Source of the DNA: a virus
Length of the DNA stretch: 64,000 bases
Direction: 5' to 3' (one strand)
Virus genome (UHGV): UHGV-1366603
Shown here: piece after piece, positions 1 through 64,000 of the stretch
How positions within the stretch are numbered: the first letter of the stretch is position 1
Layout: each line of letters opens with the position of its first letter
The notes under the pieces: generated by a model
What the model saw: the letters and a program-made list of their open reading frames with translations, nothing else
What the model was told of the DNA's origin: nothing
Database searches by the model: none
Program-made: the position numbers and the translations under genes

Positions 1-1
1 A

Positions 2-187
2 CAGCAACAGAATGCTGAAACCAACATCGTGGATACCGTCTGCTGGAGCGATATCCTTACTAATGAAACCATGTCTCGTATTCGAGATATCTTTATTGAA
101 AATCTGGCATTAGTGAAAAGGGTGTGTAGTTCCGAGATTATTTATTTATCATCAAAACTTCAACCCGCTAAGACAAGCACCGTTTAA
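2..187 (+). CDS. 3' end of an upstream CDS (partial, start outside window)
   Basis: Open frame from the window edge to TAA at 185-187; no other support. Confidence 0.3.
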   Translation, partial: QQQNAETNIVDTVCWSDILTNETMSRIRDIFIENLALVKRVCSSEIIYLSSKLQPAKTSTV

Positions 188-204
188 CTTAAGGAGATTA
201 AAAC

Positions 205-693
205 ATGAATTTAAATCAAATTATCGCTTTGAAAAACTCAGACATCATTCATGAATTCCTCAACCATACCGACCGTGTACATGCCACGATCAGAAATAAA
301 CTCGCACCAATGGTCGTCGATACTCCCTGGATGGCTGGCGTTGCCAGCGACTACATCGAAAATAGTTACAGAGCCCGACTTATAACGAATCTGGATGATT
401 TCTTTGTTGGTTTCTTTGGCGGAATCACAAAATCATTTATCGATAGACGGTTATACGGAATCCGTATTGAAACATTACAATCGCTAATTAACGAATACCA
501 TAACGGTTTTATCCCAGCAATTGTACCGCCTTATGCAGAAGGTGAGTGGCGTCGTTTCTATAGTCAAATTTGGGGCAATGAAGCACACTCACACGGTATT
601 GTGGAAATCATTAGCTACGATCAAGGTATGCTCGCACTACACCTGTGGGAATGGCTAAAAGCTAACTATCCAAATTACGTCAAGATCGACTAA
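205..693 (+). CDS. hypothetical protein (162 aa)
   Basis: ATG preceded by AAGGAG RBS; hairpin terminator follows. Confidence 0.55.
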   Translation: MNLNQIIALKNSDIIHEFLNHTDRVHATIRNKLAPMVVDTPWMAGVASDYIENSYRARLITNLDDFFVGFFGGITKSFIDRRLYGIRIETLQSLINEYHNGFIPAIVPPYAEGEWRRFYSQIWGNEAHSHGIVEIISYDQGMLALHLWEWLKANYPNYVKID

Positions 694-699
694 TATACA

Positions 700-733
700 C
701 CCTAGCCTCGGCTAGGGTTACTTTATTTTAACC
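700..733 (+). terminator. intrinsic terminator hairpin (CCCTAGCC-TCG-GCTAGGG) plus T-rich tail
   Basis: Inverted repeat read directly, followed by TTACTTTATTTTA. Confidence 0.5.
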
Positions 734-751
734 ATTTTAGGAGTATATACC

Positions 752-1684
752 ATGTATTTGTACAAAAGTAAAAAAGTAAAAGGTATTAAAGACTGTCTTA
801 GACAAATGGGGAGTCAGCATCTAGAAAATGTCATGGAAGAAAACCAAACAAAAGAAAATCCTGTCTCGAAATGGATAAAAAAGAATCGTAACCATTTAAC
901 CAATTCCTTTATACCCTACGACACTGAGTTAGGTCTCAAAGATCCACGTTCCCTTCACGCACAAACGTTGGCAATCGGGTGGCTATATGGCGGGGTTTCC
1001 TTAATATCCAACCAAGCACTTAGAGAACTTGTTTTCGAGACTGAGATGCCCAGTAAATTCCCTGAAGAATGGTTGGACTTTATACCCGCATGGACTGTGG
1101 CAATCGACGTAGGTAAAGAGGATGAGACTTTCTTTCTCGGCTATCGAAAAAATGGGAAGAAAAGGTTTATTATAATCGCTACAAATACTGATTACGGGTT
1201 AACAGAAGGAGTTACCACAATTGCCACTTGTTCGTTAGAGCTTCGTAGTGTAGGAAACGGGCTTGTTGAAATTGATTATACAACTGGCGTACAGACCGAA
1301 GAAGAGAAGATGTTATGGTTATCTCTGGCCAAAGCCGCCACTTCGATGATATTTCTGTGCACGCTAATCCCGCCTAATTACAGGGAGTCTTTTAATGATA
1401 TTAAGTTCAGGGAAATCAAAAAGAACGGTAGTATTAGTTACGACGTTAAACCGCGAGAACGTGATGTTAAGGTTGATATCACACCAGGACAAGTAAAATA
1501 TCTAAAAGGATTTAACACCGACTTGAAAGCCATGCAGGGTATCAAACACGCCAAAGCTGCACATATTCGTCGTGCACACTGGCGTAGATATTGGGTCGGT
1601 CCAAGAGATGGGGAAAGGAAGAGAAAACTTTGCTGGATTCCACCGACGTTTGTCCGAGGCTACGTACCCCACACGCAAGACTAG
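752..1684 (+). CDS. hypothetical protein, paralog 1 of a tandem pair (310 aa)
   Basis: AGGAG RBS; C-terminus AAHIRRAHWRRYWVGP...WIPPTF closely matches the next gene; internal GW(L/Q)Y(G/A)G block also shared. Confidence 0.6.
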   Translation: MYLYKSKKVKGIKDCLRQMGSQHLENVMEENQTKENPVSKWIKKNRNHLTNSFIPYDTELGLKDPRSLHAQTLAIGWLYGGVSLISNQALRELVFETEMPSKFPEEWLDFIPAWTVAIDVGKEDETFFLGYRKNGKKRFIIIATNTDYGLTEGVTTIATCSLELRSVGNGLVEIDYTTGVQTEEEKMLWLSLAKAATSMIFLCTLIPPNYRESFNDIKFREIKKNGSISYDVKPRERDVKVDITPGQVKYLKGFNTDLKAMQGIKHAKAAHIRRAHWRRYWVGPRDGERKRKLCWIPPTFVRGYVPHTQD

Positions 1685-1694
1685 GAGAATTATA

Positions 1695-2579
1695 ATGTTA
1701 AGACGCAGAATTTATGGAGACACGCTTCGTCGTATTAGTGAAGCTATAGAGACTGCACACAAAGACTTGTTTGGTCTGAAAGAAGATCGGTTTCTAACGT
1801 TTGTCAGGGAACACAAGAGACAACTCCCCGTAACCTTTCTGCCCGTTAACGACCCAACGTACCGTGAGTTCGGCACCACCAAACAGGTGCCGTATTCTAT
1901 TCGCCAGTCGTTAGGTTTGGGTTGGCAATACGCAGGTATTGAAATTATCTCTGATAAAGAGCTGATGGGATTACTTGCAGACACAGAACGTTTAACGGAT
2001 ATTCCGTACGCGTGGATTGAAGCCATCCCTTCATTCACCTTTTCCGTGACTGTCAAGATTAACGAACTTCCTGCTACGCTCTTTATCGGTCGTCGTAAAT
2101 TCGAAGGTGAAGAAGTATTGTTCGTTTTACGATGGGTGGAGATAAATCAGCGGCACTGTTGGTCAACCAAGATTTATCGGTTCAACAGAAAGGCAGACGA
2201 CTTTGTTAGTTTAGAACCTTACTTTGCTAACGAGTCAAAGGACGAGGAACTTCTGGATGAGGTACATATCGGTTTATATCTTTCCTCGCGGGTGAAGAAA
2301 TCGGAACGCGAGCGACGGGAATACCGTGGTAGAACGACACGTTACGTACCTGATACAGAAATCCTCCCACGCAGAGAACCTGTCGTTGTTGACGTAAGTC
2401 CAGTACAACGCGAAGACTTAGAGAAGCAACGCAGAGAAGGCAGGAGAATCTGTTTAACGCCGCATCGCGCAGCGCACATACGCAGAGCACATTGGAAACG
2501 GGTCTGGTGTGGACCAATGACAGGGACACGCTGGCAGGAATGGCGTTGGATTGCACCCACCTTTATATCCGGTTTTTAG
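1695..2579 (+). CDS. hypothetical protein, paralog 2 of a tandem pair (294 aa)
   Basis: Start moved to in-frame ATG 1695 with AGGAG RBS just after the upstream stop; C-terminus AAHIRRAHWKRVWCGP...WIAPTF. Confidence 0.6.
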   Translation: MLRRRIYGDTLRRISEAIETAHKDLFGLKEDRFLTFVREHKRQLPVTFLPVNDPTYREFGTTKQVPYSIRQSLGLGWQYAGIEIISDKELMGLLADTERLTDIPYAWIEAIPSFTFSVTVKINELPATLFIGRRKFEGEEVLFVLRWVEINQRHCWSTKIYRFNRKADDFVSLEPYFANESKDEELLDEVHIGLYLSSRVKKSERERREYRGRTTRYVPDTEILPRREPVVVDVSPVQREDLEKQRREGRRICLTPHRAAHIRRAHWKRVWCGPMTGTRWQEWRWIAPTFISGF

Positions 2580-2596
2580 CGTGAAAATAAAGATTA

Positions 2597-2640
2597 CCCC
2601 TAGACCTTGTGGTCTAGGGGTAGCTTTTACTTATTATTTT
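2597..2640. terminator. bidirectional terminator hairpin between convergent genes
   Basis: Perfect 10-bp stem CCCCTAGACC-TTGT-GGTCTAGGGG with T-rich tracts on both sides. Confidence 0.6.
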
Positions 2641-3389
2641 TTGTTTGCCTTCAGCGCTTTCAGGCGTTCAGCCGTCACGTTCAGGCATTCAATCAATTCG
2701 TTCACTTGTTTCATGAACAAACCAAACAGTTCAACCCAATCGGATGCAAAGTCTAACATCGCTGTCAGTTCTTTTGCCACATTAGGATGGATGTTTTGTT
2801 CAGACAGAATCGTTGCAGAAGCTTTAATGGACTCGATGGATTTATCGATGTTCGTACGAAGTTTCTTCGTGATTTCAACGTTCAGTGCTTTTGCACGGTT
2901 AAACGCAATATCGATTTCCGTAGCACTGTGGTACGTTTTCTCAATCGGACGCTGGTCAATAACGTTGTTGGTGTAAGACTTAGCCAACTGGTTAACCAGG
3001 TCTTTCGGATTCACGTTACGTAACGGAATGTTAACGTTTTTATAACGGAAACCGATAGGTAATGACAGTACGCCCACATCATGTGTAAGGGCGGAAAGTT
3101 GCAACTCAACAGGTAAAAGGACACCGTCGTAGATCTTCTGTAATGAACTCCACACCGATTCTAAGCGGTTAATGTGATCCATTACGTAGGTATTGAAGCC
3201 TGGCGGTACAATAACCAACATGCCTGCAAAGTGTAAGAATTTTTCCTGTTGCATCCACTTGGAAACGTCTGACATGTCGTCGTAAGTGGTTAATGCAATC
3301 TCTTGTTGAGGGCCACTGAACCCTTTGGGTAAGATTGCAGACGCTTTAGCGGCAAAGCTAGTTAACGCTGCAAGTGGATTTACGTTCAT
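2634..3389 (-). CDS. hypothetical protein (251 aa)
   Basis: ATG with GAGG RBS on minus strand; long ORF. Confidence 0.55.
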   Translation of the reverse strand: MNVNPLAALTSFAAKASAILPKGFSGPQQEIALTTYDDMSDVSKWMQQEKFLHFAGMLVIVPPGFNTYVMDHINRLESVWSSLQKIYDGVLLPVELQLSALTHDVGVLSLPIGFRYKNVNIPLRNVNPKDLVNQLAKSYTNNVIDQRPIEKTYHSATEIDIAFNRAKALNVEITKKLRTNIDKSIESIKASATILSEQNIHPNVAKELTAMLDFASDWVELFGLFMKQVNELIECLNVTAERLKALKANKK

Positions 3390-3486
3390 TTAAAACCTCG
3401 GATTATAAGTCAGGGTTACATAGTAAAGTCTTTTTACAGTTCATCCTGAACTTATGACCGAGATTATCTCACAAAGGTAAAGCTCG

Positions 3487-3786
3487 ATGAAAATCAAATT
3501 ACTGACTCGAAACACCACGCCTCGTCTGGAACCGGAAATCTATCTTACCCCGGTGAAAAAAGACAAAGAAGGTAAGCCTATTCAAGTAGGTAAGATTCTT
3601 AGCGTGACTTCTTTACCTAACGGTAAGCGCGTGATGGAATTAGAAATCGACGAGCGCAACAAACGTCGTTTCGAGTCTATTGAGAACCCCTATCCTGAAA
3701 AATCGGAAGAAGTCACCGAGTGGGCAGAGACCTACTTTGAATTCTGGCACAAACGCCGTCTTCTTCTTCCGACCAAGAATCGTTAA
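3487..3786 (+). CDS. hypothetical protein (99 aa)
   Basis: ORF with AAAGG RBS. Confidence 0.45.
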   Translation: MKIKLLTRNTTPRLEPEIYLTPVKKDKEGKPIQVGKILSVTSLPNGKRVMELEIDERNKRRFESIENPYPEKSEEVTEWAETYFEFWHKRRLLLPTKNR

Positions 3787-3801
3787 TTATTGGAGCGCTA
3801 A

Positions 3802-5298
3802 ATGGCAGGCCCAACTAAGCAAGTTATCGGTGAAGTAATTCGTCCTCGTTTTAACGTTTATACCATCATGGACCACGCCTTAGGCAACTACGAAAGAGGC
3901 GAAGATGGTTTATACTACCTTAACGGTGGTTTTGCCCACATCATGGGTTTCGCGGGTCGTGGTAACACCTTCAAATCTACACTGTTGGATTTCTGTATCT
4001 TCCAAATCCTGCAACGCTATAAAGCAGAGTGGGGTTCGAAATACGATACCGAAGTGTCTGCTGCCCTCGATCGCTTAGAGACTGGTTATATTTCTGCCAT
4101 GCACGCCAACGGTATTGACGATGGAACTTCGGTACTGGAACTTATTCACGAAGGTCGTTATAACCTCGTTGGTTCTGACGTGATGCCAGGGGAACAGTAT
4201 TACAGTGACTATATTCGTGACGAAGTGGAAAAACGCTTCAAGCAGTATATGTCTGGTAAAACCCGTGTAACCCCGTTCCTTGACCCAGTTCGTCGTAAGC
4301 AAAAAGAAATCCTTGACCCGTGGCTGTATTCTATCGACTCCCTGTCTGAGTGGCACTCGTCTTCTCTGGAAGACAAGCACGCTAAAACGGATATCGGTGA
4401 TTCCGATCAGAACATTCTCAACGCCCACGACGCCTTACAGAAATCGAACATGATGAGCCGTTGGCCGTCTGCGTTTGCCCGTGGTGGTTTCTACATGGGC
4501 TTTGTTGCACAGATGGCGGACGACTCCGGTAAGGCGATGGCTGGCGGTCGTCAAGGGCAGAAAGCAAACGCGAAACTGCTGGACGATGCGAACGACGATC
4601 TCAAATTCGCAGGGATTCCTCGTCGTCAGTTAAGCTTCCTGACTAACTCGTTTATTGTTGCGACAAAATCAGGCGAGCTGAAAAAAGACCAGAGTTATAA
4701 TGCCCAGACCGGTGTTAACGAAGAACTTTACCCAACTGCACGTTCAAAAGCCATGAACGCGTCGGTTAACGACCTGAAAGTTATCACCTTTACGCAATAC
4801 CGTGCTAAAGGCGGTCACACGGGTGTGAAGTTCCAGATGATCTTCTCACAAGAGATGGGTCTACTGTACCACCTGAGCCTGTGGCATTACCTGAGTGACA
4901 CCCTGAAAAAATCCGAATTTGGGTTTACGTCCAGCGGTAGCGGTGGTTCCATTAAAGAACTCCAGATTCTTCCTGGTGTTAAATTCCAGCGTACGACGAT
5001 TCGTGACATGATTGACGATAACCCGAAACTGCGTCGGGCATTAGAAATCACGGCTGCGATTGCGTACATGCAAAACAACTACCATCGTTTAGAGGTTAAA
5101 TACCACCTCACGATGGAAGAAATCTACAAACTCATTGATGAAAAATGGGATTGGAATGAGATTCTGGAAAACACCGTAGAATACTGGATGTTTAAAGACC
5201 AGGAAACGAAAGGTGGTAAACGCACGTTAACTGCCCGTACGATTCTGGGTATGGCCGTGGACGGCCTGGAACCGAAGTTCCTCACCAAAAAGAAATAA
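3802..5298 (+). CDS. putative UvsX/RecA-like recombinase
   Basis: Walker-A-like GFAGRGNTFKS resembles UvsX AGPSKSFKS; IDSL Walker-B-like segment; later KAMAGG segment; GGAG RBS. Confidence 0.45.
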   Translation: MAGPTKQVIGEVIRPRFNVYTIMDHALGNYERGEDGLYYLNGGFAHIMGFAGRGNTFKSTLLDFCIFQILQRYKAEWGSKYDTEVSAALDRLETGYISAMHANGIDDGTSVLELIHEGRYNLVGSDVMPGEQYYSDYIRDEVEKRFKQYMSGKTRVTPFLDPVRRKQKEILDPWLYSIDSLSEWHSSSLEDKHAKTDIGDSDQNILNAHDALQKSNMMSRWPSAFARGGFYMGFVAQMADDSGKAMAGGRQGQKANAKLLDDANDDLKFAGIPRRQLSFLTNSFIVATKSGELKKDQSYNAQTGVNEELYPTARSKAMNASVNDLKVITFTQYRAKGGHTGVKFQMIFSQEMGLLYHLSLWHYLSDTLKKSEFGFTSSGSGGSIKELQILPGVKFQRTTIRDMIDDNPKLRRALEITAAIAYMQNNYHRLEVKYHLTMEEIYKLIDEKWDWNEILENTVEYWMFKDQETKGGKRTLTARTILGMAVDGLEPKFLTKKK

Positions 5299-5305
5299 AA
5301 GCGTT

Positions 5306-5328
5306 AGGGTAGGGGATTACCCTACCCT
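5306..5328 (+). other. stable hairpin without U-tract just upstream of the next RBS
   Basis: AGGGTAGGG-GATTA-CCCTACCCT, 9-bp perfect stem. Confidence 0.4.
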
Positions 5329-5343
5329 AGCTAAGGAGTCGTT

Positions 5344-5643
5344 ATGCGTTATCAAACGGAGATTGTGGAACGCTTAAGCGAAGGTTTAGCCAGCGTCAGT
5401 CTGGAAACAGCAGCGGCATTTCGTGAGACTTTCGCTACTTTCTTTCCCGATCGTGAATCTTTTTGTTTAAAGGTCGGTGAATATTATTCCAAGTTACTCG
5501 AACACTACGGTTATCCGCCGGTGAAATTCGACGTACCTGAAAACACCGACGACATCAGTTATTGGATTGAAACCCTCGAAGCAGGGACACTTTCCAACTT
5601 GCGTAAGGCGGTAGAAAATGAAACTCGATCCAGCGCGGCGTAA
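5344..5643 (+). CDS. hypothetical protein (99 aa)
   Basis: AAGGAG RBS. Confidence 0.45.
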   Translation: MRYQTEIVERLSEGLASVSLETAAAFRETFATFFPDRESFCLKVGEYYSKLLEHYGYPPVKFDVPENTDDISYWIETLEAGTLSNLRKAVENETRSSAA

Positions 5644-6286
5644 AAAAGCGGAAGCTTACGCCTTACAAATCTTAAGCCTGGTTGACCCCTCTGGGATTAA
5701 CGCGGAAGCAGCAAAGAAAGCCTTTGCTCGAATGACGGACGAACAGTTTAATCGTCTTCGTGAAGGGCTACCGATTTACAACCCGGTCGGTAGTAAAGTT
5801 AAAATCGACCACATGCGAAACGTTAAGCTTTGTCGTGTTTTAGGTTTGAACCTGGAACAACGGTTGTGGTTAACTGAGCCGAAAACGGGTGTTTTCCATC
5901 GTACTCGCTATCCCCATCTGGTGCTACGTTTACCTGCGCGTCGTCAAACACAGATGCAAGAAAAGAAAATGGCGGTAGCGAAGAACGACAAAGTTCGTGA
6001 TAAACTCTCCGGTCAGGTTGTGGGTCCTTCTAAGGCATCTGGCGTCTCTTTCCCAGAAGCGTACATCATGTACTCGGATGGTCACGACTGGACACTGAAA
6101 GAGTTTCTGTGGGCGCGTGGGGGTAACGAAGCGTTACAACGTGCGTTCTATCAATCGTTACGTCAAACCGGTAAGGGACGTATTGACCTACCGGGGGCAG
6201 AACGTACCAGTTCGAAAGCAACACGTACCTGGTCTGCGTATCTGAAAGCGATGCACATTGGTAACAACATAGGCCATCCGTCATGA
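5618..6286 (+). CDS. hypothetical protein (222 aa)
   Basis: ORF overlapping upstream gene end; start uncertain. Confidence 0.45.
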   Translation: MKLDPARRKKAEAYALQILSLVDPSGINAEAAKKAFARMTDEQFNRLREGLPIYNPVGSKVKIDHMRNVKLCRVLGLNLEQRLWLTEPKTGVFHRTRYPHLVLRLPARRQTQMQEKKMAVAKNDKVRDKLSGQVVGPSKASGVSFPEAYIMYSDGHDWTLKEFLWARGGNEALQRAFYQSLRQTGKGRIDLPGAERTSSKATRTWSAYLKAMHIGNNIGHPS

Positions 6287-7005
6287 GATTTTCTCGACGT
6301 TTTTTGATTGATATCGATGCGTTGTTTGACACCCGAATCGGTTGGGTCAAAGCCATCAAACCTGAAAGATTGGAAATTATGGATTACGACGTTTATCGTC
6401 GTCGTTTTACGGAGGAATGGGCGACTGTCTTGGGGTTTGAGAATTGGGAAGAGGAGTATCAGAAACGCGATAAACGCGCGTTGATGAATGCGGAACCCAC
6501 CGAACTGTTGTTGACGATGAAGAACGAGTTCGAATGTATGTTACTCGAAATCGAGATGCATTCGCCTATCGAAAAACCGACGCTGACGATCAACACCTGG
6601 CCGTATACTGATCTTACTGACCAAGAAATGCAAACGTTCTTGCAGATGTTCCGTATCTATTACGATATGGTGCAGGTTGAGTTAGTGTCGTGGCCGCATT
6701 CGGAGCTCACACCAGGTCGTTTAGCGACGGCTTGGGATTGTTGGATAATGTACGATTGGTTCGCTTGGATTGAACTCAATGCGAAACATCTGAAAAAACC
6801 TATCCCTAGCTTTACCATTACGCACCCTGCCCTGCTAACACCGGAGCTTACAAAAGAGACGGTAGAGCAGCTTAAACGCGATGGTGTAAATCCGTTCAAG
6901 GAACACATCCGGTTTATGGCAGAGTGGGTCGGTGTCGACCCACGTGATTCTGCGTTATTTAGTCTTGCTCGTCCGAAGAAGGACGCGCAAACGCCGCAGT
7001 CATAA
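6283..7005 (+). CDS. hypothetical protein (240 aa)
   Basis: ATGA start/stop overlap with upstream gene. Confidence 0.5.
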   Translation: MRFSRRFLIDIDALFDTRIGWVKAIKPERLEIMDYDVYRRRFTEEWATVLGFENWEEEYQKRDKRALMNAEPTELLLTMKNEFECMLLEIEMHSPIEKPTLTINTWPYTDLTDQEMQTFLQMFRIYYDMVQVELVSWPHSELTPGRLATAWDCWIMYDWFAWIELNAKHLKKPIPSFTITHPALLTPELTKETVEQLKRDGVNPFKEHIRFMAEWVGVDPRDSALFSLARPKKDAQTPQS

Positions 7006-7423
7006 TGGACTTCACGTCAATTTGTTCGCCAACCGGAGCCAACTCCCCTTCCGAGATTTCTACGTTAGGAATGTCTGGAAGGGTGGGTTGGTAACTATTA
7101 TTTTCATCAGGTTCTTCGTCGTGACGTTTTATTTTCACGTTACCGCGTTGCATCAGAATTGTATTCAGTGCGTTAGCCAAGTCTTGGTTCGCTTCACTGT
7201 TTTTCTGAGCAGCAGCAACACGACGTTTAGAAATGATTTGCTTATCTAGGTCGTTTAATAACGTCCCGATACGATCCACGGTCTTTAAATCTTTGTGGGC
7301 ATTAGGATCGTCTAAGATTAGATTGACAATTCTGACACGGGCTTGTTGCGTTTGGCGGAGAAGCGATTCTTCGTCGTCTACTTCACCATCTAACGCCTGG
7401 TATTTCACTTCTTCTTCAGCCAT
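6959..7423 (-). CDS. hypothetical acidic protein (154 aa)
   Basis: ATG with GAGGTGG RBS on minus strand; 3' end overlaps the convergent upstream gene by 47 nt. Confidence 0.5.
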   Translation of the reverse strand: MAEEEVKYQALDGEVDDEESLLRQTQQARVRIVNLILDDPNAHKDLKTVDRIGTLLNDLDKQIISKRRVAAAQKNSEANQDLANALNTILMQRGNVKIKRHDEEPDENNSYQPTLPDIPNVEISEGELAPVGEQIDVKSIMTAAFARPSSDEQD

Positions 7424-7455
7424 TTAAAACCACCTCATTTTCAAAAAGAAGTCAG

Positions 7456-7474
7456 ACAGATATTATTTACGTGA
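7456..7474 (+). promoter_or_regulatory. conserved promoter-like motif AGATATTAT-N4-GTGA
   Basis: Exact 13-position motif in an intergenic region about 22 nt upstream of the 7496 start codon. Confidence 0.5.
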
Positions 7475-7495
7475 GACATTCTTTCGGAGTGAATT

Positions 7496-8044
7496 ATGTT
7501 TACAGGATTAATAGCACGTTTTAAGAAACGTCTACAGCAAAAGCGTTTACAGGCTCTCAGAGAGTCTCTAAGGCAGGAGTTTCATAAGAACATCCATAAC
7601 CCCTACGTAAGAACGTTTAGCGGCTTACGGTTGCTTACGTTGCCTATAAACGTAGATACCGAACCCTACCACCCCAGCTTACGTGGTAATCTCGAGTTAC
7701 GTATCGCTAATCTCGATATTCTTTACCAACGTCTTGCTTTTTATATCAACGAATACCAACGCACGATTAACGGCACCTCTATCGAGTGGTTATCATTGCC
7801 AGAGTCGTTAAGTAAACAAAAAGACTCGTCAGAAAACCGCTGGTTAGACACTTATTTTGGGACGTCCAATCCGGCGGTTGCCTATTATAAGCTAACGCAG
7901 TTACTCGAGCTTATCGATCCTTACGAAGATATTTTCTTAAAGCCCAAGACCGATGAAGATCGGGCATTGGTGAATCACTGTGCACATTTGTTTCGTGAAA
8001 TGGAGGTACTCATCGAACACTACCTTTTAAACCGACCTGTTTAA
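7496..8044 (+). CDS. hypothetical protein (182 aa)
   Basis: GGAG RBS; downstream of the conserved motif. Confidence 0.5.
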   Translation: MFTGLIARFKKRLQQKRLQALRESLRQEFHKNIHNPYVRTFSGLRLLTLPINVDTEPYHPSLRGNLELRIANLDILYQRLAFYINEYQRTINGTSIEWLSLPESLSKQKDSSENRWLDTYFGTSNPAVAYYKLTQLLELIDPYEDIFLKPKTDEDRALVNHCAHLFREMEVLIEHYLLNRPV

Positions 8045-8077
8045 TAACCAGTTAACCCCTTGTAACAAGGTGAAGTG

Positions 8078-8890
8078 ATGGATAACGAAGCAAAAGCAAA
8101 ACTGCAACGAGACGAAGACGAACGTGCGGGTAAACCGTTGCAAAAACTTTACTGGGAATATAAAACTCAGATTGGGTGGGAACCTAAAGATTATAAGCTT
8201 GCGGTTGCAAGACACATCCTATCCCCTGATTTCCGCACACGTTCGAAGGCCGTTCTCGAAGATCGAGTACAACGCATCTCAACGAAACTTACCTCGGGTA
8301 ACAACCGTGACTTACCGGTTGACCTTACGTGGCGAGGGTTCACGGAAGGGTTAGTGATTACCGGGGTAGAATCGTTGAGAATCTGTATAACGACTTACCG
8401 TGGACGTTTCCAGACAAAAACCATTTCTGAAGTCACCACACGAGTGCGTGACGATCTTATCCGCTACGATTTCGAGGACTGTAACGAGAAACCGACGGCC
8501 AGTGCCAGTACGGAACTGAATCGTTTCTTCCGAGATTGTGCGGGAACCGCAAAGACGATGGAGCACCCCCTTTCGAGACTCCTGTGGACAATTTTTGCGA
8601 ATATCAAAATGACTTCGGATTGGTGGCATCGACTTTCAACGAACTATGTTAATAATCCAGAGAACTGTCTTCCTATCTCTTCTAAACGCAATGACATGCG
8701 GCACAATATGCAGCACAACATGCGACTGAAAAAGAAGCTGTCTTGGAAATGGTTTATGAGGATACTCAAGGCGATTGATGTGAAGAAATTCGACATTCTG
8801 TTGACGTTAAAACGCAAAAACGACAACAAGATTTACGAAGTCGTTCACACGGTTGACCTCGAGGCTTATCAATTTCGGAGTACAGAATGA
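8078..8890 (+). CDS. hypothetical protein (270 aa)
   Basis: ATG at 8078 chosen over GTG at 8075; AAGG RBS. Confidence 0.5.
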   Translation: MDNEAKAKLQRDEDERAGKPLQKLYWEYKTQIGWEPKDYKLAVARHILSPDFRTRSKAVLEDRVQRISTKLTSGNNRDLPVDLTWRGFTEGLVITGVESLRICITTYRGRFQTKTISEVTTRVRDDLIRYDFEDCNEKPTASASTELNRFFRDCAGTAKTMEHPLSRLLWTIFANIKMTSDWWHRLSTNYVNNPENCLPISSKRNDMRHNMQHNMRLKKKLSWKWFMRILKAIDVKKFDILLTLKRKNDNKIYEVVHTVDLEAYQFRSTE

Positions 8891-10161
8891 AACTCGATCA
8901 GATAACCAGCCAGATTAACAAAGGTCAATCGGCTATCGACAACTCGGTTAATACCGCGAAGAATGCGGTTAACCGAGTACAGTCTACGGTGGAGAACGCC
9001 GAACGTGGCATTCAGAATACCGTCGATAAAGTCAGTCAGCTTTCCGATCGTGCTGGTGAAACCTTTAACAAACTCATCAGCGGTGGGAGCGAACTGACCT
9101 CAAAAATCGGTAACCTTTTCGGTGGTAGCGACATTGCAAGCGTAGGGGGTACCAAAACAGCGGGTAGCTCCACTTCCGGTGTTTCCCCAGGACAAAAAGT
9201 TCCTGGGTTTGCTTCTAACACTAAAGAGACACTGCCTGTTCTCGATCCGCAGAAGCGTGATGTTTCAGAACCTTTCAAAAAGGTTAATGAGGAAGGACTT
9301 AAAGCACTAGGGTATCTGTCACCGGGTGACTCAGGAAGTTTACTGGGTAAAGGTTGGAACAGTCTTTCGTCGCTTAGTGATTCTCTTCTGTCAGGAATCG
9401 GTACTGACTTCTCCTCCGTGAAGAAACGTCTCGAAGGAACGCTGAATATCGCAGGTCAACTGGCTAAGCTTCCTTCGGAAATCAGTCATGAAGTCAACAA
9501 CTTTATGTCTGAAGTCAACAGTATGCGTTACCAGATAACCTCGGTTATTGATGACGTACAACACACGTTTGACAGCTATAAAGACCTTGACGATTTCTTA
9601 GCCATCGACAACTTGATTAACAGTTTCAAAGGCAGCGACAGTTTTTCAGCGTTAGACATTAACACATCGTCTGCATTGATCTACGGTCTGTCTACGAAAC
9701 TTAACAGTTACGGACTGCCTGCAAAAATCGACCCGATGATTCAGGCTATTACTGACGATCAAGCAAAAGAGGCGCTTTACGGGGAGTTGATGATTCAAGC
9801 TGCTGCGACCGGTAACTTGGACTCAACGGAATATTACCTGGACAAACTTCAGGAAGGTCAGGGCAAACAGATTGCGGAAACCGTGATTCAAAACATCATG
9901 GCTAACTTGCGTGTAGAACCCGGTACGAGTTTTAGTACGTACGGGACACGAATGTTGGCGTTGTTTAAAGCACTGGATGCCAAATGGGATAAAACGAAAA
10001 ACGTTACTCCCGAAACTACCGAATTGAAACTCTATACTTACGCAGGCGCTAACGCGATACAAGCGCTGATGACCACCGAAAAACGTAACTACGTTTTAGC
10101 GGCAGGTAGTGTAAGTTATCAGTCTACCGATGAAATCGTGGAAGACTACTTTGCAATCTAA
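8887..10161 (+). CDS. hypothetical protein with predicted N-terminal coiled coil and Gly/Ser-rich region (424 aa)
   Basis: ATGA overlap with upstream gene; GGAG RBS. Confidence 0.5.
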   Translation: MKLDQITSQINKGQSAIDNSVNTAKNAVNRVQSTVENAERGIQNTVDKVSQLSDRAGETFNKLISGGSELTSKIGNLFGGSDIASVGGTKTAGSSTSGVSPGQKVPGFASNTKETLPVLDPQKRDVSEPFKKVNEEGLKALGYLSPGDSGSLLGKGWNSLSSLSDSLLSGIGTDFSSVKKRLEGTLNIAGQLAKLPSEISHEVNNFMSEVNSMRYQITSVIDDVQHTFDSYKDLDDFLAIDNLINSFKGSDSFSALDINTSSALIYGLSTKLNSYGLPAKIDPMIQAITDDQAKEALYGELMIQAAATGNLDSTEYYLDKLQEGQGKQIAETVIQNIMANLRVEPGTSFSTYGTRMLALFKALDAKWDKTKNVTPETTELKLYTYAGANAIQALMTTEKRNYVLAAGSVSYQSTDEIVEDYFAI

Positions 10162-10171
10162 GAGGCCGGAT

Positions 10172-10993
10172 ATGTCCGAACCACAATTACTGCGCTCCGT
10201 ATTAATGAAAATCAAAAGTCAACGTGAAGACATTCAATCATTGGCTTTAACGCTCGGTTATGCGCCGGGTGACTTACGTTCTAAATCCTACGTGAACGCG
10301 TCAAGCATTGTACTCACGCCTGATGAGCGCCTTGCTTATGTCCTATACCTGAGACGGTTAGGCTATGTTTGTGCTTTACCTGAACAACTCCCGTTTACCG
10401 ATGGGGTGAACCACATCAACTTTTACTCCAACGGTCGTACTACCGTGGGTAAGATGATCAGTAACTTCTACGCGAAACCTGACGGGTCAAAATTCGACAC
10501 GATTCACGGTCAGTTCCTGACGTTGGAAGGTTACTATCACTACTTGCGTATCGTTGACTACATGTTACACATGGGTTATTCGATTAAAACGATGGGGCGT
10601 CTGGAAACTGAATTTCCTGATATTCTTCGTTTACGTACGTTAACGGGTACGGAATGTATTCAGTTAGGTCGTCGATTAAAAGCGGCAATTTACGGGAAAA
10701 CGGATTACCGTCCGGGCGAGTTTAGTAGCTACGCGACTGGCGCATTTAAGAATGCACTGCTGCGTAAGTTACACCTGTTACAATACGACGGGTCTTGTTT
10801 AGGTAATACCCTGTCTTACTGCCATTCAATGAATCTTCCGTTCTTGCATTATTACGTTATGAACGGTCGGGTGATTACACCACCGCATTCTGAATGGCTT
10901 CCTAATCTGGTGATTTCTATTGTAGAAAACATCGACTATAACGACTCGACGTTCGATATTACGGACGTCAGTGAACGTATGGGATTAATCTAA
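10172..10993 (+). CDS. hypothetical protein (273 aa)
   Basis: Start placed at ATG 10172 with AAGAGG RBS rather than the overlapping upstream ATG. Confidence 0.5.
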   Translation: MSEPQLLRSVLMKIKSQREDIQSLALTLGYAPGDLRSKSYVNASSIVLTPDERLAYVLYLRRLGYVCALPEQLPFTDGVNHINFYSNGRTTVGKMISNFYAKPDGSKFDTIHGQFLTLEGYYHYLRIVDYMLHMGYSIKTMGRLETEFPDILRLRTLTGTECIQLGRRLKAAIYGKTDYRPGEFSSYATGAFKNALLRKLHLLQYDGSCLGNTLSYCHSMNLPFLHYYVMNGRVITPPHSEWLPNLVISIVENIDYNDSTFDITDVSERMGLI

Positions 10994-11652
10994 TGGGATT
11001 GTTCGATACCCTAGCGCGGCTGGATAAAGCGCAGGAAGAAGAAATCATTCGTGTTGCAGGTGAATCCATTAAACACGAAGTCGAAAAGGAATACTGCGTT
11101 TGGGTAAAACCGACGCAAGCGGGATGGGATTGGCTCCACGCACAAGAAGCCAAGATGTTCATGGACATTCTCATGCCGATAGAAGGTGGGCGTCGTCGTA
11201 TCCGTATTAAAGAAGACGGTACGGCACAGCTAACGCTTAAGCGTAAATTCCAGGACGGAAAGGTTGAAGAGAATTCGGATATCGGGATTAGTTCCGCACT
11301 CTCTTTTTACAAAGATGGCTATTTGGCACACCTGGTGAAGCGTGTTCACTTAGAGCCAGGTGAATTAGCCGATAAAGGTGCTAAGCATTGGGATATTGAT
11401 ATTTTCAGTATCACCACCGGACACCCTGCTATTGAAGTTTCGGCTGACTTTAACGATCTCCTCACCGAGATGCGTAGTAGTACCAGCGTCGGAGACTGGG
11501 TGAAAGTTGAACTGGAAGTCGAGCGTTACGAGATTGCGGATGTGTTGTCCGTGATTCCGTTTGAGTTTGACGGCCATATTCCGGCTACGCCAAAAGATCC
11601 TGAAGACCAAGAATACCTTCGCGATTACTGGGATTCAGTTACCCGTATGTAA
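10993..11652 (+). CDS. hypothetical protein (219 aa)
   Basis: TAATG overlap with upstream gene; terminator follows. Confidence 0.5.
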   Translation: MGLFDTLARLDKAQEEEIIRVAGESIKHEVEKEYCVWVKPTQAGWDWLHAQEAKMFMDILMPIEGGRRRIRIKEDGTAQLTLKRKFQDGKVEENSDIGISSALSFYKDGYLAHLVKRVHLEPGELADKGAKHWDIDIFSITTGHPAIEVSADFNDLLTEMRSSTSVGDWVKVELEVERYEIADVLSVIPFEFDGHIPATPKDPEDQEYLRDYWDSVTRM

Positions 11653-11657
11653 CACCT

Positions 11658-11697
11658 ACCCTACTCCTGTCTGGGAGTAGGGTATTTTCATTTTTTA
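11658..11697 (+). terminator. intrinsic terminator
   Basis: ACCCTACTCC-loop-GGAGTAGGGT followed by ATTTTCATTTTTT. Confidence 0.6.
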
Positions 11698-11716
11698 CCC
11701 TAAAGGAGAATTTACC

Positions 11717-12085
11717 ATGCAAGCTCAGTTTTTTAATACTCCCAACGGATTCGGTTTTAGATTCCCTGAATTTGTTTTACCAAAACAAGTTATTGAAGTA
11801 CCACTCACACGTGGTGTGCTATTAAAGCTACGCACCGTACTGGCCAACTTCTCAGGAAAGACTGTGGATATTCGTGTATGGTCAGGTTCGGGAAGTCCTG
11901 GTGGTGTTTTGTTTGTCGATTACAATTGGATTAAAAGGACAGGTTTTCCGCTTGTACGAAAAGTTGAAGCTGTACACGGATTATCCTTCCACACTCTGCT
12001 GGGTGATTTAACGTTCCCTGAAAGTGGCGAATATTCTACTCCTGCTGAAGACGAATACCAAATTCATCTCGTTTTGTTGAAGTAA
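11717..12085 (+). CDS. hypothetical protein (122 aa)
   Basis: AAAGGAG RBS. Confidence 0.5.
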   Translation: MQAQFFNTPNGFGFRFPEFVLPKQVIEVPLTRGVLLKLRTVLANFSGKTVDIRVWSGSGSPGGVLFVDYNWIKRTGFPLVRKVEAVHGLSFHTLLGDLTFPESGEYSTPAEDEYQIHLVLLK

Positions 12086-12148
12086 TTTTTACAATTAGGT
12101 GTAGATTTATGTCTCCCCTAGAACAAAATCTAAATCGGAGAAACAATT

Positions 12149-12559
12149 ATGCGTGAACATATCCTCGATCTTAGTGTTTCTGTAGAAGAACTTGTCAATC
12201 AACTTGGCGGCACGGGTCATGGTCTTCATTCAAAGACGAACAGTATAAGCCATCTCCTCGACCCAGAGTACGAACGAAAACTCCACATGATCGCAACCGT
12301 TCGTAACAAAGCCATGCACGAGAATATTCTCCCTACCAACATTCAAGCCTTTGAACAAGCCGTAGCAGATACAAAAGTTTATTTGCTTGACCTCTGTTTG
12401 CGCCAAGAAAACCCTAGCCAGTCGGAACCCAAAGAGCCGGGTAAAAGAAAGCTTGGGTGGTCTGAAATGAATAAGAAGCAAAGAATCTATTACGGTATCG
12501 GTATTGCTATCGGCTGTGTCGCTATTGGTATTTTCGGTATAACAGGACCTAAAAGATGA
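12149..12559 (+). CDS. hypothetical protein with C-terminal hydrophobic segment (136 aa)
   Basis: GGAG RBS; C-terminal IYYGIGIAIGCVAIGIFGI. Confidence 0.5.
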   Translation: MREHILDLSVSVEELVNQLGGTGHGLHSKTNSISHLLDPEYERKLHMIATVRNKAMHENILPTNIQAFEQAVADTKVYLLDLCLRQENPSQSEPKEPGKRKLGWSEMNKKQRIYYGIGIAIGCVAIGIFGITGPKR

Positions 12560-13101
12560 AACTCGTAAACATGACGGACGAGGTTTCTAAGTTTATTGTT
12601 TTCTTAGAAAACCAAAATGTAAAGCCGGGTGAGAACATTGACGAATGGATGCTTAGACTACACAGCACGATAGGTAAAGTGTGTGGGTCAATCACCTCAA
12701 TCGACAGTTTAGGTCTGGCCAGAAACATTGGGGTAGCCTTTTGGGATATTGCTGCTTTTGTCTACGTTACTAATAAAGGAAACTTACACCCGTTCTTAAG
12801 CTCTCTGGTAAGGATGAATGGGGTTCGTAAATGGAGCAACGACCCTATCGTGATACAGGGAAGTAAATTAGTTAACGCGGCAGTACGAACTATTGCTCTT
12901 GGGCAATGCCGTACGGGAAAATACACGGACAAATGTGAGATAGAACTCACGACGTTAACTTATCGCCTGGCGTCTGTTGCCAGAACCAACGGCTTAGTCG
13001 TAGACCGCGTTATCAAAAACGGTCGCGAGACGTGGGTTAAGGAACAAAACAAAGGCGATTTTCTCTCTTATCTTGAATTACACAAAATGATTAAAGGATA
13101 A
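12556..13101 (+). CDS. hypothetical protein (181 aa)
   Basis: ATGA overlap with upstream gene. Confidence 0.5.
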   Translation: MKLVNMTDEVSKFIVFLENQNVKPGENIDEWMLRLHSTIGKVCGSITSIDSLGLARNIGVAFWDIAAFVYVTNKGNLHPFLSSLVRMNGVRKWSNDPIVIQGSKLVNAAVRTIALGQCRTGKYTDKCEIELTTLTYRLASVARTNGLVVDRVIKNGRETWVKEQNKGDFLSYLELHKMIKG

Positions 13102-13109
13102 TCAGTACG

Positions 13110-13418
13110 ATGGAAAACTATTCGGGTTGGGCAATTTCGCAGTGCATTGGCTATTCTTTACGTTCTTTAGTGCGTACACTTTATAACAAAAACTCAGGTG
13201 AAGCTATTACACCACAGTTACTGGGCAAATTGGAAGTCGAAGTTAACCACAAATTAAAGCAGTTACTCGACAACCACGTAAGAACAATGCGTTGGGAGTT
13301 TTTGTTGCGTGGTAAGAAGCCGTCAATTACTGTTGTGGCAGAAGGCAGTGAAATTGTTCTCCAATCCAACGCAGACCTGTTTGAAATTTTAACTGAACTC
13401 GAAAAGGACAAAATCTGA
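13110..13418 (+). CDS. hypothetical protein (102 aa)
   Basis: AAAGGA RBS. Confidence 0.45.
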
Positions 13419-14452
13419 TGAAACAGTATTTAGCGTTAATGCAAGACATTCTGGATAACGGCGTTGTCAAGAAAGACCGTACAGGCGTAGGGACACTTTC
13501 TGTATTTGGCCGTCAACTACGTTTTGACCTGAAAGAAGGTTTCCCATTAGTTACTACGAAAAAGGTTCACCTGAAAAGTATCATTCATGAACTGCTGTGG
13601 TTCTTAAACGGTGACACTAACGTGAAGTACCTGCAAGAGAATGGGGTAAGAATTTGGAACGAATGGAGTGATGAAGAGGGGAACTTAGGGCCAGTATATG
13701 GTAAACAATGGCGCGAATGGCGCGACTGTAAAGTTGTGGAATGTCACGATGTAGGACGTACACAACAACTAATGCAGCTCGGTTACAAGTATATTGGGAA
13801 CATAAAGGAAGACGGTACGACGTATTTGGTCTATGAAAAAGCACATGACCAGATCAGTAAAGTTATCCAACAACTTCGTGAAGACCCAGATTCTCGCCGC
13901 ATTATTGTTAGTGCCTGGAACGTAGCCGACCTGGACGACATGGCACTTAACCCATGCCACAACTATTTCCAATTCTACACTACAGAAATGACACTGCTTG
14001 AACGACTGGATTGGTACGAAGTAAACGAGCCGGAAAAATTTGCGAGCGCACCGCTTATTAATCACGAAGATATTGATGATGAAGAGCGGCTTCAAGAAAC
14101 TTTAGATCGTGAGGGCATTCCACGCCGTAAGCTTTCATGTTTTTACATGATGCGGAGCAACGATTACCTACTCGGCGCGCCATTTAACATCGCTTCCTAC
14201 GCTCTGTTAACCTATATGGTTGCACAGCAGTTGAACATGGTTCCAGACGAACTCGTTTACAGCGGCGTAGATGTTCATCTGTACTCTAACCATCTGGAGC
14301 AAGCAAAACTTCAGCTTACACGCGAACCATACCCGTTACCTAAACTGGTTATCAAACGTAAACCTGATTCTATCTTCGATTACAAATACGAAGACTTCGA
14401 ATTAGTCGGCTATCAAGCACATCCACATATTGCGGCCCCCGTCGCAGTATAA
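13418..14452 (+). CDS. thyA: thymidylate synthase (ThyA) carrying two insertions
   Basis: Near-collinear by-eye match to E. coli ThyA (MKQYL..., [39 protein letters not shown], catalytic [21 protein letters not shown]-terminal APVA); TGATG overlap with upstream gene. Confidence 0.9.
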
Positions 14453-14482
14453 ATTACCACCTAATTAAAAAGGTATGATAAA

Positions 14483-14929
14483 ATGTCTAAAACTCATGTT
14501 AACTATAACATCGTAGTAGAAGAATTATCAAAAGGTTTAACCGATCTGGATTCTAAAGATAATCCGTTTACCGATCGCTATGGTCCCAATGCTTTGTCTG
14601 AATTTCGTACTATCCGCTACGGTACAGGTAGGCAGATGGGGCTTACAGACTTTGGTGTCGAGTTAGCTAAGAACCATAAAGGGAAAGTATTATTCGTTAA
14701 CCCAAAAGGGTTCTTAGAGGACGATGTGCTATTCCGTTTAGGTCTCGAAGACTTACCGGAGAATATCACACAAATCAGCGGTTACCAAATGGGTACAGAA
14801 AAAGAAAAATACAGCCTTGTCATTGTAGACGACGCTGGGGTTTTCTTTAGCATGTTCCGTTACATGAAGTTCTTCCGCTTACTTGCAAACTCAGTAACTA
14901 AAGACGTTGTAATCCATTTAATAGGTTAA
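14483..14929 (+). CDS. hypothetical protein (148 aa)
   Basis: AAAGG RBS. Confidence 0.5.
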   Translation: MSKTHVNYNIVVEELSKGLTDLDSKDNPFTDRYGPNALSEFRTIRYGTGRQMGLTDFGVELAKNHKGKVLFVNPKGFLEDDVLFRLGLEDLPENITQISGYQMGTEKEKYSLVIVDDAGVFFSMFRYMKFFRLLANSVTKDVVIHLIG

Positions 14930-14950
14930 TTAATGACGAGGGAATTCTTT

Positions 14951-15100
14951 ATGTCGAATGATGTCATTAAAGTTACTATAAAGTATATCAATCTGAATAA
15001 GAGAATCCGTTGCAAAGTAAATCGTAAAGCTATCGCTAGTCGCTGGCGTAAAGGACCACACAAGGGTCGTAAACGCTTTCTGGCTTTTTGGGATGTCTGA
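14951..15100 (+). CDS. small basic protein (49 aa), first of three coupled micro-ORFs
   Basis: ATG with GAGGG RBS; below the ORF-track cutoff; stop overlaps next start (TGATG); contains RWRKGPHKGRKRF. Confidence 0.35.
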   Translation: MSNDVIKVTIKYINLNKRIRCKVNRKAIASRWRKGPHKGRKRFLAFWDV

Positions 15101-15324
15101 TGAAAAAACCACGTTTTCACAGCCTGAGATACTTTACAGGTACTCTATATTTTATTGGCTACAACCGTGTACGTAAGGGTCCTGGTAAATCGAAGATGCG
15201 CATCGTGCGATATAAAGAGACGCCGCCAGGTCTAGCACCGATGGCGAAACTTCTGTCGCCGTTCGCTAACCTTAATATCAAAACTGTTAACCCCTTTGTA
15301 AGAAATCTGGAAACTAAAAAATGA
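15100..15324 (+). CDS. small basic protein (74 aa)
   Basis: ATG overlaps upstream stop; contains RVRKGPGKSKMRI, echoing the previous ORF. Confidence 0.35.
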   Translation: MKKPRFHSLRYFTGTLYFIGYNRVRKGPGKSKMRIVRYKETPPGLAPMAKLLSPFANLNIKTVNPFVRNLETKK

Positions 15325-15464
15325 CTGAAGAAGTTAAAGTAGAAGCCGTTAAAGAAACTGACGAATTTGCAATCCCTGGCTTAGACCCGGAAGCGACCGT
15401 AGAGAAAGGTGCTGACCCAACTACGGAAGACGATAACTGCTCAGGCGGGGCTTGCAAAATTTAA
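15321..15464 (+). CDS. small acidic protein with C-terminal CSGGAC (47 aa)
   Basis: ATGA overlap with upstream ORF; terminator directly downstream. Confidence 0.35.
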   Translation: MTEEVKVEAVKETDEFAIPGLDPEATVEKGADPTTEDDNCSGGACKI

Positions 15465-15472
15465 CAGTTCAC

Positions 15473-15512
15473 GGGGTGCTTATGTAGCACCCCTAATCCT
15501 TATTCTTTTTTT
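15473..15512 (+). terminator. intrinsic terminator
   Basis: GGGGTGCT-TATGT-AGCACCCC followed by a T-rich tract. Confidence 0.6.
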
Positions 15513-15534
15513 GTTAATCTAATGGAGTTTTAGA

Positions 15535-16365
15535 ATGGGCGAACGTTTTAACATCAACGCTATTTACAACATCGTAGTTAATCCTGGTCAGCACCTGGAA
15601 GAAGTTAACGCGCAACTGCGTGCTCTGAATGAGAAGGCAATACAGTTCGACGCCATTTACACAATCGGTGTAAACCCTGGTACCAATCGTATTCGCGTGG
15701 AAGGTAAACGACACACCGGCACTCAAGAACTGGACATCGAAACGATTGAAGCACCGATTAAACTTACTGATGCTGTTTATAACGGTACAGTAATGCACAC
15801 CGTATCGGTTCCGGTCTATTCTATTGCGAACTGTGCAGAACATGTTAAAGGTTGGTCTAAAGAACGCGGCATCCTCGATAACGGTAAACTGGAAACTCAA
15901 ATCACGAAATTCTTTGAAGAGTTTGGTGAAATTGCAACGGGTATCAGTAAAAACAAACCTGATTTGATCATGGACGGGATCGGCGATGCGTTAGTGGTTT
16001 TAGTGAACATCCTGGAGCTGGGTAAAGACAAACTGTCTGGAGAAATGACAACCGCTGAAATCATCGAGCACGGTTTACAGTTGCAGGTAGATGATGTCGC
16101 TGACGTTGAAGAACATTTTGATGACAACGGGTATCCACATCATTTGTATCTCCACGCTACCGAAATCTTCGCTACCGCATTTATTCGCTCCGATGCTGGG
16201 TTCGATCAGCTTAACTGGGCTTTGTACCGCCTTGCAAAACTGGCTCTCTACTATCGTCTTGACATTCGTCATTGTTTCTCTTTAGCCTGGCACGAAATCA
16301 AAGACCGTAAAGGTTACCTGAACGCCGACGGCATCTTTGTAAAAGAAGCAGACTTGGCGAAATAA
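15535..16365 (+). CDS. putative MazG-like nucleotide pyrophosphohydrolase domain protein (276 aa)
   Basis: FEEFGEI...DGIGDALVVLVNILEL resembles the MazG EExxE / ExxD metal-binding helices; TGGAG RBS; N-terminal ~120 aa unassigned. Confidence 0.4.
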   Translation: MGERFNINAIYNIVVNPGQHLEEVNAQLRALNEKAIQFDAIYTIGVNPGTNRIRVEGKRHTGTQELDIETIEAPIKLTDAVYNGTVMHTVSVPVYSIANCAEHVKGWSKERGILDNGKLETQITKFFEEFGEIATGISKNKPDLIMDGIGDALVVLVNILELGKDKLSGEMTTAEIIEHGLQLQVDDVADVEEHFDDNGYPHHLYLHATEIFATAFIRSDAGFDQLNWALYRLAKLALYYRLDIRHCFSLAWHEIKDRKGYLNADGIFVKEADLAK

Positions 16366-16371
16366 ATAAAA

Positions 16372-16418
16372 GTACCTACCTCCGAAAGGAGGTAGGTTAA
16401 CTTTCTTTTTTTCTTTTT
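16372..16418. terminator. bidirectional terminator, member of a repeated hairpin family
   Basis: GTACCTACCTCC-GAAA-GGAGGTAGGT followed by T-run; near-identical copies at 40076 and 57286. Confidence 0.65.
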
Positions 16419-16982
16419 TTAAGCGCCAGGAACAATCCCAGAAGAGATATACGTCAAACCGTCAAGTTCGGTAACTTTAATCAGTTTCGAAATATCCTTA
16501 CCGTCAGACGGCAGTTCAGTTAAGTACACTTCCAACTGACCTGTCCAAGCTAAAGATCTCCCGTTCATGATAATGATGGTTTTATCTTTGCTGTCTGGCG
16601 CAGCTGTTGGGTTCTCAACTTCGTCGTCCGTAATCTGTAAGTTATATTTCGTACGGAATAGTTCCAATACTTCAGAAACAGTAGCAGCGTTCACACCTGC
16701 GACAGAGACAACGAAATCACCTAACAGATGTTCCAAATCCAACCGACGATAAATAACGTCAATTTTACCAAACGTTTTCTGTTCAATAATTCCCTGGACG
16801 CTGAGTTGAGTATTTAATCGCGTAAATTGAGTTTCTGGTGTTTCTACTGCGGGGATATGTGCCGGTGTGCCGAAATTCAATTTATCGATTGTAATACCTT
16901 TCTCTACCAAACCTGGATTCTTTTTTACTAATAACTCATAAACCAGTTGTTTTCCTGATTTACCTAATAGCGTATTAGCCAT
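16419..16982 (-). CDS. hypothetical protein (187 aa)
   Basis: GAGAGG RBS on minus strand; last gene of a minus-strand block. Confidence 0.5.
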   Translation of the reverse strand: MANTLLGKSGKQLVYELLVKKNPGLVEKGITIDKLNFGTPAHIPAVETPETQFTRLNTQLSVQGIIEQKTFGKIDVIYRRLDLEHLLGDFVVSVAGVNAATVSEVLELFRTKYNLQITDDEVENPTAAPDSKDKTIIIMNGRSLAWTGQLEVYLTELPSDGKDISKLIKVTELDGLTYISSGIVPGA

Positions 16983-16998
16983 TATTTCCTCTCAAACA

Positions 16999-19200
16999 TT
17001 AACGTGCTTGCGGCAGGAAGATGTTCGCGATCTGGCGTGCTGGGATAACATCCAGTGCCGAGTTAATAAAACTACCCTGCGACCATGCAGATGCCCAGTT
17101 TTGTGCCCAGATGCTCGCATTAATCTTGGCACGCGCAATACCGTTAGTACGTTCGTACAACGTAGCACCACCTAAACACGCCATAAATTCACTGAATTTG
17201 TTATCATCATCCCACACACCTGTGTCAGTAACAATGGGCATGTACATAACGCGAGTCAAATCACGAATAGTAACAGAGATGTCGCAAGACAGTGGGACGG
17301 AATCACCTGGCCGCCAACCTAAACCACCCACACCGAACTGTAACGACATCGACGTTACCATTGCATTACGGAACGAGAAACGTCCTTGAGAGTAACACTC
17401 TAAGTAGAACGGGTGGGTAAAGGATTGTTTACCGGTTGCGAGCGGACACACTGCTGCAATCCAAAACGAAAGCGGAACTAACAAATCCTGGAAAATATCC
17501 AGGTCGTTACCCGACCAACAACGTAAAGGAATGGTTAAAGTAATGTCGTCTCCTGATGCGTCAGAACTATCCCAGACTTCTGGGAAGTCTATCACCGAGG
17601 AGTTGTACAACGACATTATCCCTGTCAAATGTAGGGTGTCTGCAACGCCTCGCATCGCTGACTTAATACCGGAAACTAAAGCATCGACCGCACTAAAACC
17701 GGTTTGTCCACCCGACAGGTTAACCTCCAACGAACGCGCTTTTGCTGTTGCGGAGTTTACCATCCCGGAAATCTCAGGTTCTTTCGTGGAGTTAGAGAAC
17801 GAACGCGAAACGGTGTCTTTACCGTCAATACGCCAAGTAACCCATTGTGAACCGTTCTTAATCTCTGACAGGACGTTATCGCCAACATCCGCAACCATGT
17901 CGGTAAACTCTTTAAAGAACGTTCCTACTTTGGATTCATCTTTACCTTTGTTCATCCAATCTTGGACTTGAACGATGTCTCCTTCGGTAAGGTCTTCTGG
18001 GTTCTTTTCATCTAACGTAGAGTTCAACTGCTTAGCTGCTGCCGCACGTTTCTCCATGGTCTGACGGGTTTTTTCCTGCTCAGATTGGATTTCTGCGGCT
18101 TGCTGTTGTAGTTCATTAGCGGTACCACCCACCACCAGGCTATTACTCATCTGTCCGATGAGCTGGTCTTCCTGACTGTCAATATCCTGTATCGGAGAAG
18201 CGTAACCACCCTTTTCACTTCTGGCAACTTTTTCCAAGTCGTATAGCGAGACTTCGAACTGTTCTGCTTTTAGACGTACGTTATCGCTGTAAGTAGCATT
18301 ATAGTAAAACGCACGTAAGCGACTAGCAAACAATTCTTCATCGTCACCGGATTCTACACGAATCGCATCGATAGTTTTAGCCTGATAGTTCGCCAAGGTC
18401 TGGTAACGGTTAATCATTCGGTAAATGTCAAACTCACCGTTCGCTTTCCAGACTTCGGGTAAGGATTTATACCACTCTTCACGATCTTTATGGTAACTAT
18501 TTTCTTTGCTTTCGGTATCGTAGCCCAACGCAAAAGTCCCTAACACCCCTGTAGGTACCAAACGACGGTAAATTAGCTGGGTATTCAGGATGTTTTGCAC
18601 CGCGCGCAAATACAGATGCATTGTGGGCTTAACGTAATAGTATCTTGACGTTTCTTTATTCAGCGCTGCCGAAAGAATCCTCGGTGTAATCAGAATCACC
18701 GCAAACGCTACAGTACCCACCGTCGCCCAAATAGCAGCCGCACCGATGTACGATGCCGCTGTTCGAATAATTCCTGGATAGTCACCTGTACGCGCAAGAT
18801 ACGCCAGGTTAGAATCGTACATGTTCGCAAAGAACGAAGCCATGCCCAGATACTTCGGTTTACCGAAACGGCAATGAACGTAAAATGAGTTCTGGCTGAT
18901 ACTTTCGTAGTAATACGTCCCTAAGCGATAAGACCCTGCGGCTGAGGAGTTATAAAGGGACTCGGTACCGCTCTTAGTCGCGTCGGGTTGTGCAAACGCG
19001 CCTGTTGAGGAAGGGTCTGCAAAAAGTGTAAACTGGGGCGGTGTGTTAATCGCTTTACTGCCACCAACTGTGGTGTCTTCAAACGACATCATACCACCGG
19101 AATAGCGGCGCAAGGCCAGGAAACGTTCATCTCGGCCATCGACTGCGCCATTAAATAGGTTTTTGACCCAGCTTGAGTCGTTAACTGTTCTAGCGTCCAC
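16999..19200 (-). CDS. hypothetical protein, possibly virion-associated (733 aa)
   Basis: GTG start with AAGAGG RBS; co-oriented directly downstream of the giant SLT-domain gene; one hydrophobic segment. Confidence 0.45.
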   Translation of the reverse strand: MDARTVNDSSWVKNLFNGAVDGRDERFLALRRYSGGMMSFEDTTVGGSKAINTPPQFTLFADPSSTGAFAQPDATKSGTESLYNSSAAGSYRLGTYYYESISQNSFYVHCRFGKPKYLGMASFFANMYDSNLAYLARTGDYPGIIRTAASYIGAAAIWATVGTVAFAVILITPRILSAALNKETSRYYYVKPTMHLYLRAVQNILNTQLIYRRLVPTGVLGTFALGYDTESKENSYHKDREEWYKSLPEVWKANGEFDIYRMINRYQTLANYQAKTIDAIRVESGDDEELFASRLRAFYYNATYSDNVRLKAEQFEVSLYDLEKVARSEKGGYASPIQDIDSQEDQLIGQMSNSLVVGGTANELQQQAAEIQSEQEKTRQTMEKRAAAAKQLNSTLDEKNPEDLTEGDIVQVQDWMNKGKDESKVGTFFKEFTDMVADVGDNVLSEIKNGSQWVTWRIDGKDTVSRSFSNSTKEPEISGMVNSATAKARSLEVNLSGGQTGFSAVDALVSGIKSAMRGVADTLHLTGIMSLYNSSVIDFPEVWDSSDASGDDITLTIPLRCWSGNDLDIFQDLLVPLSFWIAAVCPLATGKQSFTHPFYLECYSQGRFSFRNAMVTSMSLQFGVGGLGWRPGDSVPLSCDISVTIRDLTRVMYMPIVTDTGVWDDDNKFSEFMACLGGATLYERTNGIARAKINASIWAQNWASAWSQGSFINSALDVIPARQIANIFLPQAR

Positions 19201-19245
19201 TTTCTACCTCTTTAAGATGGGGGTGGTTTCCCACCCCCGTTTGTA

Positions 19246-22200
19246 TTAACCTGCACGTCTAACGTTAAGCTGTCGTGCTGGCTGTTCAACGGACATTTGT
19301 CGTGATGCTGAACCTGCTGGTGCCATAGGTTGAGCCGATGCGGTGTTTTGTACCGGTTGTGGACGTTGCTTAAGGATCGTGACAATCTCTTTGAGATAAC
19401 CCGCCGATTCTTTCGCAACAGCCAACTGCTGAACACTAATCGGATCGCCACTGCTAAGTGTAGGTCCGTTTTGTGCATCAGAAGTAACCGCAGGTGCCGG
19501 TTTACTCGTCGCTGCTGCGCGCTGCACAGCACCTTCTTTCACCTTCTCGACATCTTCTTCAGGCAACCCTTCATTTCTGGCTCCAGTTGCAACAGTCTCC
19601 CCAATCATAGAGGCGTCACCGCCTGCACTACTACCGCCAGGTGACGGTACTGCTGGACCACCACTGGTTGCAGCTTTGACGTTGTCCGCACCCATTGCAC
19701 CTTTCTCTGCTAACGCTTCATCACGACGCGCAGCATTGGACGCAGGCAAGTTATCCGTCGCTCCAGAAATTGATGGATCGTTAGCTGCCCCTGCTGCTAC
19801 CGCCGGAGAGGAGGCAACCGCAGGCGTTAGCCCTTTCACCATGTCTTTCGTTGAAGCTGGGTTAGCCGCAATTTCGTTTGTCGCCACAGCACCCATACGG
19901 CGGTTCAGTTCATTAATAACTTCACCAACAGTACGAATACGAACAATCTGCTTGCCGCGCATTTCGTAGAAGACCCCCTTATTACCACTAAGGATTTGAG
20001 GAGTAATGCCTTCTGCTTTGTCGGCTGGCATGTTCGGATTCTGCCGCCATGCATTAAGGAACTTCTTACCACCGCCTGGGCCCAAGAAGTGATACAGATA
20101 CGCAACAGCCGGAGGCGGTTCTACACCACCTAAGTCTTTCTGCGCCTGCATGATATTGTCACGAATAAACTGTACCCCGAGGATGGTATTTGCCCACGGG
20201 TCGTACTGGTTTACTTGCGGTATACCGTACCGACGAGAGTACCCTTTCATCATTCCAGACCACGTTTTGTCAATGAACTGGAACAACCCTGCTGCTGACG
20301 CACCTGGGTTCTTGACACCATATTTGAAATCAGATTCGGCTTTCGCCATCGCAATCGCGACCGCAGGCGGAACACCTAAGGTATTTGCGACATCCGCAAT
20401 CATCGCTTTAACGCCTTCTACGTTAGGTGACTTACCATCACCCAGTTTGCTGATTGGATACTTCTCAGCCAAGGTTTTGTAATCACCTTCTTTGACGTCC
20501 CCGAGTTTAATCCCGGATTGGCCCGTAGAGAACTTCGCGTAATTGCTAATACCCATCTCACCCACAACTTGAGACAGATCACCCGGTGTACCGTAAGACG
20601 ACCCACCGTTTGGCAAGTACCCATCCTTAGACGCTGTACCCCAATCAACAACACCTTTGAAACGATCTTTGGTGTCTTCGTCGGTTTGGTACATTCTCGT
20701 CGCACGATCGGCTTTCTGCCACTTCGCACGTTTACCTGCTGCGGGTGTAGACCGCAGGGTATCACGAACAGCCAGGTCAGGTTCTTTGGACAGTTCTTTC
20801 AGGTTGGCAAGTTCAGTAGCAACAGAACCTGCGTCGGTGTTTGCTTCTTCACCCAGTGGGTTGAACGGAATCTCCCACACGGACTGACGAATACCACCCT
20901 TCATGTTGTAAGCGCCACGAATCATCAACGCCAATTCGTACATGAACCCACCGGATACTTTCAGTTCGGTAGGGTCTGCTTGCGGAATGTAACGTTTCAG
21001 ACCAACGACGTAGGTCATATACGCCGGTAAGAAACGGTTGTAGAACCAGTTCTTACAACGCTCCTCTTTAGGACCACCTATCAGGTCAGGCGAGATAACC
21101 GCAATGGCTTCTTTCCAGTTGCCTTTATAGGTACAGTTCTTCACATCAATGTCTTTCAACACGTTCTTCTCTAACAGTGTGAAAAGATTACGCGTTGTTT
21201 GGTTGATAGTAACCGCACCGTAGGTTTTCCACCTGACCGATTCCAGGTCTTCCAAATCACTTTTCTTCGGTAAGGAATGCCAGTCAACTTGGATTTGAAC
21301 CTGTTCAGTTCCGTCTTCCCAACCTTCGACCTTCGCAACTTTCTCGTTACGTTCAGCATCTGCATTCGCCAGTACCTGACTGGTTTCAGCAACGGACGCA
21401 ACTTTGTGGCCTTCGACAGCATCACGCATACCTGAACGTTGTTTCCGTTTGTCGTCAGTACGCATGTTGATTGACCGCCACACACGTTCCTGTGCTTCGA
21501 CAACCTCTTCCCCTGACAAGAACTCTGCCGGAGTAAAGGTAACGAAATCCCACGCTTTAGAGAACCAACCCTGGTTAACTTTACGCGGGTCAGTCAATGA
21601 ACGGAATTCCGCAGAATCTTTACCCATCTTCATTTTGTTGTAGAGGGTAATCATATCCGCTTTCGACACTTTCTTCGGATCACCAACATCTGCCAAAGCG
21701 ATGTCGTTATCCATCGACTTCAGTGCTGAAATCCAGCGGAGGTAAATCGGTGCGAAACGTTGTAGCATAAACGCAGTAAATGCTAACATCTCACCACGTT
21801 CTTCCAAGTTTACACCGAACCCTTCTGCGAGTTTCTTCACGTCTTCGGAAGACAAGCCACGTAATTGTGCTTCACCCCCTTCGGTATACGAGACGTAAGG
21901 TTTCAAAGCGTCTTCTAAATAACGGGCTTTCATACCGTCTTCAGAAGACCACTGGTCGTAGTCACGGAAACCGTATTGTGCCAGACGCATATAGTCGAGG
22001 TACTGTGCTTTCACACGGGTAGCGCATTTATACGCCCAATAACCCAGACCAGCGGCAGTCGCACCGATCGCAATTGCAGGCCAACCCACCGCAGCCACTA
22101 CCGTAGATGCAGCCGAGGCTACCGCAGTCACTGCCGGTACCGCTAAACGTTGTACAGCAAACTTACCAACGTTCCACGCTGCTTTACCGAGGAACCCGGT

Positions 22201-25200
22201 AGGTTTAAAAATACCCCACTTCGCAACTTTGCCCAGTATCGAACCCACCGTACCTAAGATACTCACGATTGGTCCTACTAACGGTAAGTCTTTGAGGAAG
22301 TCCATCACCCCGCCTTTACGTCCTTTCTGCTCAGCGGTTTTCTTGGCTTTCTCTTCTTCCTTAGAACGTCTACGACGACGGAAGAATTGGAAGTAGTCAC
22401 GTTTTTCATCGTTGGCTGCCGGTTTGTTACGTTGTCCGAACTTACTGAACATCGTACGAATCAGGCCATCAGGTGCACCAGCACGTTCCGCAGAGTCACG
22501 CATGGTGTTAAACCAGGACATTTCCTGGAGGTTAACCATCCGGTTTAAACGTTCCAATAATGCTGAACCAACACTCTTCGCTTTCTGCTTACCTTTGTTG
22601 ATAACGCGTCCTGCGGTATCCGTTGCGGTTTCGAAATCCTCCTTCGCTGCGTTAAACACGCGTGTTGGAGAAACCTTACCACGAGCGTACAAGTGTTGAC
22701 GGTAAAACTCCGCAACGTCATCATCACGACCCGCTAAACGCGACTCCGCCCGATAACGTGTGGCAATATCGTAGCGTGGGTCACGGAAGCTATCTACTGT
22801 TTCACCAAAGCGCCCACGGAAACGGTCAAACCACCCTTTACCCGCAGCGCCCCAACGAGACAGTCTATCGCCAACGCCATGACGGAAACGTGAGAATCGG
22901 TCACGTTGTCTGCCTCGCCAATCCCGGAAATTCTGGAAGTAATCTTTAAATCCGTCGCGGAAATCCTTAACACGGTTAAGCATCCCTTTGATAGATTTCG
23001 AGCCAACGTTTTTCTCCAGTTGCTCCGTCCAGGATTCATCTTCAGGCTCACCGTCTAAACGACGGTTAAGGAGTTTATAGATACGAATCAGGATATGGTT
23101 GGTCTTACGGCCATTCGACCAAGAGAACATGCTGAAGCCACCGCCAGAACCACCTTCCTTACGATTCTGCCACCACCGGGTAAGCGGGTTGTCGGTCGCT
23201 AACTCTTTGAATTTCTCAAAGCCACGTTTTGCATTGTTCCACAAACGAGCAGGCATTCCGGTTACGCGAGAAATCATGCTTTGTAAACGTGTTTTCTCAC
23301 TCCCCTCAGGAATCTCATTAAGCCACTCACGCGCTTTCTCGAAGATAGACGCTGCTCTTGGCGAGATTAGACCAATCAGTTTCTTCGGTAAGTTAACAGC
23401 TTTGTTTACTGCTGTACCTGCTTTACCGGAGATATACTGGAACAGGGCCTGGAGTTTACCGCCTTTATAGAAGCGCAGTTTACCCGCAGCCGCTAAGTCT
23501 GCCGCTGCGAGAATCAAGTTCCCGGCTTCGTCAACAATATCACGACCCAGCTTAATGTCGTCTAACGAGCGGAGTTGTACCAGCTTGTTGGTTTTAGGGT
23601 CAGCCTGATAATACTCACCTGCCTCTAAACGGCTTCCTTGTAAAACAACATTGCCTTTCTCGTCGTAGATGTCCCGAACACCAAGAACACCTTTCCCGAA
23701 GGCGACCGCCGAATTCCAGCCTGTGGACAACGTACCAGTAACTAAACCTTTCAGTCGTTCAAAAACACCTGGACCGTCAGATGGCCCACCGGAGAATTTC
23801 CCACGAATAAAACTGCCCAGTGACTGTAAACGCCCTTTCCCTCTCAGGAACATGTTCTTCGCAAAACGACCCGCGCCCGTACCGGTGTCCCAAAGTACGC
23901 CCGCCCAACGACGGAACAGCCCACTTTCACCAAGCACGATGCGTTTACGCTTGCGTTTGTTACCGGTGCTACCTGCATCTTCAGAAGCGTCACCCTCGTC
24001 ACCGTCACGACCACCACCTAAGCTGGCCAGCAGGATACCTTCCTCATCCATGTTCTTAACATGTTTCAGAATTTCCTGCACGGTGTTGGATTCGGACTTA
24101 TTACGAATAGCATCAACGATTCTATCAAACTGTTGCTCTAACCCTGCGGTGGTATCAGGACGTTCGCTTAGCAGTTCAACAAAGTTGGTAGATTTTTCAC
24201 CGTAGAGGACAGCAGCAAGTTGTCGTGCCGACAGTCCACGGCCACCGCGACCGCCTTTACCTTTAACGGTGTCAATTGTCGACTCGTCACCGGTTACGGA
24301 GGCGTCTACCCCTAAACGACGTAAATAGTCACCTAGCGCAGAACCGTTTTTCAGTTTGCGCTGGATTTCTTGTTCACGCGTTAACGAACGACCGGAACGG
24401 GTTTTCCCCATGGCCAGGTCGTTATACAGCGTATACGGATCGTTAATGTCTTTATCTACATCAAACCGATCGTTCTTCGCATCGTACTTAAAGATACCTG
24501 CATCACGTAACGCATTCTCACCGTAGATAATTGAAGCTTCGTCTACCGTGTTTTGACGTGCACGAATTGTTGACTGAATGGCCGAAATCTTACCAGCGAT
24601 TTCGTTGCTAAGTTCGTGATGACCGCCTGTCAGTTCTGAAGACCGTGCTTCTAAGACCGCCTGAATCGCTTCTACCGCGTTTGCATTCATGTAACGATAC
24701 ATGTGCATCGGGTCTTTCAGCAGACTGCCTACGTCGAACGCCTTACCTTCAGACGCACGTGATTCGATATAGTCCGCCAGCGCTTGGCGAGTTTTCGAAT
24801 CCAGAGTTTTGTCTTTGTCGATAAAGTCAACGGTTTCGTTAATGTACTGCTGTAAACGCTTCCGCTGTTCATCGTTCGCAACCGCTTTACGGACACGGTT
24901 GCCGACAACTTTACGGTCAATCATCCCACGCGTGGTTAAATCGTACACCTGGTCGTGGTGTTCGCCGTACCCGCGACGAATAGATTTGTTAATCTCCGTC
25001 AGCAAAGTCGGGATGACTTCCGTGATGCTAAGATACGCTTTACGGTCGAACTTCGCAGCGGCGGATAACGCTTCTGCTGAACGTTCTTCTAAAGCTAATC
25101 CCTCACGACGCAGCGGTGTCACTAACCCCATCTCGTGCATTAAACGGAAGACGGTGGCCAGTGGGCCGTCTATCTCACCAGCAATCGCCGAGTTAGAGAT

Positions 25201-26382
25201 AGAAGATAAGTTACCGAACCCGTAGCGTGCCAACTGAAGCCGTTTCATGACTTCTGGGTTCTTTTCTAACTCACTGCGTGTCCAGTTCTGTAAACGTTCT
25301 ACCTGAGGTTGTAAGAACCGTTTTGCTAACCAACTACCGGCAAACCCTGCGACTTTACCTCGGGAATTCGTACGACGACGTTCTGGCGACAGTGTAGAAC
25401 TGTCTTCCATGCCGAAGTCGTCTTCCTGACTCATTGACAGAACTTGTTCTAATATCCCGCGTCCGTCGCTGAAGATATTCGAAATCTTTTTCTTCGCGTT
25501 CTCACGAATCTGATCAATAAAGTTATCCGCGTAACGCAAGGGGTTCATCCATTCGGCAGCTTTACGTTTTACGTTAGCCCAACGAACTTCAGAGAATTCC
25601 TCTTTTGCGTAGTCCGGCAACGCGGTGTTTTTAACAATCGCTTCAAGTGCCGGGGTGTTACGGCTAAACTCATCCTGTTTAAGTTTAGCAATATCTTGCA
25701 ACGCGAATAACGTACGGTATTGCAGCTCTAGCTGTTTACGCTGAACGTTAAGCATTACCCCGCGACTTAAACTGGTCGTCAGGTTAACGTCTTTCGCAAT
25801 ACCGATAACCGTCTGGAACAGCGCATCGGACTTCATGTCCTTGATGGTGTCACGAAGACGGTCTTCTACCATTCCTTCCTGAACTTCACGTTGTTGTTCA
25901 GGTGTTTGTGGCGTACCTGCAAAAACAGAGTCTAACTCACGATCCATTAACGCTTGTTTAGGATCGTAATTCCCGTAATCGTACTGGTCGCTTTTCGCCC
26001 ACTTGTCGATCTTACGGGTTACACTGTCAGGCAAATACCGTTTTAGGGTTGGGCCTAACTGACGAGCTTGTGCCTTCACCACACGGGAGGTCTTTTCAAT
26101 CTCGTCTTTCGTATGGGCCAGAATGTCTTGACCTGCGGCTTTGACGTTCTTATAACCTTCATAAGCGTCAGTCGCCGGTTTTGGCATTCCTTTTAAAATG
26201 ACCTGATCACGTTTATTTTCGGGCCAGATAGTCGACAACGCCGACTTACGGGCAGCACGAAATGTGTCCATGACCGGGTTACGCGATTGGTCTTGTTGAC
26301 GAGGGGGCTCATCAAAATCGTCCCAGTCGTCCATGTTATCAAGATCGATTTCATCGAAATCGTCTTTACCTTTTTTAGCCAT
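19246..26382 (-). CDS. giant virion-type protein with lytic transglycosylase (SLT) domain (2,378 aa)
   Basis: SLT signature AESDFKYG...AAGLFQFIDKTW and AYLYHFLGPGG near residue ~2000; acidic N-terminus; hydrophobic segments; Ala/Pro/Ser-rich C-terminal tail; size and domain placement recall phiKZ gp181. Confidence 0.7.
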   Translation of the reverse strand: MAKKGKDDFDEIDLDNMDDWDDFDEPPRQQDQSRNPVMDTFRAARKSALSTIWPENKRDQVILKGMPKPATDAYEGYKNVKAAGQDILAHTKDEIEKTSRVVKAQARQLGPTLKRYLPDSVTRKIDKWAKSDQYDYGNYDPKQALMDRELDSVFAGTPQTPEQQREVQEGMVEDRLRDTIKDMKSDALFQTVIGIAKDVNLTTSLSRGVMLNVQRKQLELQYRTLFALQDIAKLKQDEFSRNTPALEAIVKNTALPDYAKEEFSEVRWANVKRKAAEWMNPLRYADNFIDQIRENAKKKISNIFSDGRGILEQVLSMSQEDDFGMEDSSTLSPERRRTNSRGKVAGFAGSWLAKRFLQPQVERLQNWTRSELEKNPEVMKRLQLARYGFGNLSSISNSAIAGEIDGPLATVFRLMHEMGLVTPLRREGLALEERSAEALSAAAKFDRKAYLSITEVIPTLLTEINKSIRRGYGEHHDQVYDLTTRGMIDRKVVGNRVRKAVANDEQRKRLQQYINETVDFIDKDKTLDSKTRQALADYIESRASEGKAFDVGSLLKDPMHMYRYMNANAVEAIQAVLEARSSELTGGHHELSNEIAGKISAIQSTIRARQNTVDEASIIYGENALRDAGIFKYDAKNDRFDVDKDINDPYTLYNDLAMGKTRSGRSLTREQEIQRKLKNGSALGDYLRRLGVDASVTGDESTIDTVKGKGGRGGRGLSARQLAAVLYGEKSTNFVELLSERPDTTAGLEQQFDRIVDAIRNKSESNTVQEILKHVKNMDEEGILLASLGGGRDGDEGDASEDAGSTGNKRKRKRIVLGESGLFRRWAGVLWDTGTGAGRFAKNMFLRGKGRLQSLGSFIRGKFSGGPSDGPGVFERLKGLVTGTLSTGWNSAVAFGKGVLGVRDIYDEKGNVVLQGSRLEAGEYYQADPKTNKLVQLRSLDDIKLGRDIVDEAGNLILAAADLAAAGKLRFYKGGKLQALFQYISGKAGTAVNKAVNLPKKLIGLISPRAASIFEKAREWLNEIPEGSEKTRLQSMISRVTGMPARLWNNAKRGFEKFKELATDNPLTRWWQNRKEGGSGGGFSMFSWSNGRKTNHILIRIYKLLNRRLDGEPEDESWTEQLEKNVGSKSIKGMLNRVKDFRDGFKDYFQNFRDWRGRQRDRFSRFRHGVGDRLSRWGAAGKGWFDRFRGRFGETVDSFRDPRYDIATRYRAESRLAGRDDDVAEFYRQHLYARGKVSPTRVFNAAKEDFETATDTAGRVINKGKQKAKSVGSALLERLNRMVNLQEMSWFNTMRDSAERAGAPDGLIRTMFSKFGQRNKPAANDEKRDYFQFFRRRRRSKEEEKAKKTAEQKGRKGGVMDFLKDLPLVGPIVSILGTVGSILGKVAKWGIFKPTGFLGKAAWNVGKFAVQRLAVPAVTAVASAASTVVAAVGWPAIAIGATAAGLGYWAYKCATRVKAQYLDYMRLAQYGFRDYDQWSSEDGMKARYLEDALKPYVSYTEGGEAQLRGLSSEDVKKLAEGFGVNLEERGEMLAFTAFMLQRFAPIYLRWISALKSMDNDIALADVGDPKKVSKADMITLYNKMKMGKDSAEFRSLTDPRKVNQGWFSKAWDFVTFTPAEFLSGEEVVEAQERVWRSINMRTDDKRKQRSGMRDAVEGHKVASVAETSQVLANADAERNEKVAKVEGWEDGTEQVQIQVDWHSLPKKSDLEDLESVRWKTYGAVTINQTTRNLFTLLEKNVLKDIDVKNCTYKGNWKEAIAVISPDLIGGPKEERCKNWFYNRFLPAYMTYVVGLKRYIPQADPTELKVSGGFMYELALMIRGAYNMKGGIRQSVWEIPFNPLGEEANTDAGSVATELANLKELSKEPDLAVRDTLRSTPAAGKRAKWQKADRATRMYQTDEDTKDRFKGVVDWGTASKDGYLPNGGSSYGTPGDLSQVVGEMGISNYAKFSTGQSGIKLGDVKEGDYKTLAEKYPISKLGDGKSPNVEGVKAMIADVANTLGVPPAVAIAMAKAESDFKYGVKNPGASAAGLFQFIDKTWSGMMKGYSRRYGIPQVNQYDPWANTILGVQFIRDNIMQAQKDLGGVEPPPAVAYLYHFLGPGGGKKFLNAWRQNPNMPADKAEGITPQILSGNKGVFYEMRGKQIVRIRTVGEVINELNRRMGAVATNEIAANPASTKDMVKGLTPAVASSPAVAAGAANDPSISGATDNLPASNAARRDEALAEKGAMGADNVKAATSGGPAVPSPGGSSAGGDASMIGETVATGARNEGLPEEDVEKVKEGAVQRAAATSKPAPAVTSDAQNGPTLSSGDPISVQQLAVAKESAGYLKEIVTILKQRPQPVQNTASAQPMAPAGSASRQMSVEQPARQLNVRRAG

Positions 26383-26411
26383 AACGTTTAATCCGTATCA
26401 GGAGATTTAGC

Positions 26412-28037
26412 GTGAATAAACTTAATTGGGTTGACTTTTATCTGCTCAATGTAAACAAGTCTCTTGTGTCGCGATTACGACCCGTCACGACCACAGATAC
26501 TTTTCAAGGGTTGACAAAAAACTTTCACCCTGAAGGGTTATACTCCACGGAGATATTCGGTCTTACGGGAAGTGAAGCCCGAGACTCAACGTTTTCTTAC
26601 ATTGATATTAAATTAGATATCATTTCGCCGACGGTGTGTTTGGCGTTATTCCAACTAAAACAACTCTACGAAGAAATTTGTTCTGGAAAACGCTACGCAA
26701 CCTGGAGCGAAAAAGAAAAAGATTTTGAACCGGCTTTGCCTGGCGACGCTGGCGCAGATACCGGTTTTAACTTTTTCCTTAGTCACTACAACGACTTAAA
26801 ACCCGGACGTAACGAATCGTTACAACGTGACGAAACGGTGGATTTCTTCGAGAAGTTCCGTCCCGTGAGTCTTAGCCGCTATGTTCTCGTATTACCCGCA
26901 GGTTTACGTGATTTGGTGGTTAGACAAGACGGTAGGGAACAGGAAGAGGAAATCGGCGGGTTATATCGTCGTTTGATTTCTTTGGCCAGGGCGATTCCTG
27001 ACCGTGCCACACGGGTTGAATTAACGAACCCTGTGCGATGGAAACTCCAACAAACCTTTAACGAAATCTGGATGTACTTCTTTAACATCCAGGACGGTAA
27101 AGGGGGTTTCCAACGTCGTAAAGTGACGTCGCGTAAACTGATGAACGGGACACGTAACGTATTGTCCTCATTCTCCACAGGCTCTAAATGCATGGGGCGT
27201 GAGGATGCGATTCGACCAACTGACACCAAAATTGGTTTGTATCAGGGTCTGAAGGCGTTACTGCCCGTTGCGCAATACCAGATACGTGAACGTTACCTCG
27301 GTAACATTCGTGCTGGCGATGGCAACCTTTACGGCGTAAACACCAAAACGCTTAAACGCGAGTTCTTGGAAGTTGGGGGTCGAGTTTACGACACCTTTAC
27401 CACGGACGACGGTATCGAAACATTAATTAACCGAATGGAAGCTCGCGAGCTTCGTCATCAGCCGTTAATGATTAACGATACCCATTACGTCGCGTTAGTC
27501 TACCAAGACAACAAACATTTTAAGGTGTTCTACGATATCGATGAACTGCCTAAAACGTTTGACCGTAAAAACGTCCACGGAATGACCCTGGTAGAACTAC
27601 TCTACTTATCGGGTTACGATCTGTGGAACAACTATTTCGGTTTCGTTACACGTTATCCCGTCACCGGTCGAGGCTCGACGTACTCATCGACCATAAGATT
27701 GGAGACCACCACGTCATCTTTATACTTAAAAGAACTGGAAGATGACTGGGAGACTGAAAAGCCTCGCGGGGCAATCAGTTATCCTGACCGGTCGGTTCCA
27801 ACCTTTGTTGAGTCGATGGCACCGCACCCGTCACGACTGGGTGGCTTAGGGGGTGACTACGACGGTGACACCGGTTCACTTAACGCGCCTATGTCGGAAG
27901 AAGCGCTCGAGGAAAACCGTAACTGGGTACACTCGAAGAACTACTGGTTCGACTCTGACGGGAATTTCAAAATCAACCCCGTCAACAACGTGATTAAACG
28001 TGCGACGCAAGCGTTATTAAAGAATCCAAAAGGCTAA
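26412..28037 (+). CDS. RNA polymerase beta-prime-like subunit, N-terminal fragment (541 aa)
   Basis: GTG start with AGGAG RBS; segments parallel to bacterial beta-prime: EIFG, LVLPAGLRDLV...LYRRLI, GKGGFQRRKV, and DYDGD matching the NADFDGD catalytic loop near the C-terminus. Confidence 0.6.
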   Translation: MNKLNWVDFYLLNVNKSLVSRLRPVTTTDTFQGLTKNFHPEGLYSTEIFGLTGSEARDSTFSYIDIKLDIISPTVCLALFQLKQLYEEICSGKRYATWSEKEKDFEPALPGDAGADTGFNFFLSHYNDLKPGRNESLQRDETVDFFEKFRPVSLSRYVLVLPAGLRDLVVRQDGREQEEEIGGLYRRLISLARAIPDRATRVELTNPVRWKLQQTFNEIWMYFFNIQDGKGGFQRRKVTSRKLMNGTRNVLSSFSTGSKCMGREDAIRPTDTKIGLYQGLKALLPVAQYQIRERYLGNIRAGDGNLYGVNTKTLKREFLEVGGRVYDTFTTDDGIETLINRMEARELRHQPLMINDTHYVALVYQDNKHFKVFYDIDELPKTFDRKNVHGMTLVELLYLSGYDLWNNYFGFVTRYPVTGRGSTYSSTIRLETTTSSLYLKELEDDWETEKPRGAISYPDRSVPTFVESMAPHPSRLGGLGGDYDGDTGSLNAPMSEEALEENRNWVHSKNYWFDSDGNFKINPVNNVIKRATQALLKNPKG

Positions 28038-28040
28038 TCA

Positions 28041-31000
28041 ATGCTGCTCATTAAACAGTTTAACCAACGCTTCTCTGTGCGTAAAACAGACGAGTTTGGT
28101 AATCCGAGGATTATCCCGCTCGAGAAGCTCCAGATACCACGAGGCTCCATACTGCACGTCGTGGATCTCGATCAGGTGGTCTTAGCGCCACCTGCTACGC
28201 TGGAAATCATCCAGCCGTTGGAAAAACCTGCACAAATTCGCCACCACTTTAAACTTCCCGAAGAAGGGATTAGTGGGCATCCACGTAACAAACCTGTGCA
28301 GGGGCAAGAACGTGCTATCTTTGCGTACCATCGCGCTAACCGTCCAATTCGTCGTCTGACTTCAGATGACCTGGTGCGTAAAGACTTAAAAGTTCTCCTT
28401 ATTGAGAACTACACACCGATGTTATCGCACTACTATTATCCAGACACTCAGTTAGCCTGGTACGATAGACTGCGTAATATCCAGCTGTTAATGACCAACC
28501 AGTTCAAATACGACACGCAAGAATACATGCGTCAGAACTATTTCGTGATTGAGCTGGGATCAACGTTACCGTCTTTCCAGAAGTTCCAAACGACGTATAA
28601 CGATCGCGTTAAAAGCAAGATTGAAAAGTTCCAGGACTTTAACCTGCTGTGGCTGTTGGAACTTTTCGCTTGGGCGTACGGTAAACAGTCCGATTCTCTG
28701 TTTGCGGGAATGGACTTAACGCAACTGTCTCGAATGAACTTCATCTTCACCCATAACGGCGGCTTTACGTCGATGAACATGGGTGTCGTGGAGAAGATGC
28801 GTAAATCGTCCGGTGGTCGTTTAAGTGACGACCAGATGGCCAGGATGTTCTATCGTACGTTAGTGCGTGTAATGACACAAGCACCGTCTAATGCGTACGA
28901 AGCTGAATTCCTGACACCGGAAGGTGATGAACGTATCTTTGTTAAAGACATCGAAGAAGAGACGGTTGACGTCGCTGACGATGGAGACGTTGTTAACGAC
29001 GCTGTGGTTGAATCGGATAACGCATTCGATGAAAAAGAAGACCTCGTTATTGAGGAACCGAAAGAAGACGTTAAGCCGACGACTATCGTTATCGAAAAAA
29101 CGATTGCTCACGATGACATTATCAAACAGGAAGCGCAGAAACTGGCTGAGGCGGGCCGCTTAAGCTCTAAAGCGTATCAGTTCCTGTCTGATTCGACTAA
29201 ACGTTTCGTTCAGTTACCGAACCCGTATAACCCGAAAGAGACTTACGGTGAAGCATTAACCATTCACGAAAAAGACATTGCCGTGAAAGCGGAACCGAAG
29301 AAAGTCCAGCGACTGGTTACGGATGAAGGTTGGGCAGAAAACGTCACCGACCAAATGGTGAAACAATACAACCAGACCATGATGAGTAAAGACGTACTGG
29401 CAGCTGTCGCCAGCTCGCAGCGTCTTGGTTTGGCTATTCACAACCACACGATCGAGAAAGAGATTTCCGTTACGGGAACTATCGAACACCACACCCTGCG
29501 TGTTCAACCGATTGGTGGTGAACCGACGACAGTGCGTTTCTCTATCCCTGGTCTAACCGAAGACGGTACCTGGGTAGCAAACGGTGTTGAATACACCATG
29601 CGTCGTCAGCGTGTAGACGTGCCGATTCGTAAGGTCGCCCCAGACACCGTAGCGTTAACGACCGCTTACGGTAAAAACTTCGTACGTCGCAGTGACAAAG
29701 TCGCAAACGACTACGGTCGCTGGTTAACGAACGCGATTATCACGCGTGCCGTAGACCCGACCAACACGGAGATCACTGACGCACGTCTCGCGAACGTTTT
29801 CGATCCTACTGAGAAACTTCCTCGTCAGTATACGGAGATTGCACGTCGTATCGCCAGCTTTAATGCAGGCGGGTATATGTGGAACTTCGATTATAAAGAA
29901 GCGGTTAACTTCTTTAATGACGAACAGCTTACTGACGCAAACAACGTTGAGATGTTGCCGGTTGCGAAACGTCCGCGTAGTGAAGTTATTGTGGTGATGG
30001 ATACCAAGTCCATGCTCTATACCGTTAAGGGTAAAGAGTGCACACCGCTGGGCACCATCTCTGAAGTGCTTGGTTTCAGTAACCAGAAAGCGCCAAGAGA
30101 GATGACCGAACTTTCACTGATGGGCAAATCGCTCTCACTGGGCTTCATCTTCTCGTTCTATTTAGGTCTGCAAGGGATGCTTAAGCATTTCGGCATTCAG
30201 TACGAAATCGTCCCTGTTGGCCAACGTGTAGATAAGAGCACGTACGATTCTATTATTCGTCTCCAGGACAGTAAGTTCCTGGTAACGTGTGATAACGATC
30301 AGCAACGAATGATTCTACACGGTCTGGATAAGTACCTGAAACACCTGGTAGCTTATACCGAGTCCGAAGTCGACCGCGAAGACATTTACCTGAACTTAAT
30401 ACGTGATGCAGATGGGCTAACTCCACGCTACATCAACGAGCTGAAACAAATGCGGGCCGCGTTTGTTGATGACATGCACGCACGTATCCTCAGGAAAATG
30501 GGTGAACCGGAAACCTTTATCGGGCTGTTGGAACGTTCTAACGAACTGTTACAAACCGACCACTCTTTGCCGGAGATTAACGGTGATGAGATGATGTTCT
30601 TAGGGAACCAACGTATTTCCTACCACATCTACACCGCGTTGGTCAGGGCGATGCGTAACTACAACAACGCACCGAACAGTAACCGTAAGTTCGAACTTAC
30701 TCAGGACATGATTTGGGGTGCCATTAACTCCGACCCGTCTGTTCTGTTAGCGCCGGGTGCTAACCCTATCCAGTCGATTAAAGAGAAAGACGTTATCACC
30801 ATGGGGGGCACGGGTGGCCGTAACCGTAAAACAATGGTTTATCACACGCGTGAGTTCCAACCGAGTGACCTGGGTATTGTATCCGGTAACACGGTGGATA
30901 ACGGTGACGTAGGTATTACTGCTTTCGCCACTAACAACCCACGTTTTGATACCGTTGACGGCACCACCTATAAACGGGATGAAAAGAAACTGAAGCCGAG

Positions 31001-32207
31001 TGACACTCTGTCATTTATTGACGGTCTCGTACCGGATACCCTGATGGATGACGCTAAACGTCAAAACTTCGTTGGGATTCAGTTAGGTTCTGCCACCAGT
31101 TGCAACGGCGCTACCACTACCCCTTATCGTACCGAACAGGAGAAATTTGTCGCTCACCGTACGTCGGTGAAACACGCACGCGTTATTGATAAAGCAGGTA
31201 AAATCACCGGTCTGTCTAAAGACCATATCGAAATTACGTACGAAGATGGAAGTAAAGAAGCCTTTCCTCTAGGGCGCTGGTTCGGCCCCCACGAAGGTAC
31301 CTTCTATCCGCACACCCTGGTGACTCGCTGGAAAGCCGGTGACAAACTCCCGGCCGGGGCAGTCATCACCTATAACGAGCAACACTTTGAACCCGATATC
31401 TACGACCCTACTCAGGTTTCCTGGAAAAACGGGGTGCTGGCTACCGTCGCTCTAATCGAAGCTGAAGAAGTAATCGAAGACTCCAATGCTATTTCTGAAC
31501 GGTTCGCGAAGAAAATGGTTGGGCAGGTTACTAAGCTGAAAGAAGTGGTGATTAACAGCAACCAGATGCTCCTGGAAATCGTTAACGAAGGGGAACACGT
31601 TGACGTCGACACAATCCTATGCACATTTACTGACGACCTTACGGGGGATATGAGTACCTTTAGTAAGGAAGCAGCACAAACGTTGCAAAGTTTAAGTTCG
31701 TACGCGCCTCGTGCTGGGGTTCGTGGTATCGTGGATAAAATCGAAGTCGTGTATCACGGTGAAACCGAAGACATGACGCCTTCACTGGCAGAACTGGTAC
31801 GTAAATACGATCGCATTCGTCGTAAAGCAGCATTGGCTGTTAATCGTGGCGATCCGGTATCAGGGAGTGTTAATGGGGATTACCGTGTAGAGGGTGTACC
31901 GTTAGCCTTTAACTCGCTTTGTGTTCGATTCTTTATTACGCACGAAGTTGAAATGGCCGCAGCGGATAAGATGGTTATTGCTAACCAGCTGAAAACCACT
32001 GTACAAGAAGTGATGTACGGGGAAAACAAAACAGAAGATGGCGACGACATTGACATTTTGTTCGGTCGTGATTCTGTCGACGCACGTATCGTAGGTTCTA
32101 TCCAACGAATCGGTACCGCAAATGCTGTGGGTGAACAAGCAGGGATTCTTATCGGTCGTATTCTCGACGGCGAGTCCGTGCCTGAGTTACCAGCGACACT
32201 TAAATAA
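28041..32207 (+). CDS. putative RNA polymerase beta-like subunit fragment with long N-terminal extension (1,388 aa)
   Basis: Adjacent to the beta-prime fragment; region ITMGGTGGRNRK...VDNGDVGITAFATNNP loosely parallels beta GPGGLTRERAGFEVRD...PEGPNIGLINSL; weak call. Confidence 0.4.
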   Translation: MLLIKQFNQRFSVRKTDEFGNPRIIPLEKLQIPRGSILHVVDLDQVVLAPPATLEIIQPLEKPAQIRHHFKLPEEGISGHPRNKPVQGQERAIFAYHRANRPIRRLTSDDLVRKDLKVLLIENYTPMLSHYYYPDTQLAWYDRLRNIQLLMTNQFKYDTQEYMRQNYFVIELGSTLPSFQKFQTTYNDRVKSKIEKFQDFNLLWLLELFAWAYGKQSDSLFAGMDLTQLSRMNFIFTHNGGFTSMNMGVVEKMRKSSGGRLSDDQMARMFYRTLVRVMTQAPSNAYEAEFLTPEGDERIFVKDIEEETVDVADDGDVVNDAVVESDNAFDEKEDLVIEEPKEDVKPTTIVIEKTIAHDDIIKQEAQKLAEAGRLSSKAYQFLSDSTKRFVQLPNPYNPKETYGEALTIHEKDIAVKAEPKKVQRLVTDEGWAENVTDQMVKQYNQTMMSKDVLAAVASSQRLGLAIHNHTIEKEISVTGTIEHHTLRVQPIGGEPTTVRFSIPGLTEDGTWVANGVEYTMRRQRVDVPIRKVAPDTVALTTAYGKNFVRRSDKVANDYGRWLTNAIITRAVDPTNTEITDARLANVFDPTEKLPRQYTEIARRIASFNAGGYMWNFDYKEAVNFFNDEQLTDANNVEMLPVAKRPRSEVIVVMDTKSMLYTVKGKECTPLGTISEVLGFSNQKAPREMTELSLMGKSLSLGFIFSFYLGLQGMLKHFGIQYEIVPVGQRVDKSTYDSIIRLQDSKFLVTCDNDQQRMILHGLDKYLKHLVAYTESEVDREDIYLNLIRDADGLTPRYINELKQMRAAFVDDMHARILRKMGEPETFIGLLERSNELLQTDHSLPEINGDEMMFLGNQRISYHIYTALVRAMRNYNNAPNSNRKFELTQDMIWGAINSDPSVLLAPGANPIQSIKEKDVITMGGTGGRNRKTMVYHTREFQPSDLGIVSGNTVDNGDVGITAFATNNPRFDTVDGTTYKRDEKKLKPSDTLSFIDGLVPDTLMDDAKRQNFVGIQLGSATSCNGATTTPYRTEQEKFVAHRTSVKHARVIDKAGKITGLSKDHIEITYEDGSKEAFPLGRWFGPHEGTFYPHTLVTRWKAGDKLPAGAVITYNEQHFEPDIYDPTQVSWKNGVLATVALIEAEEVIEDSNAISERFAKKMVGQVTKLKEVVINSNQMLLEIVNEGEHVDVDTILCTFTDDLTGDMSTFSKEAAQTLQSLSSYAPRAGVRGIVDKIEVVYHGETEDMTPSLAELVRKYDRIRRKAALAVNRGDPVSGSVNGDYRVEGVPLAFNSLCVRFFITHEVEMAAADKMVIANQLKTTVQEVMYGENKTEDGDDIDILFGRDSVDARIVGSIQRIGTANAVGEQAGILIGRILDGESVPELPATLK

Positions 32208-32216
32208 TCTCAAGGG

Positions 32217-32238
32217 GTGGGTCGCTCCCACCCTGATA
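32217..32238 (+). other. hairpin without U-tract after the RNAP beta-like gene
   Basis: GGGTGGG-TCGCT-CCCACCC. Confidence 0.35.
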
Positions 32239-32254
32239 AACTCCGGAGTAGAGA

Positions 32255-32548
32255 ATGTCTATTTTAGATAAAATCAAACAGCGACACGGTATTCCGACTG
32301 GGAAAAATATTACCCAGCAAAGCGTGGAGGGCTATAGCCCTATCCAACGTACTAACTACGTGTCTTTGGGCAACACGGTTGAACTGACAACGGAAATCGT
32401 GCACGGCTTGATTCGTGGCAATTCTGGAATGTCTGACCGTATCGGCGATCAGAAACTGCTGAAACGCGATATCGCTGACCTGGTGGGAGCTCGTTTGTAC
32501 ACGAAGCTTCAGGATGCCGTCACCACCAATAATGAGGTTAAACAATGA
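32255..32548 (+). CDS. hypothetical protein (97 aa)
   Basis: GGAG RBS. Confidence 0.45.
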   Translation: MSILDKIKQRHGIPTGKNITQQSVEGYSPIQRTNYVSLGNTVELTTEIVHGLIRGNSGMSDRIGDQKLLKRDIADLVGARLYTKLQDAVTTNNEVKQ

Positions 32549-34005
32549 TCAGTTTATACTCGCTGAACGCAGTTACCAACGCCATGAAGCTGTGCAAACA
32601 GCACAACATTCAACTCGGCACCGACGTTGACTCTCCGGTTGACCTGTTAAACCGTGCGGTAGATCCATCTCGTGTTTTTGACACCACCATTACTGACGAA
32701 CAGTTCTTCCAGGAACTGCCAGCAATCACTCAGCTGAAACGTCCGACGGAGGCAACGTCAGAAGCGTCCGTTATCCGTGACGGTGCCATTGAGCCAGAAG
32801 CGCTGCGTGTTGACGATCATGAAACTACGCTGTTCGAACTGAAGAACATGGCGATTCAACGCTGCAACGGGATGCTTGATTTCGCCCGTAACGTGGTACA
32901 GCCGTTCGTTCAGTTGGTTATTCAGAACAACGTTATCGACGAAGTTAAACCGTTGGTAGAAGACTGGAACCTGATTCCGGTGGGCATCGACAGCTGTGTT
33001 GATTCTCCGGTTGTCCAGGCGCTGGTTCAGGAAATCGCTAACCCGATGGGTAACGGAACGACTTACGACCCGATTAATTTCGACGTTCCAACCAACATCG
33101 AAATCCCAGAAACCGGTGTTAAGGCGTACGACGAGTTAGTACGTAGCCTGCTTAACGATTTGGACATTAGCATCTACGATGCAGCTAAACTGATCCTGGC
33201 CGGTAACAATACCGTACCGGTTGCAAGCAACGCACCGATGATCCTAAAAGAGCGTGTGCTGGTACTGCTGCTGTCTTCCTACTACATCGAACGTCCTTGG
33301 CCTGACTCAGGCGTTGACGCGTTGAAGTGGAAAGCAGAAATGGGTCGTGCCTACTACACCTCTATCGGTTGGGTTTACGGTTTTGAAAAAGAAATCCTGA
33401 ACCGTGTCGCGACAGGTAACATCATCTACAGCTACGACACTGATAAGAAAGACGTGTACATCTGTCAGGAAACGATGGATGACTATCTGTCTAAAGGTGG
33501 TATCGTTGAAGGTCTGCTGGGTGCTATCTATCTGATGGACGAAGGTGACTATAACGTTTCTGCCCGTGTTCCTTCGCTGCTGGAAAACCAGAATGCGTAC
33601 GTCGATGCTTATAACCGTCGTGCGATTATCACGCAGAAGAAAAACGAGCAGGACTGGGTAACACGTAACCGTCAGTCGCTGAAAACGGCATTCTCTCTGG
33701 CTATCGACCAGCTCGACCAGGGTTATTTCGATGACGGAGAAGACCAGCGTACGCGTGAAGATGTGAAGCGTTGGGTCATGGCAAGTTGCGACACCTTCTT
33801 TAGCAATGCCGATGACGACATCACGCTCTTTATTATCCAAACCGCGTGTAATGACGTGTTCCGCGTATGGGAAATTGCCCCACTGATGCGCACTATTCAC
33901 CAGGCGATGGTGGATAACCAAGACCCGTCACAAGCAGCAACCAGTTGGATGATTGACTACGTTCTGGACTGGATTTCAGGTTCTGTGTTTGTTGACAAAC
34001 TCTAA
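32545..34005 (+). CDS. hypothetical protein (486 aa)
   Basis: ATGA overlap; GAGG RBS. Confidence 0.5.
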   Translation: MISLYSLNAVTNAMKLCKQHNIQLGTDVDSPVDLLNRAVDPSRVFDTTITDEQFFQELPAITQLKRPTEATSEASVIRDGAIEPEALRVDDHETTLFELKNMAIQRCNGMLDFARNVVQPFVQLVIQNNVIDEVKPLVEDWNLIPVGIDSCVDSPVVQALVQEIANPMGNGTTYDPINFDVPTNIEIPETGVKAYDELVRSLLNDLDISIYDAAKLILAGNNTVPVASNAPMILKERVLVLLLSSYYIERPWPDSGVDALKWKAEMGRAYYTSIGWVYGFEKEILNRVATGNIIYSYDTDKKDVYICQETMDDYLSKGGIVEGLLGAIYLMDEGDYNVSARVPSLLENQNAYVDAYNRRAIITQKKNEQDWVTRNRQSLKTAFSLAIDQLDQGYFDDGEDQRTREDVKRWVMASCDTFFSNADDDITLFIIQTACNDVFRVWEIAPLMRTIHQAMVDNQDPSQAATSWMIDYVLDWISGSVFVDKL

Positions 34006-34022
34006 TGCAATAGGAGGTGATC

Positions 34023-34751
34023 GTGAGTGCGATTGAAACAGCCCGTCGTGATCCCACTAAGATTCATGCGGACTTGGTAAATAACGGCACGGTCACCACT
34101 ACCAAAGGGGGATGTTACATTTACATCCCCGTTGGGTTTGTGGCGAAAGAGTTGGCGGTTATTTCTTCTACGGTAACGATTGTAGGTATTTTTGCTATCT
34201 CAACGGACCGTAAAACTTACGGGGTTTCCAGTGTCACAACACTGATTGAGATTACCCCAACGGCGTTTGAAGAGATTGACGTCTTTGGCGTCCCTTATTA
34301 CGAATTTCGTTTTGACCCCGGCACAGTGGTTTTCCCCAACCGCAATTTACAGGTGTTGTCCGCACCGATATACAACATTGCGTCGTATATTTACGACTTT
34401 GGTAACCGTCCTTTCTGGTTTACCGCTTACGACGATGCTGAACTGTTAGCACCGGATAAGGTAAAGCGATGGAACGGTTTTACTGTATTTGCCGATCAGA
34501 TTACCGCTGACGTTTATGCTGCACACACGCAGCGTAAAGTGGGTGATCCAAAAACGTTTTTCCGTTATACCTTGAAAAAAGACAGTGACTTAAACAACCC
34601 TGTCCAATTCATCCCACTACGTAGTGGGTCTCTTAACAAAACGTCGAGACTGGCGAAGCTTGCTGACGTAGAACTGAAACGTGGTATTCGTTCTGCGCTA
34701 CAAGTTGACCCGGTACGTGCCGAACCGCTCGAAGATTTGTTTATGAGGTAA
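34023..34751 (+). CDS. hypothetical protein (~242 aa)
   Basis: GTG at 34023 chosen for spacing to AGGAGG RBS; start uncertain (34017 possible). Confidence 0.45.
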   Translation: MSAIETARRDPTKIHADLVNNGTVTTTKGGCYIYIPVGFVAKELAVISSTVTIVGIFAISTDRKTYGVSSVTTLIEITPTAFEEIDVFGVPYYEFRFDPGTVVFPNRNLQVLSAPIYNIASYIYDFGNRPFWFTAYDDAELLAPDKVKRWNGFTVFADQITADVYAAHTQRKVGDPKTFFRYTLKKDSDLNNPVQFIPLRSGSLNKTSRLAKLADVELKRGIRSALQVDPVRAEPLEDLFMR

Positions 34752-34782
34752 TTTACCTTTTTACTTTCACTCGGGGAAAACA

Positions 34783-35586
34783 ATGGACAACTTGACCCTA
34801 CGTTACAATTGCGTAGCGTTAGCCGGTGTTAATGCTCCAGCTACTCTGGAGAAAGACGCGGATGGTTATTACCGCGTATTATTGGGTGCTCTGAATATTT
34901 TTAACTCGGAAGGTATTTTCTACGCCTATAACGAGTCTAAGCACGTATTCGAACGCTCTAACATTTTCATGCGTAAAGTAAAAGCCGGTAACCTGTTCGG
35001 GGAAGAAGACCACCCTGCACCAGAACCGGGAATGACCGAAGCGCAGTGGATTGACCGTAACGAGTGGATTGAGACGAAAAACGTCTGTATGCACATTCGT
35101 GAAGTTGAAGTTATTCCGACCGACCAGACCTGTAATGGTTTGCCGGTAATGGAAATCTGGGGCTGGATTAAACCGAACCGTGAACGTGGTCCGTATCTGG
35201 CAGAAGCGTTAGAGAATCCACATCAAAACGTTTGCTTCTCTCTGCGTGCTATCGTACGTGAAGGGTATGTTGGTGGAGTGAAAACGCGTCGTCTGGATCG
35301 TCTGGTCACCTTCGACTGGGTTATCGAAGATGGGCTTCAGATTTGCAACAAATACTCCGCGATTCAGCGTGGTAGCAAAGTGGCTCAGGAATCTACCCGT
35401 GTCCTGCTGGACCGCCGTGTGTCGCTTCAGGCGCTGGAAGACATCCTGCGTAACCCAAACACCACTTCAACTATCGCAACGGAATCTCGTCGCGGCGAAG
35501 TCCGTGCTTTGGCTCAGGAGTATCTGGCAATTGCCAACAAACGCACTAACCTGCGTGTTATGGGCTTAGGGAACGGGAAGTGGTAA
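34783..35586 (+). CDS. hypothetical protein (267 aa)
   Basis: GGGGA RBS. Confidence 0.5.
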   Translation: MDNLTLRYNCVALAGVNAPATLEKDADGYYRVLLGALNIFNSEGIFYAYNESKHVFERSNIFMRKVKAGNLFGEEDHPAPEPGMTEAQWIDRNEWIETKNVCMHIREVEVIPTDQTCNGLPVMEIWGWIKPNRERGPYLAEALENPHQNVCFSLRAIVREGYVGGVKTRRLDRLVTFDWVIEDGLQICNKYSAIQRGSKVAQESTRVLLDRRVSLQALEDILRNPNTTSTIATESRRGEVRALAQEYLAIANKRTNLRVMGLGNGKW

Positions 35587-36225
35587 ATGGCTGATAATGT
35601 CGAACCTTCGCTGGTAAAGTGGTTGGAGCAACAGTTGCCACGTACCGCGAAAAAAGTTTCGTTGAAAAAACTGGATACCGCTCCACTCCACATCAGCGAT
35701 AAAAAAATCCCGGTCTTTACGCCCAGGATTCCTCATAGCGTTTACAGCGACGAAGACAAAACGGTTCCTCGTATTTGTTGTTCTGTCGATTTAGAAAAAT
35801 GTTTGCGCGGCGTTCGACGTTACTTCGTACCGAGTCCTTATGAGGACCTGAGACACCGTTACTATCTTCATGCATTTGATGAGCGTGACGTTGTTCAACC
35901 ATCGGTAGAACTCTCAAGTGAACCTTTCCGTGCGAACGAGGTTTGGATTGTTCCACATCGTTTATCGAACTGGGAAATCAAACCCACCGTTATCGGTGAG
36001 TTACGCTTAGTTCGATTAGCAGATAACGGATATAAACACACACTCGCTGTTGCATTACACGAAGACGTTCGTTTAAACAATAACCAGCTGTTAAAGGCAG
36101 GTAAGTTTTACGAAATCACGGTGACTATCTCTGAACGGGAACCGTTGATTGTTGTTAGTGATGCGACAGAAATCTCGCGTGGTATTTTTGACGCTGCGTT
36201 AAACGAATACACTGTAACTCCATAA
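35587..36225 (+). CDS. hypothetical protein (212 aa)
   Basis: Tightly follows the upstream gene. Confidence 0.5.
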   Translation: MADNVEPSLVKWLEQQLPRTAKKVSLKKLDTAPLHISDKKIPVFTPRIPHSVYSDEDKTVPRICCSVDLEKCLRGVRRYFVPSPYEDLRHRYYLHAFDERDVVQPSVELSSEPFRANEVWIVPHRLSNWEIKPTVIGELRLVRLADNGYKHTLAVALHEDVRLNNNQLLKAGKFYEITVTISEREPLIVVSDATEISRGIFDAALNEYTVTP

Positions 36226-36274
36226 TCGCCCAGTTCATGGTCTGCAACCCGAATTTGTCGATTGTGAGGGAAGC

Positions 36275-36574
36275 ATGAAAGTGGTTAACATTGCCATACC
36301 TCCGACTTTGCAAACTTTAACGCCTGAGGAATTGAAAGCGCTAACGATCTTTGCCGTCCAAGGACGTGCAGGAAAGGAAGTGCTTTCCGAAATACTCGCT
36401 GAACGTTTCGACACCAAACGTAAAGTAAACAACATTGTCGCAGGTATTTCACAACAAGATATCGCAAAGTTTTATTGCGACGTCCGTAAAGCCGGAGCCG
36501 AAATCGACTTTACGCGCACGTATCTCTTGTTAACTGAACCTTGTCGGTTCATTCTTTCGATTAAGCAGTCTTAA
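36275..36574 (+). CDS. hypothetical protein (99 aa)
   Basis: GAGGGA RBS. Confidence 0.45.
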   Translation: MKVVNIAIPPTLQTLTPEELKALTIFAVQGRAGKEVLSEILAERFDTKRKVNNIVAGISQQDIAKFYCDVRKAGAEIDFTRTYLLLTEPCRFILSIKQS

Positions 36575-36631
36575 TTTTTACAATTTCTACCGTTTACTGT
36601 GTCGGAGGAAAATTACAAAGGATAACCAAAT

Positions 36632-37183
36632 ATGTTTAATTTAGACAGCGACGGCGTTTTCGCAAACTGGCGTGGTTACGTTTTGGAACACCACCTTAAA
36701 GGAATGAGTATACAAGAATTTCACGGAATGCCAGAGTTGCATCGTCGTGCTTTGATGCGGGAAATCTATTTAAAAGACCCGGATCTTTTTTATAAACTAG
36801 ACCCGATACCCGAGGCCATTAAAATCCTCGAAACAGTAGAAAGTCTGGGAGAATGTTGGGCGATTTTAACGTCAGGTTCAGAAGATCATTTCGACCACGA
36901 CCGTGTTGTAGAAAGCAAAAAATTATTCTTCGAAAAACACTTCGGTGTCCCTGGCCATAAAGTCATCGTGACAACTTCCTCTGCGGAGAAAGCGACCTAC
37001 GCGGAGAAGGGAAGATTGTTGGTGGACGATTATGGTCGTAATTGCCGTGAGTGGGTGTTAAAGGGCGGGACCGCAATTTATACGCGGACGAACGAACCTG
37101 AGGTCGATGCGATTTGCCGACAAATCAGGACGTTTGCAGAAAGTCCCTTAGAATACTCAGGTCAAATTTTGTGCGTGCAGTAA
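36632..37183 (+). CDS. putative HAD-superfamily 5'(3')-deoxyribonucleotidase-like phosphatase
   Basis: N-terminal FNLDSDGV matches HAD motif I DxDG[TV]; later LVDDYG matches motif IV; AAAGGA RBS. Confidence 0.5.
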   Translation: MFNLDSDGVFANWRGYVLEHHLKGMSIQEFHGMPELHRRALMREIYLKDPDLFYKLDPIPEAIKILETVESLGECWAILTSGSEDHFDHDRVVESKKLFFEKHFGVPGHKVIVTTSSAEKATYAEKGRLLVDDYGRNCREWVLKGGTAIYTRTNEPEVDAICRQIRTFAESPLEYSGQILCVQ

Positions 37184-37190
37184 AACCTTT

Positions 37191-37233
37191 CGGGTAGTCT
37201 ATCCAATGGATAGACTACCCTACTTATTTTTTA
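37191..37233 (+). terminator. intrinsic terminator with 13-bp stem
   Basis: GGGTAGTCTATCC-AAT-GGATAGACTACCC followed by a T-run. Confidence 0.65.
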
Positions 37234-37258
37234 ACCCTATTGAAAAATATCTTAGATA

Positions 37259-37274
37259 TATATTACTTAGGTGA
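37259..37274 (+). promoter_or_regulatory. variant of the conserved promoter-like motif (ATATTAC-N4-GTGA)
   Basis: TATATTAC-TTAG-GTGA about 53 nt upstream of the 37327 start. Confidence 0.35.
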
Positions 37275-37326
37275 GCGTTGTAGAATTACACGCTATTCGA
37301 CTTGTTAACCTAAAGGAGTATTAAAG

Positions 37327-37716
37327 ATGAAAAACGAATTATTCAAAGACCCGTTTGTTGTACTAATGATTTCTACTCGTGCAATCATGCGTCCAGATGA
37401 CCTGGAACGATTAATTACAGATGTGGCTTATCTGTGCGAGCAACGTGACAAACTACTGAACAAAGAATGTCCTTGCGAAAGCATCGGACGTCTGGTGACT
37501 ATCTTTCGTAATCCCGACTGGCGTAGAAACAATGAATTGTCTGATATCTTGAGTGTTTCGCTTGCAAAACTGGCGATGCTGTTCTCTCTCGATAAAGATC
37601 TTAAACAGTGTCTTTCCACATCGGAACGCATCGAACTATTTGAAGGTATTCGGGAATCCGTTAAACGAATTAACGCCATCAGAAACAATTGGATGCTTTC
37701 TAGCGTAGGTAGCTAA
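37327..37716 (+). CDS. hypothetical protein (129 aa)
   Basis: AAAGGAG RBS. Confidence 0.5.
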   Translation: MKNELFKDPFVVLMISTRAIMRPDDLERLITDVAYLCEQRDKLLNKECPCESIGRLVTIFRNPDWRRNNELSDILSVSLAKLAMLFSLDKDLKQCLSTSERIELFEGIRESVKRINAIRNNWMLSSVGS

Positions 37717-37717
37717 G

Positions 37718-38107
37718 ATGGAATGGTCAAAAGAACTTATCGAGGTCTGTCGTGACCCGTTCACACTGTGGTTGTTGTGCAGCCTACGACGTGACGACAG
37801 ATTCTATACTTTCGTCAAAGACCCACAGGCGTTGACCAATCACGTAGAACGTGAGGAGACGCGTTTAGAGACGCTTAAAGAGGAAAGTAATACCCTAGAA
37901 CCAGCTGATGCGTTTTATGTCCGTATGATGTCTCCTACGTGGCGTAATGCGCATCGGTTAAAGGCACCGACGTTAGCAGACATGGTGCAAGAACTTGCCC
38001 GAGCTGTGAGTTCTGACCATCTGCTCTATCGGAATATCATTCAACAACCTGACAGTTGGCACGACTTACGTCTGATGTTAATCCGCTGTCAGTTCACATT
38101 CTCCTAA
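37718..38107 (+). CDS. hypothetical protein (129 aa)
   Basis: Immediately follows the upstream gene. Confidence 0.5.
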   Translation: MEWSKELIEVCRDPFTLWLLCSLRRDDRFYTFVKDPQALTNHVEREETRLETLKEESNTLEPADAFYVRMMSPTWRNAHRLKAPTLADMVQELARAVSSDHLLYRNIIQQPDSWHDLRLMLIRCQFTFS

Positions 38108-38128
38108 TCGACATGTAAGGTTTTATAA

Positions 38129-38800
38129 ATGGAAGCTATCGAAATTAACAAATTCTGGGAACAGGTCATTGCGCAATTCCGCGATTTCTATCGCTACACA
38201 GACAGCGCCCACCGTATCGACCACATCCAGTCAGTAAAGTCTAATGCCATCCGTATTGCTTATCTGCTGGGTGAGTCTAAGCACCTTAAAAATATCCTGG
38301 TCGCTGTGGCAGCACATGACATATTCTCAACTAAAGCCGATCGTGCTTCTCATCACATCAAAGCCTTCAACTACGTTCTGGATTCTGCACCGATTCTAAA
38401 ACGTCGCTTTAAGCTTACCTGTGATGACGTTACCGAGATAGCTTACGCGGTACTAGAACATCGCAGTTCACACAAAGGCGGGTACAACTCTATCGTATCC
38501 GAAATTGTCGCGGCTGCGGATCGTGGTATCCCTTCTATCGATGAAGTGAAAAATTACATGTACCGCTCTTACTTATACGCACGTGACCATGGAAAATCCA
38601 TTACCGATTCGAAGTTCCATGCGATACGTCACGTACAAGAAAAGTTCGGTCGTAATGGCAAATCTCGCGTTCCAGAGTGGTACGAGAAACTCTTCGCAAA
38701 AGAGATTCTGGAACGTCAAGAGTACGTAGAGATGCTCGGCCTCGAGCACTTTACTTTTGAAATCACCAACGACTTAGAAAGTCGTATCCAAAACCAGTAA
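38129..38800 (+). CDS. putative HD-domain phosphohydrolase
   Basis: H...HD...D pattern (HRIDH, VAVAAHDIFS); weak call. Confidence 0.35.
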   Translation: MEAIEINKFWEQVIAQFRDFYRYTDSAHRIDHIQSVKSNAIRIAYLLGESKHLKNILVAVAAHDIFSTKADRASHHIKAFNYVLDSAPILKRRFKLTCDDVTEIAYAVLEHRSSHKGGYNSIVSEIVAAADRGIPSIDEVKNYMYRSYLYARDHGKSITDSKFHAIRHVQEKFGRNGKSRVPEWYEKLFAKEILERQEYVEMLGLEHFTFEITNDLESRIQNQ

Positions 38801-38821
38801 TAACCTGAAGGAATAAAACTA

Positions 38822-39304
38822 ATGGCTAAAGTAACTTCTATCAAAGACCTGGCTGCAATGATCGATGCACTGGAAACTCCAGCAATGACCATGAACGACG
38901 ACCTGGTGGTCAACGCTGACCCGATGGTAAAAATTTATGAAGAAACGCTGCCGGTTATCAAAGTTAACGATACTGACTATCGCTTAACGCTGAAAGACGC
39001 CGACGCGGTTCGTCAACACGATGCTAACTTCCTGGAAGTGTACGGGAAAGTCGCTTCTGGTCTGATTGTGGAAAAAGCGAAAGCCGATGCTGAGATGGCC
39101 GCGATGGACATCACCACCGAAATCGGTAACGCATCGTTCTCCACGGTGTTCTCTCGCCCGACCGGGGACACCATCAGCCAGAAAGAATGGGCTGCATCCA
39201 TCGGTTTCGGTTACGGTGTGCCGAAGTCTAAAGCACTGGAAGGCAAACTTCGTAAGCAATTCGCTGCGGACATGATGGCTTCCGATGACGAAGACGACGA
39301 ATAA
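38822..39304 (+). CDS. hypothetical protein with acidic C-terminal tail DDEDDE (160 aa)
   Basis: GAAGGA RBS; acidic tail reminiscent of SSB-type proteins (speculative). Confidence 0.5.
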   Translation: MAKVTSIKDLAAMIDALETPAMTMNDDLVVNADPMVKIYEETLPVIKVNDTDYRLTLKDADAVRQHDANFLEVYGKVASGLIVEKAKADAEMAAMDITTEIGNASFSTVFSRPTGDTISQKEWAASIGFGYGVPKSKALEGKLRKQFAADMMASDDEDDE

Positions 39305-39460
39305 GGTTGCGATACTCGGAGGGAAGGTAAAACATACCTATATCCCTCCTACACCGATTAACCCTACGGCCTGGCAGAATCCACTCTCCAGAACGTTAGG
39401 GTTACCTAAACCGATTGACGGTTTGGTGTATCTGTCGCATCGACGGAGAAAATAAAAGTT

Positions 39461-39493
39461 AAGGCGGTTTTATGACCGCCTTATTTTTTTTTG
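39461..39493 (+). terminator. intrinsic terminator
   Basis: AAGGCGGT-TTTATG-ACCGCCTT followed by T9. Confidence 0.7.
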
Positions 39494-39510
39494 ATCTCAG
39501 GAGATATAAA

Positions 39511-40071
39511 ATGTCAAATCCTAACCTTTTTGGTGGGCCTGTTACGCCAGGACATCAGATTGTCGACGATGTAAAACCGTTACCTAACGTCATGACGCGT
39601 ACTGAGGTTATTAATCGCCTAAACCAAATCGGTGAAGTTTTTACGCTGTCAATGAAATCTGTGCTGGAAGATGCGTTCCCACACATTGCAGGCTGGCCTG
39701 CTGAAACCATCCCCCACACCATCAACGGATACCAACGTTTCCTGACTGAAATCAGATCAACATCCTCAGGTAACGTTATCGCTGGTTTTGTTATTCGTTT
39801 CAAACAGTTACTGTTAATTGAATTCGGTAAGGACGTTATTGATTCTCTTGAACGTGAACTGGTTTCGTTACACGACAACGAAATCGTACGCAATGAAAAA
39901 GGTGAGGGTTCCAACGAATTAACGCTGTGGAAACTCGCTTATCCTGACGATATCACTAACACCCCACCGACCACTTACGATTTAATTTCAACCTTCCTGT
40001 TGCTGATGCAGATGAAAAACTTAATCATCCGTGCTTCCGCATCGAAAGTCCTGGGAACGGAAGAAAAATAA
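39511..40071 (+). CDS. hypothetical protein (186 aa)
   Basis: ATG at 39511 with AGGAGAT RBS preferred over the upstream ORF-track start, which lies inside the terminator. Confidence 0.5.
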   Translation: MSNPNLFGGPVTPGHQIVDDVKPLPNVMTRTEVINRLNQIGEVFTLSMKSVLEDAFPHIAGWPAETIPHTINGYQRFLTEIRSTSSGNVIAGFVIRFKQLLLIEFGKDVIDSLERELVSLHDNEIVRNEKGEGSNELTLWKLAYPDDITNTPPTTYDLISTFLLLMQMKNLIIRASASKVLGTEEK

Positions 40072-40075
40072 AAAA

Positions 40076-40119
40076 GTACCTACCTCCTTTACGGAGGTAG
40101 GTAAACTTATTTTTTTTTC
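40076..40119. terminator. bidirectional terminator, repeated hairpin family
   Basis: GTACCTACCTCC-TTTAC-GGAGGTAGGTA with T-runs on both sides. Confidence 0.65.
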
Positions 40120-40995
40120 TTAACGAAGCTGTTTGGCCATCTGCTCGTCGGACACAGAACGATAACCGCCAGCCGTAGCATCGACGTCTGGGTTGATACC
40201 GTCGGTCTGTTGAGACGGAGTGAGCCACAGTTTGCGCTCGTAAGGACGCAGACCGTACAGTTTCATACGTTCCAGTTCCTTCTGCGCTGCCTGCATCGGA
40301 CCCCAACCTGTCCATTGCTGGGAGGTAAAGGTGATGGACAGTTCGTTAGTTTGCGGACCGGTGTTCGGGTCACGTTCACCGATATCCTGACCGTTAGACT
40401 CAGGAGCCATGTTGGTCAGCCACCATGCGTTCTGCGGTTTACGCTGATACGCATCCGGTTCGAAGTACAGCACAGTCATGCTATACATATCCGGCAGGTG
40501 GTCAGGAACGTTCGGGTTGATTGCCGCCAGACCAGGGTGGCCTGTGTGCGGGTCACAAACACCGTATACCAGCCACGCCCAGAGCATGTTCTGATACACT
40601 TTACCCAGTTTATCCGGGGTAGTGTGCGTAACGGAAGACAACGCTTCCGTTACCAGACCAGCTTCATACTGGACGCGGTTGTTACGACCCTGTTGGGTCT
40701 GCACATACTCAGCACTCAGGGATTTATCCAAACCGGTAATCGTGGTGTGAACCTCGATAAACGATTTGATTGCCTGACGCCACAATTGTGGGTTCGGCAT
40801 GTAATCAACCCAGCGAGGGAATTCCATCACACGGGCGATTACGTTACGACGCAGACGGTGGGCGTTGGTAACAAACTTACCAACCTGCCCGACCGGACCG
40901 TTTTGACCCGAGCTGAACGGGTTGACCATGTCGTACTGACCACCGTCAACATGCAAGCCCTGGTCAGGTAAAATCATGCGTTCTTTGATGGACAT
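40120..40995 (-). CDS. hypothetical protein; candidate tail tube (291 aa)
   Basis: GGAGAG RBS; co-transcribed 4 nt downstream of the 685-aa gene; product assignment rests on size and gene order only. Confidence 0.3.
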   Translation of the reverse strand: MSIKERMILPDQGLHVDGGQYDMVNPFSSGQNGPVGQVGKFVTNAHRLRRNVIARVMEFPRWVDYMPNPQLWRQAIKSFIEVHTTITGLDKSLSAEYVQTQQGRNNRVQYEAGLVTEALSSVTHTTPDKLGKVYQNMLWAWLVYGVCDPHTGHPGLAAINPNVPDHLPDMYSMTVLYFEPDAYQRKPQNAWWLTNMAPESNGQDIGERDPNTGPQTNELSITFTSQQWTGWGPMQAAQKELERMKLYGLRPYERKLWLTPSQQTDGINPDVDATAGGYRSVSDEQMAKQLR

Positions 40996-40998
40996 CTA

Positions 40999-43056
40999 TT
41001 AGCTCTCCGTACTGTCGCGACGATAAACTTTGATCGTCGTGTTGAACTGCGTCAACAGTACACCGCCTTCAGCTTTAATGTCCAGCGTGATGGAATAGCC
41101 GTTAGCTTTGTCATCCGCTGTCATGTACGCACTCGGAGTAATGTTGGCAATACTATCCAGGCGACCTTCCAAACGCTCGGTGATTTTGTTCTCAATCATT
41201 TTCGCGCGTTCGTCGTCCGTCATACGGCTCTCACCGGACATATCTGCCCAAACTTGATCACTGACACGATAAACGTAAGTCATGATGAAGTTAAACAGTG
41301 CGTTATTCAGCACTGAACGTTCTTCGCTATAGATGGACTGAAGTGCTGGGATGAACAAACGATAGTAGTCGCGGGAACGAGCAGTAACCAGAGACACATC
41401 CCAGTCGGATGCGTAAATCTCGTTACCTTTCCACGGCATACTCAGATCGTACAGATCTTCGATGATCGTCTCTTCACCACGGCTGAAGCGATAAGCAGGT
41501 TTAGCGCGACCTTCACCGGAACCCAGATACTTCGAGAAGAAGTTCGCGATGCTGTAACACATCGGAACCGGTTTCTTGTAAGAGGAATTACGGATGTAGG
41601 CATCCTGACCGCAAATCATCCCACGGCACGCTGGGGTACCGTAATAGGACGATTCAGGTACAGACGTGATCATTTCGATCAGCGCTGTCTTCACGTTCTC
41701 TTCCGTTTGCAGATCGTTACGACCTTGGTTGTAAACGTGGGTGCAAAGAGTCAGGAACGTGTTACGAGAACGACCGATAAAGTTCGTCAGGGCTTTCTTG
41801 GTATCCATGCTGAAGCCGGAATCCCAGAAGCAACCCAGAGAGTATTTCAGTTCGTTATCGTAGCGGACTTTACCGCCATCCGGGAACAGAGACATTTCAC
41901 GGCGAACCAGTTCGTCGTAAACATCGTTGTTCATGGTCCCGTTACTACCGCCTTGCAGGTAGTGGATATTCGAAGCAGAGAAAACAATTTTACCTACTTC
42001 TTCAGACGGGTTAACTTGTAAACCGTCGTAGAGCTGACCGGTTAAGTCAACGCCACCGAAAATATCGACCATATACGGATCGGTAATTGCCGGTTTTGCG
42101 TTTTGAATCTTAGATTGGGCCAGTTTCAGCACCGTTTCCAGGTTTTCACGGTAGATGTAAAACTCTTCGAACGGGCCGTAATCCGGCAGACCACCGATAT
42201 CCGGCATCGTCTGACGATACGCATCTGGAACGACGACTTCGAAGTCCAGCTGGGTGCTCATCGGCTGATAGTATGCATCGGGCTTGAAGCTAACATTGAT
42301 GCTGCTAAGACCTTTGAGGGTCTTCCAAATCACCGGTGATGTTACCCCTGCTAAGGTCTCGAACCATTGCAGTGCGTACATACGTCCGCCTACATTCGTC
42401 TGATAAGCAGACGCAATAGACGGGCTGGATTTTTCGTTCAGCGGAACCAGTTTGAAACCAAATCCGTTGACATCAGAACCCGCGTACGGACCTTTGATAT
42501 CAAAAATCGGATAGAGTTTTGATTTCGCCTGAGTCTCGGTATCAGTCATCGTACCTTCGGTGACGGTGCCCGCTTTTACGGTGCTGACGTCTTCGATGAC
42601 GGACAGACGGAAGACGATTTTCAGACCGTCTACCTGTTCTCTGACTTTCGGCTTACCGCTTACGTCGTACTGAATCACGCCGTTCACACGCTCATAAGCG
42701 GGAACTTTCGTTTCCAGTACGTCAGCAACCAGACGGATAGCTGCGGTTTTCGCATCATCCGGTACCAGGCGCTGATACATGCAATCGTTACCGTTAGCGT
42801 TGAACATCGCCTGGAAAGGTGTGTTAAACGTCGCGTAATCGCCACGCAGGTCGAACAGATCGCGACCAAGCAGAGACAATGCATTATCCCCGGATAACGG
42901 GAACGCCTCGTCGTCTACCCCGCGTGAAGCAAAGGTGAAGATCAGCGGCTTATGAATCGGATCACCCGTGGGGGTCCGAACAAGCTCAGGGACAGAATTG
43001 TCCTGCCACCCCTGCTTGTTATTCAACGGCGCGCCGTTTCGTGGAATAAAACTCAT
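40999..43056 (-). CDS. hypothetical structural protein; candidate tail sheath (685 aa)
   Basis: ATGGAG RBS; size and sheath-then-tube arrangement resemble phiKZ-like myoviruses; no motif-level support. Confidence 0.3.
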   Translation of the reverse strand: MSFIPRNGAPLNNKQGWQDNSVPELVRTPTGDPIHKPLIFTFASRGVDDEAFPLSGDNALSLLGRDLFDLRGDYATFNTPFQAMFNANGNDCMYQRLVPDDAKTAAIRLVADVLETKVPAYERVNGVIQYDVSGKPKVREQVDGLKIVFRLSVIEDVSTVKAGTVTEGTMTDTETQAKSKLYPIFDIKGPYAGSDVNGFGFKLVPLNEKSSPSIASAYQTNVGGRMYALQWFETLAGVTSPVIWKTLKGLSSINVSFKPDAYYQPMSTQLDFEVVVPDAYRQTMPDIGGLPDYGPFEEFYIYRENLETVLKLAQSKIQNAKPAITDPYMVDIFGGVDLTGQLYDGLQVNPSEEVGKIVFSASNIHYLQGGSNGTMNNDVYDELVRREMSLFPDGGKVRYDNELKYSLGCFWDSGFSMDTKKALTNFIGRSRNTFLTLCTHVYNQGRNDLQTEENVKTALIEMITSVPESSYYGTPACRGMICGQDAYIRNSSYKKPVPMCYSIANFFSKYLGSGEGRAKPAYRFSRGEETIIEDLYDLSMPWKGNEIYASDWDVSLVTARSRDYYRLFIPALQSIYSEERSVLNNALFNFIMTYVYRVSDQVWADMSGESRMTDDERAKMIENKITERLEGRLDSIANITPSAYMTADDKANGYSITLDIKAEGGVLLTQFNTTIKVYRRDSTES

Positions 43057-43118
43057 GGAACGTCTCCATATTCAGTCTTTAAGACCTTGAAAAAGGGTCA
43101 TACTAAGGTATCATACTC

Positions 43119-44024
43119 ATGGCACTCAAAAACGCTTACAACGGCACTCCCTTTAATACCATAGACCTTACCCGCTTACACGCGGACTTGGAATTGGCTC
43201 GTAAGGTTAATCAAACTGTTGCTCAGTCTGAAGAAGTCCATTACGTTATCGAAACAGCCGATGTAAAACCGTTCCCGTTACCTATCGTCATTGGTGATGA
43301 CGTGTACGTTGACGCACGAACTTTTACAACGCTCGATAAAAACGGCGAGTTAAAAATTCGTAACCCCATTGAGCACCAATTACGTCTGGACGAAGCACGT
43401 TGGGAATTAGTGTGGAAACGGAACAATGATAAGCTCGGTGCGTTAATGGCCCGAATGTCTTATCACCATGAGATCTTCAGCAGGTGGATTAGCGATGCGA
43501 TTGAACACACCTATGCACTTGCTCCATATCAAAGCGGTCAAGTCAAGGCACTCGCAGCGCTGTTTTCCGTAGGGCAGTTCTATAACAACTTCGAAGATGA
43601 AGTAAAAATGCTGCGTATGCAGCAGCAGTTGGAACGTGAACTGCGACTCTCGCCACAGTTTTTTGAAACCGTCACCGGTAATACCGAGTTTCTGTTCCCG
43701 CGTAATATCGGTGAATTCGTTGAGATGGTTAAAGCAGCGGGTATTCCACGTCTTAATGAACTGAGCGTAGTTAGCTTGCAGTCAATGCTGGCGACCAGCT
43801 TAGGCAGCTACATCAGCTACGACCGTCAGTTGGTAACCAGTGCCATTGAATATCCGCCGTCACTGTTTGTGATTGTCCGCACCTGTTTAGAAAACTCGGT
43901 GTTCAACCGTTCACGTTTGGGTGGGCTGATTAAGAAATGTGACGTAGCAAAACGTAAAGATGCGTTTACTATCGCTTACGATACATTACTGAACCAGAAT
44001 ACCAAACCCTTAAATATCCAGTAA
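43119..44024 (+). CDS. hypothetical protein (301 aa)
   Basis: ORF divergent from the sheath candidate. Confidence 0.5.
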   Translation: MALKNAYNGTPFNTIDLTRLHADLELARKVNQTVAQSEEVHYVIETADVKPFPLPIVIGDDVYVDARTFTTLDKNGELKIRNPIEHQLRLDEARWELVWKRNNDKLGALMARMSYHHEIFSRWISDAIEHTYALAPYQSGQVKALAALFSVGQFYNNFEDEVKMLRMQQQLERELRLSPQFFETVTGNTEFLFPRNIGEFVEMVKAAGIPRLNELSVVSLQSMLATSLGSYISYDRQLVTSAIEYPPSLFVIVRTCLENSVFNRSRLGGLIKKCDVAKRKDAFTIAYDTLLNQNTKPLNIQ

Positions 44025-44034
44025 GAGGTCCACT

Positions 44035-46551
44035 ATGGAGAACTGGCTGGTCGCCCACGCCATCCAAAAAGCGTGGCAGCGTCCATATCTCGACGGGGTG
44101 TTGAACATTGCACCCTTCCGTCTTTCACCCAAGACCGGGGCGATCGGCTTTTTCAAACACGGTCGGACACCGGTAGCGCTACCGAAAGAAAATACCTGGT
44201 GGCACGCATTCGTTATTGATAAACTTCACGTAAACTGGGGGAACTTAGCCATTCCCCTAAACCGTTGGAAGAAACTTTCAACGTGTGTGAACGGCTTCAG
44301 TACCTGGATGCTGGTCTACAACGAAAACGGGGTTTCGATCCCCTCTGAATATGTCTACTTTTACCGCACCAGCTCTGGGATGGTTTACATGGCTATCCCA
44401 CAATCCGATCGCTATAGCTGGTTAGAAGAAGACACCTGCTACCTGCGAATTTATCCAGGTTACAGTGGGGGTGAAAACGCACCGTACATTAACCCAACCA
44501 CCGTTGAGTATTACTCACCGCCTAACCGCGAACAGGTTCAGAGAGTCGTCGATCGGTATAACCTACTTAAGCAACAGAATAAAGGTTACGTTGAGTTCTG
44601 GTTAAACGGCGAATTAATTGACTCACCGAAAACACAAGACATTAAAGCCTGGGACGACATCGACATTCGTGTTGATGGTCGTGTTCGCCGTATTGTTGAA
44701 TTCCGTTGCGGTGACTTACCGACGTTTATGTCTACGCTCGACAGCAAACGTAAGTATTTGCTCCACATTCCGAAAAAAGACGGGATTTGGATTTTCAACA
44801 ACGACGCTGAAATTCAGCTGTTCTGGAAAGGTCGCGGTCGTTATTACCATCGTCATCGCCACCAAGCGATGCGTCAGTTAACGTGGAACGACTTAGCTAT
44901 TCCGACTGAACGCATTGCGAAATACCGTAACGTCTTTAACGAGTCCATCACCGATCTAGATGAACTGGTCATTCGTCTTATCATCCGTGACGACTATCTG
45001 GATATTACACCGCTGTATAACTCGTCCCACGTCCACGATTTGTATCGTCTCACCGACGAACTGATTATCGACGCGATGATTGGCGCTAACGCCAACGTAA
45101 CAGAGTGGCAAGCCGCTAACTTAGAGCAGGCTGCGTTTAACCGTTTGGCTGCGGCTAAGCTGGAAAACATTAATCGTGACTTGTGTACTGACGCTTACGG
45201 TTACAATGCCGTTACGCGCTACGCGGCCGATACGCCACAACGCTTGACTCTAACCGAAGGCGGTTATCGTGCAACGCTCCCTGCGTTACTGGCGGTTAAC
45301 TCCACCGTATACGAATACGACGGTGACGGTTTACTGTTAGAGGCGCATCAAAACACGGGTTATGACGTTTACCAGGCACGTAACGCTAACGCACGCATTA
45401 TCGAAGCAATTGCGGGGGCAAAAGACGACGCGGTGACAATCGTCGATAACGCCGACGACTTCGTGATTAACGAAGGGGAAAACGTTAACCTCTGGCTACG
45501 TAAAGTCATTGACGATATTCCTCGTGACGAATACATCGAAGCAGTGGAAGGGACGGACTACGATCGGGACGGGAACAAGATTACCTGGACGGTAGACAGA
45601 ACGCGACGTCACCCAACGGTGATTTACGACGACCGTCATCTGTTCTTCGAGACCACCTTCGCAGTACGGGAAGGGGAAATTCGCATCCCGATTATGGCGC
45701 GTAACCAGGAAGGGAACCAGCGTACGCTGTGGATTCCGATGGAAACCGTTGAAGTGTGGTTAAATGGCCACCCGCTGGTACACGGCATTGACTACCACGT
45801 TATTTGGCCTGAAATCGTGGTGGTGTGTAAGTCCTGGGTAAGTGACGACGAAGACAACCATATCTCTGTACGTTGCCGTGGGGTAACGGGTACGTTACGT
45901 ATACCGAAACACGGGTTTGTCTCCAGTGGCTTACTGTCTAACAACAGCCAATTCGATTGTCGTGATGACAAAGTCATTCGTGTTGTGGCTGGCGGTTCTT
46001 TACTGCTGCGTGATGAAGTGGTGTTCCGTGAAGACAACACCGTTGGGGTCAATATCGTTGACGACGGTTATCCGTACTCGGTTGACGACCCGACCATTCC
46101 GTTACGGACGATGGTCACCGGTGACACTTACGAACTGCGTGACGTTGCCCGAGACCTGGACACGCGTGTTGAAAATTACATGACACACTGGTTCCCAACA
46201 CCGCCGCCTGAAAACCCGGTACCGCTACCGCACTTATACCACCTGTATTCGCCGACGCTGAACAAAATTCTGTGGGATTACCTGAACGGTATTTTAATCC
46301 TGCGTGAAGACGATCCTGACTACCGTATCTCAACAACTCAGTTGGATGAGATCATGGAACGTTATAAAGATCTGCTTCCATTCGACCCGGCGTATATCGG
46401 CTACGATAAAGCGTTCGTCAAACTCCACCCACACGTCAAATACGAGACGGTGGAAATCAACGAACTCGGTTTTGCGTTCTTAGACCGCGTAAACGAACGG
46501 TACCTGAACGGTGAAGTTCAGCTGAACCAGTATCTGAAAATCAAGGGTTAA
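44035..46551 (+). CDS. hypothetical large protein, possibly structural (838 aa)
   Basis: AAGAGG RBS; sits in a block upstream of the terminase. Confidence 0.5.
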   Translation: MENWLVAHAIQKAWQRPYLDGVLNIAPFRLSPKTGAIGFFKHGRTPVALPKENTWWHAFVIDKLHVNWGNLAIPLNRWKKLSTCVNGFSTWMLVYNENGVSIPSEYVYFYRTSSGMVYMAIPQSDRYSWLEEDTCYLRIYPGYSGGENAPYINPTTVEYYSPPNREQVQRVVDRYNLLKQQNKGYVEFWLNGELIDSPKTQDIKAWDDIDIRVDGRVRRIVEFRCGDLPTFMSTLDSKRKYLLHIPKKDGIWIFNNDAEIQLFWKGRGRYYHRHRHQAMRQLTWNDLAIPTERIAKYRNVFNESITDLDELVIRLIIRDDYLDITPLYNSSHVHDLYRLTDELIIDAMIGANANVTEWQAANLEQAAFNRLAAAKLENINRDLCTDAYGYNAVTRYAADTPQRLTLTEGGYRATLPALLAVNSTVYEYDGDGLLLEAHQNTGYDVYQARNANARIIEAIAGAKDDAVTIVDNADDFVINEGENVNLWLRKVIDDIPRDEYIEAVEGTDYDRDGNKITWTVDRTRRHPTVIYDDRHLFFETTFAVREGEIRIPIMARNQEGNQRTLWIPMETVEVWLNGHPLVHGIDYHVIWPEIVVVCKSWVSDDEDNHISVRCRGVTGTLRIPKHGFVSSGLLSNNSQFDCRDDKVIRVVAGGSLLLRDEVVFREDNTVGVNIVDDGYPYSVDDPTIPLRTMVTGDTYELRDVARDLDTRVENYMTHWFPTPPPENPVPLPHLYHLYSPTLNKILWDYLNGILILREDDPDYRISTTQLDEIMERYKDLLPFDPAYIGYDKAFVKLHPHVKYETVEINELGFAFLDRVNERYLNGEVQLNQYLKIKG

Positions 46552-46553
46552 TC

Positions 46554-48194
46554 ATGGCCTTAACAACTGACATTATCAACAAGGATCGCGGTTTCCGTGT
46601 ATGGCGTCCTGAGGAGCTTTACGCGGCGGAACGACCTACCGGTTACGTACCGAACCCGAAAGATCTGATCGTTAACGATATCACCTCTGGTTTTGATATC
46701 GTCGTAAGCGTTAACTACGCGAAACCCTCGTGGGAAACCGAACCGTGGGGTGGGGTAGGTGTTGCCAACCAGGACGGTCGTCTAAACGGTCACTACCCGT
46801 TACGAAGTGACAAATACCGTGTTTACGTGGACAGTTCAAAACTGCCTGCAACAATGGTCTTGGATAACGCGTTGACGTTTGAAGGACCTGACGTGGACGG
46901 TGTACGTGTCTTCCGTGGTAGCACCGTCGATGACCACGCAGAAATCCTGTCAGGGTATTACAAAGACGGTAAACTCAAATACTCGTACCTGCCCGTACAG
47001 ACCATCTCGGTAGAAGGTGCTGAACGTGTTGTTAAACAAACGCTACCTGGTGCGTGCTTAGCCGACGTCGAAAACGGTGAAGCGTGTATGTTTGCCGTGT
47101 ACTCGGACGTGGGTAACGTGGTACAAATCGGTCATGCCCACATCATCAAAACCAACCTGGTGATGGCACAGGAAACACCGGTTCGTACGGTATTGGGTAT
47201 TAGACTGGTTTCTCCGTTCTTGGTCGACAACGATGGTACGACACTGACGCTGCCTATCAACATGCCTATCGACTCTATTCCGTTGTGGTGTGATGTGATT
47301 TACAGTGACGGTACCAAACGTTTACCGATAGACCAGGCGCGCGTGAAATTCAACGGCTTACGTAACGCCGGTTCTCACGATACCTTCTACATCGCGTCTA
47401 ACGCCGGTAACAGTCTCCCTTGCGTACTGAGTTACAAGCTCTCGAAAGGGGAAACTTACGGTGGTACGGACATCGTCGGTGACACCATCGTGAAGAACTA
47501 CACCGCTGTCACCGAACAGGTTGATGGGGCTTACTCCATGAAACTGTTTGTGGTACCGAGATGGTTGGATGCTACTCGTGGTTATCGTCTGGACTTCCTG
47601 CTGTATAACCTGACGCGTGGTAAAGTTTACGATGCAACAGCACACGTCAACTACACAACGGGCACCACGTTTGACCCGCTACTGATGGGTGTGAAACAGC
47701 GTCTAAACGTCCAGGTTGACATCAGCAAGGTAGACAGCAAGTTCCGTGCGTTTATCCAGTCGCAGTCCTTTGCGATTACACTGGTAAACCCTGGTAACGA
47801 ACTGAACACCAACTTCATTCTGGAGTATCTGCCTGACGGTGAGAAATACGGTGAAAACGTATGGGCGGAGTTCAAATACTCCAACGTTAACTACTCGGAA
47901 ATCGACGTCAGTAACAAAGTCAGCTCGAAAGCAGAGTGGCTTAAACTGCTGTACGAACCGATTTATCCGTTGTACGATCGCCGTAACGAATCGGAACCGC
48001 CTGAACCTACCCATTTCGAAATTCACGTTGGGGGTAAAGTTTACACCTATAGCGTGGACGAGTGGTTAGATAAGAAAGTTATCGATTACCGCGTCCCGTT
48101 AGACGCACCGTTGGTGATCCGTTGGATTCGTCGTACTCCAACCGATACGCTTAACCTTGCAGCGTCACCGATGCTTGCGCATCACATCGAATAA
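46554..48194 (+). CDS. hypothetical protein (546 aa)
   Basis: AAGGG RBS; tightly coupled to upstream gene. Confidence 0.5.
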   Translation: MALTTDIINKDRGFRVWRPEELYAAERPTGYVPNPKDLIVNDITSGFDIVVSVNYAKPSWETEPWGGVGVANQDGRLNGHYPLRSDKYRVYVDSSKLPATMVLDNALTFEGPDVDGVRVFRGSTVDDHAEILSGYYKDGKLKYSYLPVQTISVEGAERVVKQTLPGACLADVENGEACMFAVYSDVGNVVQIGHAHIIKTNLVMAQETPVRTVLGIRLVSPFLVDNDGTTLTLPINMPIDSIPLWCDVIYSDGTKRLPIDQARVKFNGLRNAGSHDTFYIASNAGNSLPCVLSYKLSKGETYGGTDIVGDTIVKNYTAVTEQVDGAYSMKLFVVPRWLDATRGYRLDFLLYNLTRGKVYDATAHVNYTTGTTFDPLLMGVKQRLNVQVDISKVDSKFRAFIQSQSFAITLVNPGNELNTNFILEYLPDGEKYGENVWAEFKYSNVNYSEIDVSNKVSSKAEWLKLLYEPIYPLYDRRNESEPPEPTHFEIHVGGKVYTYSVDEWLDKKVIDYRVPLDAPLVIRWIRRTPTDTLNLAASPMLAHHIE

Positions 48195-48203
48195 AAATAA
48201 AAG

Positions 48204-48229
48204 ACCTCCTACCCGCAAGGGTAGGAGGT
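48204..48229. other. stable hairpin immediately upstream of the terminase RBS
   Basis: ACCTCCTACCC-GCAA-GGGTAGGAGGT; A-rich 5' flank, no 3' T-run on plus strand. Confidence 0.4.
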
Positions 48230-48240
48230 TAGGAGTCTGT

Positions 48241-50349
48241 ATGATACTACGTGAATCGGACTGGCGTTATTATCCAGGCGCTATTGTTGACGATAAAACA
48301 ACAAACAAATCCTTTATCAAGTTTGCTAACTTACTGAAAAAACTGGGTGTAAAACACTGGTATATTCACCTGGCGTTGCATAACCCACTGTTGCAGGGCG
48401 TAGACCCGTTCGATGAAAACCTTTCAGAACAGATGAAGGCATACATCGCCATCGAATGTGCTGAAAACCCGTGGTACTGGTTTAGGGAATGTGTCAGGGT
48501 ACCTGCGGACGGTATGAAGTACGGTTCCCCGTTCCGTATCGACCGTGGTAACTTCTCGATGTACTGGATTTTCTTTAACAACATCGACGTTGCTGTAGAA
48601 TTCTTACGTCAGCACGGTAAAACCGTCGGGATGAGTGGTCTACTGTTGTGGTTGATTCGTTTCTTAGAAAACTCCCGAACCATTCTTATCACAAAAGGCC
48701 CGGCACTGCGTGAAGAAACTATCAACAAACTGAAACAACTTCGTAACGGTTTACCGAGTTACCTCTGGCCACACCACCCTGATGACCCAGATAACCGAGA
48801 AACCTTTGCGTGTTTAGCCCAGGGTAACAAACTGATTACCGGTATCGGCCAAAACGACCCAGAGTCCGCTAACGGTATCGGACGTGGACTTACCGCCGGT
48901 CGTCTGTTCTCGGACGAAGGCCCCTTTACCAAAAACGTACACCACATTCTACCGGCAGCACTGGCATCCGGTACAGCGGCACGTCGTATTAACGAAGCGG
49001 AAGGTGTTCCTTACGGTAACGTATTCGCAACAACCCCTGGTGACTTAGCGACGGAAGAAGGCAAGTACATGTACGAGCTGATGACGTCAGGGATTATGTG
49101 GGATGAGCGCTATATCGACATTCCAACCCGTAAACAGCTTATTGACATCATCCGTTCTAACTCCACGGCAGAAGTCCCACGTATCATGTTCTACGTGAAG
49201 TACAACCACCGTCAGCTCGGGACCACCGATGAACAGTTAGCGGCAATGATTGCGAACGCCAAAGGTACCCCTGACCAGATCCGTCGTGACTTCGGTGGCG
49301 AATGGACGACCGGTGGTCTGAACAAGCCGTTCTCAGCGGAAGATGCAGATCGTATGAATGCTTCACGAATGCGTGCAGTGTTCAAAGATATCTCACCACA
49401 AAACTACGTTACCGACTGGTACTACACCGAAGAAGAAATGATGATGAAACTCAAAGATCGTCATGTCATCGGTTTGGATACCTCCGAAGCCGTAGGTCGA
49501 GATGCGATCGCCATGTCCATCGTCAACTCAGTCACGGCCGAGTACGCCGGTAAGCTTACCGTTAATGAATCCAACGTTATTTCGTTCGCGATCCATTTAG
49601 CGGATTTTATGGTGCGATATCCGAACACGGTGCTGATTCTGGAACGACGCTCAACAGGCTCATCCGTTGCAGATGCGGTTATCCTGCAATTGCAATCACG
49701 GGTGCCCGATTTACACCGTCGTTTGTTTGTGCGAATCACCCAGGACTACTCGCGTACGGACGATCTCTACAAAGAGTATCACCGTGGCCCAGTGGGGAGC
49801 GCAGAGAAATTCTGGAATAAATTCCGCAAATACATCGGGTTCTCAACCGACCAGGAGAAACGTCGTAAACTGTACGGTGAGGTATTCACCACCGCGTTGC
49901 GCTTGTCTGCCGATAAACTCCGTTGTGGAGAACTCATCGACCAAATTCTTAACCTCGTGGAGAAAAATGGTCGTATCGACCACAAAGCATCCGGTCACGA
50001 TGACCTTGTGATTTCTTGGTTACTTGCGATGTGGTTATTGCTACTTGGAAATAACTTAGGACATTACGAGATCAACAACAGCCGTTTGATGATGCGTAAT
50101 CGTAACTTGGCTGAAAACCGGGAAGGGGTGGACGAAGAGTTACAGCTCGAAGAGGAAGCGCGACAGCAAAAACTGATGGGGGAAATTGAGCAGTTAGTGA
50201 GAACGACCCACGGGTTACTCGACCCGGTTCAAGCAATGGCCGCTCGTAACCGACTTCAGGCCCTCATCTCTCAACTTAACACTGATACACAAAACGTGGC
50301 GTCAATGGAAAGCTTGAGAGAGCTTCTCCAACGCCAGAGGATGAAGTGA
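48241..50349 (+). CDS. terminase large subunit (TerL), T4 gp17-like
   Basis: ATG 48241 with AGGAG RBS; Walker A LRQHGKT (T4-type RQxGKT); C-terminal nuclease-like acidic segments IGLDTSEAVGRD and DHKASGHDDLV. Confidence 0.65.
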   Translation: MILRESDWRYYPGAIVDDKTTNKSFIKFANLLKKLGVKHWYIHLALHNPLLQGVDPFDENLSEQMKAYIAIECAENPWYWFRECVRVPADGMKYGSPFRIDRGNFSMYWIFFNNIDVAVEFLRQHGKTVGMSGLLLWLIRFLENSRTILITKGPALREETINKLKQLRNGLPSYLWPHHPDDPDNRETFACLAQGNKLITGIGQNDPESANGIGRGLTAGRLFSDEGPFTKNVHHILPAALASGTAARRINEAEGVPYGNVFATTPGDLATEEGKYMYELMTSGIMWDERYIDIPTRKQLIDIIRSNSTAEVPRIMFYVKYNHRQLGTTDEQLAAMIANAKGTPDQIRRDFGGEWTTGGLNKPFSAEDADRMNASRMRAVFKDISPQNYVTDWYYTEEEMMMKLKDRHVIGLDTSEAVGRDAIAMSIVNSVTAEYAGKLTVNESNVISFAIHLADFMVRYPNTVLILERRSTGSSVADAVILQLQSRVPDLHRRLFVRITQDYSRTDDLYKEYHRGPVGSAEKFWNKFRKYIGFSTDQEKRRKLYGEVFTTALRLSADKLRCGELIDQILNLVEKNGRIDHKASGHDDLVISWLLAMWLLLLGNNLGHYEINNSRLMMRNRNLAENREGVDEELQLEEEARQQKLMGEIEQLVRTTHGLLDPVQAMAARNRLQALISQLNTDTQNVASMESLRELLQRQRMK

Positions 50350-50585
50350 TGGCTCCAATTTACTATTTGCTCGTGTTCTTTTCGTGGATCGCGACGTACA
50401 AAATGATTAGACACAGTTACCAATCGATACAACGATATGGTGCATCGCACGGTGTGTGTCATCGTACGACGCGGTATGCGCAGGCGGTAGCAGTATTCGG
50501 ATTAATGGTGGCAGGGACATCAACGACCTACGCTCTAAACTTGGTGTACACTATCCACTTATTAGCGGTATCCGGGGCCCATTGA
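50349..50585 (+). CDS. small hydrophobic protein (78 aa)
   Basis: ATG overlaps TerL stop; two hydrophobic segments. Confidence 0.4.
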   Translation: MAPIYYLLVFFSWIATYKMIRHSYQSIQRYGASHGVCHRTTRYAQAVAVFGLMVAGTSTTYALNLVYTIHLLAVSGAH

Positions 50586-50603
50586 AACCCTTTAAAATAA
50601 ACT

Positions 50604-50647
50604 AGCCTGAGACCCACCGGGGTCTCAGGCTAACTCTTTTTTTATTT
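50604..50647. terminator. bidirectional terminator between convergent genes
   Basis: AGCCTGAGACCC-ACCG-GGGTCTCAGGCT followed by T-run. Confidence 0.65.
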
Positions 50648-52018
50648 CTGTAACGAACGAATCAGGAAGTAAAGCAGCAGCGCGTTACGCAGTGCAGCTA
50701 ACGCAGACTCGTGACGAATGTGGGTCTCTTTCGCGGCCAGTTTCTCAATACGAGAACGCAACGACAACACATACGGGTTAGGCGATTTCGACGCCTGGTA
50801 CAACGCCCGCATACGCTGTAATACCGTAACCGCATCGTTAAAGTTAATTCGATTGGTAACGATTTCGTCAAAAGCGTGGGACAACGTGTCTTCCATGATG
50901 CTGTTAACCTCATCACGTTTCTTCCCGATGGGGAGTCCTGCGATATACGTCAGCAACGTTTTCAGTGCCGCAGGTGACGCCTTCGGTACCATCTCCAGCA
51001 CCACACGCGCCAACTCTTCTTTGTACAAATTGTTGATATCGTAAGACGCATCAAACAGGTTCTGTTTTGCGATTTCCAACGCACCAACTTTGTCACGAAT
51101 CACCGACTGACCGTCTAACTCCACACGCGCAGACTGACTAACGACACGAGCGTTCTCACGACGTACACGGTCAAGCACTGCGTAGTAGTCTTTCACGGTT
51201 TGTTTCGTACGGGTGTTCAGGTCAGTGATATAACGCAACACCATATCCGGTGCATCAAACCGTTTTACCGCATCGTAGTTAGGGTATTCCGGGGAGCAGA
51301 AATACGTTGCACGTTCTGCCATGTGCAACCCCCAGTTCCCTAAACGACGAATATCGAATTTCATCGACAGCATCGAGTACGCGGCTTCAGCGGCAGGTAA
51401 ATCTACCGGCTTCGGGAAGAAGTGGTAGTAAATACTGGAGTAAAATTTGAACTGAAGAATCGTCACCAGGTCAATAGCCGCAGCGAGAATCTCTTTGTCA
51501 CCGAACTTCGGAATCATCAGGTGCAGTAAATACACAATGGTCAGGTTATACGTGTCACCCGCTACCTGCCAATCGGTATTGATGGAATGCGACTCTTTAA
51601 TCAGCTCTGACAGGTAGTCTTCGTCGATGTTAATCACCTCATCGAACAGACGGTTACGGTCAGAATCGAAAAAACGAATGCTGTGGACACCGAGGAGGTT
51701 CGACCCTAACCACTCGACGTTACCTTCACGAGAGAGTATCCCGCTTACGTAGTGGCGCAGCTTAGACGCCAGCTTGCGATCAATCACGAGTTTGTTAAAC
51801 ACGCTGTCAAACGCTTTACGTAAACGGTCGTCGTGACGGGCTTCGTGAGCGACGGAGAATCCCATCGGTACGTAGCCACCAAAACCGTAGTCGTAGTACA
51901 AACCCGGTGAGGTTTCCGCGTCGTCGAAATACGGGTCGTGACCGAACGATTCCTGAGCAACGCGGGTTCCGGTAGTTTGATAACAACCGGAGGTAAAATC
52001 ATAAACCAGTTCAGCCAT
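50642..52018 (-). CDS. hypothetical protein (458 aa)
   Basis: GAGGT RBS on minus strand. Confidence 0.5.
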   Translation of the reverse strand: MAELVYDFTSGCYQTTGTRVAQESFGHDPYFDDAETSPGLYYDYGFGGYVPMGFSVAHEARHDDRLRKAFDSVFNKLVIDRKLASKLRHYVSGILSREGNVEWLGSNLLGVHSIRFFDSDRNRLFDEVINIDEDYLSELIKESHSINTDWQVAGDTYNLTIVYLLHLMIPKFGDKEILAAAIDLVTILQFKFYSSIYYHFFPKPVDLPAAEAAYSMLSMKFDIRRLGNWGLHMAERATYFCSPEYPNYDAVKRFDAPDMVLRYITDLNTRTKQTVKDYYAVLDRVRRENARVVSQSARVELDGQSVIRDKVGALEIAKQNLFDASYDINNLYKEELARVVLEMVPKASPAALKTLLTYIAGLPIGKKRDEVNSIMEDTLSHAFDEIVTNRINFNDAVTVLQRMRALYQASKSPNPYVLSLRSRIEKLAAKETHIRHESALAALRNALLLYFLIRSLQK

Positions 52019-52033
52019 CAGTGAACCTCGAAA

Positions 52034-52052
52034 TTATTACGGATAGATATTA
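52034..52052 (+). promoter_or_regulatory. conserved promoter-like motif AGATATTAT-N4-GTGA
   Basis: Exact motif (AGATATTAT at 52036-52044, GTGA at 52049-52052) about 39 nt upstream of the 52091 start. Confidence 0.5.
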
Positions 52053-52090
52053 TCCTAGTGAGAGTCTTATTACCTAAAGGAGTTTTTACC

Positions 52091-53215
52091 ATGAGAAATT
52101 ATCTGCGCAAACCCGCTTGGCACAAGATGTTGCGTGAAGGTACCATCGACCGCGAACAGCAAGTCAAGATGTGGGTGCTTCCTCACGGCGTAATTTGTGA
52201 CCTGGTCAGAGTCGGTGGGATGGACATCCTGCGTAACGGTACCTACGACGCCGTCAACTCGTTCTTAGCACGAGAGCTGGCGGAAGCAGGGTTACAAGGC
52301 GAGGTGTTATTTTACACCACCCGTGTTATCCCACAAACGCTGTCTAAGTGGTTAACGTACTGGCTGTCTAGTGACCCTGACGCATCAGACCCCGAACTGA
52401 GTTCGGTAACGATTACCACACTAGGCCAGTATCCCACGAAACCCTTACCGTTCCAGGTGAACGTTGTTGAGCCGCTAATCGTAAAAGCTGGTGACGTGTT
52501 TGACATGATTAAAGTCAAATCCCGTAACCAAGCCGTTTCCCAGTTCATCATCGAAACGGGTGAACACACATTCCGATTAGAACCTGTCCGTAAAACCGAT
52601 GCGACGCTTCTGGCCGTAACGGATTACGGAATCGTTTGTCGTTCTTCCGAAGGACATACCTTCCTGTGCACGATACTCTCACGACGTATTCAGGCACAGT
52701 TAGAGCACTACAAACTTTCCCTGGAAGACATCGTCGGTACGACGTTACGTATCGAATACACGATGTACACGGAAGGGAATCGGCTGTGTAATTACAAGTC
52801 CCCTATCGCTTACCGAGCGTTAGCGCTGGACAACATGGGAGACTGGGTCTCAACGACATACGAAGGGCCTTCCCCCTTCAAAACCATTCCAACACAACGA
52901 CCGGCGTTGTTGACCGTCACCCGCTGTAACCGTGCCGAGATTTTCGAGGAAGAGGGTGTGATTTCCGGTTACGAACGTGAAACAGGGTTAACGCTTTTCC
53001 GCTTCCGACGGGGTGCGGAGTATGGTCGCTACGCAGCGGTGTTCGAACGAGACGGTAAGCAAGAAACCTGGCTTTTCGAATCGGATTTCTCCGTTGAGGT
53101 GATTGACCCTGAGGGCTTTGTGGCTTCAGTGGGGAGTCAGATTTTCTACGCCACGGGCTACAGCCTGTTGGACGTAAAACTGCACTACCCTCAGAAAGAA
53201 CAGGTCTGTCTGTAA
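52091..53215 (+). CDS. hypothetical protein (375 aa)
   Basis: ATG 52091 with AAAGGAG RBS preferred over the upstream ORF-track start. Confidence 0.5.
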   Translation: MRNYLRKPAWHKMLREGTIDREQQVKMWVLPHGVICDLVRVGGMDILRNGTYDAVNSFLARELAEAGLQGEVLFYTTRVIPQTLSKWLTYWLSSDPDASDPELSSVTITTLGQYPTKPLPFQVNVVEPLIVKAGDVFDMIKVKSRNQAVSQFIIETGEHTFRLEPVRKTDATLLAVTDYGIVCRSSEGHTFLCTILSRRIQAQLEHYKLSLEDIVGTTLRIEYTMYTEGNRLCNYKSPIAYRALALDNMGDWVSTTYEGPSPFKTIPTQRPALLTVTRCNRAEIFEEEGVISGYERETGLTLFRFRRGAEYGRYAAVFERDGKQETWLFESDFSVEVIDPEGFVASVGSQIFYATGYSLLDVKLHYPQKEQVCL

Positions 53216-53223
53216 AAAATTAT

Positions 53224-53262
53224 CGGATGGCTTCGGCCATCCGTTTTTTTTTTATTTTTTTG
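53224..53262 (+). terminator. intrinsic terminator
   Basis: CGGATGGC-TTCG-GCCATCCG followed by T10. Confidence 0.7.
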
Positions 53263-53760
53263 CCAAAAAACCTTCGACCTCCTCAGAGCGATTCTAACGC
53301 ATTTTTAGGTCGAGGTGGTACGTTCGTATACCCTGGGCCAGTTTTTCTCGTTAGAGAGCTTCTCAGGAAGAATTTGACGGGGTTTTATTCCCTGTCGAAG
53401 AATTTATTTTACCCCAAACCGCAACAAACCCCAAAACCGGGTGCTGGGTTGTCTCTGGAAACCCTATCCGGTTGGTGATTTTTTAACCGGATTTCGTAAA
53501 ACGCTCTAGAAACGATTTTAACGCAGTTTTTACCCCTACCCAGTACACTTGGGTTACCTGACCCCGTTTAGCACGTTGTGGAGCGATTGAGAAAGCGTAC
53601 GACCCATTGCCGTGGGTGGGTGAGACCCGACCCTGCCACCCGACGGCCAGCCGCCGCGCCGATCAAAAAAACATTCACGCTTCGCGTACTAACGGATCAA
53701 GTGATTGGATCAACTTACTGAATCTTCACACACTGAAGATTCAGGTTGAGTAGTTATCTT

Positions 53761-54260
53761 GCTTGGTTTTTTAAATACTCTCGAGAGACCTCAAGTCTCT
53801 CGGATCGATCTTAAAAATTTAACTCTCTCAAAAACCTGATCTCAAGATCTCTTCCTTATACGCGTGTGCGTGCGCACACGTATAGTATAATATATTTATT
53901 TATAAATATATTATTCCTTTAGGATCAAAATAATAATACCTTTAGGTATTATTTAATTATATATTTTAATATATATTTATTTTAATAAATATAAATATAT
54001 TAAATAAATATATTAATAATATAATTATTATATATAATATATATTATATATAAATATATATAAAACGCGCGCGATCCTTATTATGAGATCTGATCTCGCT
54101 CTGACCCCCAGTGAGGGGGTGGGGATCGGTGAGCGGTATTTTCCGGAAAAACCGAAAATCGTACCCGGGGTAATTCGCCAGGGTAAAATCCCCACCTGGG
54201 GGATCGGGTAGGGGGTACCCTTCCGGGGGAGATCCTGAACACCTGACCAGGGGGTAAAAC
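53761..54260. other. gene-free AT-rich tract flanked by a GATC cluster, palindromes and G/C tracts; candidate replication origin or packaging/terminal region
   Basis: About 180 bp of near-pure A/T (53881-54060); 11 GATC sites counted in ~440 bp; inverted repeats such as GTGTGCG-TG-CGCACAC and AATAATACC-TTT-AGGTATTATT. Confidence 0.45.
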
Positions 54261-54299
54261 CCCATTCCCCTTTTTCGAACGTTAAAACCCTATGGTATG

Positions 54300-54912
54300 T
54301 TCGGAGGATTTGCGTGGGGTTGATTTACAACCACGAAGATTTTTCGGAGTTCAGGTATTACTGCTCACAGCTCAACACGATTACTGTCTGCGATGATTCA
54401 GCAGAGCTCGAACCCCCTGGTTGGTTATTGGCCAGGGGTGTTTTTTCAAGTGCATGGATTTTGGTTCACCGTGTACTGGGAAAAACAAAACGTTCGGCCT
54501 AACACTGGCGATTTGTTTTACTATGGGGTTTCCGTGACTTCGGATAAAAACCTCAGGGGTTGGTAAACCCCACGAATTCAGGTGCTCGGTACCGTTCCCG
54601 CGACTTACGAAGTTTGGGGAAAGCCGCGCTATCAGCGACGCGTGGCCGACATGAGAAAATCCGAGTGAACCGTGGCAGCCTCTGGGGGCGACGTTGGCGA
54701 GAGGTCCGTAGAACTTACCTGCGGGCAGCCGACGGTGGGATGCGTCCCCAGAGGTGCGGCCAGAATCCGAATTACGACGTTGCGTCGAAACAACCCTGCT
54801 CCAGGTAGCGCTGGCAGTGTGATGTCCTCTAGCTTGACGGCTCGCAAAGACGAGAGGGGTGCGTACTCCCGTTGAGAAACGCCGGTACGCAGCTGAATTA
54901 ATTTTTTACGGA
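54300..54912 (+). ncRNA. candidate structured non-coding RNA region (unclassified)
   Basis: GC-rich segment unlike flanking DNA; many nested inverted repeats; internal terminator-like hairpin at 54413-54446; only Arg-rich or TTG/GTG-start ORFs. Confidence 0.3.
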
Positions 54913-54955
54913 ATTTCCTGTTGGTGTGACACAAACCACGGCAGGAGATTTTAAT

Positions 54956-55288
54956 ATGGATTCCAAAGACGTTCCGAACATCGGTTCGAATGTCCCGTAC
55001 CGACTCGATGAATTGGGTAGGCTGCTAAAGGCACCCGAGAATTGGGGTTGTTATGATTCGTCGCTGCTAAACTGCATCGAGACAGTGACGGTGAACCATT
55101 GGCGAAACACAGAGCTTGTTACGGTTTGTGTTAAACTCACCGGTGGTCAGTTGGTTACTCACACCCCGTCTCCCAAGGAGCCGCACGTGGGTTATCGCCC
55201 TTACCTGTTCTCAGCGGTTCAGAAATGCTTACACAAAGCTATCATGAAATACGCCGAGCAATGCATGGCTACGTTCATCATGGATTGA
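54956..55288 (+). CDS. hypothetical protein (110 aa)
   Basis: ATG 54956 with AGGAGA RBS; upstream of the HslV-like gene. Confidence 0.5.
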   Translation: MDSKDVPNIGSNVPYRLDELGRLLKAPENWGCYDSSLLNCIETVTVNHWRNTELVTVCVKLTGGQLVTHTPSPKEPHVGYRPYLFSAVQKCLHKAIMKYAEQCMATFIMD

Positions 55289-55299
55289 GGTTCGCCTGA

Positions 55300-55800
55300 A
55301 TGACTACGATTGTTTTTGACGGAAAGACGTTAGCTTGCGATGGCCAAGTCACCGTGGAAGAGCGTAGTGCTGCCACGCAATACCGTAAGATTCACACGCC
55401 GCCTGAGGGTACGACGTGGAAGCTTTTGGGTGAAGACGTGAAAGCAATTGGTTTGGCAGGTGATGTCGCCGCATTGCAATCCGTGCGTCAAGAACTCACG
55501 CTTGAACGTTTCGGCGGTATCGAACGGGGTGGGGTTCGTTTTGAAACGACGTATCCCGAACAGATTGAATTTATCGTACTTGCTGTTTTGACAGACGGGC
55601 GCGTTATCGACGCCTCGAAGTGCAAAGACAACAAATACGCCAGTTACGTGTTTGTAGAACCGCCGTATGCGATAGGCTCAGGTGCTCACTATGCCCTGGG
55701 TGCATTAGGCGCAGGCGTTGACGCCCCCACTGCGGTGGAAGTGGCGAAACGTTATGACCTGTACAGCGGCGGTCAGACGCAAACGCTTAAGCTGTTTTGA
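55300..55800 (+). CDS. HslV-like (proteasome beta-type, Ntn-hydrolase) peptidase
   Basis: N-terminus MTTIVFDGK...ACDGQVT parallels E. coli HslV MTTIVSVRR...AGDGQAT; later YAIGSGAHYALGA parallels IAIGSGGPYAQAA; GAGG RBS. Confidence 0.65.
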   Translation: MTTIVFDGKTLACDGQVTVEERSAATQYRKIHTPPEGTTWKLLGEDVKAIGLAGDVAALQSVRQELTLERFGGIERGGVRFETTYPEQIEFIVLAVLTDGRVIDASKCKDNKYASYVFVEPPYAIGSGAHYALGALGAGVDAPTAVEVAKRYDLYSGGQTQTLKLF

Positions 55801-55809
55801 AGTATTTAG

Positions 55810-55882
55810 ACCATTGAAGTTAGAGGAATTAACACCCGACTAATAATCGGTTATTTCGCAGGTTCGAATCCTGCCATTGGTC
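55810..55882 (+). tRNA. tRNA-like gene, anticodon uncertain
   Basis: Canonical T-arm GCAGG-TTCGAAT-CCTGC; acceptor stem with one mismatch; D-stem GTTA/TAAC; 73 nt; anticodon loop register ambiguous. Confidence 0.4.
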
Positions 55883-55989
55883 GCCCAGATTAGAACAATC
55901 GAACAAGAGTTACAAACTCGTCAGCCTTCAACTGAGCGTCGGTTGTTCTGATAACTTCTGCTCTTGCTCACGGGTAGAAAGCTCCTTAA

Positions 55990-56110
55990 AAACGTGTAAA
56001 CACCTACCGATTAAGTTCGGACTTACGTTAGGGTCGTGAGACCCTGGTGGTTAGACCACCTAAACGGTTGTACGGTGGGAGGATAACACCTCCCACCTGC
56101 ACCTACCAAG
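55990..56110 (+). other. cluster of short stable hairpins, possible small RNA or processing signals
   Basis: TAAGT-TCGG-ACTTA, GGGTC-GTGA-GACCC, GGTGG-TTAGA-CCACC, GGTGGGAGG-ATAACA-CCTCCCACC in series. Confidence 0.3.
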
Positions 56111-56261
56111 AATTTAATTATTGGGTATTTCCCCTAAGTGTAACGTGAATACCCTGTAATGTGAATTGAGAGTTACGTGTTAACTCGACGGTACTGGTCG
56201 TTGGTCACCTGTAAACCTTCATCGTCCCATGTCATGCTGTGTTTGACCAGTACCGAACTTT

Positions 56262-56333
56262 GTCGCTAAGCCTGGTGACGTGGCTACACACCGAGGCTGG
56301 GGCTCGACACCCGTTAGCGACACCCTTTTTTGC
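56262..56333 (+). terminator. terminator-like structure ending the tRNA/hairpin region
   Basis: GTCGCTAA...TTAGCGAC outer stem enclosing a structured insert, followed by ACCCTTTTTTG. Confidence 0.35.
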
Positions 56334-56394
56334 GTTATTGTCAGTATTCTGAAGCTGTGTTCAGTGACAATAGCGTTTTTTATTCGCGTTGGCG

Positions 56395-56450
56395 TTTGTA
56401 CCATTGCTGCTCTTGCTGTCATTGCTGCCACTGCCTGCTGCGCCTCAACA
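56395..56450 (+). repeat. imperfect 9-bp tandem repeat (TTGCTG core, about 4 copies)
   Basis: ATTGCTGCT / CTTGCTGTC / ATTGCTGCC / ACTGCCTGCTG read directly. Confidence 0.4.
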
Positions 56451-56536
56451 GACGTCAACGCGACCCATTAACCCACACGTCGGGGTATAGCGACGTACAA
56501 CAGAACGAGTAGTAGTAACAGAACGAGGCAACAGAA

Positions 56537-57184
56537 ATGCTTACAGTAAAACGTATTATTAACGGTGACCGTGTCATCACTGTGCACGAACGTGTACGTT
56601 TAGGTGACAGAATGTCCCGTGTTTACAAAGAAGCACTTAAAGTCGTTAACGGCGAAGATAACGAATTGTGTTTTGATAACGCGATTGATTTGCCGAGAAA
56701 ACCGAAACCGGTGAGCTATACCGCTTTAACTGATATGTCCGTAGAGGAACAGAAAAGCACCTTAGCCAACCTGCATCCGTTTTTGCACAATGTGTCAAAT
56801 TGGACCGTTGTCATCGGCGGTCGACCTATTCCAGAGGATGTACCACGTGTGGTGATTGTTAACCCGCGTATGCCATCCGTCGAAGAAAAGAATTCGCCAG
56901 TCGACGAAATTTATATTCCTGGCAATAATTTCTATTGCCGGTTTTGTGGCTTTACACAGCGTGAAATGACGTATGTGATGCCACCTCAAGAAATCCAATT
57001 AGTCCGTGAGCTGATTAACGAAGACGGTGATACCTTCTATCAGAATCAGCTCCGTAGCGGTAAGCACTCCGTTGACGAGGCTATCGGCGTGTTACATGTC
57101 GACGATGCTTACGAATTTTTCTATCCAGGTGATGCGGTTTACATCATGAACAGTGAAGGTAAAACCATCGATAACCTGAGATAA
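56537..57184 (+). CDS. hypothetical protein (215 aa)
   Basis: GAGG RBS. Confidence 0.5.
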   Translation: MLTVKRIINGDRVITVHERVRLGDRMSRVYKEALKVVNGEDNELCFDNAIDLPRKPKPVSYTALTDMSVEEQKSTLANLHPFLHNVSNWTVVIGGRPIPEDVPRVVIVNPRMPSVEEKNSPVDEIYIPGNNFYCRFCGFTQREMTYVMPPQEIQLVRELINEDGDTFYQNQLRSGKHSVDEAIGVLHVDDAYEFFYPGDAVYIMNSEGKTIDNLR

Positions 57185-57285
57185 CCAGTTTAGCTCTGCC
57201 GAAAGCTAAAGCCCGCCCTTCGAGAATGCCCATTCTCATGCCCTGAAGGGTTTAATCCTGTAGTTTCATGCCGATGCCAGGGAAC

Positions 57286-57326
57286 GTACCTACCTCCGAA
57301 AGGAGGTAGGTATATTCTTTTTTATC
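57286..57326 (+). terminator. intrinsic terminator, repeated hairpin family
   Basis: GTACCTACCTCC-GAAA-GGAGGTAGGTA followed by T-run. Confidence 0.65.
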
Positions 57327-57340
57327 GCAAAATTTTAGAG

Positions 57341-57359
57341 ATAGATATTATTTTAGTGA
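57341..57359 (+). promoter_or_regulatory. conserved promoter-like motif AGATATTAT-N4-GTGA
   Basis: Exact motif (57343-57351, GTGA 57356-57359) about 46 nt upstream of the 57405 start. Confidence 0.5.
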
Positions 57360-57404
57360 ATGTTCGCGTGAAACGTTTACTTCGACTTTTTAGGAACTGA
57401 TAAA

Positions 57405-57845
57405 ATGAAATTAGATGCGATTGAAGGATTAATGGGTATGGGTTATTCATTCGAAGAAGCGGCGGTTATTCGTCCGTTTCTGTCACGTCATTTCTCCGTG
57501 TGGCAAGCGTTACCTGAAGATGGGCCAACCGGTAAGTTAGTAGAACGATTCGTTGAGCGTGTGCTGAATCGAAATCGGAATGAATTTAGTTTACGGTGGG
57601 CGGACGGGAAAGAGCGTAAGCACCTAAACCCTAATCCGTGGTGTATGTTGGTGTTTCGTTGTGACGGTGAAGAATTTACGTTCCCGGCTATTGAATTTGT
57701 AAGACGGTACGGTTTAGCGATTTACACCGAGTTAGGAACAAACGGGGCAGGTCGGGTATTAGTTTACGACAGAGGTGAGTTACGCATTAAAACGAAGCAG
57801 TTAGCAGAACTCTACCACGAACGACACGTTGCCGAATTAGTATAA
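57405..57845 (+). CDS. hypothetical protein (146 aa)
   Basis: AGGA RBS; downstream of the conserved motif. Confidence 0.5.
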   Translation: MKLDAIEGLMGMGYSFEEAAVIRPFLSRHFSVWQALPEDGPTGKLVERFVERVLNRNRNEFSLRWADGKERKHLNPNPWCMLVFRCDGEEFTFPAIEFVRRYGLAIYTELGTNGAGRVLVYDRGELRIKTKQLAELYHERHVAELV

Positions 57846-57872
57846 CTATAAATCAGCTATAGAGGGTGTTTG

Positions 57873-57899
57873 GGGACTGCGTGTCCCCATTTTTTTTTG
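57873..57899 (+). terminator. intrinsic terminator
   Basis: GGGGAC-TGCGT-GTCCCC followed by T9. Confidence 0.7.
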
Positions 57900-57939
57900 A
57901 TTTTTACGGTACTGGTATGTATTTATAGGAGGTGGTACC

Positions 57940-58341
57940 GTGAACGAACAACCACAATACGATTTCTATAGTTTACTAGAACAAAAGCGTTTTCCGAACG
58001 AAGTTGCAATTCGTAGTCGATTGGGGTTTCATGTTATCTACATGTTAATGCCAATTATTACTGAATACCCTGCTTTTAAAGAATGGTTTGATAGCATGGA
58101 GTCTGAAGATGTGTCTTCTGTTTTAATGCATGAAGATGTCCCTGTTATCAGGACGAATTACCACATCACCAGAAACGAAGTCTGTGCTACAACGTCAAAG
58201 TTTGTACAGTCGTTTATGGTTGAAATCAGTCATGCTGTTATAAACCAACAGATTACCGTTATGGAAGCTTTCTCTGTGTTATTGGATGCAATCTGTAGTT
58301 TCCAGTACCAGGCAACCAATAAGCTGTCTAATGTCCATTGA
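57940..58341 (+). CDS. hypothetical protein (133 aa)
   Basis: GTG start with GGAGGTGG RBS. Confidence 0.45.
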   Translation: MNEQPQYDFYSLLEQKRFPNEVAIRSRLGFHVIYMLMPIITEYPAFKEWFDSMESEDVSSVLMHEDVPVIRTNYHITRNEVCATTSKFVQSFMVEISHAVINQQITVMEAFSVLLDAICSFQYQATNKLSNVH

Positions 58342-58360
58342 GTTATAGTGGGAGAGAAAA

Positions 58361-58741
58361 ATGAATACTACACTGCGTCCACTGGACGTGATTTTGGTGC
58401 ACCCGGACGCATTGAGTAAAATCACTCTACGGTGCGAGTTAGACAAAAAACTTATCACGTCTTTAGAGTGGGGGTTTGTATTACATCCCGACGAATACAA
58501 AAATACACGCTACAGCGATATTGCTGAAGGTTCAGTCATCGACTGGGGTGTACCTGAGGGTTACGATGATGTCGTGCAATATATGTCAGAGATGACGGTT
58601 CCGTACAGCTTACCGATTGCTGGCCCTGCGGAGAATATCATTTCTTTACGTCGTCTTGTGAATGCCCAACCTGAAAACATTCGCAACGGTGTGGCGTGGA
58701 CAACAGGAACCGCATGTCATTTAAAAAATATGTTGCAGTGA
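58361..58741 (+). CDS. hypothetical protein (126 aa)
   Basis: GGGAGAG RBS. Confidence 0.5.
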   Translation: MNTTLRPLDVILVHPDALSKITLRCELDKKLITSLEWGFVLHPDEYKNTRYSDIAEGSVIDWGVPEGYDDVVQYMSEMTVPYSLPIAGPAENIISLRRLVNAQPENIRNGVAWTTGTACHLKNMLQ

Positions 58742-58752
58742 AAACGATAAGA

Positions 58753-58794
58753 CCCACTACTCGAATGGAGTAGTGGGTAGGTTTTCTTTTTTTG
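58753..58794. terminator. bidirectional terminator
   Basis: CCCACTACTC-GAATG-GAGTAGTGGG followed by T-run. Confidence 0.65.
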
Positions 58795-59607
58795 TTAAGA
58801 TTTGAAACGACCGCCAGACATGTAGTTGTAACGGTTGCCTGCGTCGTCGTTGTGAACCATCGCACGCTGTAGACGTGGTAGGTTGTCGTTGAACATTTCC
58901 CCGGCGTCGGAATAGCCCTCGATAACGTTTTTAAACGCCCCGAACTCCATACCGTTTTCAAGATGACCTGAATCCATATCGAAAATCATTTTGTTGTAGA
59001 TGACCTGTTTAGTGGCGTACAGTGCCATATCTGCAACTACCGGATAGAAGGCCGGTTTGATTTCGTTTAAGTCATCAGACAGTGCAAACTTAACTTGAAG
59101 CTTAGTTGCGTAGACGAACATCCCAGGGTCTTTGATTTTGATGGTGTTCGGTCCAAGTTTCTTAACTTCGGGTGAGGAAATACGTGGCATTGCCGATTGA
59201 CTATCCACTACTTGTTGCGTGGAGGCCAGTACCCCTGAAGTTGCCCCGTCTAAATAAGACCCTGCTGGGGGTAAGGTGTACGCTTGTCCTGCCACTGGTG
59301 TTACGGCGATATGGACGTCCAGTATCGGTCTACCCCCGGTTTTAATGTCATCCAGGTAATAGATACGTGAGTAGTAATCCTGGGTGTCGTTCTCAAAAGG
59401 TAAACCTTGGAGGTCGATTTCGGTGTATTGACCTAGACGGGAAACTTCCGGGATGAGGTATTCTTTAAATACCTTTTCAGTAATCTCGTTATCCAGGGAT
59501 GACGCAACACCATAGTAGCGAAGATTTTTAGGTACAAACGCAGCGCGAAGAATCGGTTCTGGAATCTCTCGACGTATTCTCCGTAGACAGTAGTCGATGA
59601 CACTCAT
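58795..59607 (-). CDS. hypothetical protein (270 aa)
   Basis: AGGAG RBS on minus strand. Confidence 0.5.
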   Translation of the reverse strand: MSVIDYCLRRIRREIPEPILRAAFVPKNLRYYGVASSLDNEITEKVFKEYLIPEVSRLGQYTEIDLQGLPFENDTQDYYSRIYYLDDIKTGGRPILDVHIAVTPVAGQAYTLPPAGSYLDGATSGVLASTQQVVDSQSAMPRISSPEVKKLGPNTIKIKDPGMFVYATKLQVKFALSDDLNEIKPAFYPVVADMALYATKQVIYNKMIFDMDSGHLENGMEFGAFKNVIEGYSDAGEMFNDNLPRLQRAMVHNDDAGNRYNYMSGGRFKS

Positions 59608-59726
59608 TGTGTGCTCCTGTTAGCTCTGTAAAACGGTTCATAGGATCGGGTAATGGGTAACTACGACATTACTAAAAAATACACTCCACGCCCTTCCTGT
59701 GCGCACTATACTCGAACTTTTTTTGT

Positions 59727-59745
59727 ATAGATATTATCTCTGTGA
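59727..59745 (+). promoter_or_regulatory. conserved promoter-like motif AGATATTAT-N4-GTGA
   Basis: Exact motif (59729-59737, GTGA 59742-59745) about 29 nt upstream of the 59774 start. Confidence 0.5.
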
Positions 59746-59773
59746 TGTTCCCTTAAAGGAGTATTTAAAGTTA

Positions 59774-60097
59774 ATGACGCGCGTACTTTTTGGTTTTCTG
59801 CCAGACTCTAGCCATTCAGTTCGCTATCGTCCTGAGGAAATTCTAACAGCGATGCAGGAACTGATTTATCCTGGGATACACAACCTCCCCAGCGATTGCT
59901 TAAAGATTGCAGAAAGATATTTTGGTTCGGACGCTTGGTTTATGATCGGCGCTTTAGGTCGTGACCATTCCAGTCCATTTTCTTATAAAAACGGAGTTGT
60001 GCAAACGTGGTCAAAATACACTTCAATCCAGCTACAGTTTATCATAACTTCTGGGCAGCGGTGGAAGAAACAACCTACGCTCCCGCTTTGCGGATGA
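59774..60097 (+). CDS. hypothetical small protein (107 aa), first gene of a compact small-gene block
   Basis: ATG 59774 with AAAGGAG RBS preferred over the ORF-track start. Confidence 0.5.
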   Translation: MTRVLFGFLPDSSHSVRYRPEEILTAMQELIYPGIHNLPSDCLKIAERYFGSDAWFMIGALGRDHSSPFSYKNGVVQTWSKYTSIQLQFIITSGQRWKKQPTLPLCG

Positions 60098-60636
60098 CCG
60101 TAAAGGAGAAACAGGCCGTTACTGTACAACTGATACACACTGCATTGGAGGACATTTTTTATTCTATTCCGCGAATGCCTAATACACGATTACCGGACTT
60201 TTTAGAAGACTACACAGATTCTTTTGTATTGACGAACCTTCTGGTGAACAGTGGCAAAATGAGCCCACCGAAAACGATTCAAACGCGTCGGTTACGTATT
60301 GAGCAAACCGTGTTTGGCGAAACACCCGTAGGGTTTGAACAGCGTGAAGTTTGTGTTTTACGTCCAAAGTCGTATCTATTGGGATTGGCTTTTGATGATT
60401 GTTACGATGTGTTGTTGTGTGAGGTTGAGCAATTAGTAAAGCAAGGGTTCGAAGCGGTAAACCAACCGTTTAATCCTTACCTTACGGTTGAGATAGAACC
60501 CCACTTAACACCACGCGGTCAGATTGCAATGATGGAGCTTCGTGTTGGAGAAGATATCCGATTTGTCCACTACCGCAACTGTTTCCCAGAAAAAAGATAC
60601 GATCCGAATTACCCTACTCGAACACGTGACGTATAA
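60094..60636 (+). CDS. hypothetical protein (180 aa)
   Basis: ATGA overlap with upstream stop. Confidence 0.5.
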   Translation: MTVKEKQAVTVQLIHTALEDIFYSIPRMPNTRLPDFLEDYTDSFVLTNLLVNSGKMSPPKTIQTRRLRIEQTVFGETPVGFEQREVCVLRPKSYLLGLAFDDCYDVLLCEVEQLVKQGFEAVNQPFNPYLTVEIEPHLTPRGQIAMMELRVGEDIRFVHYRNCFPEKRYDPNYPTRTRDV

Positions 60637-60976
60637 AGCGTACCAACGCATACTCGCGGACGATAGGTTGTCGTCGTATTCTGGTACAGATGCGGAACAA
60701 CTGAAGTACGTGATTCTGTCATTACTTGAGTATCTCATTCCGAACTTTACAGAGACCGGTTTATGGGATACTCATTGTGTGACCACGATAGTCAGGTCGT
60801 TTAGACCGAAATCAACGGAAGAAGATGTTCGTTTGATAACGAGTTATGTACGAAACGCGTTGTGTGAGGAAATGGGCATTCCTCCACGCGGTTGGCGTTT
60901 CTACTTTCGTTTAGACGGACACTTCCTCCGATTTATTCCAAAGAAGGTAACTGATGCCTATGACGATCTTTATTGA
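60625..60976 (+). CDS. hypothetical protein (~117 aa; start uncertain)
   Basis: No in-frame ATG near the upstream stop; GTG 60625 proposed; the open frame extends back to 60542 and overlaps the previous gene by 95 nt. Confidence 0.35.
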
Positions 60977-61358
60977 GTTTCCGTGGACAACCGCAGAGAT
61001 TCTAAAAGTAGTTAAACGGACAGCGTTTCTTCAGTACCTCGATGTGGCGGATACTGTGGACTATTATGTCGAACAGTTAGTAAGGCTGGAAGTGATGCGA
61101 CGGAAGTTCCAAATCGATAAGCGGACAGTTCAAGAGTTGTTCTTAGATATAATGAAGCGGTATCCCATCGTCGAGTTGGAGAAACCGAACAGTTACTGCC
61201 TTAATCATGTTATTGAAACTGAGCTGTTAGCCTCTAAGTCGTTATGGGCACGCTTAGAGGAAGAAGTCCCATTCTTACCGAAATCAGATTTTCTTCTGTT
61301 TCATGTAGGTGGTGGTGTGTGGCGAATGTATACTACAGGAGTGATTTATGGTGCGTGA
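60954..61358 (+). CDS. hypothetical protein (134 aa)
   Basis: AAGGT RBS. Confidence 0.5.
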   Translation: MPMTIFIEFPWTTAEILKVVKRTAFLQYLDVADTVDYYVEQLVRLEVMRRKFQIDKRTVQELFLDIMKRYPIVELEKPNSYCLNHVIETELLASKSLWARLEEEVPFLPKSDFLLFHVGGGVWRMYTTGVIYGA

Positions 61359-61857
61359 GAGCTACTTTATTATCCCGGACTATCAATTCATTTGTGGTCC
61401 ATTAACCGAATTCGATCCCAATTCGATATTGCGAGAAATCAATACCGATCTTAACGAAGTGTTAAACTATGCGATTCAGTATGGAATAACCGGGGAGTTC
61501 CCTAAGCTGGATCGTTTTGCGATACAGGGCACCATTGAGTTTATCTCTCGCGAGTTAAATGCCCAGGGGTATATCATCGAAGGTGAAAGAGCCCTCACTT
61601 ATGTGAAAGCGGTTCAGGATGTGGCCAAAGCGTACTTACTCGCGGTCTCTAGTCACCCGCATTGGTTCACCCGTTTTGGTACGTGGGTAGGCGCTCGTTA
61701 TTGTGCTAATAAGCCGGGTGCTGTGGAGTTCCTGGTTCGTTATGAACAGGTAAAATACCCCGAATTTGAGAACCCTGAGGCTATTCAAACGATGTCGGTT
61801 GGACTTCTCAGTGTTGTTGAGTTATTGCTTGGTAACCTGGCAGGGAAGATGCTCTAA
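61348..61857 (+). CDS. hypothetical protein (169 aa)
   Basis: GGAG RBS. Confidence 0.5.
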   Translation: MVRESYFIIPDYQFICGPLTEFDPNSILREINTDLNEVLNYAIQYGITGEFPKLDRFAIQGTIEFISRELNAQGYIIEGERALTYVKAVQDVAKAYLLAVSSHPHWFTRFGTWVGARYCANKPGAVEFLVRYEQVKYPEFENPEAIQTMSVGLLSVVELLLGNLAGKML

Positions 61858-62363
61858 TGAGATACTACTTTCACGTAGCACAACATGTACTTGATTACGG
61901 CAGGTTGAAGTTCTACGACGCTGTGCGCGAAGTTTTAGTGCAAGTTCTCGAAACAAGCAGGTTGACCGTATCGGAGTACGATATACGTCGACTCTATGAG
62001 GACTTTGCAACTGCGTACATTATCGGTGTGAAAAGTCGTAATCTTGAACTGTTTAAAGAAATGGTGATGACCGTTGCGTATGATGAGAATACCATCCCAG
62101 GCACTACGGTAGAAAGTATTAGCTTCCTTTCCACGCAGGGTACTGAGGACCAACATATTCTCGCAATCGGAACCGCTGCCGATATTCTCAGTCGTGAATT
62201 GGAATCACAAACAGGGTTAGCCGGACTTATTAACTCTATGTTCCCAGGTCAGTTAGAAAACTGGTCAGGTGAGTCTTTTAGCGAATTGGTGATTATCTGT
62301 TATGATACTCTATATGGAAGTTTCGGAAGTGTTCTTTCGGGACCAACTGCTTTCGCGAGTTAA
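61857..62363 (+). CDS. hypothetical protein (168 aa)
   Basis: ATGA overlap with upstream stop. Confidence 0.5.
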   Translation: MRYYFHVAQHVLDYGRLKFYDAVREVLVQVLETSRLTVSEYDIRRLYEDFATAYIIGVKSRNLELFKEMVMTVAYDENTIPGTTVESISFLSTQGTEDQHILAIGTAADILSRELESQTGLAGLINSMFPGQLENWSGESFSELVIICYDTLYGSFGSVLSGPTAFAS

Positions 62364-62364
62364 A

Positions 62365-62733
62365 ATGGCGGATCAATGTAAGGTGAAACCTGATTTGGCG
62401 TATCTGTTTCTGGCGAAGTATGCTGAGGAATCGGTACGCTCTATCGTTAAACGCATGGGCGAGGGTGAAACGTTTTTGACGTTCATCCCGCCCAACCGCT
62501 ATTTTATTCTCACCCAGTTGTCACAAATGTATCCTGAAGACGAGGTTATTATCTTTTCGCATTCTTTAATGTGGGAAGAGATTGATAAAGGCATCGACTA
62601 CCATCGTATACGTTTGTTGGTGGAGAGTTTGTGGCGAGAAAGCGGCTATACCGCAGAGGAAGGATCAAAAAGATCGAGAGTCTCTTTGTTTATGAAAGAG
62701 ATGGGAAAAGGTTTTATTCGTGTAGAGGTTTGA
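62365..62733 (+). CDS. hypothetical protein (122 aa)
   Basis: In-frame ATG 62365 just after upstream stop; weak RBS. Confidence 0.4.
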   Translation: MADQCKVKPDLAYLFLAKYAEESVRSIVKRMGEGETFLTFIPPNRYFILTQLSQMYPEDEVIIFSHSLMWEEIDKGIDYHRIRLLVESLWRESGYTAEEGSKRSRVSLFMKEMGKGFIRVEV

Positions 62734-63336
62734 ATGTATAAAGTGCGTGGCGATCACTTTGTTCAGCCGAATTTAGGTTTACTGGAATATGTTTCCGGCG
62801 GTGACTTCTATAAAGAGTTGCTGATAAAATCGATGAATTTGTTTGACCAGCTAACGATTTCATTACCTACGGATATTGAAAATCCCGATGACGTCACGCG
62901 CATTTTCAACAAATGCTTGAACGAGCGTTCCGGTACGATTAAGTTTCCTGGTAACAAGAATGAGTTAGCCAAACTCGATAAATACCTAAAAGGGTTGAAT
63001 AAGGAATATCGACAGTGGAATTTCATGTCAATGATGGAGACCTGTTATACAGATGCCGTTCTCGATGACATGAAGCCACTTTTGGAAATTTACGAGTTCT
63101 GTAAATTGCAAGGCGATTCCTCATGGGATGTTCTTCGTGAGCACGCTGTTGAGACGTTTCGTGAGGAGCTGGTCAGAATGTTTGACGAGAAATGTCGACC
63201 TGCTTTAGAACTGTTTCGTACAGCGCATAAGGGAAAAGTCTCTGGACTGGAACTTGCTATTAAAGTCTATAATCCGGGTTATGGTCAGGGTAGTTTGTTC
63301 TTGTCATTTACATTCTTGATTAAAATGAAAGGGTGA
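62734..63336 (+). CDS. hypothetical protein (200 aa)
   Basis: GAGGT RBS. Confidence 0.5.
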   Translation: MYKVRGDHFVQPNLGLLEYVSGGDFYKELLIKSMNLFDQLTISLPTDIENPDDVTRIFNKCLNERSGTIKFPGNKNELAKLDKYLKGLNKEYRQWNFMSMMETCYTDAVLDDMKPLLEIYEFCKLQGDSSWDVLREHAVETFREELVRMFDEKCRPALELFRTAHKGKVSGLELAIKVYNPGYGQGSLFLSFTFLIKMKG

Positions 63337-63339
63337 AAA

Positions 63340-63753
63340 ATGTACGACTTCAGTAATATCGAACCGGGTTCAATTGTAAACATCGTTTACGATACCCCGT
63401 TACGTGGTAACGAAACGCGAGTCCGTGTACTCGCGTCAAAAGTGGGTTATGAGCTCGCTAAAAACTCAGGCGAAGATTTAGCCGCTATCCAGAAAAACAT
63501 TTACTCGTCTTTGGTTGGACAACCGGTTAACGATTTGACCGCGTACAACTACATGTTGTTTAAGGACTCCAGTAACCGCATCGGCGTCACTGCTGATGCA
63601 TGGGTACGTGAAGTTCGTGTAGTACAAAGTCTCACCGCACGGTTTGTGGTTCAGTTGGACAACAAACAAGAAAAAGACGATCTGGTAGCAGCACTCAATG
63701 CGCGCGGATTCAATGACGTCGAAATTGAAATCATTGAAAACGAAGCCGGTTAA
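63340..63753 (+). CDS. hypothetical protein (137 aa)
   Basis: AAAGGG RBS; terminator follows. Confidence 0.5.
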   Translation: MYDFSNIEPGSIVNIVYDTPLRGNETRVRVLASKVGYELAKNSGEDLAAIQKNIYSSLVGQPVNDLTAYNYMLFKDSSNRIGVTADAWVREVRVVQSLTARFVVQLDNKQEKDDLVAALNARGFNDVEIEIIENEAG

Positions 63754-63760
63754 AGTTAAG

Positions 63761-63800
63761 ACCCTCTCTTCGGAGAGGGTTTATTTTTTTTTCTTTTTTC
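63761..63800 (+). terminator. intrinsic terminator
   Basis: ACCCTCTC-TTCG-GAGAGGGT followed by a long T-run. Confidence 0.7.
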
Positions 63801-63854
63801 ACGTTACCTGCCATCCTTATAGCCGAGTTAAACTGCCTTTTTCGAGGACAGCCG

Positions 63855-64000
63855 TGGAATACAATTCTCCTTTTCGTTTATCGGTAGACGAGTACCATCG
63901 CGATATCGATATTAACGATGCTTATCGTGAACAGGTTGCGCTATACATTCACAACGTAACCGCACAAAAATACCCTTTGGAATTATGTCGTAAAGAAGTT
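63855..64000 (+). CDS. 5' end of a CDS continuing beyond the window (partial)
   Basis: GTG with GAGG RBS; frame stays open to the window edge. Confidence 0.3.

Follow-up and report, generated by a model that had tools for sequence, protein, structure and literature searches.

The region between positions 19246 and 32207 of the window (the whole 64,000-nt stretch of viral DNA analyzed here) very probably represents the conserved core block of a jumbo phage that is related to phiKZ and belongs to the SPN3US/phiEaH2 lineage; in this block, a tail lysin gene lies divergent to genes for a virion RNA polymerase (RNAP). The analysis established directly the homology of the proteins, their domain content, the order of the genes, and the conservation of both start codons and of the spacer between them. 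The parent genome of the window is that of an SPN3US/phiEaH2-like jumbo phage of ∼223 kb. Independent gene callers placed the same boundaries for the three main open reading frames (ORFs) on four public ∼223-kb contigs, in agreement with the 2,378, 541, and 1,388 aa given in the initial annotation, and PHROG families spanned the full length of all three proteins. Gene order was identical in phiEaH2, SPN3US, PA7, and four further genera. The phiKZ-like signature first noticed in the sequence, a giant SLT protein of the gp181 class divergent to split virion RNAP genes, was thus borne out by full-length PHROG matches, orthology to SPN3US and PA7 proteins, and shared gene order. At the nucleotide level, the nearest named phages were ∼75% identical across the half of the region that aligned best, and none of the phage records in the collection covered 80% or more of it; the phage is therefore a separate species or genus-level lineage. 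Proteins identical to those of the window were found in gut metagenomes and Salmonella assemblies.

The leftward gene (positions 19246 to 26382, minus strand, ATG start) encodes the giant protein of 2,378 aa, a predicted tail-interior lysin of the tape-measure class. It matched phrog_3201 over its full length (E value, 0). The Pfam SLT domain (PF01464) was located at residues 1998 to 2083 with an E value of 6e-8, exceeding the curated cutoff, and contains a catalytic-type glutamate in an AES motif (Glu2016) and a GLFQF motif at residue 2032; from its sequence, it is a predicted lytic transglycosylase. Its position near residue 2000 and the low-complexity tail had both been described correctly, the tail (residues 2160 to 2378) being composed of 20% Ala, 9.6% Gly, 9.6% Ser, and 8.2% Pro. 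The N terminus is acidic (Asp, 21.7% of residues 1 to 60), an Arg/Phe-rich stretch extends over residues ∼1150 to 1260, and hydropathy analysis revealed two hydrophobic segments at ∼1365 to 1387 and ∼1412 to 1447. SPN3US gp239 and phiEaH2 gp159 were 61% identical to the giant protein over the full length. PA7 gp187 aligned in two collinear BLASTP segments (E values, 6e-36 and 2e-17; 24% and 21% identity), in keeping with the proposed resemblance to the phiKZ gp181 class. Judged by these alignments, the giant protein is orthologous to SPN3US gp239 over its entire length and is a collinear homologue of the gp181 class.

Most database records instead present this protein as a tail fiber or receptor-binding protein; the label “tail fiber protein” is attached to phrog_3201 and to the GenBank records of phiEaH2, SPN3US, Asesino, Machina, and PA7. 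This reading is very unlikely to be correct, and the label appears to be a propagated annotation. SLT was the sole Pfam domain, with no tape-measure, fiber, or receptor-binding domain detected, whereas its pair of membrane-like hydrophobic stretches and its low-complexity regions are typical of tail-interior or ejection proteins. Moreover, SPN3US gp239 has been treated as a tape measure (PMC5105663), and the homologous phiKZ gp181 class comprises structural peptidoglycan hydrolases placed at the cell-puncturing device (PMC5380687). Between “tape measure” (PMC5105663) and “cell-puncturing needle” (PMC5380687) for the gp181 class, the literature consulted is divided. T5 Pb2, a tape-measure/tail-tip protein with a muralytic domain, has been listed beside phiKZ gp181 (PMC5380687). 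Pb2-type proteins and the giant protein share a very long, low-complexity or helical tail-interior character, hydrophobic segments, and a peptidoglycan-hydrolase domain; we regard this likeness as a functional analogy and not as demonstrated family membership.

Downstream of the giant gene, and probably in the same transcription unit, lie two minus-strand virion-protein genes to which phrog_3181 and phrog_2935 were assigned: a gp238 homologue of 733 aa (positions 16999 to 19200) and a gene of 187 aa (positions 16419 to 16982). A bidirectional terminator was predicted at positions 16374 to 16397, where this leftward unit ends. A GC hairpin that lacks a U-tract (dG, −19.9 kcal/mol; z, −3.97) lies in the 45 nt between the giant gene and the next gene of this unit.

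The first gene of the rightward string (positions 26412 to 28037, plus strand, GTG start) encodes the 541-aa β′ N-terminal subunit, matching phrog_2986 with an E value of 1.6e-235 and corresponding to SPN3US gp240 (87% identity) and phiKZ gp180. Public assemblies annotate this protein at 100% identity. As proposed initially, it is a β′ N-terminal fragment carrying the catalytic Mg-binding loop DYDGD, which was located at residues 482 to 486; D482, D484, G485, and D486 were invariant among 34 homologues. The equivalent loop of phiKZ gp180 is DFDGD, and ∼10 copies of that protein are packaged per virion and injected (PMC10612078). The family profile matched the β′ N subunit of the AR9 non-virion RNAP (7s00_d; E value, 8.5e-14) and cellular β′ (2e-10 to 6e-6), while hhalign against Escherichia coli RpoC aligned residues 140 to 252 with 218 to 356 (probability, 88.6). 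The protein stops at about E. coli β′ residue 510 to 520, and it contains three Cys residues and no N-terminal zinc ribbon.

The adjoining gene (positions 28041 to 32207, plus strand, ATG start) encodes the 1,388-aa β-like subunit, corresponding to SPN3US gp241 (77% identity) and phiKZ gp178. Pfam detected no RNAP domain in either the 541-aa or the 1,388-aa protein; however, a β profile matched Thermus β (E value, 7e-4), and a fold search with an AF2 model of residues 346 to 1388, of moderate quality (pLDDT, 65), returned nothing but RNAP β chains among its top 50 hits (E value, 2.7e-14). Profile and fold searches thus recovered both β′ and β, whereas the initial annotation had named a failure of profile searches to do so as a refutation of its assignments. 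The N-terminal 293 residues make up a basic domain (pI 9.5) that is predicted to be folded and had no neighbor in the PDB. It is followed by an acidic linker (residues 294 to 343; 22 Asp/Glu of 50 residues) and by the β body, from ∼400 to 500 to residue 1388, which reaches about residue 914 of the 1,119 in Thermus β; the C-terminal region of β is absent. While a β-like protein with an acidic tract was confirmed, the N-terminal extension of ∼900 aa claimed for it was not: β homology already aligned at residue ∼503 (Thermus β residue 117), residue 905 corresponds to E. coli β residue 516, and the model of residues 346 to 1388 matched whole β chains. From alignment and model, the non-β part comprises about 350 to 480 aa, in line with the ∼400-aa extension published for SPN3US gp241 (PMC5105663). 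Residues 2 to 1368 of the 1,388-aa protein aligned with residues 3 to 1435 of the PA7 counterpart, and the N-terminal domain is common to the phiKZ-type gp178 class.

Could the products of these two genes belong to the non-virion (middle/late) RNAP instead of the packaged virion enzyme? Among solved structures, the 541-aa profile indeed matched the AR9 non-virion β′ N subunit (7s00_d) best, and virion and non-virion enzyme sets are split similarly (PMC5105663, PMC8287921). However, since no structure of a virion RNAP exists, the AR9 enzyme is simply the one jumbo-phage RNAP that the PDB has to offer. SPN3US gp240 and gp241 were found in heads by mass spectrometry (PMC5105663), both genes here are located in a virion-protein/protease block of conserved order, and the N-terminal domain of the β fragment is the one shared by the gp178 class. 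Assignment to the non-virion enzyme is therefore extremely improbable.

Beyond the two RNAP genes, the rightward string continues with conserved plus-strand genes of 97 aa (positions 32255 to 32548; SPN3US gp242) and 486 aa (positions 32545 to 34005; 56% identity to SPN3US gp243), to which phrog_8223 and phrog_3841 were assigned and which were placed alike in all relatives compared. Next follows a gp244-like virion protein of 242 aa (positions 34023 to 34751, plus strand), matching phrog_2926, “virion structural protein” (E value, 1.8e-90). Its GTG start at position 34023 is preceded by AGGAGG with a 5-nt spacer, the longest ORF beginning at position 34017. The protein was 87% identical to SPN3US gp244 and 31% identical to PA7 gp192, and its homologues are 240 to 242 aa long. 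SPN3US gp244 and phiKZ gp176 have been proposed as a fifth virion RNAP subunit representing the β′ C terminus (PMC5105663, PMC5312081). The gp244-like gene is thus a probable third virion RNAP gene of the same string, which the initial annotation had missed. Profile searches did not recover β′ homology for it, the sole match being the lambda P helicase loader (E value, 7e-4). The prohead (head maturation) protease gene (positions 34783 to 35586, plus strand; phrog_3014; E value, 1.3e-104) is the conserved right-hand neighbor in relatives. A scan of 23 window ORFs revealed neither the β C fragment nor the β′ middle fragment.

The two divergent start codons are separated by 29 bp (positions 26383 to 26411), matching the ∼30 bp noted before. 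On the plus strand, the spacer supplies a Shine-Dalgarno AGGAG to the GTG-started β′ N gene. The giant gene is preceded by a 3-nt GGA alone, 9 nt upstream of its ATG; the reported lack of an obvious ribosome binding site was therefore correct in substance, but it is no peculiarity of this gene, as this weakest Shine-Dalgarno class of the window is shared by several others. A misannotated start, with translation beginning at an internal codon or a separate small ORF present, would explain both the weak GGA match and the tiny spacer, and the first in-frame Met after the annotated one is codon 17. Even so, such an error is very improbable. Alignment showed that the ATG, the N terminus MAKKGK..., and the GGA at 9 nt are kept in seven genomes of six related genera as well as in the present phage. 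The phrog_3201 profile aligned from residue 1, independent gene calls gave 2,377 to 2,378 aa, and other genuine genes of the window are preceded by Shine-Dalgarno sequences just as weak. In addition, the initiation regions of both divergent genes are unstructured (z, −0.28 and +0.32), the giant gene is A-rich after the ATG, and synonymous conservation at its 5′ end peaks in the first 12 codons. The spacer measures 23 to 32 bp in phiEaH2, SPN3US, Asesino, Machina, Kwan, and EarlPhillipIV (29 bp, as here, in SPN3US, phiEaH2, and Asesino) and 63 bp in PA7. Since both start codons and the 23- to 32-bp spacer are conserved across six related genera, the start of the giant gene, previously considered unclear, is not in doubt.

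No recognizable promoter motif, and no sigma-70-like site, was present in the 29-bp spacer; sigma-70-like sites were depleted in the region as a whole (9 observed versus 19.7 expected). The consensus of the phage non-virion RNAP is (−3)TATG(+1) (PMC7618050). TATG was just 2.6-fold enriched upstream of window genes, and none was usefully placed at the divergent spacer. Early promoters of the virion RNAP consist of an AT-rich element, 6 nt, and G(+1) (PMC5312081); five candidate early promoters that fit this architecture, AGATATTAT-N6-G, were located in intergenic regions elsewhere in the window. The phiKZ virion RNAP genes are middle genes (PMC10612078), and both divergent units here are probably non-early and read by the second RNAP of the phage, the non-virion enzyme. 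The phiKZ non-virion enzyme uses promoters of only 4 to 5 bp that overlap the start site, and such compactness would account for a 29-bp spacer being sufficient. Alternatively, the divergent promoters may sit within the opposite coding sequences.

Gene order, orientation, and sizes are the same as in the SPN3US gp239-gp245 block (Seoulvirus) and in phiEaH2 and Asesino (Erskinevirus), including the GTG start of the β′ N gene. Genomes of that group measure 240 to 246 kb, compared to ∼223 kb here, and their β′ N-to-β gap is 2 to 20 nt, compared to 3 nt. The phiKZ genes gp181/gp180/gp178/gp176/gp175, compared via gp187-gp193 of the phiKZ-like phage PA7, have the same divergent layout, with the common order giant lysin, β′ N, β, a small protein, ∼500 aa, ∼240 aa, and protease. 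The SLT domain occupies the same relative position in the phiKZ-type giant protein, and β has the same N-terminal domain. Identities to PA7 were 24 to 33% overall (30 to 33% for the RNAP proteins, including the gp244-like protein), and BLASTP at an E value of 1e-3 revealed no PA7 counterpart of the 486-aa protein. In some phiKZ-type relatives the β gene is interrupted, with an endonuclease within the matched region in PhiPA3; in other lineages, β proteins stop at positions equivalent to residue 526 or 1003. With the AR9 non-virion RNAP (PDB 7S00/7S01) and bacterial β/β′, the proteins share the two-barrel multisubunit core, the DxDGD loop, and the β fold, but this similarity was seen by profiles or folds only, as Pfam models fall short. 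As further differences, the N-terminal zinc ribbon is missing, β′ is split just after the catalytic loop, and β carries an extra N-terminal module of ∼350 aa.

The block is well described in related phages and is therefore ordinary for a phiKZ/SPN3US-type jumbo phage. What is said here of virion packaging, ejection, expression timing, enzymatic activity, and the N-terminal domain's role is inferred from orthologues and the literature. SPN3US heads contain gp240, gp241, gp218, gp42, and gp244, which are jointly lost in a gp241 amber mutant (PMC5105663), and the virion enzyme has no known alpha, omega, or sigma homologues (PMC13282480). By analogy, the rightward string would encode head-packaged proteins: β′ N with the catalytic Asp triad, a β fragment covering most of β and headed by a phage-specific basic domain and acidic linker, then two virion proteins, the small gp244-like protein as proposed β′ C terminus, and the prohead protease. 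The RNAP pieces would assemble with β C and β′ middle fragments into a multisubunit enzyme without alpha, omega, or sigma homologues, which would be carried inside the capsid, be ejected together with the DNA, and transcribe early genes from AT-rich promoters. The leftward giant gene would provide a tail-interior protein whose SLT domain would cut peptidoglycan, while its hydrophobic segments probably aid passage of the tail content across the envelope during ejection.

The block includes three genes: a giant gene encoding 2,378 aa from an ATG start (positions 19246 to 26382, minus strand), a gene for a 541-aa N-terminal fragment of the RNA polymerase (RNAP) beta-prime subunit with a GTG start (26412 to 28037, plus strand), and an ATG-initiated gene for a 1,388-aa beta fragment (28041 to 32207, plus strand). 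All three are present just as the initial annotation described them, and the same gene calls with the same 29-bp gap between the divergent genes were found in four public ∼223-kb contigs bearing an identical 541-aa protein. The assignment to a phiKZ-like family, made from a giant SLT-domain protein and split RNAP genes, likewise proved correct. The order giant gene (minus strand), ∼540-aa gene (plus strand), and genes for ∼1,400, ∼97, ∼490 and ∼240 aa followed by a prohead protease gene is common to phages phiEaH2, SPN3US, Asesino, Machina, Kwan and EarlPhillipIV and to the phiKZ-type phage PA7. Amino acid identities to SPN3US gp239, gp240, gp241, gp243 and gp244 were 61%, 87%, 77%, 56% and 87%, respectively. 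The PA7 equivalents of the RNAP genes (beta-prime N, beta and a gp244-like gene) were 30 to 33% identical, and the giant protein matched its PA7 equivalent in two segments of 24% and 21% identity. In SPN3US, this module has already been dissected genetically: gp240 corresponds to beta-prime N, gp241 to beta N, gp218 to beta C, gp42 to the beta-prime middle region, and gp244 is a candidate beta-prime C; all five are head proteins and a gp241 amber mutant yields particles without any of them, gp241 itself being essential and having a ∼400-aa N terminus that is not beta (PMC5105663). In phiKZ, gp180, which carries a DFDGD motif, is packaged at ∼10 copies per virion and injected, and the genes of the virion RNAP (vRNAP) are middle genes (PMC10612078). 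We are highly confident that the block is a member of this well-known module of phiKZ-related jumbo phages, from a widespread phage.

The lysozyme-like SLT domain that the initial annotation had placed in the giant protein was recovered by Pfam (PF01464, residues 1998 to 2083, E = 6e-8), with the Glu of the ES motif at residue 2016 and a GLFQF motif at 2032, and its position agreed with the alignment to PA7. The low-complexity tail was also evident, the last ∼220 residues being rich in Ala, Gly, Ser and Pro. In addition, the protein contains hydrophobic segments at residues ∼1365 to 1387 and 1412 to 1447 as well as an Arg/Phe-rich region. It belongs to phrog_3201 over its full length, and BLASTP against PA7 gp187 gave two collinear matches (residues 1451 to 2211, including the SLT domain, E = 6e-36; residues 12 to 550, E = 2e-17). 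Judged from its sequence, the giant protein thus appears to belong to the phiKZ gp181 class, as it combines an SLT domain with a catalytic-type Glu near the C-terminal fifth of a >2,000-aa protein with collinear homology. phiKZ gp181, for which tail location and muralytic activity have been shown (cited in PMC5380687), acts as a structural peptidoglycan hydrolase and has been placed in the cell-puncturing device (PMC5380687), and SPN3US gp239 is absent from tailless particles (PMC5105663); by analogy with these two proteins, the giant protein may be located in the tail and have muralytic activity. Its domain content gives no support to the label "tail fiber" found in databases. SPN3US gp239 is labeled "tape measure" in the literature (PMC5105663); no Pfam family representing a tape-measure domain was detected in the giant protein at E values up to 1.

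Recognition of the RNAP genes required family profiles and a fold search. Neither the 541-aa nor the 1,388-aa protein had a Pfam match at E values up to 1, and single-sequence searches of the PDB yielded a marginal beta-prime match for the former (E = 0.09) and nothing sensible for the latter. A 34-sequence profile of the 541-aa protein, however, matched the beta-prime N subunit of the AR9 non-virion RNAP (7s00_d, E = 8.5e-14) and dozens of beta-prime chains from plastids, cyanobacteria and bacteria (E = 2e-10 to 6e-6). In the profile search, residues 468 to 528 aligned to the catalytic loop of Escherichia coli beta-prime (446 to 507), and hhalign against E. coli RpoC aligned residues 140 to 252 to 218 to 356 with a probability of 88.6. 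The DYDGD motif noticed initially lies at residues 482 to 486, of which D482, D484, G485 and D486 are invariant. Consistent with a split gene, the polypeptide stops soon past the catalytic loop, without the middle and C-terminal regions of beta-prime, and the beta fragment gene begins 3 nt downstream. Homologues have a similar size (534 to 547 aa). Its sequence places the protein in the beta-prime N family of phiKZ-type vRNAPs (phrog_2986); packaging in the virion and injection are known for its orthologues SPN3US gp240 (PMC5105663) and phiKZ gp180 (PMC10612078), and would apply here by analogy.

For the 1,388-aa protein, a 21-sequence profile matched Thermus beta (residues 979 to 1103 to 529 to 655, E = 7e-4), with weaker collinear segments at 503 to 520 (to 117 to 134) and at 1294 to 1383 (to 822 to 914 of 1,119), the last of which had a negative score. 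hhalign against the single E. coli beta sequence aligned residues 905 to 1068 to 516 to 737 in the correct register, with a probability of only 4.4. In an AlphaFold model of residues 346 to 1388 (pLDDT 65), all of the top 50 Foldseek matches in the PDB were RNAP beta chains (E = 2.7e-14, probability 1.0). Profiles and Foldseek together therefore recovered the RNAP homology proposed in the initial annotation, and the protein shares the beta homology of the phiKZ gp178/SPN3US gp241 family (phrog_3148). Beta's C-terminal part is supplied in SPN3US by a separate gene, gp218 (PMC5105663); no gp218-like partner gene was present among the 23 window open reading frames (ORFs) scanned, and a PHROG scan of the window ORFs beyond the three genes described, 20 in number and including all those of at least 267 aa, revealed no further RNAP fragments.

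A phage-specific N-terminal extension without counterpart in cellular beta is indeed present, but it is not ∼900 aa long as initially proposed: residue ∼500 is the latest point at which beta homology can start, and a start near 400 is probable. Residues 1 to 293 are confidently predicted to form a separate domain (pLDDT >90 over most of residues 21 to 280, pTM 0.84), which is basic (pI 9.5) and directly followed by an acidic linker at residues 294 to 343, where 22 of 50 residues are Asp or Glu, corresponding to the acidic tract described earlier. The domain had no neighbor among solved structures, and a fold search of BFVD retrieved only the N termini of other jumbo-phage RNAP beta proteins, one of them from Bacillus phage PBS1. 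An exhaustive phmmer search returned 431 clusters; among the 150 clusters listed, the domain was N-terminal in all, in proteins of ∼530 to 630, 1,000 to 1,130 or 1,370 to 1,500 aa. Hundreds of jumbo-phage beta proteins carry it at their N terminus, across the range from SPN3US-like to phiKZ-like phages. The two shorter length classes end at the equivalents of residues 526 (after QRVD) and 1003, which indicates that the beta gene is further split or interrupted in other lineages; in PhiPA3, an endonuclease lies within the region matched by the beta protein. For the SPN3US N-terminal domain, capsid targeting has been proposed (PMC5105663). That the basic ∼290-residue domain and its DNA-mimic-like acidic linker are a working module of the enzyme, beyond a mere capsid-targeting tag, seems unlikely to us. 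If they were, the domain could provide, as a built-in module, the missing promoter recognition or assembly function of an RNAP without a sigma or alpha homologue, and would then read AT-rich early promoters of the form AGATATTAT-N6-G.

The spacer between the divergent start codons (26383 to 26411) measures 29 bp, close to the ∼30 bp estimated at first. It is 29, 29, 29, 29, 32 and 23 bp long in phiEaH2, SPN3US, Asesino, Machina, Kwan and EarlPhillipIV, respectively, and 63 bp in PA7, and alignment of the relatives showed that both start codons are conserved. AGGAG precedes the GTG of the beta-prime N gene by 7 nt, and GGA precedes the ATG of the giant gene by 9 nt. The initial annotation had seen no obvious ribosome binding site for the giant gene; the match is weak (GGA only), but other genes in the window have equally weak ones. 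No structure was evident in either initiation region (z = −0.28 and +0.32), and the giant gene reads GCU AAA AAA after its ATG. A UCC...GGA hairpin that might sequester the GGA was discarded, as the fold was no better than that of shuffled sequence (z = +0.32). With a conserved ATG, a GGA 9 nt ahead of it and an unstructured initiation region, the start of the giant gene, which had been called unclear, is well supported.

No promoter was recognizable in the spacer between the two divergent units. Sigma-70-like sites were depleted (9 found versus 19.7 expected), which fits transcription independent of the host RNAP, and none occurred in the spacer. The early motif AGATATTAT was also absent from the spacer; its sole nearby copy, with 1 mismatch at 26615, lies inside coding sequence and was taken as a chance occurrence. 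TATG, the late motif of phiKZ (PMC7618050), was only 2.6-fold enriched upstream of genes in the window, and was rejected as a promoter of the giant gene, where it is seen solely as an overlap with the start codon that relatives do not conserve. Another string, TTTTTAC, is found behind several stop codons but lacks specificity. Promoters of the phiKZ non-virion RNAP (nvRNAP) are only 4 to 5 bp long and overlap the start site (PMC7618050), so that a spacer of 29 bp poses no paradox. The promoters of the divergent units could alternatively sit within the opposite coding sequences; in AR9, 13 late promoters lie inside ORFs (PMC5312081). Synonymous conservation over the first 12 codons ranked 1/24 in the giant gene and 3/45 in the beta-prime N gene, at only 1.5 to 2.2 standard deviations above the mean, which is suggestive and compatible with embedded signals.

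Elsewhere in the window, five copies of (T)AGATATTAT-N6-G were observed, all intergenic and on the plus strand (7458 to 7473, 37255 to 37273, 52045 to 52060, 57343 to 57358 and 59729 to 59744), with the copy at 37.2 kb reading AGATATATATTAC. Each lies upstream of a plus-strand gene, and none precedes the genes of the giant/RNAP block itself. They match the early promoter architecture of the AR9 vRNAP, AAATATATATTAT-(6N)-G+1 (PMC5312081), and are probably promoters read by the enzyme of the vRNAP block. In the ORF at 52058 to 53215, the GTG of the longest reading frame (52058) coincides with the conserved G(+1)TG of the motif. An ATG at ∼52092 to 52094 follows AAAGGAG, and the alignment to the PHROG profile begins at residue 12 of the ORF, equivalent to a start at ∼52091; the true start is therefore probably ∼11 to 12 codons downstream.

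The leftward unit runs from the giant gene through a GC-rich hairpin without a U-tract to genes for virion proteins of 733 and 187 aa, and ends at a bidirectional terminator (16374 to 16397). The rightward unit comprises the beta-prime N and beta genes, a GC-rich hairpin, genes for 97 and 486 aa, the gp244-like gene, the protease gene and further genes. The hairpin directly after the giant gene (19201 to 19245, minus strand) had a dG of −19.9 kcal/mol and a z of −3.97, and the one directly after the beta gene (32208 to 32254, plus strand), also without a U-tract, a z of −1.0; both could either serve the stability or processing of the RNA or terminate transcription by the phage RNAP. A perfect palindromic terminator stem, ACCTACCTCC-loop-GGAGGTAGGT with flanking T-runs, was seen at 16374 to 16397, 40078 to 40102 and 57288 to 57311 (6 arm matches versus 0.09 expected by chance); two of the three lie between convergent genes and look bidirectional. 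GC skew was negative (−0.08 to −0.16) exactly over the leftward block (16000 to 26400), where it tracks the direction of transcription and does not mark an origin. A ∼3-kb region (53479 to 56536) had few convincing ORFs, and contained several AT-rich palindromic repeats around 53887 to 54047 and a tRNA-Ile (anticodon AAT, 55809 to 55885), the only tRNA found by ARAGORN in the window.

Between the beta and gp244-like genes, the 97-aa and 486-aa genes (32255 to 34005) stand where Goslar gp208 and gp209 do, to which they were likened by position only; the Goslar proteins are reported in a 2026 preprint to be abundant in virions, to be packaged without injection and to be predicted to form a heterodimer (10.64898/2026.04.21.720040). 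The gp244-like gene ends at 34751 on the plus strand, and its most likely start, judged by sequence, is a GTG at 34023 that lies 5 nt behind AGGAGG and gives a 242-aa product like those of its homologues. The protein, encoded at a conserved gene position, was 87% identical to SPN3US gp244 and 31% to PA7 gp192 (phrog_2926, E = 1.8e-90), which puts it in the family of SPN3US gp244 and phiKZ gp176, the proposed fifth vRNAP subunit. For gp244 itself, the published match to the beta-prime C-terminal region is weak (E = 0.05; PMC5105663), and neither profile search nor hhalign reproduced this assignment for the gp244-like protein: its profile matched no beta-prime chain in the PDB, and hhalign against E. 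coli RpoC, as a single-sequence target, gave a probability of 0.15. The single PDB match of the profile was the lambda P helicase loader (8v9t_V, E = 7e-4, residues 114 to 223 to 121 to 231), which may be due to chance.

By megablast, the region showed ∼75% nucleotide identity to the Erwinia phages phiEaH2, Stratton and Asesino and to SPN3US-like Salmonella phages, and no record with at least 80% coverage was found. The 1,388-aa protein was 82% identical to that of Asesino and 77% to that of SPN3US, and had homologues in 313 phage records, from jumbo phages of many hosts. NCBI assemblies of Salmonella enterica contained proteins with 99 to 100% identity, on contigs of 220 to 222 kb and deposited under isolates including serovars Chester and Wangata. 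The exact 541-aa protein was indexed in 289 blocks of public assemblies, on ∼223- to 224-kb contigs from human gut and other metagenomes. This jumbo phage is common and appears to travel with Salmonella or enterobacterial cultures. The window also carries genes for a tail sheath, terminase, prohead protease, thymidylate synthase and UvsX-like recombinase, a set typical of jumbo phages; of the markers of the Chimalliviridae, the nucleus-forming phiKZ-like phages (chimallin shell protein, PhuZ tubulin and a second, non-virion RNAP), the 23 window ORFs scanned included none.

As a core module well known from phiKZ-related jumbo phages, the block is in itself of little weight. The window nevertheless marks an undescribed yet widespread ∼223-kb SPN3US-like phage, and the propagated annotations "tail fiber" and "RNA polymerase beta subunit" are corrected here. 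Clean boundaries are now given for two questions, the role of the beta N-terminal domain and divergent initiation within 23 to 32 bp, both of which concern the whole phage family and are no peculiarity of the window.

Follow-up and report, generated by a model that had tools for sequence, protein, structure and literature searches.

The 64-kb window analysed here (the whole stretch of 64,000 nucleotides, from a jumbo phage that has SPN3US, phiEaH2 and Asesino among its relatives) carries in its largest intergenic gap an AT-rich core set among palindromes and GATC sites, which is the best current candidate for the replication origin of the SPN3US-like group. SPN3US is a phage of Salmonella. Judged from its sequence, the chance that this single-copy, cis-acting element is the lytic replication origin, or at least the first site of duplex opening, is put somewhat below even. 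A candidate origin or packaging region had been suggested in the first-pass annotation of this DNA, and this is still the most sensible reading, strengthened by the uniqueness of the element in a whole genome, its conservation across genera, the covariation of its palindromes and the purifying selection on its core. The comparison with oriC-type origins and the P1 pac site, drawn there from Dam sites clustered beside an AT-rich tract, did not hold up as a classification: by defining motifs the element belongs to neither.

The gap extends from 53216 to about 54925 (~1.7 kb), between an upstream plus-strand gene ending at 53215 and a next credible gene beginning at about 54926-54950. It had been described as a gene-free region of about 1 kb; the absence of genes was upheld, but the length was underestimated. 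The small ORFs within the gap matched neither PHROG nor Pfam families, and two of them (53227..53478 on the plus strand and 54044..54265 on the minus strand) contain the positions of indels (53251, 54225 and 54246) in L020, a strain 97.3% identical to the window. The element lies at the border between a late structural/terminase block, with the large terminase gene at 48157..50349, and a block leading to the DNA polymerase, a helicase and SbcD; SbcC/SbcD-like and UvsX-like proteins are encoded by these phages. No initiator gene was identified beside the element, the adjoining proteins having no recognisable domains. Two long neighbouring products of 458 and 385 aa match PHROG families of unknown function and gave no Pfam domain in the PHROG and Pfam searches, and no solved relative emerged when a profile of the 385-aa family was used. 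Because neither a domain nor a solved relative was found, the label "putative DNA ligase" in two public records is unsupported.

The core (53885..54065, 94% A/T) is a candidate DNA-unwinding element that contains a conserved palindrome and one GATC site, at 53923. The stretch of about 180 bp of nearly pure A/T reported earlier at 53881-54060 is indeed 94.4% A/T, with 10 G/C positions. The longest run composed of A/T only covers 119 bp (53947-54065); outside the gap such runs reach at most 13 bp in the window, and the AT island of the gap is the only one in the 64 kb. The earlier count of 11 GATC sites in 53790-54235 is exact, and a density check across the window showed that the motif is locally elevated, with 14 sites in 571 bp (53661-54231) of a window that is otherwise poor in it. 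The window contains 150 GATC sites in total, whereas base composition predicts 248 and a Markov model 302; the motif stands at about half of its expected frequency. When the 150 sites were placed at random, none of 20,000 placements reached 14 sites in 571 bp (maximum 11; P<5e-5), and the density within the cluster is about five times the unbiased Markov expectation.

To the left of the core, a conserved non-coding block at 53479..53560 contains TTTTTTAACC, AAAACGCTCTAGAAAC and the palindrome ACCCA-GTACACT-TGGGT and aligns locally to SPLA1a and Huxley; CCCAGTACACTTGGGT is single-copy both in the window and in the 240-kb SPLA1a genome, where its position is the homologous one. The left outer GATC sites (53661, 53695 and 53708, within 53661..53711) surround a mini-hairpin, ACGC-TTC-GCGT at 53677-53687, which reads GCGAAGC on the minus strand. 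Nearly all relatives keep CCGATCA and the mini-hairpin, whose 4-bp stem covaries (GCAC/GTGC, CCGC/GCGG, GCGC/GCGC). The inverted repeats claimed earlier were all found to be perfect and, with minor corrections, correctly placed. Four perfect palindromes with arms of at least 8 fall within 236 bp, whereas the rest of the window has 0.42 per kb. Palindrome P1 (CTGAATCTTCA-CACAC-TGAAGATTCAG, 53718..53744) has perfect 11-bp arms around a 5-nt centre; its position is taken by GTAACCGACA-CACAC-TGTCGGTTAC in SPLA1a and by GTAATTCGCA-TCTC-TGCGAATTAC in phiEaH2 and Asesino, and in L020 a compensatory double change converts the outer pair from C..G to T..A. Palindrome P2 (CGAGAGAC-CTCAA-GTCTCTCG, 53782..53802), an addition to those reported before, is matched in position by GC-rich palindromes of differing sequence in all relatives. 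It is followed by two GATC pairs in 53803..53849, GGATCGATC (53803, 53807) and TGATCTCAAGATCT (53838, 53846), and SPLA1a, phiEaH2, Wellington and Huxley likewise have GATC sites in pairs between their palindromes and the left clamp. Compared with shuffled sequence, the left arm folds far more favourably (z = -4.4).

The core is bordered by GC clamps on both sides. On the left, a TCCTTAT box leads into a clamp (together 53853..53884) with a 28-bp perfectly alternating purine-pyrimidine run, TATACGCGTGTGCGTGCGCACACGTATA, the longest of the window, where the next reaches 16 bp. The palindrome of this clamp, CGTGTGCG-TG-CGCACACG at 53863-53880, is palindromic in every relative with covarying sequence. 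The core palindrome at 53932-53953 can be written as AATAATACC-TTTA-GGTATTATT or as AATAATACCT-TT-AGGTATTATT and covaries as well, with ATATC..GATAT in phiEaH2 and TATCCC-GTA-GGGATA in Huxley, L007 and Caitlin. On the right, at 54066..54097, the clamp CGCGCGCG and the near-invariant box GATCCTTATTAnGAGATC are followed by GATC, with sites at 54073, 54087 and 54092. This 18-mer box is identical except at the N position in the window, L005, SPLA1a/SPN3US, phiEaH2, Asesino, Huxley, L007 and L009, and SNUABM_11 has the variant GATCCTTATTACTAGATC; TCCTTAT flanks the core on the left and on the right, in direct orientation. Occurrences of the 18-mer as GATCCTTATTANGAGATC in marine viral contigs were rejected, as they lie inside a long ORF and their count equals chance for the size of the database. 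Farther right, 54104..54236 holds G-run and C-run hairpins with GATC sites at 54124, 54202 and 54231, comprising ACCCCC-AGTGA-GGGGGT, GGGGATCGG (54121, 54199) and ATCCCC-ACCTG-GGGGAT. In phiEaH2, Huxley, L007 and Wellington the right-hand side of the core has a G-run/GATC/G-run arrangement, which CR5 and Phobos show at their syntenic site in the form GGGGGGATCAAGGGGGG. An 8-mer, GGGTAAAA / TTTTACCC, which flanks the core with two copies per side in inverted orientation and is enriched in the gap of the window, was dropped because it is not conserved in SPLA1a.

The same layout is found in Seoulvirus, Erskinevirus, Wellingtonvirus, Machinavirus and uncultured relatives, with a core that differs in length and an AT island in all of them. 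The complete SPLA1a genome has no AT island besides this element and no GATC cluster as dense, the motif otherwise standing at 0.40 of expectation genome-wide. The comparison of L020 with the window revealed a single difference in the 365 bp of 53745-54109, where about 10 were expected, and the core diverges less than the adjoining genes. Thus, the core is under purifying selection. Palindromes keep their positions and change their sequences, with arms that stay perfectly Watson-Crick, which suits a constraint acting at the level of DNA.

The first-pass annotation had spoken of a phage using the Dam sites of its host, a framing that does not fit. Contigs of the window lineage encode a Dam-like methylase (TIGR00571, 239 bits against a cutoff of 115; E. 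coli Dam, 1e-60), and relatives, too, encode a methylase similar to E. coli Dam. CR5 has no Dam, yet it keeps a GATC cluster: its only AT island coincides with its top GATC cluster. Since CR5 has none of its own, the GATC cluster is independent of a phage Dam. The CR5 element, which is partly conserved in Phobos, follows the DNA polymerase gene at a distance of two genes, with the terminase gene 18.6 kb away; this placement favours a link to replication over one to packaging. Its equivalence to the element of the window rests on shared features without sequence homology.

Several known systems resemble the element in part. With E. coli oriC it shares an AT-rich unwinding region (the 119-bp A/T-only run and 180 bp of 94% A/T), a local excess of GATC at positions kept in relatives of at least four genera, a genome otherwise poor in the motif and the availability of Dam-family methylation. 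However, the GATC sites of the phage flank the AT core and do not lie inside it, and oriC has no counterpart of the GC palindromic clamps and the long row of perfect palindromes. No DnaA box (TTATCCACA / TTWTNCACA) was found in 53216-54925 with up to one mismatch or as a relaxed match, and the array of 13-mers (GATCTnTTnTTTT) is absent, a single GATC-carrying site with two mismatches being present at 53846. Also unlike the situation at oriC, relatives of these phages replicate within a protein-walled nucleus, a bounded compartment, probably with phage proteins. The T4 origins oriF and oriG and the primary origin of T7 consist of a promoter and a downstream unwinding element and are primed by a transcript. 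The present element resembles them in its AT-rich candidate unwinding region, in belonging to a large virulent phage with its own RNA polymerases and T4-like recombination genes, and in a promoter-like half-site in the core; on the other hand, the element contains no complete promoter-like motif, and the T4 and T7 origins have no counterpart of its palindromes and GATC sites. Herpes simplex virus belongs to the same realm as the tailed phages, and its origins oriS and oriL, in which initiator sites flank the A/T centre of a palindrome, likewise combine a centre of A/T only with GC-rich symmetric flanks and perfect palindromes that can be extruded. No sequence or protein homology to the herpes origin-binding system is present, and the phage core is much longer and not one large palindrome. 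As in the lambda and plasmid iteron origins, an AT-rich region adjoins candidate protein-binding repeats with internal symmetry, but the phage element has no direct-repeat array: iterons (at least three direct repeats of ~17-22 bp) were not found, and apart from A/T low-complexity sequence only two-copy families occur.

A fuller model is offered more tentatively than the origin assignment itself. It describes an origin in which a clamped core of A/T only melts near cruciform-forming palindromes and a GATC-reading system, served in most lineages by the phage's own Dam, governs firing or the hand-over to packaging. A phage protein, probably a dimer, would bind the palindromes, or the palindromes would extrude as cruciforms; superhelical stress would then melt the AT core, with the GC clamps confining the bubble, and the DnaB-like helicase and the polymerase of the phage could be loaded. 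After the first rounds, replication would become driven by recombination, as in T4. The GATC sites would be read by a GATC-specific factor, and in lineages with Dam their N6-methylation could make melting easier and tell copies that have been replicated from those that have not. Of all parts of this model, the methylation step is the weakest, as CR5 lacks the enzyme. By analogy with T4, replication that is mostly recombination-driven may also leave a single fixed origin unnecessary.

Nucleotide skews were uninformative. Neither the sliding and cumulative GC skew in the window, nor the cumulative G-C of the whole SPLA1a genome, nor the skew at third codon positions in same-strand genes of SPLA1a and CR5, binned by their distance from the element, showed a clear switch at the element. 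In the literature covered, no origin is described for SPN3US-like phages or Chimalliviridae, and neither a pac site nor termini were found for them; origins go unmentioned in a 2026 review of jumbo phage biology. No published description of the element was found. As a defined and conserved single site it offers a concrete target for deletion, relocation, cloning and use as protein bait. If the origin assignment is true, the element could be used in minimal replicons and engineered jumbo phages, and the retention of a GATC cluster in genomes that avoid GATC would be explained.

The packaging half of the original proposal leads to the question whether the element is instead a pac-like site, with palindromes and GATC boxes that are recognised by a terminase complex, which would then make the initial cut of a headful series. 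In phage P1, the GATC sites of pac flank a central AT-rich stretch. The element likewise has GATC pairs on both sides of its AT stretch, the lineage has its own Dam as P1 does, and the gene for the large terminase subunit lies within a few kb (2.9 kb upstream); several public records and one metagenomic contig, moreover, begin or end within the AT core. As in P1, such cutting might need GATC methylation on both sides. The site is nevertheless quite unlikely to serve packaging. The array of TGATC(A/G) hexamers is absent, the minus-strand TGATCG at 53660 standing alone, and so is the IHF site, whose consensus WATCAANNNNTTR had no match in the gap; the element is also much larger than P1 pac, and a cut site has no need of a 119-bp run of A/T only. 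The terminase resembles that of T4 and has no known small subunit, and T4-like headful packaging, independent of sequence, is the assumption of published work. Position 1 of public records was set via alignment to SPN3US, so that record ends near the element are explained by this alignment, or possibly by assembly breaks in A/T-only sequence, and independent SPN3US-like assemblies begin at arbitrary positions. In the Dam-less CR5, finally, the cluster is far from the terminase gene and beside the polymerase gene. Should the element turn out to be a packaging start, the assumption of sequence-independent packaging would be overturned. A structural or topological role rather than initiation is very unlikely. 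The options here are a topoisomerase or gyrase site, a supercoil sink through cruciforms or Z-DNA, an SbcCD-like break site that seeds recombination-dependent replication, and an anchor of the genome to the capsid or phage nucleus. The long alternating purine-pyrimidine run, the dense perfect palindromes and the phage-encoded SbcC/SbcD-like and UvsX-like proteins would agree with such a role, but no feature distinguishes it from the origin model, with which it overlaps (a start seeded by breaks being in effect an origin), and it leaves the conservation of GATC unexplained. Next to no probability is given to chance low-complexity sequence or a functionless assembly artefact, the latter raised by the first-pass annotation itself. 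Runs of A/T only pose difficulties for assembly, and breaks within the core are seen in some records and contigs; even so, the independent L020 assembly is colinear through the core, isolates of at least four genera from different sequencing groups have the layout in common, the GATC cluster exceeds all random placements, and the core changes less than the neighbouring genes, which together already refute this explanation and exclude an artefact.

An origin has finally to be weighed against a transcription hub with terminators of the late operon, promoters of the next operon and small non-coding RNA genes, in which the hairpins are RNA structures and GATC methylation tunes a promoter, as at Mu mom or pap. 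For the element as a whole this is unlikely. The gap does contain clear terminators, starting at 53224, 54250 and 54414, and a structured, covarying element on the plus strand (54845-54900), and a half-site of the core palindrome, TAGGTATTATT, is one base off the core of a repeated promoter-like motif, TAGATATTATT. However, this motif, present in 5 copies in the window and 10 in SPLA1a, has no full copy in the element; written as TAGATATTATyynnGTGA, it is represented in the core only by a half-match with 4 mismatches on each strand, at 53944 (plus) and 53941 (minus). Palindromes P1 and P2 and the clamps have perfect Watson-Crick arms without G-T pairs and are not followed by a T-run, and thus are not terminator-like. 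Promoters and terminators occur many times per genome, but the AT island with its GATC cluster only once, and known methylation-sensitive promoters use far fewer than the 9-14 GATC sites found here. Matches to sigma-70-like promoters in the AT core were discounted as an effect of composition, and also because phages of the phiKZ type do not depend on host RNA polymerase. A hub may account for the right-hand 700 bp of the gap, leaving the core unexplained.

The intrinsic terminator hairpin at the left end, CGGATGGC-TTCG-GCCATCCG (53224..53253), has T-runs on both strands; it closes the upstream plus-strand gene and would stop leftward transcripts as well. L020 carries compensatory changes in it, A>G at 53227 and T>C at 53240. 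Two terminator-like hairpins on the plus strand to the right of the element (54250-54280 and 54414-54448) suggest short non-coding transcripts or leaders there, and the pattern of a hairpin with CTTTTTCGA recurs in SPLA1a, Caitlin and Huxley. A tRNA scan found no gene inside the gap. The only family match of an Rfam 15 scan of 52000-58000 (E<=1) was a tRNA at 55810-55882, 0.9 kb beyond the end of the gap, which is a further point for a hub; an antisense, sub-threshold match to Plastid-ycf2 overlaps this tRNA.

The region around the element matches jumbo phages of the SPN3US, phiEaH2 and Asesino group, with about 76% nucleotide identity in the terminase region; the phage collection searched contains no nearer isolate. 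Among uncultured relatives, a 224,831-bp contig is 97.3% identical to the window across 12.1 kb. The gene order is kept in Seoulvirus (SPLA1a, MET_P1) and Erskinevirus (phiEaH2) and runs from the large terminase through a 458-aa gene on the minus strand and a 385-aa gene to a long gap, which is followed by small genes and a tRNA. In the window this tRNA is a tRNA-Ile with anticodon AAT (55809-55885, plus strand, 0.9 kb past the gap), found by ARAGORN and scoring 40 bits with the Rfam tRNA model, whereas the corresponding place in SPN3US-like relatives is taken by a tRNA-Trp. This anticodon is unusual in bacteria. The 385-aa protein adjoining the element (52058-53215) carries the label "putative DNA ligase" in two public records. 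No Pfam domain matches the protein, and a family profile search found no solved relative, so the label is unsupported here for the protein and its homologues.

The first-pass annotation described a gene-free stretch of about 1 kb. The stretch is real but larger, spanning 53216 to about 54925, and is the largest intergenic gap of the window. The small ORFs inside it have no family matches, and in the 97.3%-identical strain indels lie within those at 53227..53478 (plus strand) and 54044..54265 (minus strand). The reported near-pure A/T core was borne out, with 94.4% A/T in 53881-54060. Its longest A/T-only run is 119 bp (53947-54065), compared with a maximum of 13 bp outside the gap, and there is no second AT island anywhere in the 64 kb. 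The earlier count of 11 GATC sites within 53790-54235 is exact, and the local density is indeed raised: 14 sites fall in 53661-54231 although GATC is under-represented in the window as a whole (150 sites, 248-302 expected). When the sites were placed at random 20,000 times, no 571-bp window contained more than 11 of them, and the density in the cluster is about 5 times the unbiased expectation. The flanks 51779-53660 and 54232-59643 contain no GATC. The latter, directly right of the cluster, is a 5.4-kb stretch for which even the depleted window average predicts about 12 sites.

From left to right, the gap begins with a terminator (53224-53253) and a conserved block (53479-53560), followed by a GATC site, a GC mini-hairpin (53677-53687) and two further GATC sites. 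Palindrome P1 (53718-53744) and palindrome P2 (53782-53802) come next, with two GATC pairs to the right of P2. A TCCTTAT box and the left GC clamp then border the AT core, which carries one GATC site and a conserved palindrome. Beyond the core lie the right GC clamp with the box GATCCTTATTAnGAGATC, another GATC, G-run hairpins bearing three GATC sites, and two terminator-like hairpins at 54250 and 54414. The three inverted repeats noted previously are all perfect and correctly placed, and P2 is a fourth. Palindromes with arms of at least 8 thus number four in 236 bp, against 0.42 per kb elsewhere in the window, where they are single terminators. The left clamp is a 28-bp run, TATACGCGTGTGCGTGCGCACACGTATA, of perfect purine/pyrimidine alternation, the longest in the window. 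Folded as single-stranded DNA, the left arm gave a z of -4.4, with none of 200 shuffles as good, and the right arm was not much better than shuffled sequence (z = -1.7). The mini-hairpin is conserved and reads ACGCGAAGCGT on the minus strand; it contains GCGAAGC, a very stable DNA mini-hairpin reported from single-stranded phage origins.

The same order of parts was found in SPLA1a/SPN3US, MET_P1, phiEaH2, Asesino, Wellington, pEa_SNUABM_11, Huxley, Caitlin (more weakly) and several uncultured contigs. Three GATC sites are nearly universal: the far-left CCGATCA, CAGGATCTTTT at the core's left edge, and GATCCTTATTA at the right clamp. The positions of the palindromes are kept among relatives but their sequences are not. 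At P1 the window has CTGAATCTTCA, SPLA1a has GTAACCGACA and phiEaH2 has GTAATTCGCA; a GC palindrome of varying sequence forms the left clamp in every case; and the core palindrome occurs as ATACCT/AGGTAT, ATATCT/AGATAT or TATCCC/GGGATA. All arms pair perfectly by Watson-Crick rules without G-T pairs, in keeping with a constraint that acts on the DNA duplex or on both strands. In the SPLA1a genome (240,348 bp; GATC at 0.40 of expectation), no window is denser in GATC than the homologous locus, which is also the only site where 60 bp reach 90% A/T. Comparison with the 97.3%-identical strain shows both members of P1's outermost pair altered (53718 C>T, 53744 G>A) and likewise both sides of the terminator stem (53227, 53240). 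In 53745-54109 there is a single difference, which lies in the core palindrome's loop, against about ten expected. The element is thus a real, single-copy feature, with selection acting on its symmetry as well as on its sequence. The 18-mer GATCCTTATTATGAGATC recurs in a family of unrelated marine viral contigs (L006, L008, L010, L011, L014, L016, L017 and L019), where it lies inside a long open reading frame; at database scale these are chance matches.

The element resembles oriC and the pac site of phage P1 in combining AT-rich DNA with clustered GATC, but the suggested membership of either type did not hold at the motif level, as the gap contains neither DnaA boxes nor an oriC 13-mer array, and neither an IHF consensus nor a TGATC(A/G) array. 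There are no iterons, no Rfam family matches the element, and skew analyses gave no polarity switch at it. The use of host Dam proposed earlier is not needed, since the lineage has its own Dam-like methylase. In SPLA1a there is a gene for a D12-class adenine methylase (Pfam PF02086, 1.7e-52). Each of the four genera with the element has a homologue in the same position of the genome, and four contigs belonging to the lineage of the window have one too, at 67% identity. The methylase scores above the cutoff of the Dam family model TIGR00571, and among solved proteins E. coli Dam is its closest relative (1e-60), from which we infer GATC specificity.

The Derbicusvirus phages CR5 and Phobos serve as a natural control. 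They retain a GGGGGGATCAAGGGGGG motif in the syntenic gap, where an AT island is lacking and GATC occurs just once or twice. The whole CR5 genome (JX094500.1), assembled from fetched pieces, has no Dam homologue, and its GATC stands at 0.17 of expectation. Its sole AT-rich island (13224-13331) coincides with its top GATC cluster (8 sites, 13266-13433) in a convergent gap two genes past the one for DNA polymerase, with the terminase gene 18.6 kb away. In Phobos (record L140, 3560-3815), the adjoining G-run motif ACGGGGGAGGGGCCTACGGGGGAGGGGGTAATATG is exactly as in CR5, with five GATC sites. An AT island paired with clustered GATC thus recurs without sequence homology and without a phage Dam, and the reader of GATC would be other than, or additional to, the phage methylase. 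The pairing also goes with the replication genes and not with the terminase. Avoidance of GATC is weaker in the Dam-encoding phages (0.40-0.50 of expectation versus 0.17), consistent with the counter-selection of GATC in enterobacterial phages.

The element is a real and conserved cis element that had not been described before; an artefact is excluded. A literature search found no origin, pac site or mapped termini described for SPN3US-like phages or Chimalliviridae. We tentatively rank an origin-type site first, because the element is unique, its candidate unwinding core is clamped, its palindromes are of a DNA-level kind, and it tracks the replication module. A packaging start site, suggested by the nearby terminase gene and the parallel with phage P1, is unlikely: the arrangement in CR5 speaks against it, the terminase is T4-like, and independent assemblies begin at arbitrary positions. 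Packaging in SPN3US-like phages is assumed to be headful, from terminase homology to phiKZ and T4. Several related public records begin or stop near the element.

A hub for transcription and small RNAs is doubtful, if slightly less so; it probably fits the right-hand part of the gap but leaves the once-per-genome AT/GATC core unexplained. A clear repeated, promoter-like motif, TAGATATTATyynnGTGA, precedes plus-strand genes at 7458, 37258, 52045, 57343 and 59729, and SPLA1a has ten copies of cAGATAtATATTAyyTAgGTGA, every one on the plus strand; to judge from the analogous phiKZ-type phages, the virion RNA polymerase of the group probably uses it as its early promoter. The element holds no full copy. 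The core palindrome half-site TAGGTATTATT is one base off the motif core and the phiEaH2 half-site is identical, a likeness that is suggestive but counts for little in such A/T-rich sequence. A site of purely structural use, or a break site, seems the least probable and overlaps the origin model. As a candidate origin, the element offers a concrete site for the experimental search for the replication origin of these phages.

Another, weaker cluster of GATC (41032-41712; 8 sites in about 700 bp, three of them within 41445-41464, 20 bp) sits inside the minus-strand gene 40999..43056, whose positional counterpart in SPLA1a is annotated as tail sheath and also has a local GATC peak, near 238.1 kb. 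A conserved block (54760-54925) contains a conserved structured element (54845-54900, plus strand) that lies immediately ahead of the gene following the gap. Its consensus fold from five phages has 18 pairs, 8 of them with compensatory changes. Some G-U pairs are invariant, which speaks for the plus strand. Rfam has no match for the element, which makes it a candidate for a new RNA motif or leader. Near-identical terminator hairpins, (G)TACCTACCTCC-loop-GGAGGTAGGTA, close three separate gene ends (16374-16397, 40077-40103 and 57287-57312), and CR5 and Phobos carry a related ACCTACCTACC hairpin.

Follow-up and report, generated by a model that had tools for sequence, protein, structure and literature searches.

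A gene-free gap shared by SPN3US-like jumbo phages probably encodes an uncatalogued structured RNA of about 0.5 kb

Genomic setting of the segment

The stretch of DNA analyzed here (the window, 64,000 nucleotides) belongs to an uncultivated jumbo phage, a relative of Salmonella phage SPN3US. Its 458-aa virion protein (50642-52018) shares 78-83% identity with the SPAsTU, Erwinia phage, and SPN3US homologues, and an IMG/VR contig of 224,831 bp is 97% identical to the window over 53200-55296. The segment under study, 54300-54912, lies within a gene-free gap of 1.5-1.7 kb, bounded on the 5' side by the end of a 385-aa ORF (53215) or of a doubtful 83-aa ORF (53478) and on the 3' side by the ATG at 54956. 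Megablast against GenBank phages gave no match for the segment region, whereas sensitive blastn against these phages detected conserved patches. The gap is syntenic in Seoulvirus, Erskinevirus, Wellingtonvirus, and Machinavirus; it is of similar size and at the same position in SPN3US (where it straddles the arbitrary start of the record), SPLA3, SPAsTU, and pEa_SNUABM_29, and a shorter gap of ~1.1 kb occupies this position in phiEaH2. Since the syntenic position is the same in all relatives examined, the segment is not a recent insert, and a horizontally acquired insert, offered as an alternative in an earlier note on this DNA, was not supported.

Upstream of the RNA described below is an AT tract (53880-54069, 190 bp) of 7.9% GC, around which 14 GATC sites fall within 601 bp, compared to 1.4 expected; no GATC site occurs in 54250-54955. 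The tract is the start or end point of many GenBank records and of independent metagenome contigs, and the SPN3US terminase gene lies ~3.4 kb upstream of the gap start. The region containing the tract, the GATC clusters, and the assembly ends (53650-54250) is possibly an origin or a packaging site, or it may just be hard to assemble; GC skew, used as an origin indicator, was uninformative. We treat this region as a feature distinct from the RNA. The earlier note had called the segment GC-rich, which held moderately (53.5%, vs. 46.8% for the whole window): the segment's own rise in GC is modest, and the sharp contrast in composition is owed to the tract just upstream.

On the 3' side, a tRNA gene lies within ~0.9 kb of the RNA element. 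It was the sole match at the Rfam gathering threshold in the whole window (55810-55882) and the sole find of ARAGORN (tRNA-Ile, 55809-55885), which detected no tmRNA; the segment itself fails the tRNA and tmRNA criteria. No sigma-70-like site was present on the + strand ahead of the RNA, and no convincing promoter was found. Several conserved spots carry a TATG-type motif like that of phiKZ late promoters; the motif was dropped as a promoter candidate after a scan upstream of the window's long ORFs gave three weak cases only.

Folding, coding potential, and covariation

When folded as RNA, the + strand of 54300-54912 reached -236 kcal/mol (z = -5.67) and 0 of 20 shuffles folded as well, compared to z = -1.22 for the - strand. 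For the 3' two-thirds (54447-54912), z was -3.21 on the + strand vs. +0.22 on the - strand. This asymmetry is a first sign of an RNA read from the + strand. G-U pairs are frequent (14 of 25 distinct sequences have G-U at pair 143-174, and 16 have it at pair 8-18), which argues for RNA rather than DNA and for the + strand, since such pairs would be C-A mismatches on the other strand. The loop of the terminal hairpin is GNRA in every case, i.e., GAGA, GUGA, GCGA, or GGGA. All three features, the asymmetry between strands, the G-U pairs, and the GNRA loops, point towards an RNA of the + strand.

There was no corresponding signal of protein coding. None of the five ORFs in the segment matched Pfam or PHROGs, single-base indels among five close relatives (~54595, 54610, and 54788) disrupt every frame on both strands, and the longest stop-free stretch varies in strand and frame among clades. 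The protein-coding criterion, a frame conserved among relatives, was thus not met. Two GenBank records annotate hypothetical proteins across the homologous region, Huxley gp278 and Parshik gp279; given the indels, the jumping frames, and the lack of family matches, these are probably spurious.

Sensitive blastn with the 3' part placed the family in 54 GenBank phage records from the four genera named above. A pattern search with the invariant core returned a further 16 IMG/VR and 14 metagenome stretches, some of which overlap each other or GenBank phages. One Bacillota-binned contig also matches the core pattern and is nearly identical to the window; it is likely a mis-binned phage contig. The GenBank, IMG/VR, and metagenome loci together comprise 35 distinct sequences, and the RNA is always in the same gene-free gap. 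No match was detected in the syntenic flank of three loci from CR5-like phages (Derbicusvirus), and the start of the CR5 record is fully coding.

Covariation was assessed in three parts of the element. For the 3' domain, a model (R1) seeded with nine sequences, from which the window's clade was excluded, recovered the domain in the window as its single match there (86 bits, E 1.5e-22) along with 34 others, making 35 loci with E from 5.5e-46 to 8.2e-19. In alignment A4 of this domain, 94.8% of cells were paired and double-sided changes, 126 cells in all, affected 21 of the 34 pairs; none of 500 shuffles came up to these values, and with the partner displaced by 1-3 columns, 34-45% of cells remained paired. 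Two helices of the domain turn over almost completely, the 5' strand of one of them reading GUCUGCG in SPN3US, GUACACGG in Huxley, CCCAGCG in L054, and CUGCUCCAG in the window. For the central hairpin, model R2 detected 33 loci, comprising the window and 32 others (E 1.8e-21 to 2.5e-4). Here, 90% of cells were paired in alignment A6, with 16 of 26 pairs changed on both sides; again 0 of 500 shuffles reached these values, and shifted registers were 35-47% paired. This hairpin includes the CCUCUGGGG/CCCCAGAGG helix, one of the repeats singled out by the earlier note, which becomes GCCAGAG/CUCUGGC in SPN3US and CUUGGGAG/CUCCCCCAAG in Wellingtonvirus, with a G-U intermediate in L007. The third part, the long hairpin H0, was examined in a plain MAFFT alignment (A7, 13 sequences), where its 15 pairs were 95.4% paired and 6 had changed on both sides; with H0 plus partial T1, the GC-rich hairpin preceding it, as the tested structure, none of 500 shuffles came up to either the score or the paired percentage observed.

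Across the three tests, shifted registers paired 34-56% of cells vs. 90-95% observed, and the general criterion for a structured RNA, compensating changes beyond those in shuffled and shifted controls, was met. Two of the three tests used model-fitted alignments; since such alignments lean towards the model's structure, we sought model-independent support, and independent single-sequence folds of each clade gave the same architecture, while the 15-pair helix of the 5' module kept its pairing in the plain MAFFT alignment. Many of the counted cells share ancestry, because the sequences represent only about six clades. Together, these results show that pairing, rather than sequence, is preserved by selection, and that three modules are supported by covariation: a 5' module of T1 with its U-run and A-run, a central hairpin capped by AACUUAC, and a 3' multi-helix domain.

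Anatomy and natural variants of the RNA

The features that the earlier note had listed (composition, repeats, hairpin with T-run, tail, and ORFs) were all present, with small coordinate offsets. The inverted repeat CCTCTGGGG, which it placed at 54676-54684, lies 3 nt away at 54679-54687, and its partner CCCCAGAGG (54746-54754) is 67 nt downstream, start to start, vs. the claimed distance of about 80; GGGGTTGGTAAACCCC (54556-54571) and GGTGCGTAC...GTACGCAGC (54858-54866 and 54885-54893) were also present. The terminator-like hairpin with its T-run, claimed at 54413-54446, held, with a stem at 54414-54438 followed by TGTTTTTTCA and ending at 54446. So did the A/T-rich tail, found as TGAATTAATTTTTTAC at ~54894-54909 (claimed at about 54895-54910), and the dismissal of the ORFs as noise, these being short only, with GTG/TTG starts or Arg-rich. 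The note's proposed non-coding RNA is supported by the conservation, the covariation, and the absence of a conserved protein, and expression has not been shown. Of the checks it had suggested, the comparison with Rfam was run and matched no known family, and the comparison with related jumbo phages revealed strong conservation and covariation; a conserved protein encoded here, which would have refuted its reading, was looked for, and no conserved frame or protein family was found. Its account needs refining in two respects. The supported RNA spans ~54385-54898, and the internal terminator is itself conserved as part of the element rather than marking where two unrelated pieces meet.

Table 1. 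Features along the RNA and the spacer that follows it (positions in the window)
Feature	Position	Strand	Basis or remark
Small hairpin UCUGC...GCAGA, then conserved GAGCUC	54387..54405	+	Just upstream of T1; provisional 5' limit
T1: GC-rich hairpin (54414-54438) and U-run (54441-54446)	54414..54446	+	Terminator scan
H0: long hairpin, T1 U-run as 5' strand paired with downstream A-run	54439..54487	+	MAFFT covariation
Segment with conserved CCUAACAC (54498-54505)	54488..54520	+	Conservation, fold prediction
Variable middle, several hairpins	54521..54667	+	Hairpin substitution in close relatives, length comparison among clades
Middle-region hairpins	54524-54555, 54556-54571, 54581-54593, 54595-54621, 54623-54646	+	
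Central domain: long irregular hairpin closed by UGGC/GCCA	54668..54767	+	Model R2, covariation
3' domain, universal core	54770..54898	+	Model R1, covariation
3'-domain hairpins	54775-54787 (small), 54796-54817	+	
Invariant CUUGNCGGCUCG-loop-CGAGAGGGG core, ~27 nt	54833-54859	+	
Terminal hairpin (GNRA loop 54874-54877), then GCUGAAU	54860-54891	+	
A/T-rich tail (AAUUUUUUAC), spacer with hairpin, AGGAG ribosome-binding site	54899..54955	+	Ahead of ATG 54956

At the 5' end, the stem of the small hairpin is UCUGC/GCAGA in the window and Erskinevirus and CCCUG/CAGGG in SPAsTU, as predicted by single-sequence folds and judged by eye only. The T1 stem has 11 pairs, 6 of them G-C, and with the U-run that follows it meets the structural criterion for a terminator. 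In every clade, an invariant YUUUUUCGAG comes directly after a GC-rich hairpin whose sequence is unrelated from clade to clade, and downstream of it there is a hairpin and then an A-rich return strand; T1 also shows compensating changes between the window and the close relatives L008 and L010. The "internal terminator" is thus a conserved module whose U-run pairs with the A-run in a covarying helix, and any release of transcripts at this point is inferred from sequence alone.

Within the segment that follows, CUAACAC is kept in all clades but Wellingtonvirus. This segment is predicted to form either a local hairpin loop, on different stems, or the 5' strand of a long-range helix with 54652-54667, and the two alternatives remain unresolved. 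The middle region varies in length, from 67-68 nt in Machinavirus vs. 171-202 nt elsewhere; one of its hairpins (54556-54571) changes from GGGGUU/AACCCC in the window to GGGAUU/AAUCCC in L008 and L010, and UUCAGGU (54577-54583) is conserved in all clades. In the central domain, an apical stem (54704-54711/54719-54726) presents the conserved 7-nt loop AACUUAC at 54712-54718. No conserved partner for this loop was found inside the RNA, and GTAAGTT sites within the window showed no pattern near gene starts. Beyond the GCUGA that follows the terminal hairpin, the flank takes two conserved forms among clades, ...UUUAC or CCAAAUUC; similarity between clades stops at GCUGA, which fits the boundary of a functional unit. 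A closing helix between the two ends of the RNA was considered, either CAGCC/GGCUG or UUCAG/CUGAA, and was not retained: its bases are invariant, so that no covariation is possible, and the CAGCC/GGCUG version fails in the SPN3US group.

Several natural variants bear on which parts of the RNA are dispensable. In Kwan and Wellington, a 634-bp cassette with an HNH endonuclease gene and its own terminator-like hairpin has taken the place of 21 nt in the 3' domain's most variable peripheral hairpin, leaving the core untouched. The window's own clade is without this hairpin, and Wellingtonvirus is without CCUAACAC and without one 3'-domain hairpin. In pEa_SNUABM_6, the whole central domain has been lost between two TAGCCCC repeats. 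The 3' domain, in turn, is 98-100% identical among close relatives. These comparisons show that the 3' domain with its invariant core is kept in every lineage, and that the periphery tolerates both the loss of parts and the presence of a homing endonuclease gene. Given the pEa_SNUABM_6 deletion and the Kwan/Wellington insertion, an intact RNA is not strictly required for laboratory growth.

Interpretation, rival readings, and known RNAs

The segment is likely the gene for an uncatalogued structured RNA of ~0.5 kb, read from the + strand over ~54385-54898 and belonging to a family common to SPN3US-like jumbo phages. That the element is a genuine functional structured RNA we consider very likely, although no transcript has been shown and its 5' and 3' ends are unknown; no RNA-seq of SPN3US-like phages was found in the literature searched. 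Granted a genuine RNA, we lean, by inference and by a small margin, towards an autonomous, trans-acting role over that of a cis-acting leader. What favors an autonomous RNA over a gene-specific leader is that close relatives with 98-100% identical RNA have different genes behind it. The 110-aa ORF that follows in the window is absent or replaced in L008, L009, and L010, relatives among which the HslV-like gene is 95-97% identical in DNA. Directly after the RNA lies the HslV-like gene in SPN3US and a different gene family in Huxley, Kwan, and SPAsTU, so that the criterion for a riboswitch or leader, a consistent place upstream of one gene family, was not met. An autonomous RNA would act as the folded molecule itself, as a stable RNA or an RNA-protein scaffold, with its invariant core and loops binding a conserved partner. 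It may be produced early or constitutively from a control region beside the AT-rich tract, alongside the nearby tRNA genes, and might be co-transcribed with whichever gene comes next.

The strongest rival is a cis-acting 5' leader, structured and very long, that would stabilize, time, or enhance the translation of any gene placed behind it, with T1 perhaps working as an attenuator or insulating against host RNA polymerase. This remains possible. A clear terminator is missing between the RNA and the ORF behind it, a ribosome-binding site lies 12-60 nt downstream of the RNA (12-20 nt in several relatives), and a terminator-like hairpin is embedded in the 5' part. Moreover, over the spacer and start region close relatives retain 94-96% identity even when the ORF body has been exchanged, which fits a conserved expression platform before a variable gene slot. 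Against a leader stand the element's 500-nt length, its three or more domains that covary independently, its conservation over four genera despite differing downstream genes, and the lack of a match to any known riboswitch or leader family. Furthermore, most of the structure comes after T1, whereas a sensor usually precedes its terminator, and in Kwan and Wellington the endonuclease cassette and its terminator-like hairpin, inserted inside the element, would sever the leader from its gene.

Other readings fare worse. A DNA-level element, be it a replication origin, a packaging site, or a genome terminus, whose hairpins would form in single-stranded DNA or bind protein, could be invoked on account of the adjoining AT tract with its flanking GATC cluster, the many records and contigs that begin or end there, and the position of the SPN3US terminase gene. 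However, the AT and GATC features belong to the neighboring region and not to the segment itself, pairing is kept through G-U intermediates with good folding on the + strand only, and GNRA loops and the complete turnover of helix sequences are marks of RNA, not of protein-binding DNA; we therefore regard a DNA element as very unlikely. That the segment encodes one or more small proteins is all but excluded. Stop-free stretches of 85-158 codons and the two GenBank annotations speak for it, but the longest open frame changes strand and frame among clades, indels separate close relatives, there is no Pfam or PHROGs match, and substitutions are paired across helices rather than set in a three-base spacing. 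A degenerate or novel self-splicing intron, or another mobile ribozyme, can also be set aside almost entirely. Homing endonuclease genes typically occupy peripheral loops of group I introns, and the HNH gene of Kwan and Wellington is likewise lodged in a peripheral hairpin with the core intact. Nevertheless, there is no interrupted host gene, the flanks being non-coding in the window and in all annotated relatives; no intron model matched at E up to 10, leaving the conserved-core criterion unmet along with that of an interrupted gene; and the element is fixed at one locus instead of scattered.

Comparison with catalogued RNAs gave no identity. Scanning 53000-55400 with Rfam 15 (4227 models) at E up to 10 gave four weak matches of 12-17 bits, vs. 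cut-offs of 39-82, and six homologous loci scanned at the same limit gave no recurrent match over the element. Rfam 15 includes GOLLD, ROOL, OLE, HEARO, RNase P, tmRNA, 6S, group I and II introns, and riboswitches. Since no catalogued family matched, this looks like an undescribed phage RNA, and the literature searched, full text included, held no description of it.

By analogy, ROOL and GOLLD are its nearest counterparts in size, ornateness, phage association, and proximity to tRNA genes, a likeness of kind only and not of family. These large ornate RNAs often occur in phages or prophages beside tRNA genes (PMC5737381, PMC12286853). Like them, the element is several hundred nucleotides long, phage-borne, and rich in covarying helices, it has a tRNA gene close by, and its function cannot be read from its sequence. 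Unlike them, it has so far been seen only in SPN3US-like jumbo phages of enterobacteria (phiKZ and CR5 were not scanned) and contains a terminator-like module; it has no sequence or structure-model similarity to either and no Rfam 15 match even at E = 10. The tRNA gene cluster of phage T4 encodes stable small RNAs (species 1 and 2), which are also phage-encoded, adjoin tRNA genes without being tRNAs, and lack an assigned function. The present RNA is much larger, however, is unrelated in sequence, and has not been shown to be processed from a tRNA precursor. ColE1 RNA II and the phi29 packaging RNA offer comparators for structured RNAs near origins. The element resembles them in being encoded near a putative origin or terminus (the AT tract and GATC clusters) and in having conserved hairpin loops possibly fit for loop-loop contacts, but the AT tract is upstream of the RNA and not at its 3' end, there is no evidence of priming or packaging, and there is no sequence similarity. 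Finally, T1 resembles an intrinsic (Rho-independent) terminator in having a GC-rich stem and U-run in all clades, with differing stem sequences, and departs from one in that its U-run is also a strand of the covarying A-run helix and that conserved structure extends ~450 nt beyond it. SPN3US-like phages use their own RNA polymerases (PMC5312081).

A bolder reading, that this is a new class of large phage RNA targeting the host ribosome, rests on an inference from loop complementarity and is very unlikely. The most conserved exposed element, AACUUAC, sits atop a covarying stem and is perfectly complementary to GUAAGUU, the heptaloop of helix 71 in 23S rRNA (E. coli 1950-1956); counting both closing pairs lengthens the match to 9 nt, and in Huxley it reaches 12 nt. 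Helix 71 is located at the subunit interface, where it forms bridge B3. Under the ribosome reading, a loop-loop contact of seven pairs could, early in infection, hold the RNA on free 50S subunits or keep the subunits from joining, leaving a second activity or partner to the invariant 3' core. The conserved motifs gave four 9-nt matches to E. coli rRNA vs. 1.4 expected from shuffles (P = 0.09, not significant), and the whole RNA gave 23 vs. 18.9 expected (P = 0.25, not significant). We assign the reading a low probability because such matches are not commoner than in shuffles; general rRNA mimicry or complementarity was rejected on the same ground.

In phiKZ-related giant phages, which have their own RNA polymerases, no phage-encoded regulatory or structural RNA has been established (PMC8244752), and a differential RNA-seq study covering early phiKZ infection did not confirm any small RNAs of the phage. 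SPN3US is cultivable with genetic tools, and antisense knock-down was recently demonstrated in jumbo phages (PMC12571901), so that the RNA proposed here can be tested directly. Large multi-domain RNAs with strong covariation are rare, and those that have been solved have often turned out to have ribozyme activity, to belong to an RNA-protein machine, or to form a higher-order assembly. At minimum, the RNA of the SPN3US-like phages merits an entry in RNA family databases, and the spurious hypothetical-protein annotations that lie over it merit removal.

Natural variants of the RNA and its matches to rRNA

Natural variants of the candidate structured RNA were found in related jumbo phages. The 3' domain is interrupted in the Erwinia phage Kwan (L018), and also in L024 and Wellington (L031): its variable peripheral hairpin contains an inserted HNH homing endonuclease cassette, which takes the place of 21 nt found in pEa_SNUABM_11; a terminator-like hairpin lies directly 5' of the ORF in this cassette. 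The RNA of the Erwinia phage pEa_SNUABM_6 (L035) is without its entire central domain and retains the 3' domain, a loss that apparently arose by deletion between two copies of TAGCCCC. A 13.7-kb contig labeled as part of a Bacillota genome bin (L079; JAEWFE010000254.1) also encodes a near-identical copy of the window's RNA; the contig is very likely to be jumbo-phage sequence that was mis-binned.

The central domain's conserved heptaloop, AACUUAC, exactly complements GUAAGUU, the heptaloop of helix 71 in Escherichia coli 23S rRNA (1950-1956; L078). Three 9-nt matches were also recorded: GCCUAACAC, identical to 16S 46-54; ACCGUGGCA, complementary to 16S 1364-1372; and CGGAAAGAC, identical to 23S 2055-2063. 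When the matches between the RNA and E. coli rRNA were pooled, the enrichment was not significant.

Flanking genes and promoter-like sequence

Directly 3' of the RNA lies a 110-aa ORF, in a slot that is variable among relatives: L008 and SPN3US are without it, and L009 and L010 are only 70% similar across 95 nt. The start region of this ORF is conserved. Further 3', a tRNA was called as tRNA-Ile with the unusual anticodon AAT, and the syntenic position in SPN3US, SPAsTU, and others holds a tRNA-Trp(CCA). Relatives encode a 170-aa protein (SPN3US gp002) 3' of the gp003 homologue, whereas the only ORF there in the window is a doubtful one of 83 aa, whose start falls within a bidirectional terminator-like hairpin.

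An AT-rich type of early promoter, in which the consensus is followed by a G 6 nt later, has been described for phiKZ-like phages (PMC5312081). Nothing similar to this type was found directly 5' of the RNA. Elsewhere in the window, AAAAATATCTTAGATATATATTACTTAGGTG resembles it (PMC5312081).

The AT-rich tract and its surroundings

Between the AT-rich tract and the RNA lies a stretch with many G-runs, in which GGGGATCGG is repeated, and it too is structured on the + strand, where folding gave a z of -3.13 vs. -1.95 on the - strand. This stretch is kept among members of the window's clade and has no recognizable counterpart in SPN3US. It could be the 5' portion of the RNA's transcript or a separate element.

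The tract itself (190 bp) has a GC content of 7.9% and contains CCTTTAGG twice; at the equivalent position, Huxley carries CCCGTAGGG and CCCTACGGG. As a separate observation, near-perfect palindromic hairpins occur in series 5' of the tract.

The tract or the sequence adjoining it holds the start or end of many records in GenBank and independent 220-245-kb assemblies from metagenomes, among them the starts of L008, L009, L039, L042, and L048 and the ends of the SPN3US record. Two alternatives may be entertained for this clustering, namely, that the tract interrupts assembly or that it is a physical genome end.

Immediately 3' of the tract, GATCCTTATTAYGAGATCTRATC is conserved in the window and Machinavirus. 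Around the tract, 14 GATC sites occur in 601 bp, vs. 1.4 expected at the window's rate. This region, a feature separate from the RNA, may serve as an origin or control region or as a packaging site.

Coordinates of the features discussed
Feature	Sequence	Coordinates	Motifs
Promoter-like sequence	Window	37243-37270	AAAAATATCTTAGATATATATTACTTAGGTG
Bidirectional terminator-like hairpin	Window	53224-53243	
Interval with the 83-aa ORF	Window	53227-53478	
Region around AT tract (GATC count)	Window	53650-54250	
Palindromic hairpins	Window	within 53690-53880	include CTGAATCTTCA...TGAAGATTCAG; CGAGAGAC...GTCTCTCG; GATCTCAAGATC; TATACGCGTGTGCG...CGCACACGTATA
AT tract	Window	53880-54069	
Clustered record ends	Window	about 53930-54100	
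Stretch between AT tract and RNA	Window	54070-54384	
Heptaloop	Window	54712-54718	AACUUAC
110-aa ORF	Window	54956-55288	
tRNA-Ile	Window	55809-55885	
HNH cassette	L018	2369-3002	
RNA without central domain	L035	about 1415-1566

Follow-up and report, generated by a model that had tools for sequence, protein, structure and literature searches.

We report that the 166-aa protein encoded beside a tRNA gene in the window (the whole 64,000-nucleotide stretch of viral DNA that was analyzed) is a divergent further member of a phage protein family that has already been described and annotated. This family, PPH, was described by Fuchs, Alva and Lupas in 2021 (PMC8665760) as phage and prophage proteins of about 140 aa that have neither helix H2 nor a propeptide, and its presence beyond Proteobacteria was reported as well. 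We consider it quite likely that the window protein (also called PPH below) is, as predicted, a catalytically competent Ntn hydrolase of this family. A sequence-only reading of the same DNA had put forward an orphan HslV-like peptidase; existing annotation already places orthologs in the 'peptidase HslV family', and that HslU is missing is already in print, having been noted beside the 'HslV' of the Salmonella jumbo phage pSal-SNUABM-04 (PMC7823757). The observation of PPH itself repeats existing annotation and publication, and its value lies in the natural variants.

No other proteasome-type enzyme family is mainly viral, and more than 7,000 50%-identity clusters of PPH were found; to these the window adds a divergent member, clearly functional as judged by selection, from a jumbo phage associated with Salmonella/E. 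coli. The natural genetics of the locus comprise allelic mosaicism, a hypervariable loop at the position of H2, and deletion of the catalytic half in a 97%-identical phage. Because such natural variants were found, the family is tractable for knock-out and complementation.

Family assignment and predicted active site

Searched as a single sequence, PPH had no Pfam match at E ≤ 1 (PF00227, Proteasome, included), only noise in the PDB by phmmer (E > 0.3), and no megablast match among phages; PADLOC also had no match at the PPH locus. Against the NCBIfam HslV models TIGR03692 and NF003964, PPH scored 12.8 bits, the cut-offs being 157.75 and 137. PHROG 1040 (phrog_1040, 'peptidase HslV family') matched PPH with E = 1.9e-35. 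By tblastn, 67 phage records were retrieved at E ≤ 1e-3, every one at less than 40% identity, and 457 at E ≤ 10, of which 370 had at least 80% query coverage. These matches ranged over jumbo phages, rV5-like myoviruses, Jersey-like siphoviruses, Jedunavirus and others, and many were already labelled 'peptidase HslV family' or 'putative proteasome component'. PPH was also present in lambdoid phages, and its metagenomic contexts were phage-like.

An exhaustive profile search of 1.84 billion cluster representatives yielded, at E ≤ 1e-10, 7,378 proteins (50%-identity clusters), which with few exceptions were 135–150 aa long and aligned from the first residue. The median length of the retrieved proteins was 144 aa, and 147 of 159 started with MTT. 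When an 84-sequence profile was compared with the PDB, only HslV, BPH and 20S beta subunits were matched, over the full length and with E-values from 1.2e-11 (HslV, the best match) to about 1e-8; the 20S beta matches were no better than those to HslV or BPH. Pentatricopeptide-repeat designs, which topped the same comparison with an 8-sequence profile but without a significant single stretch, were rejected as spurious and were gone with the 84-sequence profile. The AlphaFold2 model of PPH (pLDDT 86, pTM 0.85) matched HslV, Anbu and 20S beta in Foldseek. Profile search and structure prediction therefore agree with an Ntn hydrolase fold, which bears out the earlier proposal of a proteasome- or HslV-type protein.

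The ORF was found at its proposed position with the sequence quoted for it, and the codon immediately 5′ of its ATG is an in-frame TGA; PPH thus has no propeptide and starts with Met-Thr-Thr. We aligned 150 family representatives (≤50% mutual identity) together with E. coli HslV in MAFFT, and the conservation counts in Table 1 are out of these 151 sequences. The matches to E. coli HslV that had been drawn by eye held in this alignment (MTTIV; A-x-D-G-Q-x-T; AIGSG..YA..A), and the E-values for PHROG 1040 and for the 84-sequence profile put the resemblance far beyond chance. The sequence-only reading had named loss of the N-terminal Thr and of Gly-Ser-Gly in homologs as grounds against its claim; both were kept across homologs, and the claim of HslV-like homology therefore stands. 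The motif at residues 153–157 resembles what we take to be the Asp166/Ser169/Gly170 pattern of 20S beta subunits.

Values of dN/dS for PPH were 0.12–0.19 overall, 0.02–0.10 in the catalytic core, and 0.20–0.36 in codons 56–92, which span H1 and the loop replacing H2. By this measure, PPH is under purifying selection, and the gene is real and functional.

Table 1. Coordinates of the PPH locus in the window and of HslU-like genes in other contigs (given as contig:positions).
Feature	Position	Strand	Details
PPH-family proteasome-like Ntn hydrolase gene (predicted)	55300..55800	+	ATG start, 166 aa plus stop
Upstream ORF, 110 aa	54956..55288	+	Lineage-restricted ORFan; not a conserved partner
tRNA gene	55809..55885	+	ARAGORN: Ile(AAU); Rfam tRNA 40.1 bits
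Thr2 codon, predicted N-terminal nucleophile (= Thr1 of HslV/20S beta)	55303..55305	+	T 149/151, S 2
Asp14 codon (= Asp17, T1 triad)	55339..55341	+	D 150/151
Lys30 codon (= Lys33, triad)	55387..55389	+	K 151/151; invariant in the 84-sequence alignment
Insertion 1, residues 35–47, extra beta-hairpin of the ~160-aa 'long' PPH subgroup (enterobacterial phages)	55402..55440	+	
Gly51-Leu-Ala-Gly54 (= HslV Gly45..Gly48), oxyanion-hole/substrate-strand region	55450..55461	+	G51 120/151 (A 25), G54 151/151
Helix H1 and hypervariable loop (codons 56–92) in place of HslV/20S beta helix H2	55465..55575	+	Model, profile gap, dN/dS
Gly126-Ser127-Gly128 (= HslV Gly123-Ser124-Gly125)	55675..55683	+	G 151/151; S 138, T 10; G 151/151
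Asp153-x-x-Ser156-Gly157 motif	55756..55770	+	D 149/151; S/T 147/151; G 139/151
Jumbo-phage HslU-like AAA+, ~570–586 aa	L011:3001-4761, L012:6001-7761, L014:8001-9746, L009:1353-3062		

The locus and its relatives in jumbo phages

By nucleotide comparison, the window is part of an SPN3US/phiEaH2-like jumbo phage. The terminase/structural block at 44–50 kb showed 73–74% nucleotide identity, over its full length, to phiEaH2, Stratton, SPAsTU and SPN3US, which are jumbo phages of Erwinia and Salmonella. SPN3US gp1 is the syntenic ortholog of PPH, with a tRNA gene next to it, and phiEaH2 gp185 is the syntenic gene; RefSeq annotates both as 'peptidase HslV family'. Near-identical copies of the window's phage were found in a Salmonella Chester assembly (GCA_054506385.1; L013, 96–97.5% nucleotide identity) and in two Logan contigs (L003, 95%; L016, 97%), and a contig from an E. 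coli assembly (L004) represents a more distant relative (83%).

The layout proposed earlier, a two-gene operon beside a tRNA region, was upheld in part. The upstream 110-aa gene is real, lies on the same strand and has AGGAG 8 nt 5′ of its ATG, and its stop is separated from the PPH start by an 11-nt gap. A tRNA gene begins 8 nt past the PPH stop, with no terminator-like site found between the two, and is probably co-transcribed with PPH; adjacency to a tRNA was thus correct, but the region consists of this single tRNA. The anticodon that ARAGORN reads, AAU, is unusual. In relatives (L003, L004, L016, SPN3US and phiEaH2), its place is taken by a tRNA-Trp(CCA) that is unrelated to it, so the tRNA was swapped together with the neighboring genes.

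As a conserved pairing, the operon did not hold up. The 110-aa product had no family match in Pfam, PHROG, NCBIfam or PADLOC and no tblastn match in 50,697 phage records, and it formed three clusters only among 5.8 billion proteins. The L003 version of the gene is 40% identical, L004 and L016 have an unrelated 105-aa gene in its slot, and SPN3US and phiEaH2 have neither of the two. Because it is swapped for an unrelated gene in relatives, the upstream gene is not a conserved partner of PPH. In the close relatives P0280 and P0281, TGG stands where the window has TGA (window 55286–55303), and the upstream ORF is five codons longer, its end overlapping the start of PPH in the sequence ATGA; the window version stops 11 nt earlier.

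As alignments among these relatives indicate, the locus is a recombination-prone accessory cassette. Between L003 (7733–8698) and the window (55050–55890), nucleotide identity was 95% in the flanks and 76% across PPH (dS about 1.06), and alignment of the two failed in the 3′ portion of the upstream gene and in the tRNA; this sharp mosaic boundary points to allelic replacement by recombination. In L016 (3001–3480, equivalent to window 54956–55800), the alternative upstream gene of 105 aa runs in frame into PPH codons 98–166, the fusion junction lying at the microhomology CAGACGG and the flanks being 96–97.7% identical to the window. The fusion removes the N-terminal 97 codons, and with them Thr1, the Asp, the Lys and the oxyanion glycines, and constitutes a natural PPH knock-out. 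Since L016 has lost the catalytic N-terminal half, at least one natural lineage can dispense with PPH.

The surroundings of the cassette had features of their own. ORF-poor stretches lie on both sides (54066–54955 and 55886–56536), and the upstream one contains a strong terminator-like hairpin at 54414–54438 plus a T-run; a segment of 60% GC lies at 54,560–54,880. A structured leader RNA at 54,540–54,900 was considered and rejected (fold z-scores −1.63 and +0.36; Rfam found the tRNA only). At 53861–54065 there is a block of about 190 bp of almost pure A/T (GC 13.5% over 53,900–54,099) with many overlapping palindromes, and a GC palindrome (acgcgtgtgcgtgcgcacacgt) lies 5′ of the block. The Salmonella Chester contig L013 stops within it (window 54,062), and the SPN3US genome numbering begins at the equivalent point. 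As candidate roles for the block we consider an origin, an unwinding element, a cluster of early promoters and a packaging-related site. Elsewhere in the window, the ORF table lists a minus-strand ORF at 19246–26382 that is very long (2,378 aa).

Proposed mode of action and alternatives

With moderate confidence, we favor a reading in which PPH is a minimal proteasome-beta/HslV-like N-terminal-threonine hydrolase, a dispensable accessory gene of many tailed phages, which works independently of an unfoldase. The reading starts from the fold, the conserved catalytic residues, the absence of a propeptide and of H2, purifying selection and dispensability, and the steps that follow are built upon these. 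Met1 would be removed by the host methionine aminopeptidase, which is feasible because Thr is permissive as second residue, and Thr2 would be exposed as the nucleophile. Asp14 and Lys30 would complete a T1-type triad with Thr2, whereas Gly51/Gly54, Ser127 and Asp153/Ser156 are predicted to shape the oxyanion hole and to hold the Thr amino group; an extended peptide substrate may be bound by Thr18 and the Gly51–Gly54 strand. In HslV and 20S beta subunits, helix H2 (the H1/H2 face) meets HslU or the alpha ring. Because a fast-evolving loop replaces H2 in PPH, the enzyme would need no dedicated unfoldase and, by analogy with the HslUV and 20S structures, canonical unfoldase docking is probably absent owing to the remodelled H1/H2 face. 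The enzyme would act in the cytoplasm of the infected cell, as a peptidase or, less likely, a transpeptidase; it may target peptides, unstructured termini or a single specific protein of host or phage, with the choice presumably set by the variable loop and the subgroup-specific hairpins.

Several other readings have to be weighed against this unfoldase-independent hydrolase. PPH might be a stand-alone, likewise unfoldase-independent phage protease whose loop and hairpins recognize a host protein, for example a defence or stress-response factor, and the locus a counter-defence or host-takeover cassette in an arms race. We see this as possible but rather unlikely; it fits the intact catalytic center, the variable loop, the mosaic alleles, the dispensability and the accessory position. 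The chemistry also deserves caution. BPH and Anbu are not known to show convincing protease activity in vitro (work of Fuchs, Lupas and Martin), and connectase is a ligase; the label 'peptidase' is therefore not guaranteed. Our literature search found no measured activity or tested function for any PPH or phage HslV-like protein. That PPH is a sequence-specific, connectase-like transpeptidase or ligase, or an amidase on a non-protein substrate, and not a degradative protease, appears quite unlikely to us.

Two further readings would supply PPH with an unfoldase. PPH may capture the host HslU (ClpY), either to form a hybrid ATP-dependent protease directed at host or defence proteins or to titrate HslU from the host HslV. 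HslV and BPH are the closest solved relatives, the catalytic apparatus of PPH is intact, and most PPH phages found here infect Enterobacteria, which possess HslUV. Against such capture, which we judge unlikely, PPH has no helix H2, the NCBIfam HslV models are missed by more than 120 bits, and the column of HslV Lys28, presumably a contact for the HslU C-terminus, is unconserved in PPH, with a consensus of Q, gap or S. Moreover, PPH also occurs in lineages beyond Proteobacteria (Fuchs et al., PMC8665760). The other candidate, a phage-encoded HslU-like AAA+ located outside the window with PPH as its proteolytic partner, has to be assessed from related genomes. Within the 64-kb window, the earlier statement that no HslU-type AAA+ partner is visible was confirmed: no AAA+ or Walker-A protein was found there, the only loose motif being in a 187-aa ORF, and tblastn with a phage HslU-like protein gave no match. 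The term 'orphan' suits the window and the majority of PPH phages, but not several related jumbo phages, which have an HslU-like AAA+ elsewhere in the genome. Genes of this kind (~580 aa, PF07724) are present in many jumbo relatives that carry PPH, namely SPAsTU, MET_P1_082_240, pEa_SNUABM_4/29, Caitlin and pSal-SNUABM-04, which speaks for a partnership. However, the two genes are about 100–110 kb apart in genomes with both, the syntenic site of SPN3US, which does have PPH, is without an HslU-like gene, and between 97%-identical SPN3US-like genomes the HslU-like gene is a presence/absence polymorphism (indel). Counts of records by host are also unequal: 23 Erwinia-phage records match PPH versus 46 for the HslU-like gene, which RAY-type phages carry, whereas PPH-like matches come from at least 150 records of Escherichia phages, a group that does not rank as a main carrier of the HslU-like gene. 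Counting Escherichia and Salmonella phages together, hundreds of records had a PPH-like match and no HslU-like gene. On these records, the distribution of PPH is independent of that of the phage HslU-like gene. The phage ATPases, furthermore, lack the C-terminal ...RYIL tail by which bacterial HslU docks to HslV, and their gene adjoins a Peptidase_S80-like gene, usually on the 3′ side and of 156–161 aa; the proteolytic partner of the phage ATPase, if any, may be this S80-like protein rather than PPH. In the contig from the near relative L004 (222,841 bp, DAJWWN010000001.1), no HslU-like protein was found, and a partnership of PPH with a phage HslU is, in our estimate, very unlikely. Across six different genomic contexts, no conserved PPH neighbor was found. 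PPH generally seems to work without a dedicated phage unfoldase, and for this phage the inspection covered the window. Erwinia phage RAY gp116, assigned to the 'HslVU protease family' and to the phage nucleus, was considered as a PPH ortholog and rejected; the record is a 569-aa HslU-like ATPase, and its nuclear localization is therefore not transferable to PPH.

The sequence-only reading had also listed virion maturation among the possible roles. PPH is a predicted phage peptidase with terminase and structural genes a few kb upstream, but its locus, next to a tRNA gene, is variable and non-structural, its catalytic half is deleted in a 97%-identical phage, and the positions that the family occupies in small siphoviruses, lambdoid phages and myoviruses are unrelated. 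Relatives also have Peptidase_S80 matches, and in phiKZ/SPN3US-type phages the prohead protease belongs to the S80 family. The accessory character of the locus and the dispensability of PPH therefore disfavor this role, and a prohead or virion maturation protease seems extremely improbable. It is highly improbable as well that PPH is a catalytically irrelevant decoy, a structural protein or a decaying gene. Dispensability in at least one lineage and hypervariability of the locus would agree with this, but thousands of diverged clusters are nearly uniform at all catalytic positions, and the low dN/dS of the catalytic core argues to the contrary.

Comparison with HslV and other proteasome-like systems

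PPH is not a true HslV, as the earlier label might imply: it misses the NCBIfam cut-offs, has no Pfam match and lacks helix H2. HslV (ClpQ, family T1B) has HslU as its partner, whereas PPH has neither H2 nor an hslU neighbor; typical PPH members are 20–35 residues shorter, and at the position of C-I-Y-T-N-H in E. coli HslV they carry the motif D-x-x-S/T-G-G. In the model, helices were present only at residues 56–66, 129–137 and 142–152, with none between 67 and 128, and mean pLDDT was 63–75 for residues 61–90, the loop at the position of helix H2. At H2, alignments of the profile with HslV were interrupted by a gap of some 20 residues. The chain ends 14 residues past the last helix of the model, and there is no C-terminal S12/H5. 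BPH, in contrast to PPH, is a chromosomal bacterial gene product of 185–200 aa that has H2; PMC5777263 describes heptameric double rings for it. A 20S proteasome beta subunit was rejected because no propeptide is possible and no alpha-like gene lies nearby. Connectase was likewise set aside, as a connectase as closest relative together with loss of both H1 and H2 was not what we found.

Judged by the published family features, in sequence and in the model, the window protein fits the PPH family. The PPH proteins of Fuchs et al. (2021) and the window protein share a compact proteasome-like Ntn fold with equivalents of Thr1, Asp17, Lys33 and Gly47, and both lack a propeptide, helix H2 and the C-terminal S12/H5. 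Published PPH is nearest to BPH and HslV (group I) and occurs in Caudoviricetes and prophages. The window protein is longer, with 166 aa versus about 140, owing to two hairpin insertions (residues 35–47 and 110–114) and a longer loop at the H2 position. The columns of the first insertion, with modelled strands 40–42/45–55, were gapped in more than 95% of the 140-aa family members. Both long-subgroup insertions are common to SPN3US gp1, phiEaH2 gp185, Klebsiella IME346 gp23 and E. coli phage Dewey, and Jedunavirus homologs also carry them.

The jumbo-phage proteins SPN3US gp1 and phiEaH2 gp185 offer the closest parallel in gene order. Like PPH in the window, they are encoded 5–6 kb downstream of terminase, as the first gene past a long non-coding stretch and with a tRNA gene next. 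The tRNA that follows is Trp(CCA) in both phages, versus an unrelated Ile(AAU)-like one in the window, and neither has a homolog of the window's upstream 110-aa gene. SPN3US gp1 and phiEaH2 gp185 have the same long-subgroup architecture as the window PPH, yet their amino acid identity to it is only 34–35%.
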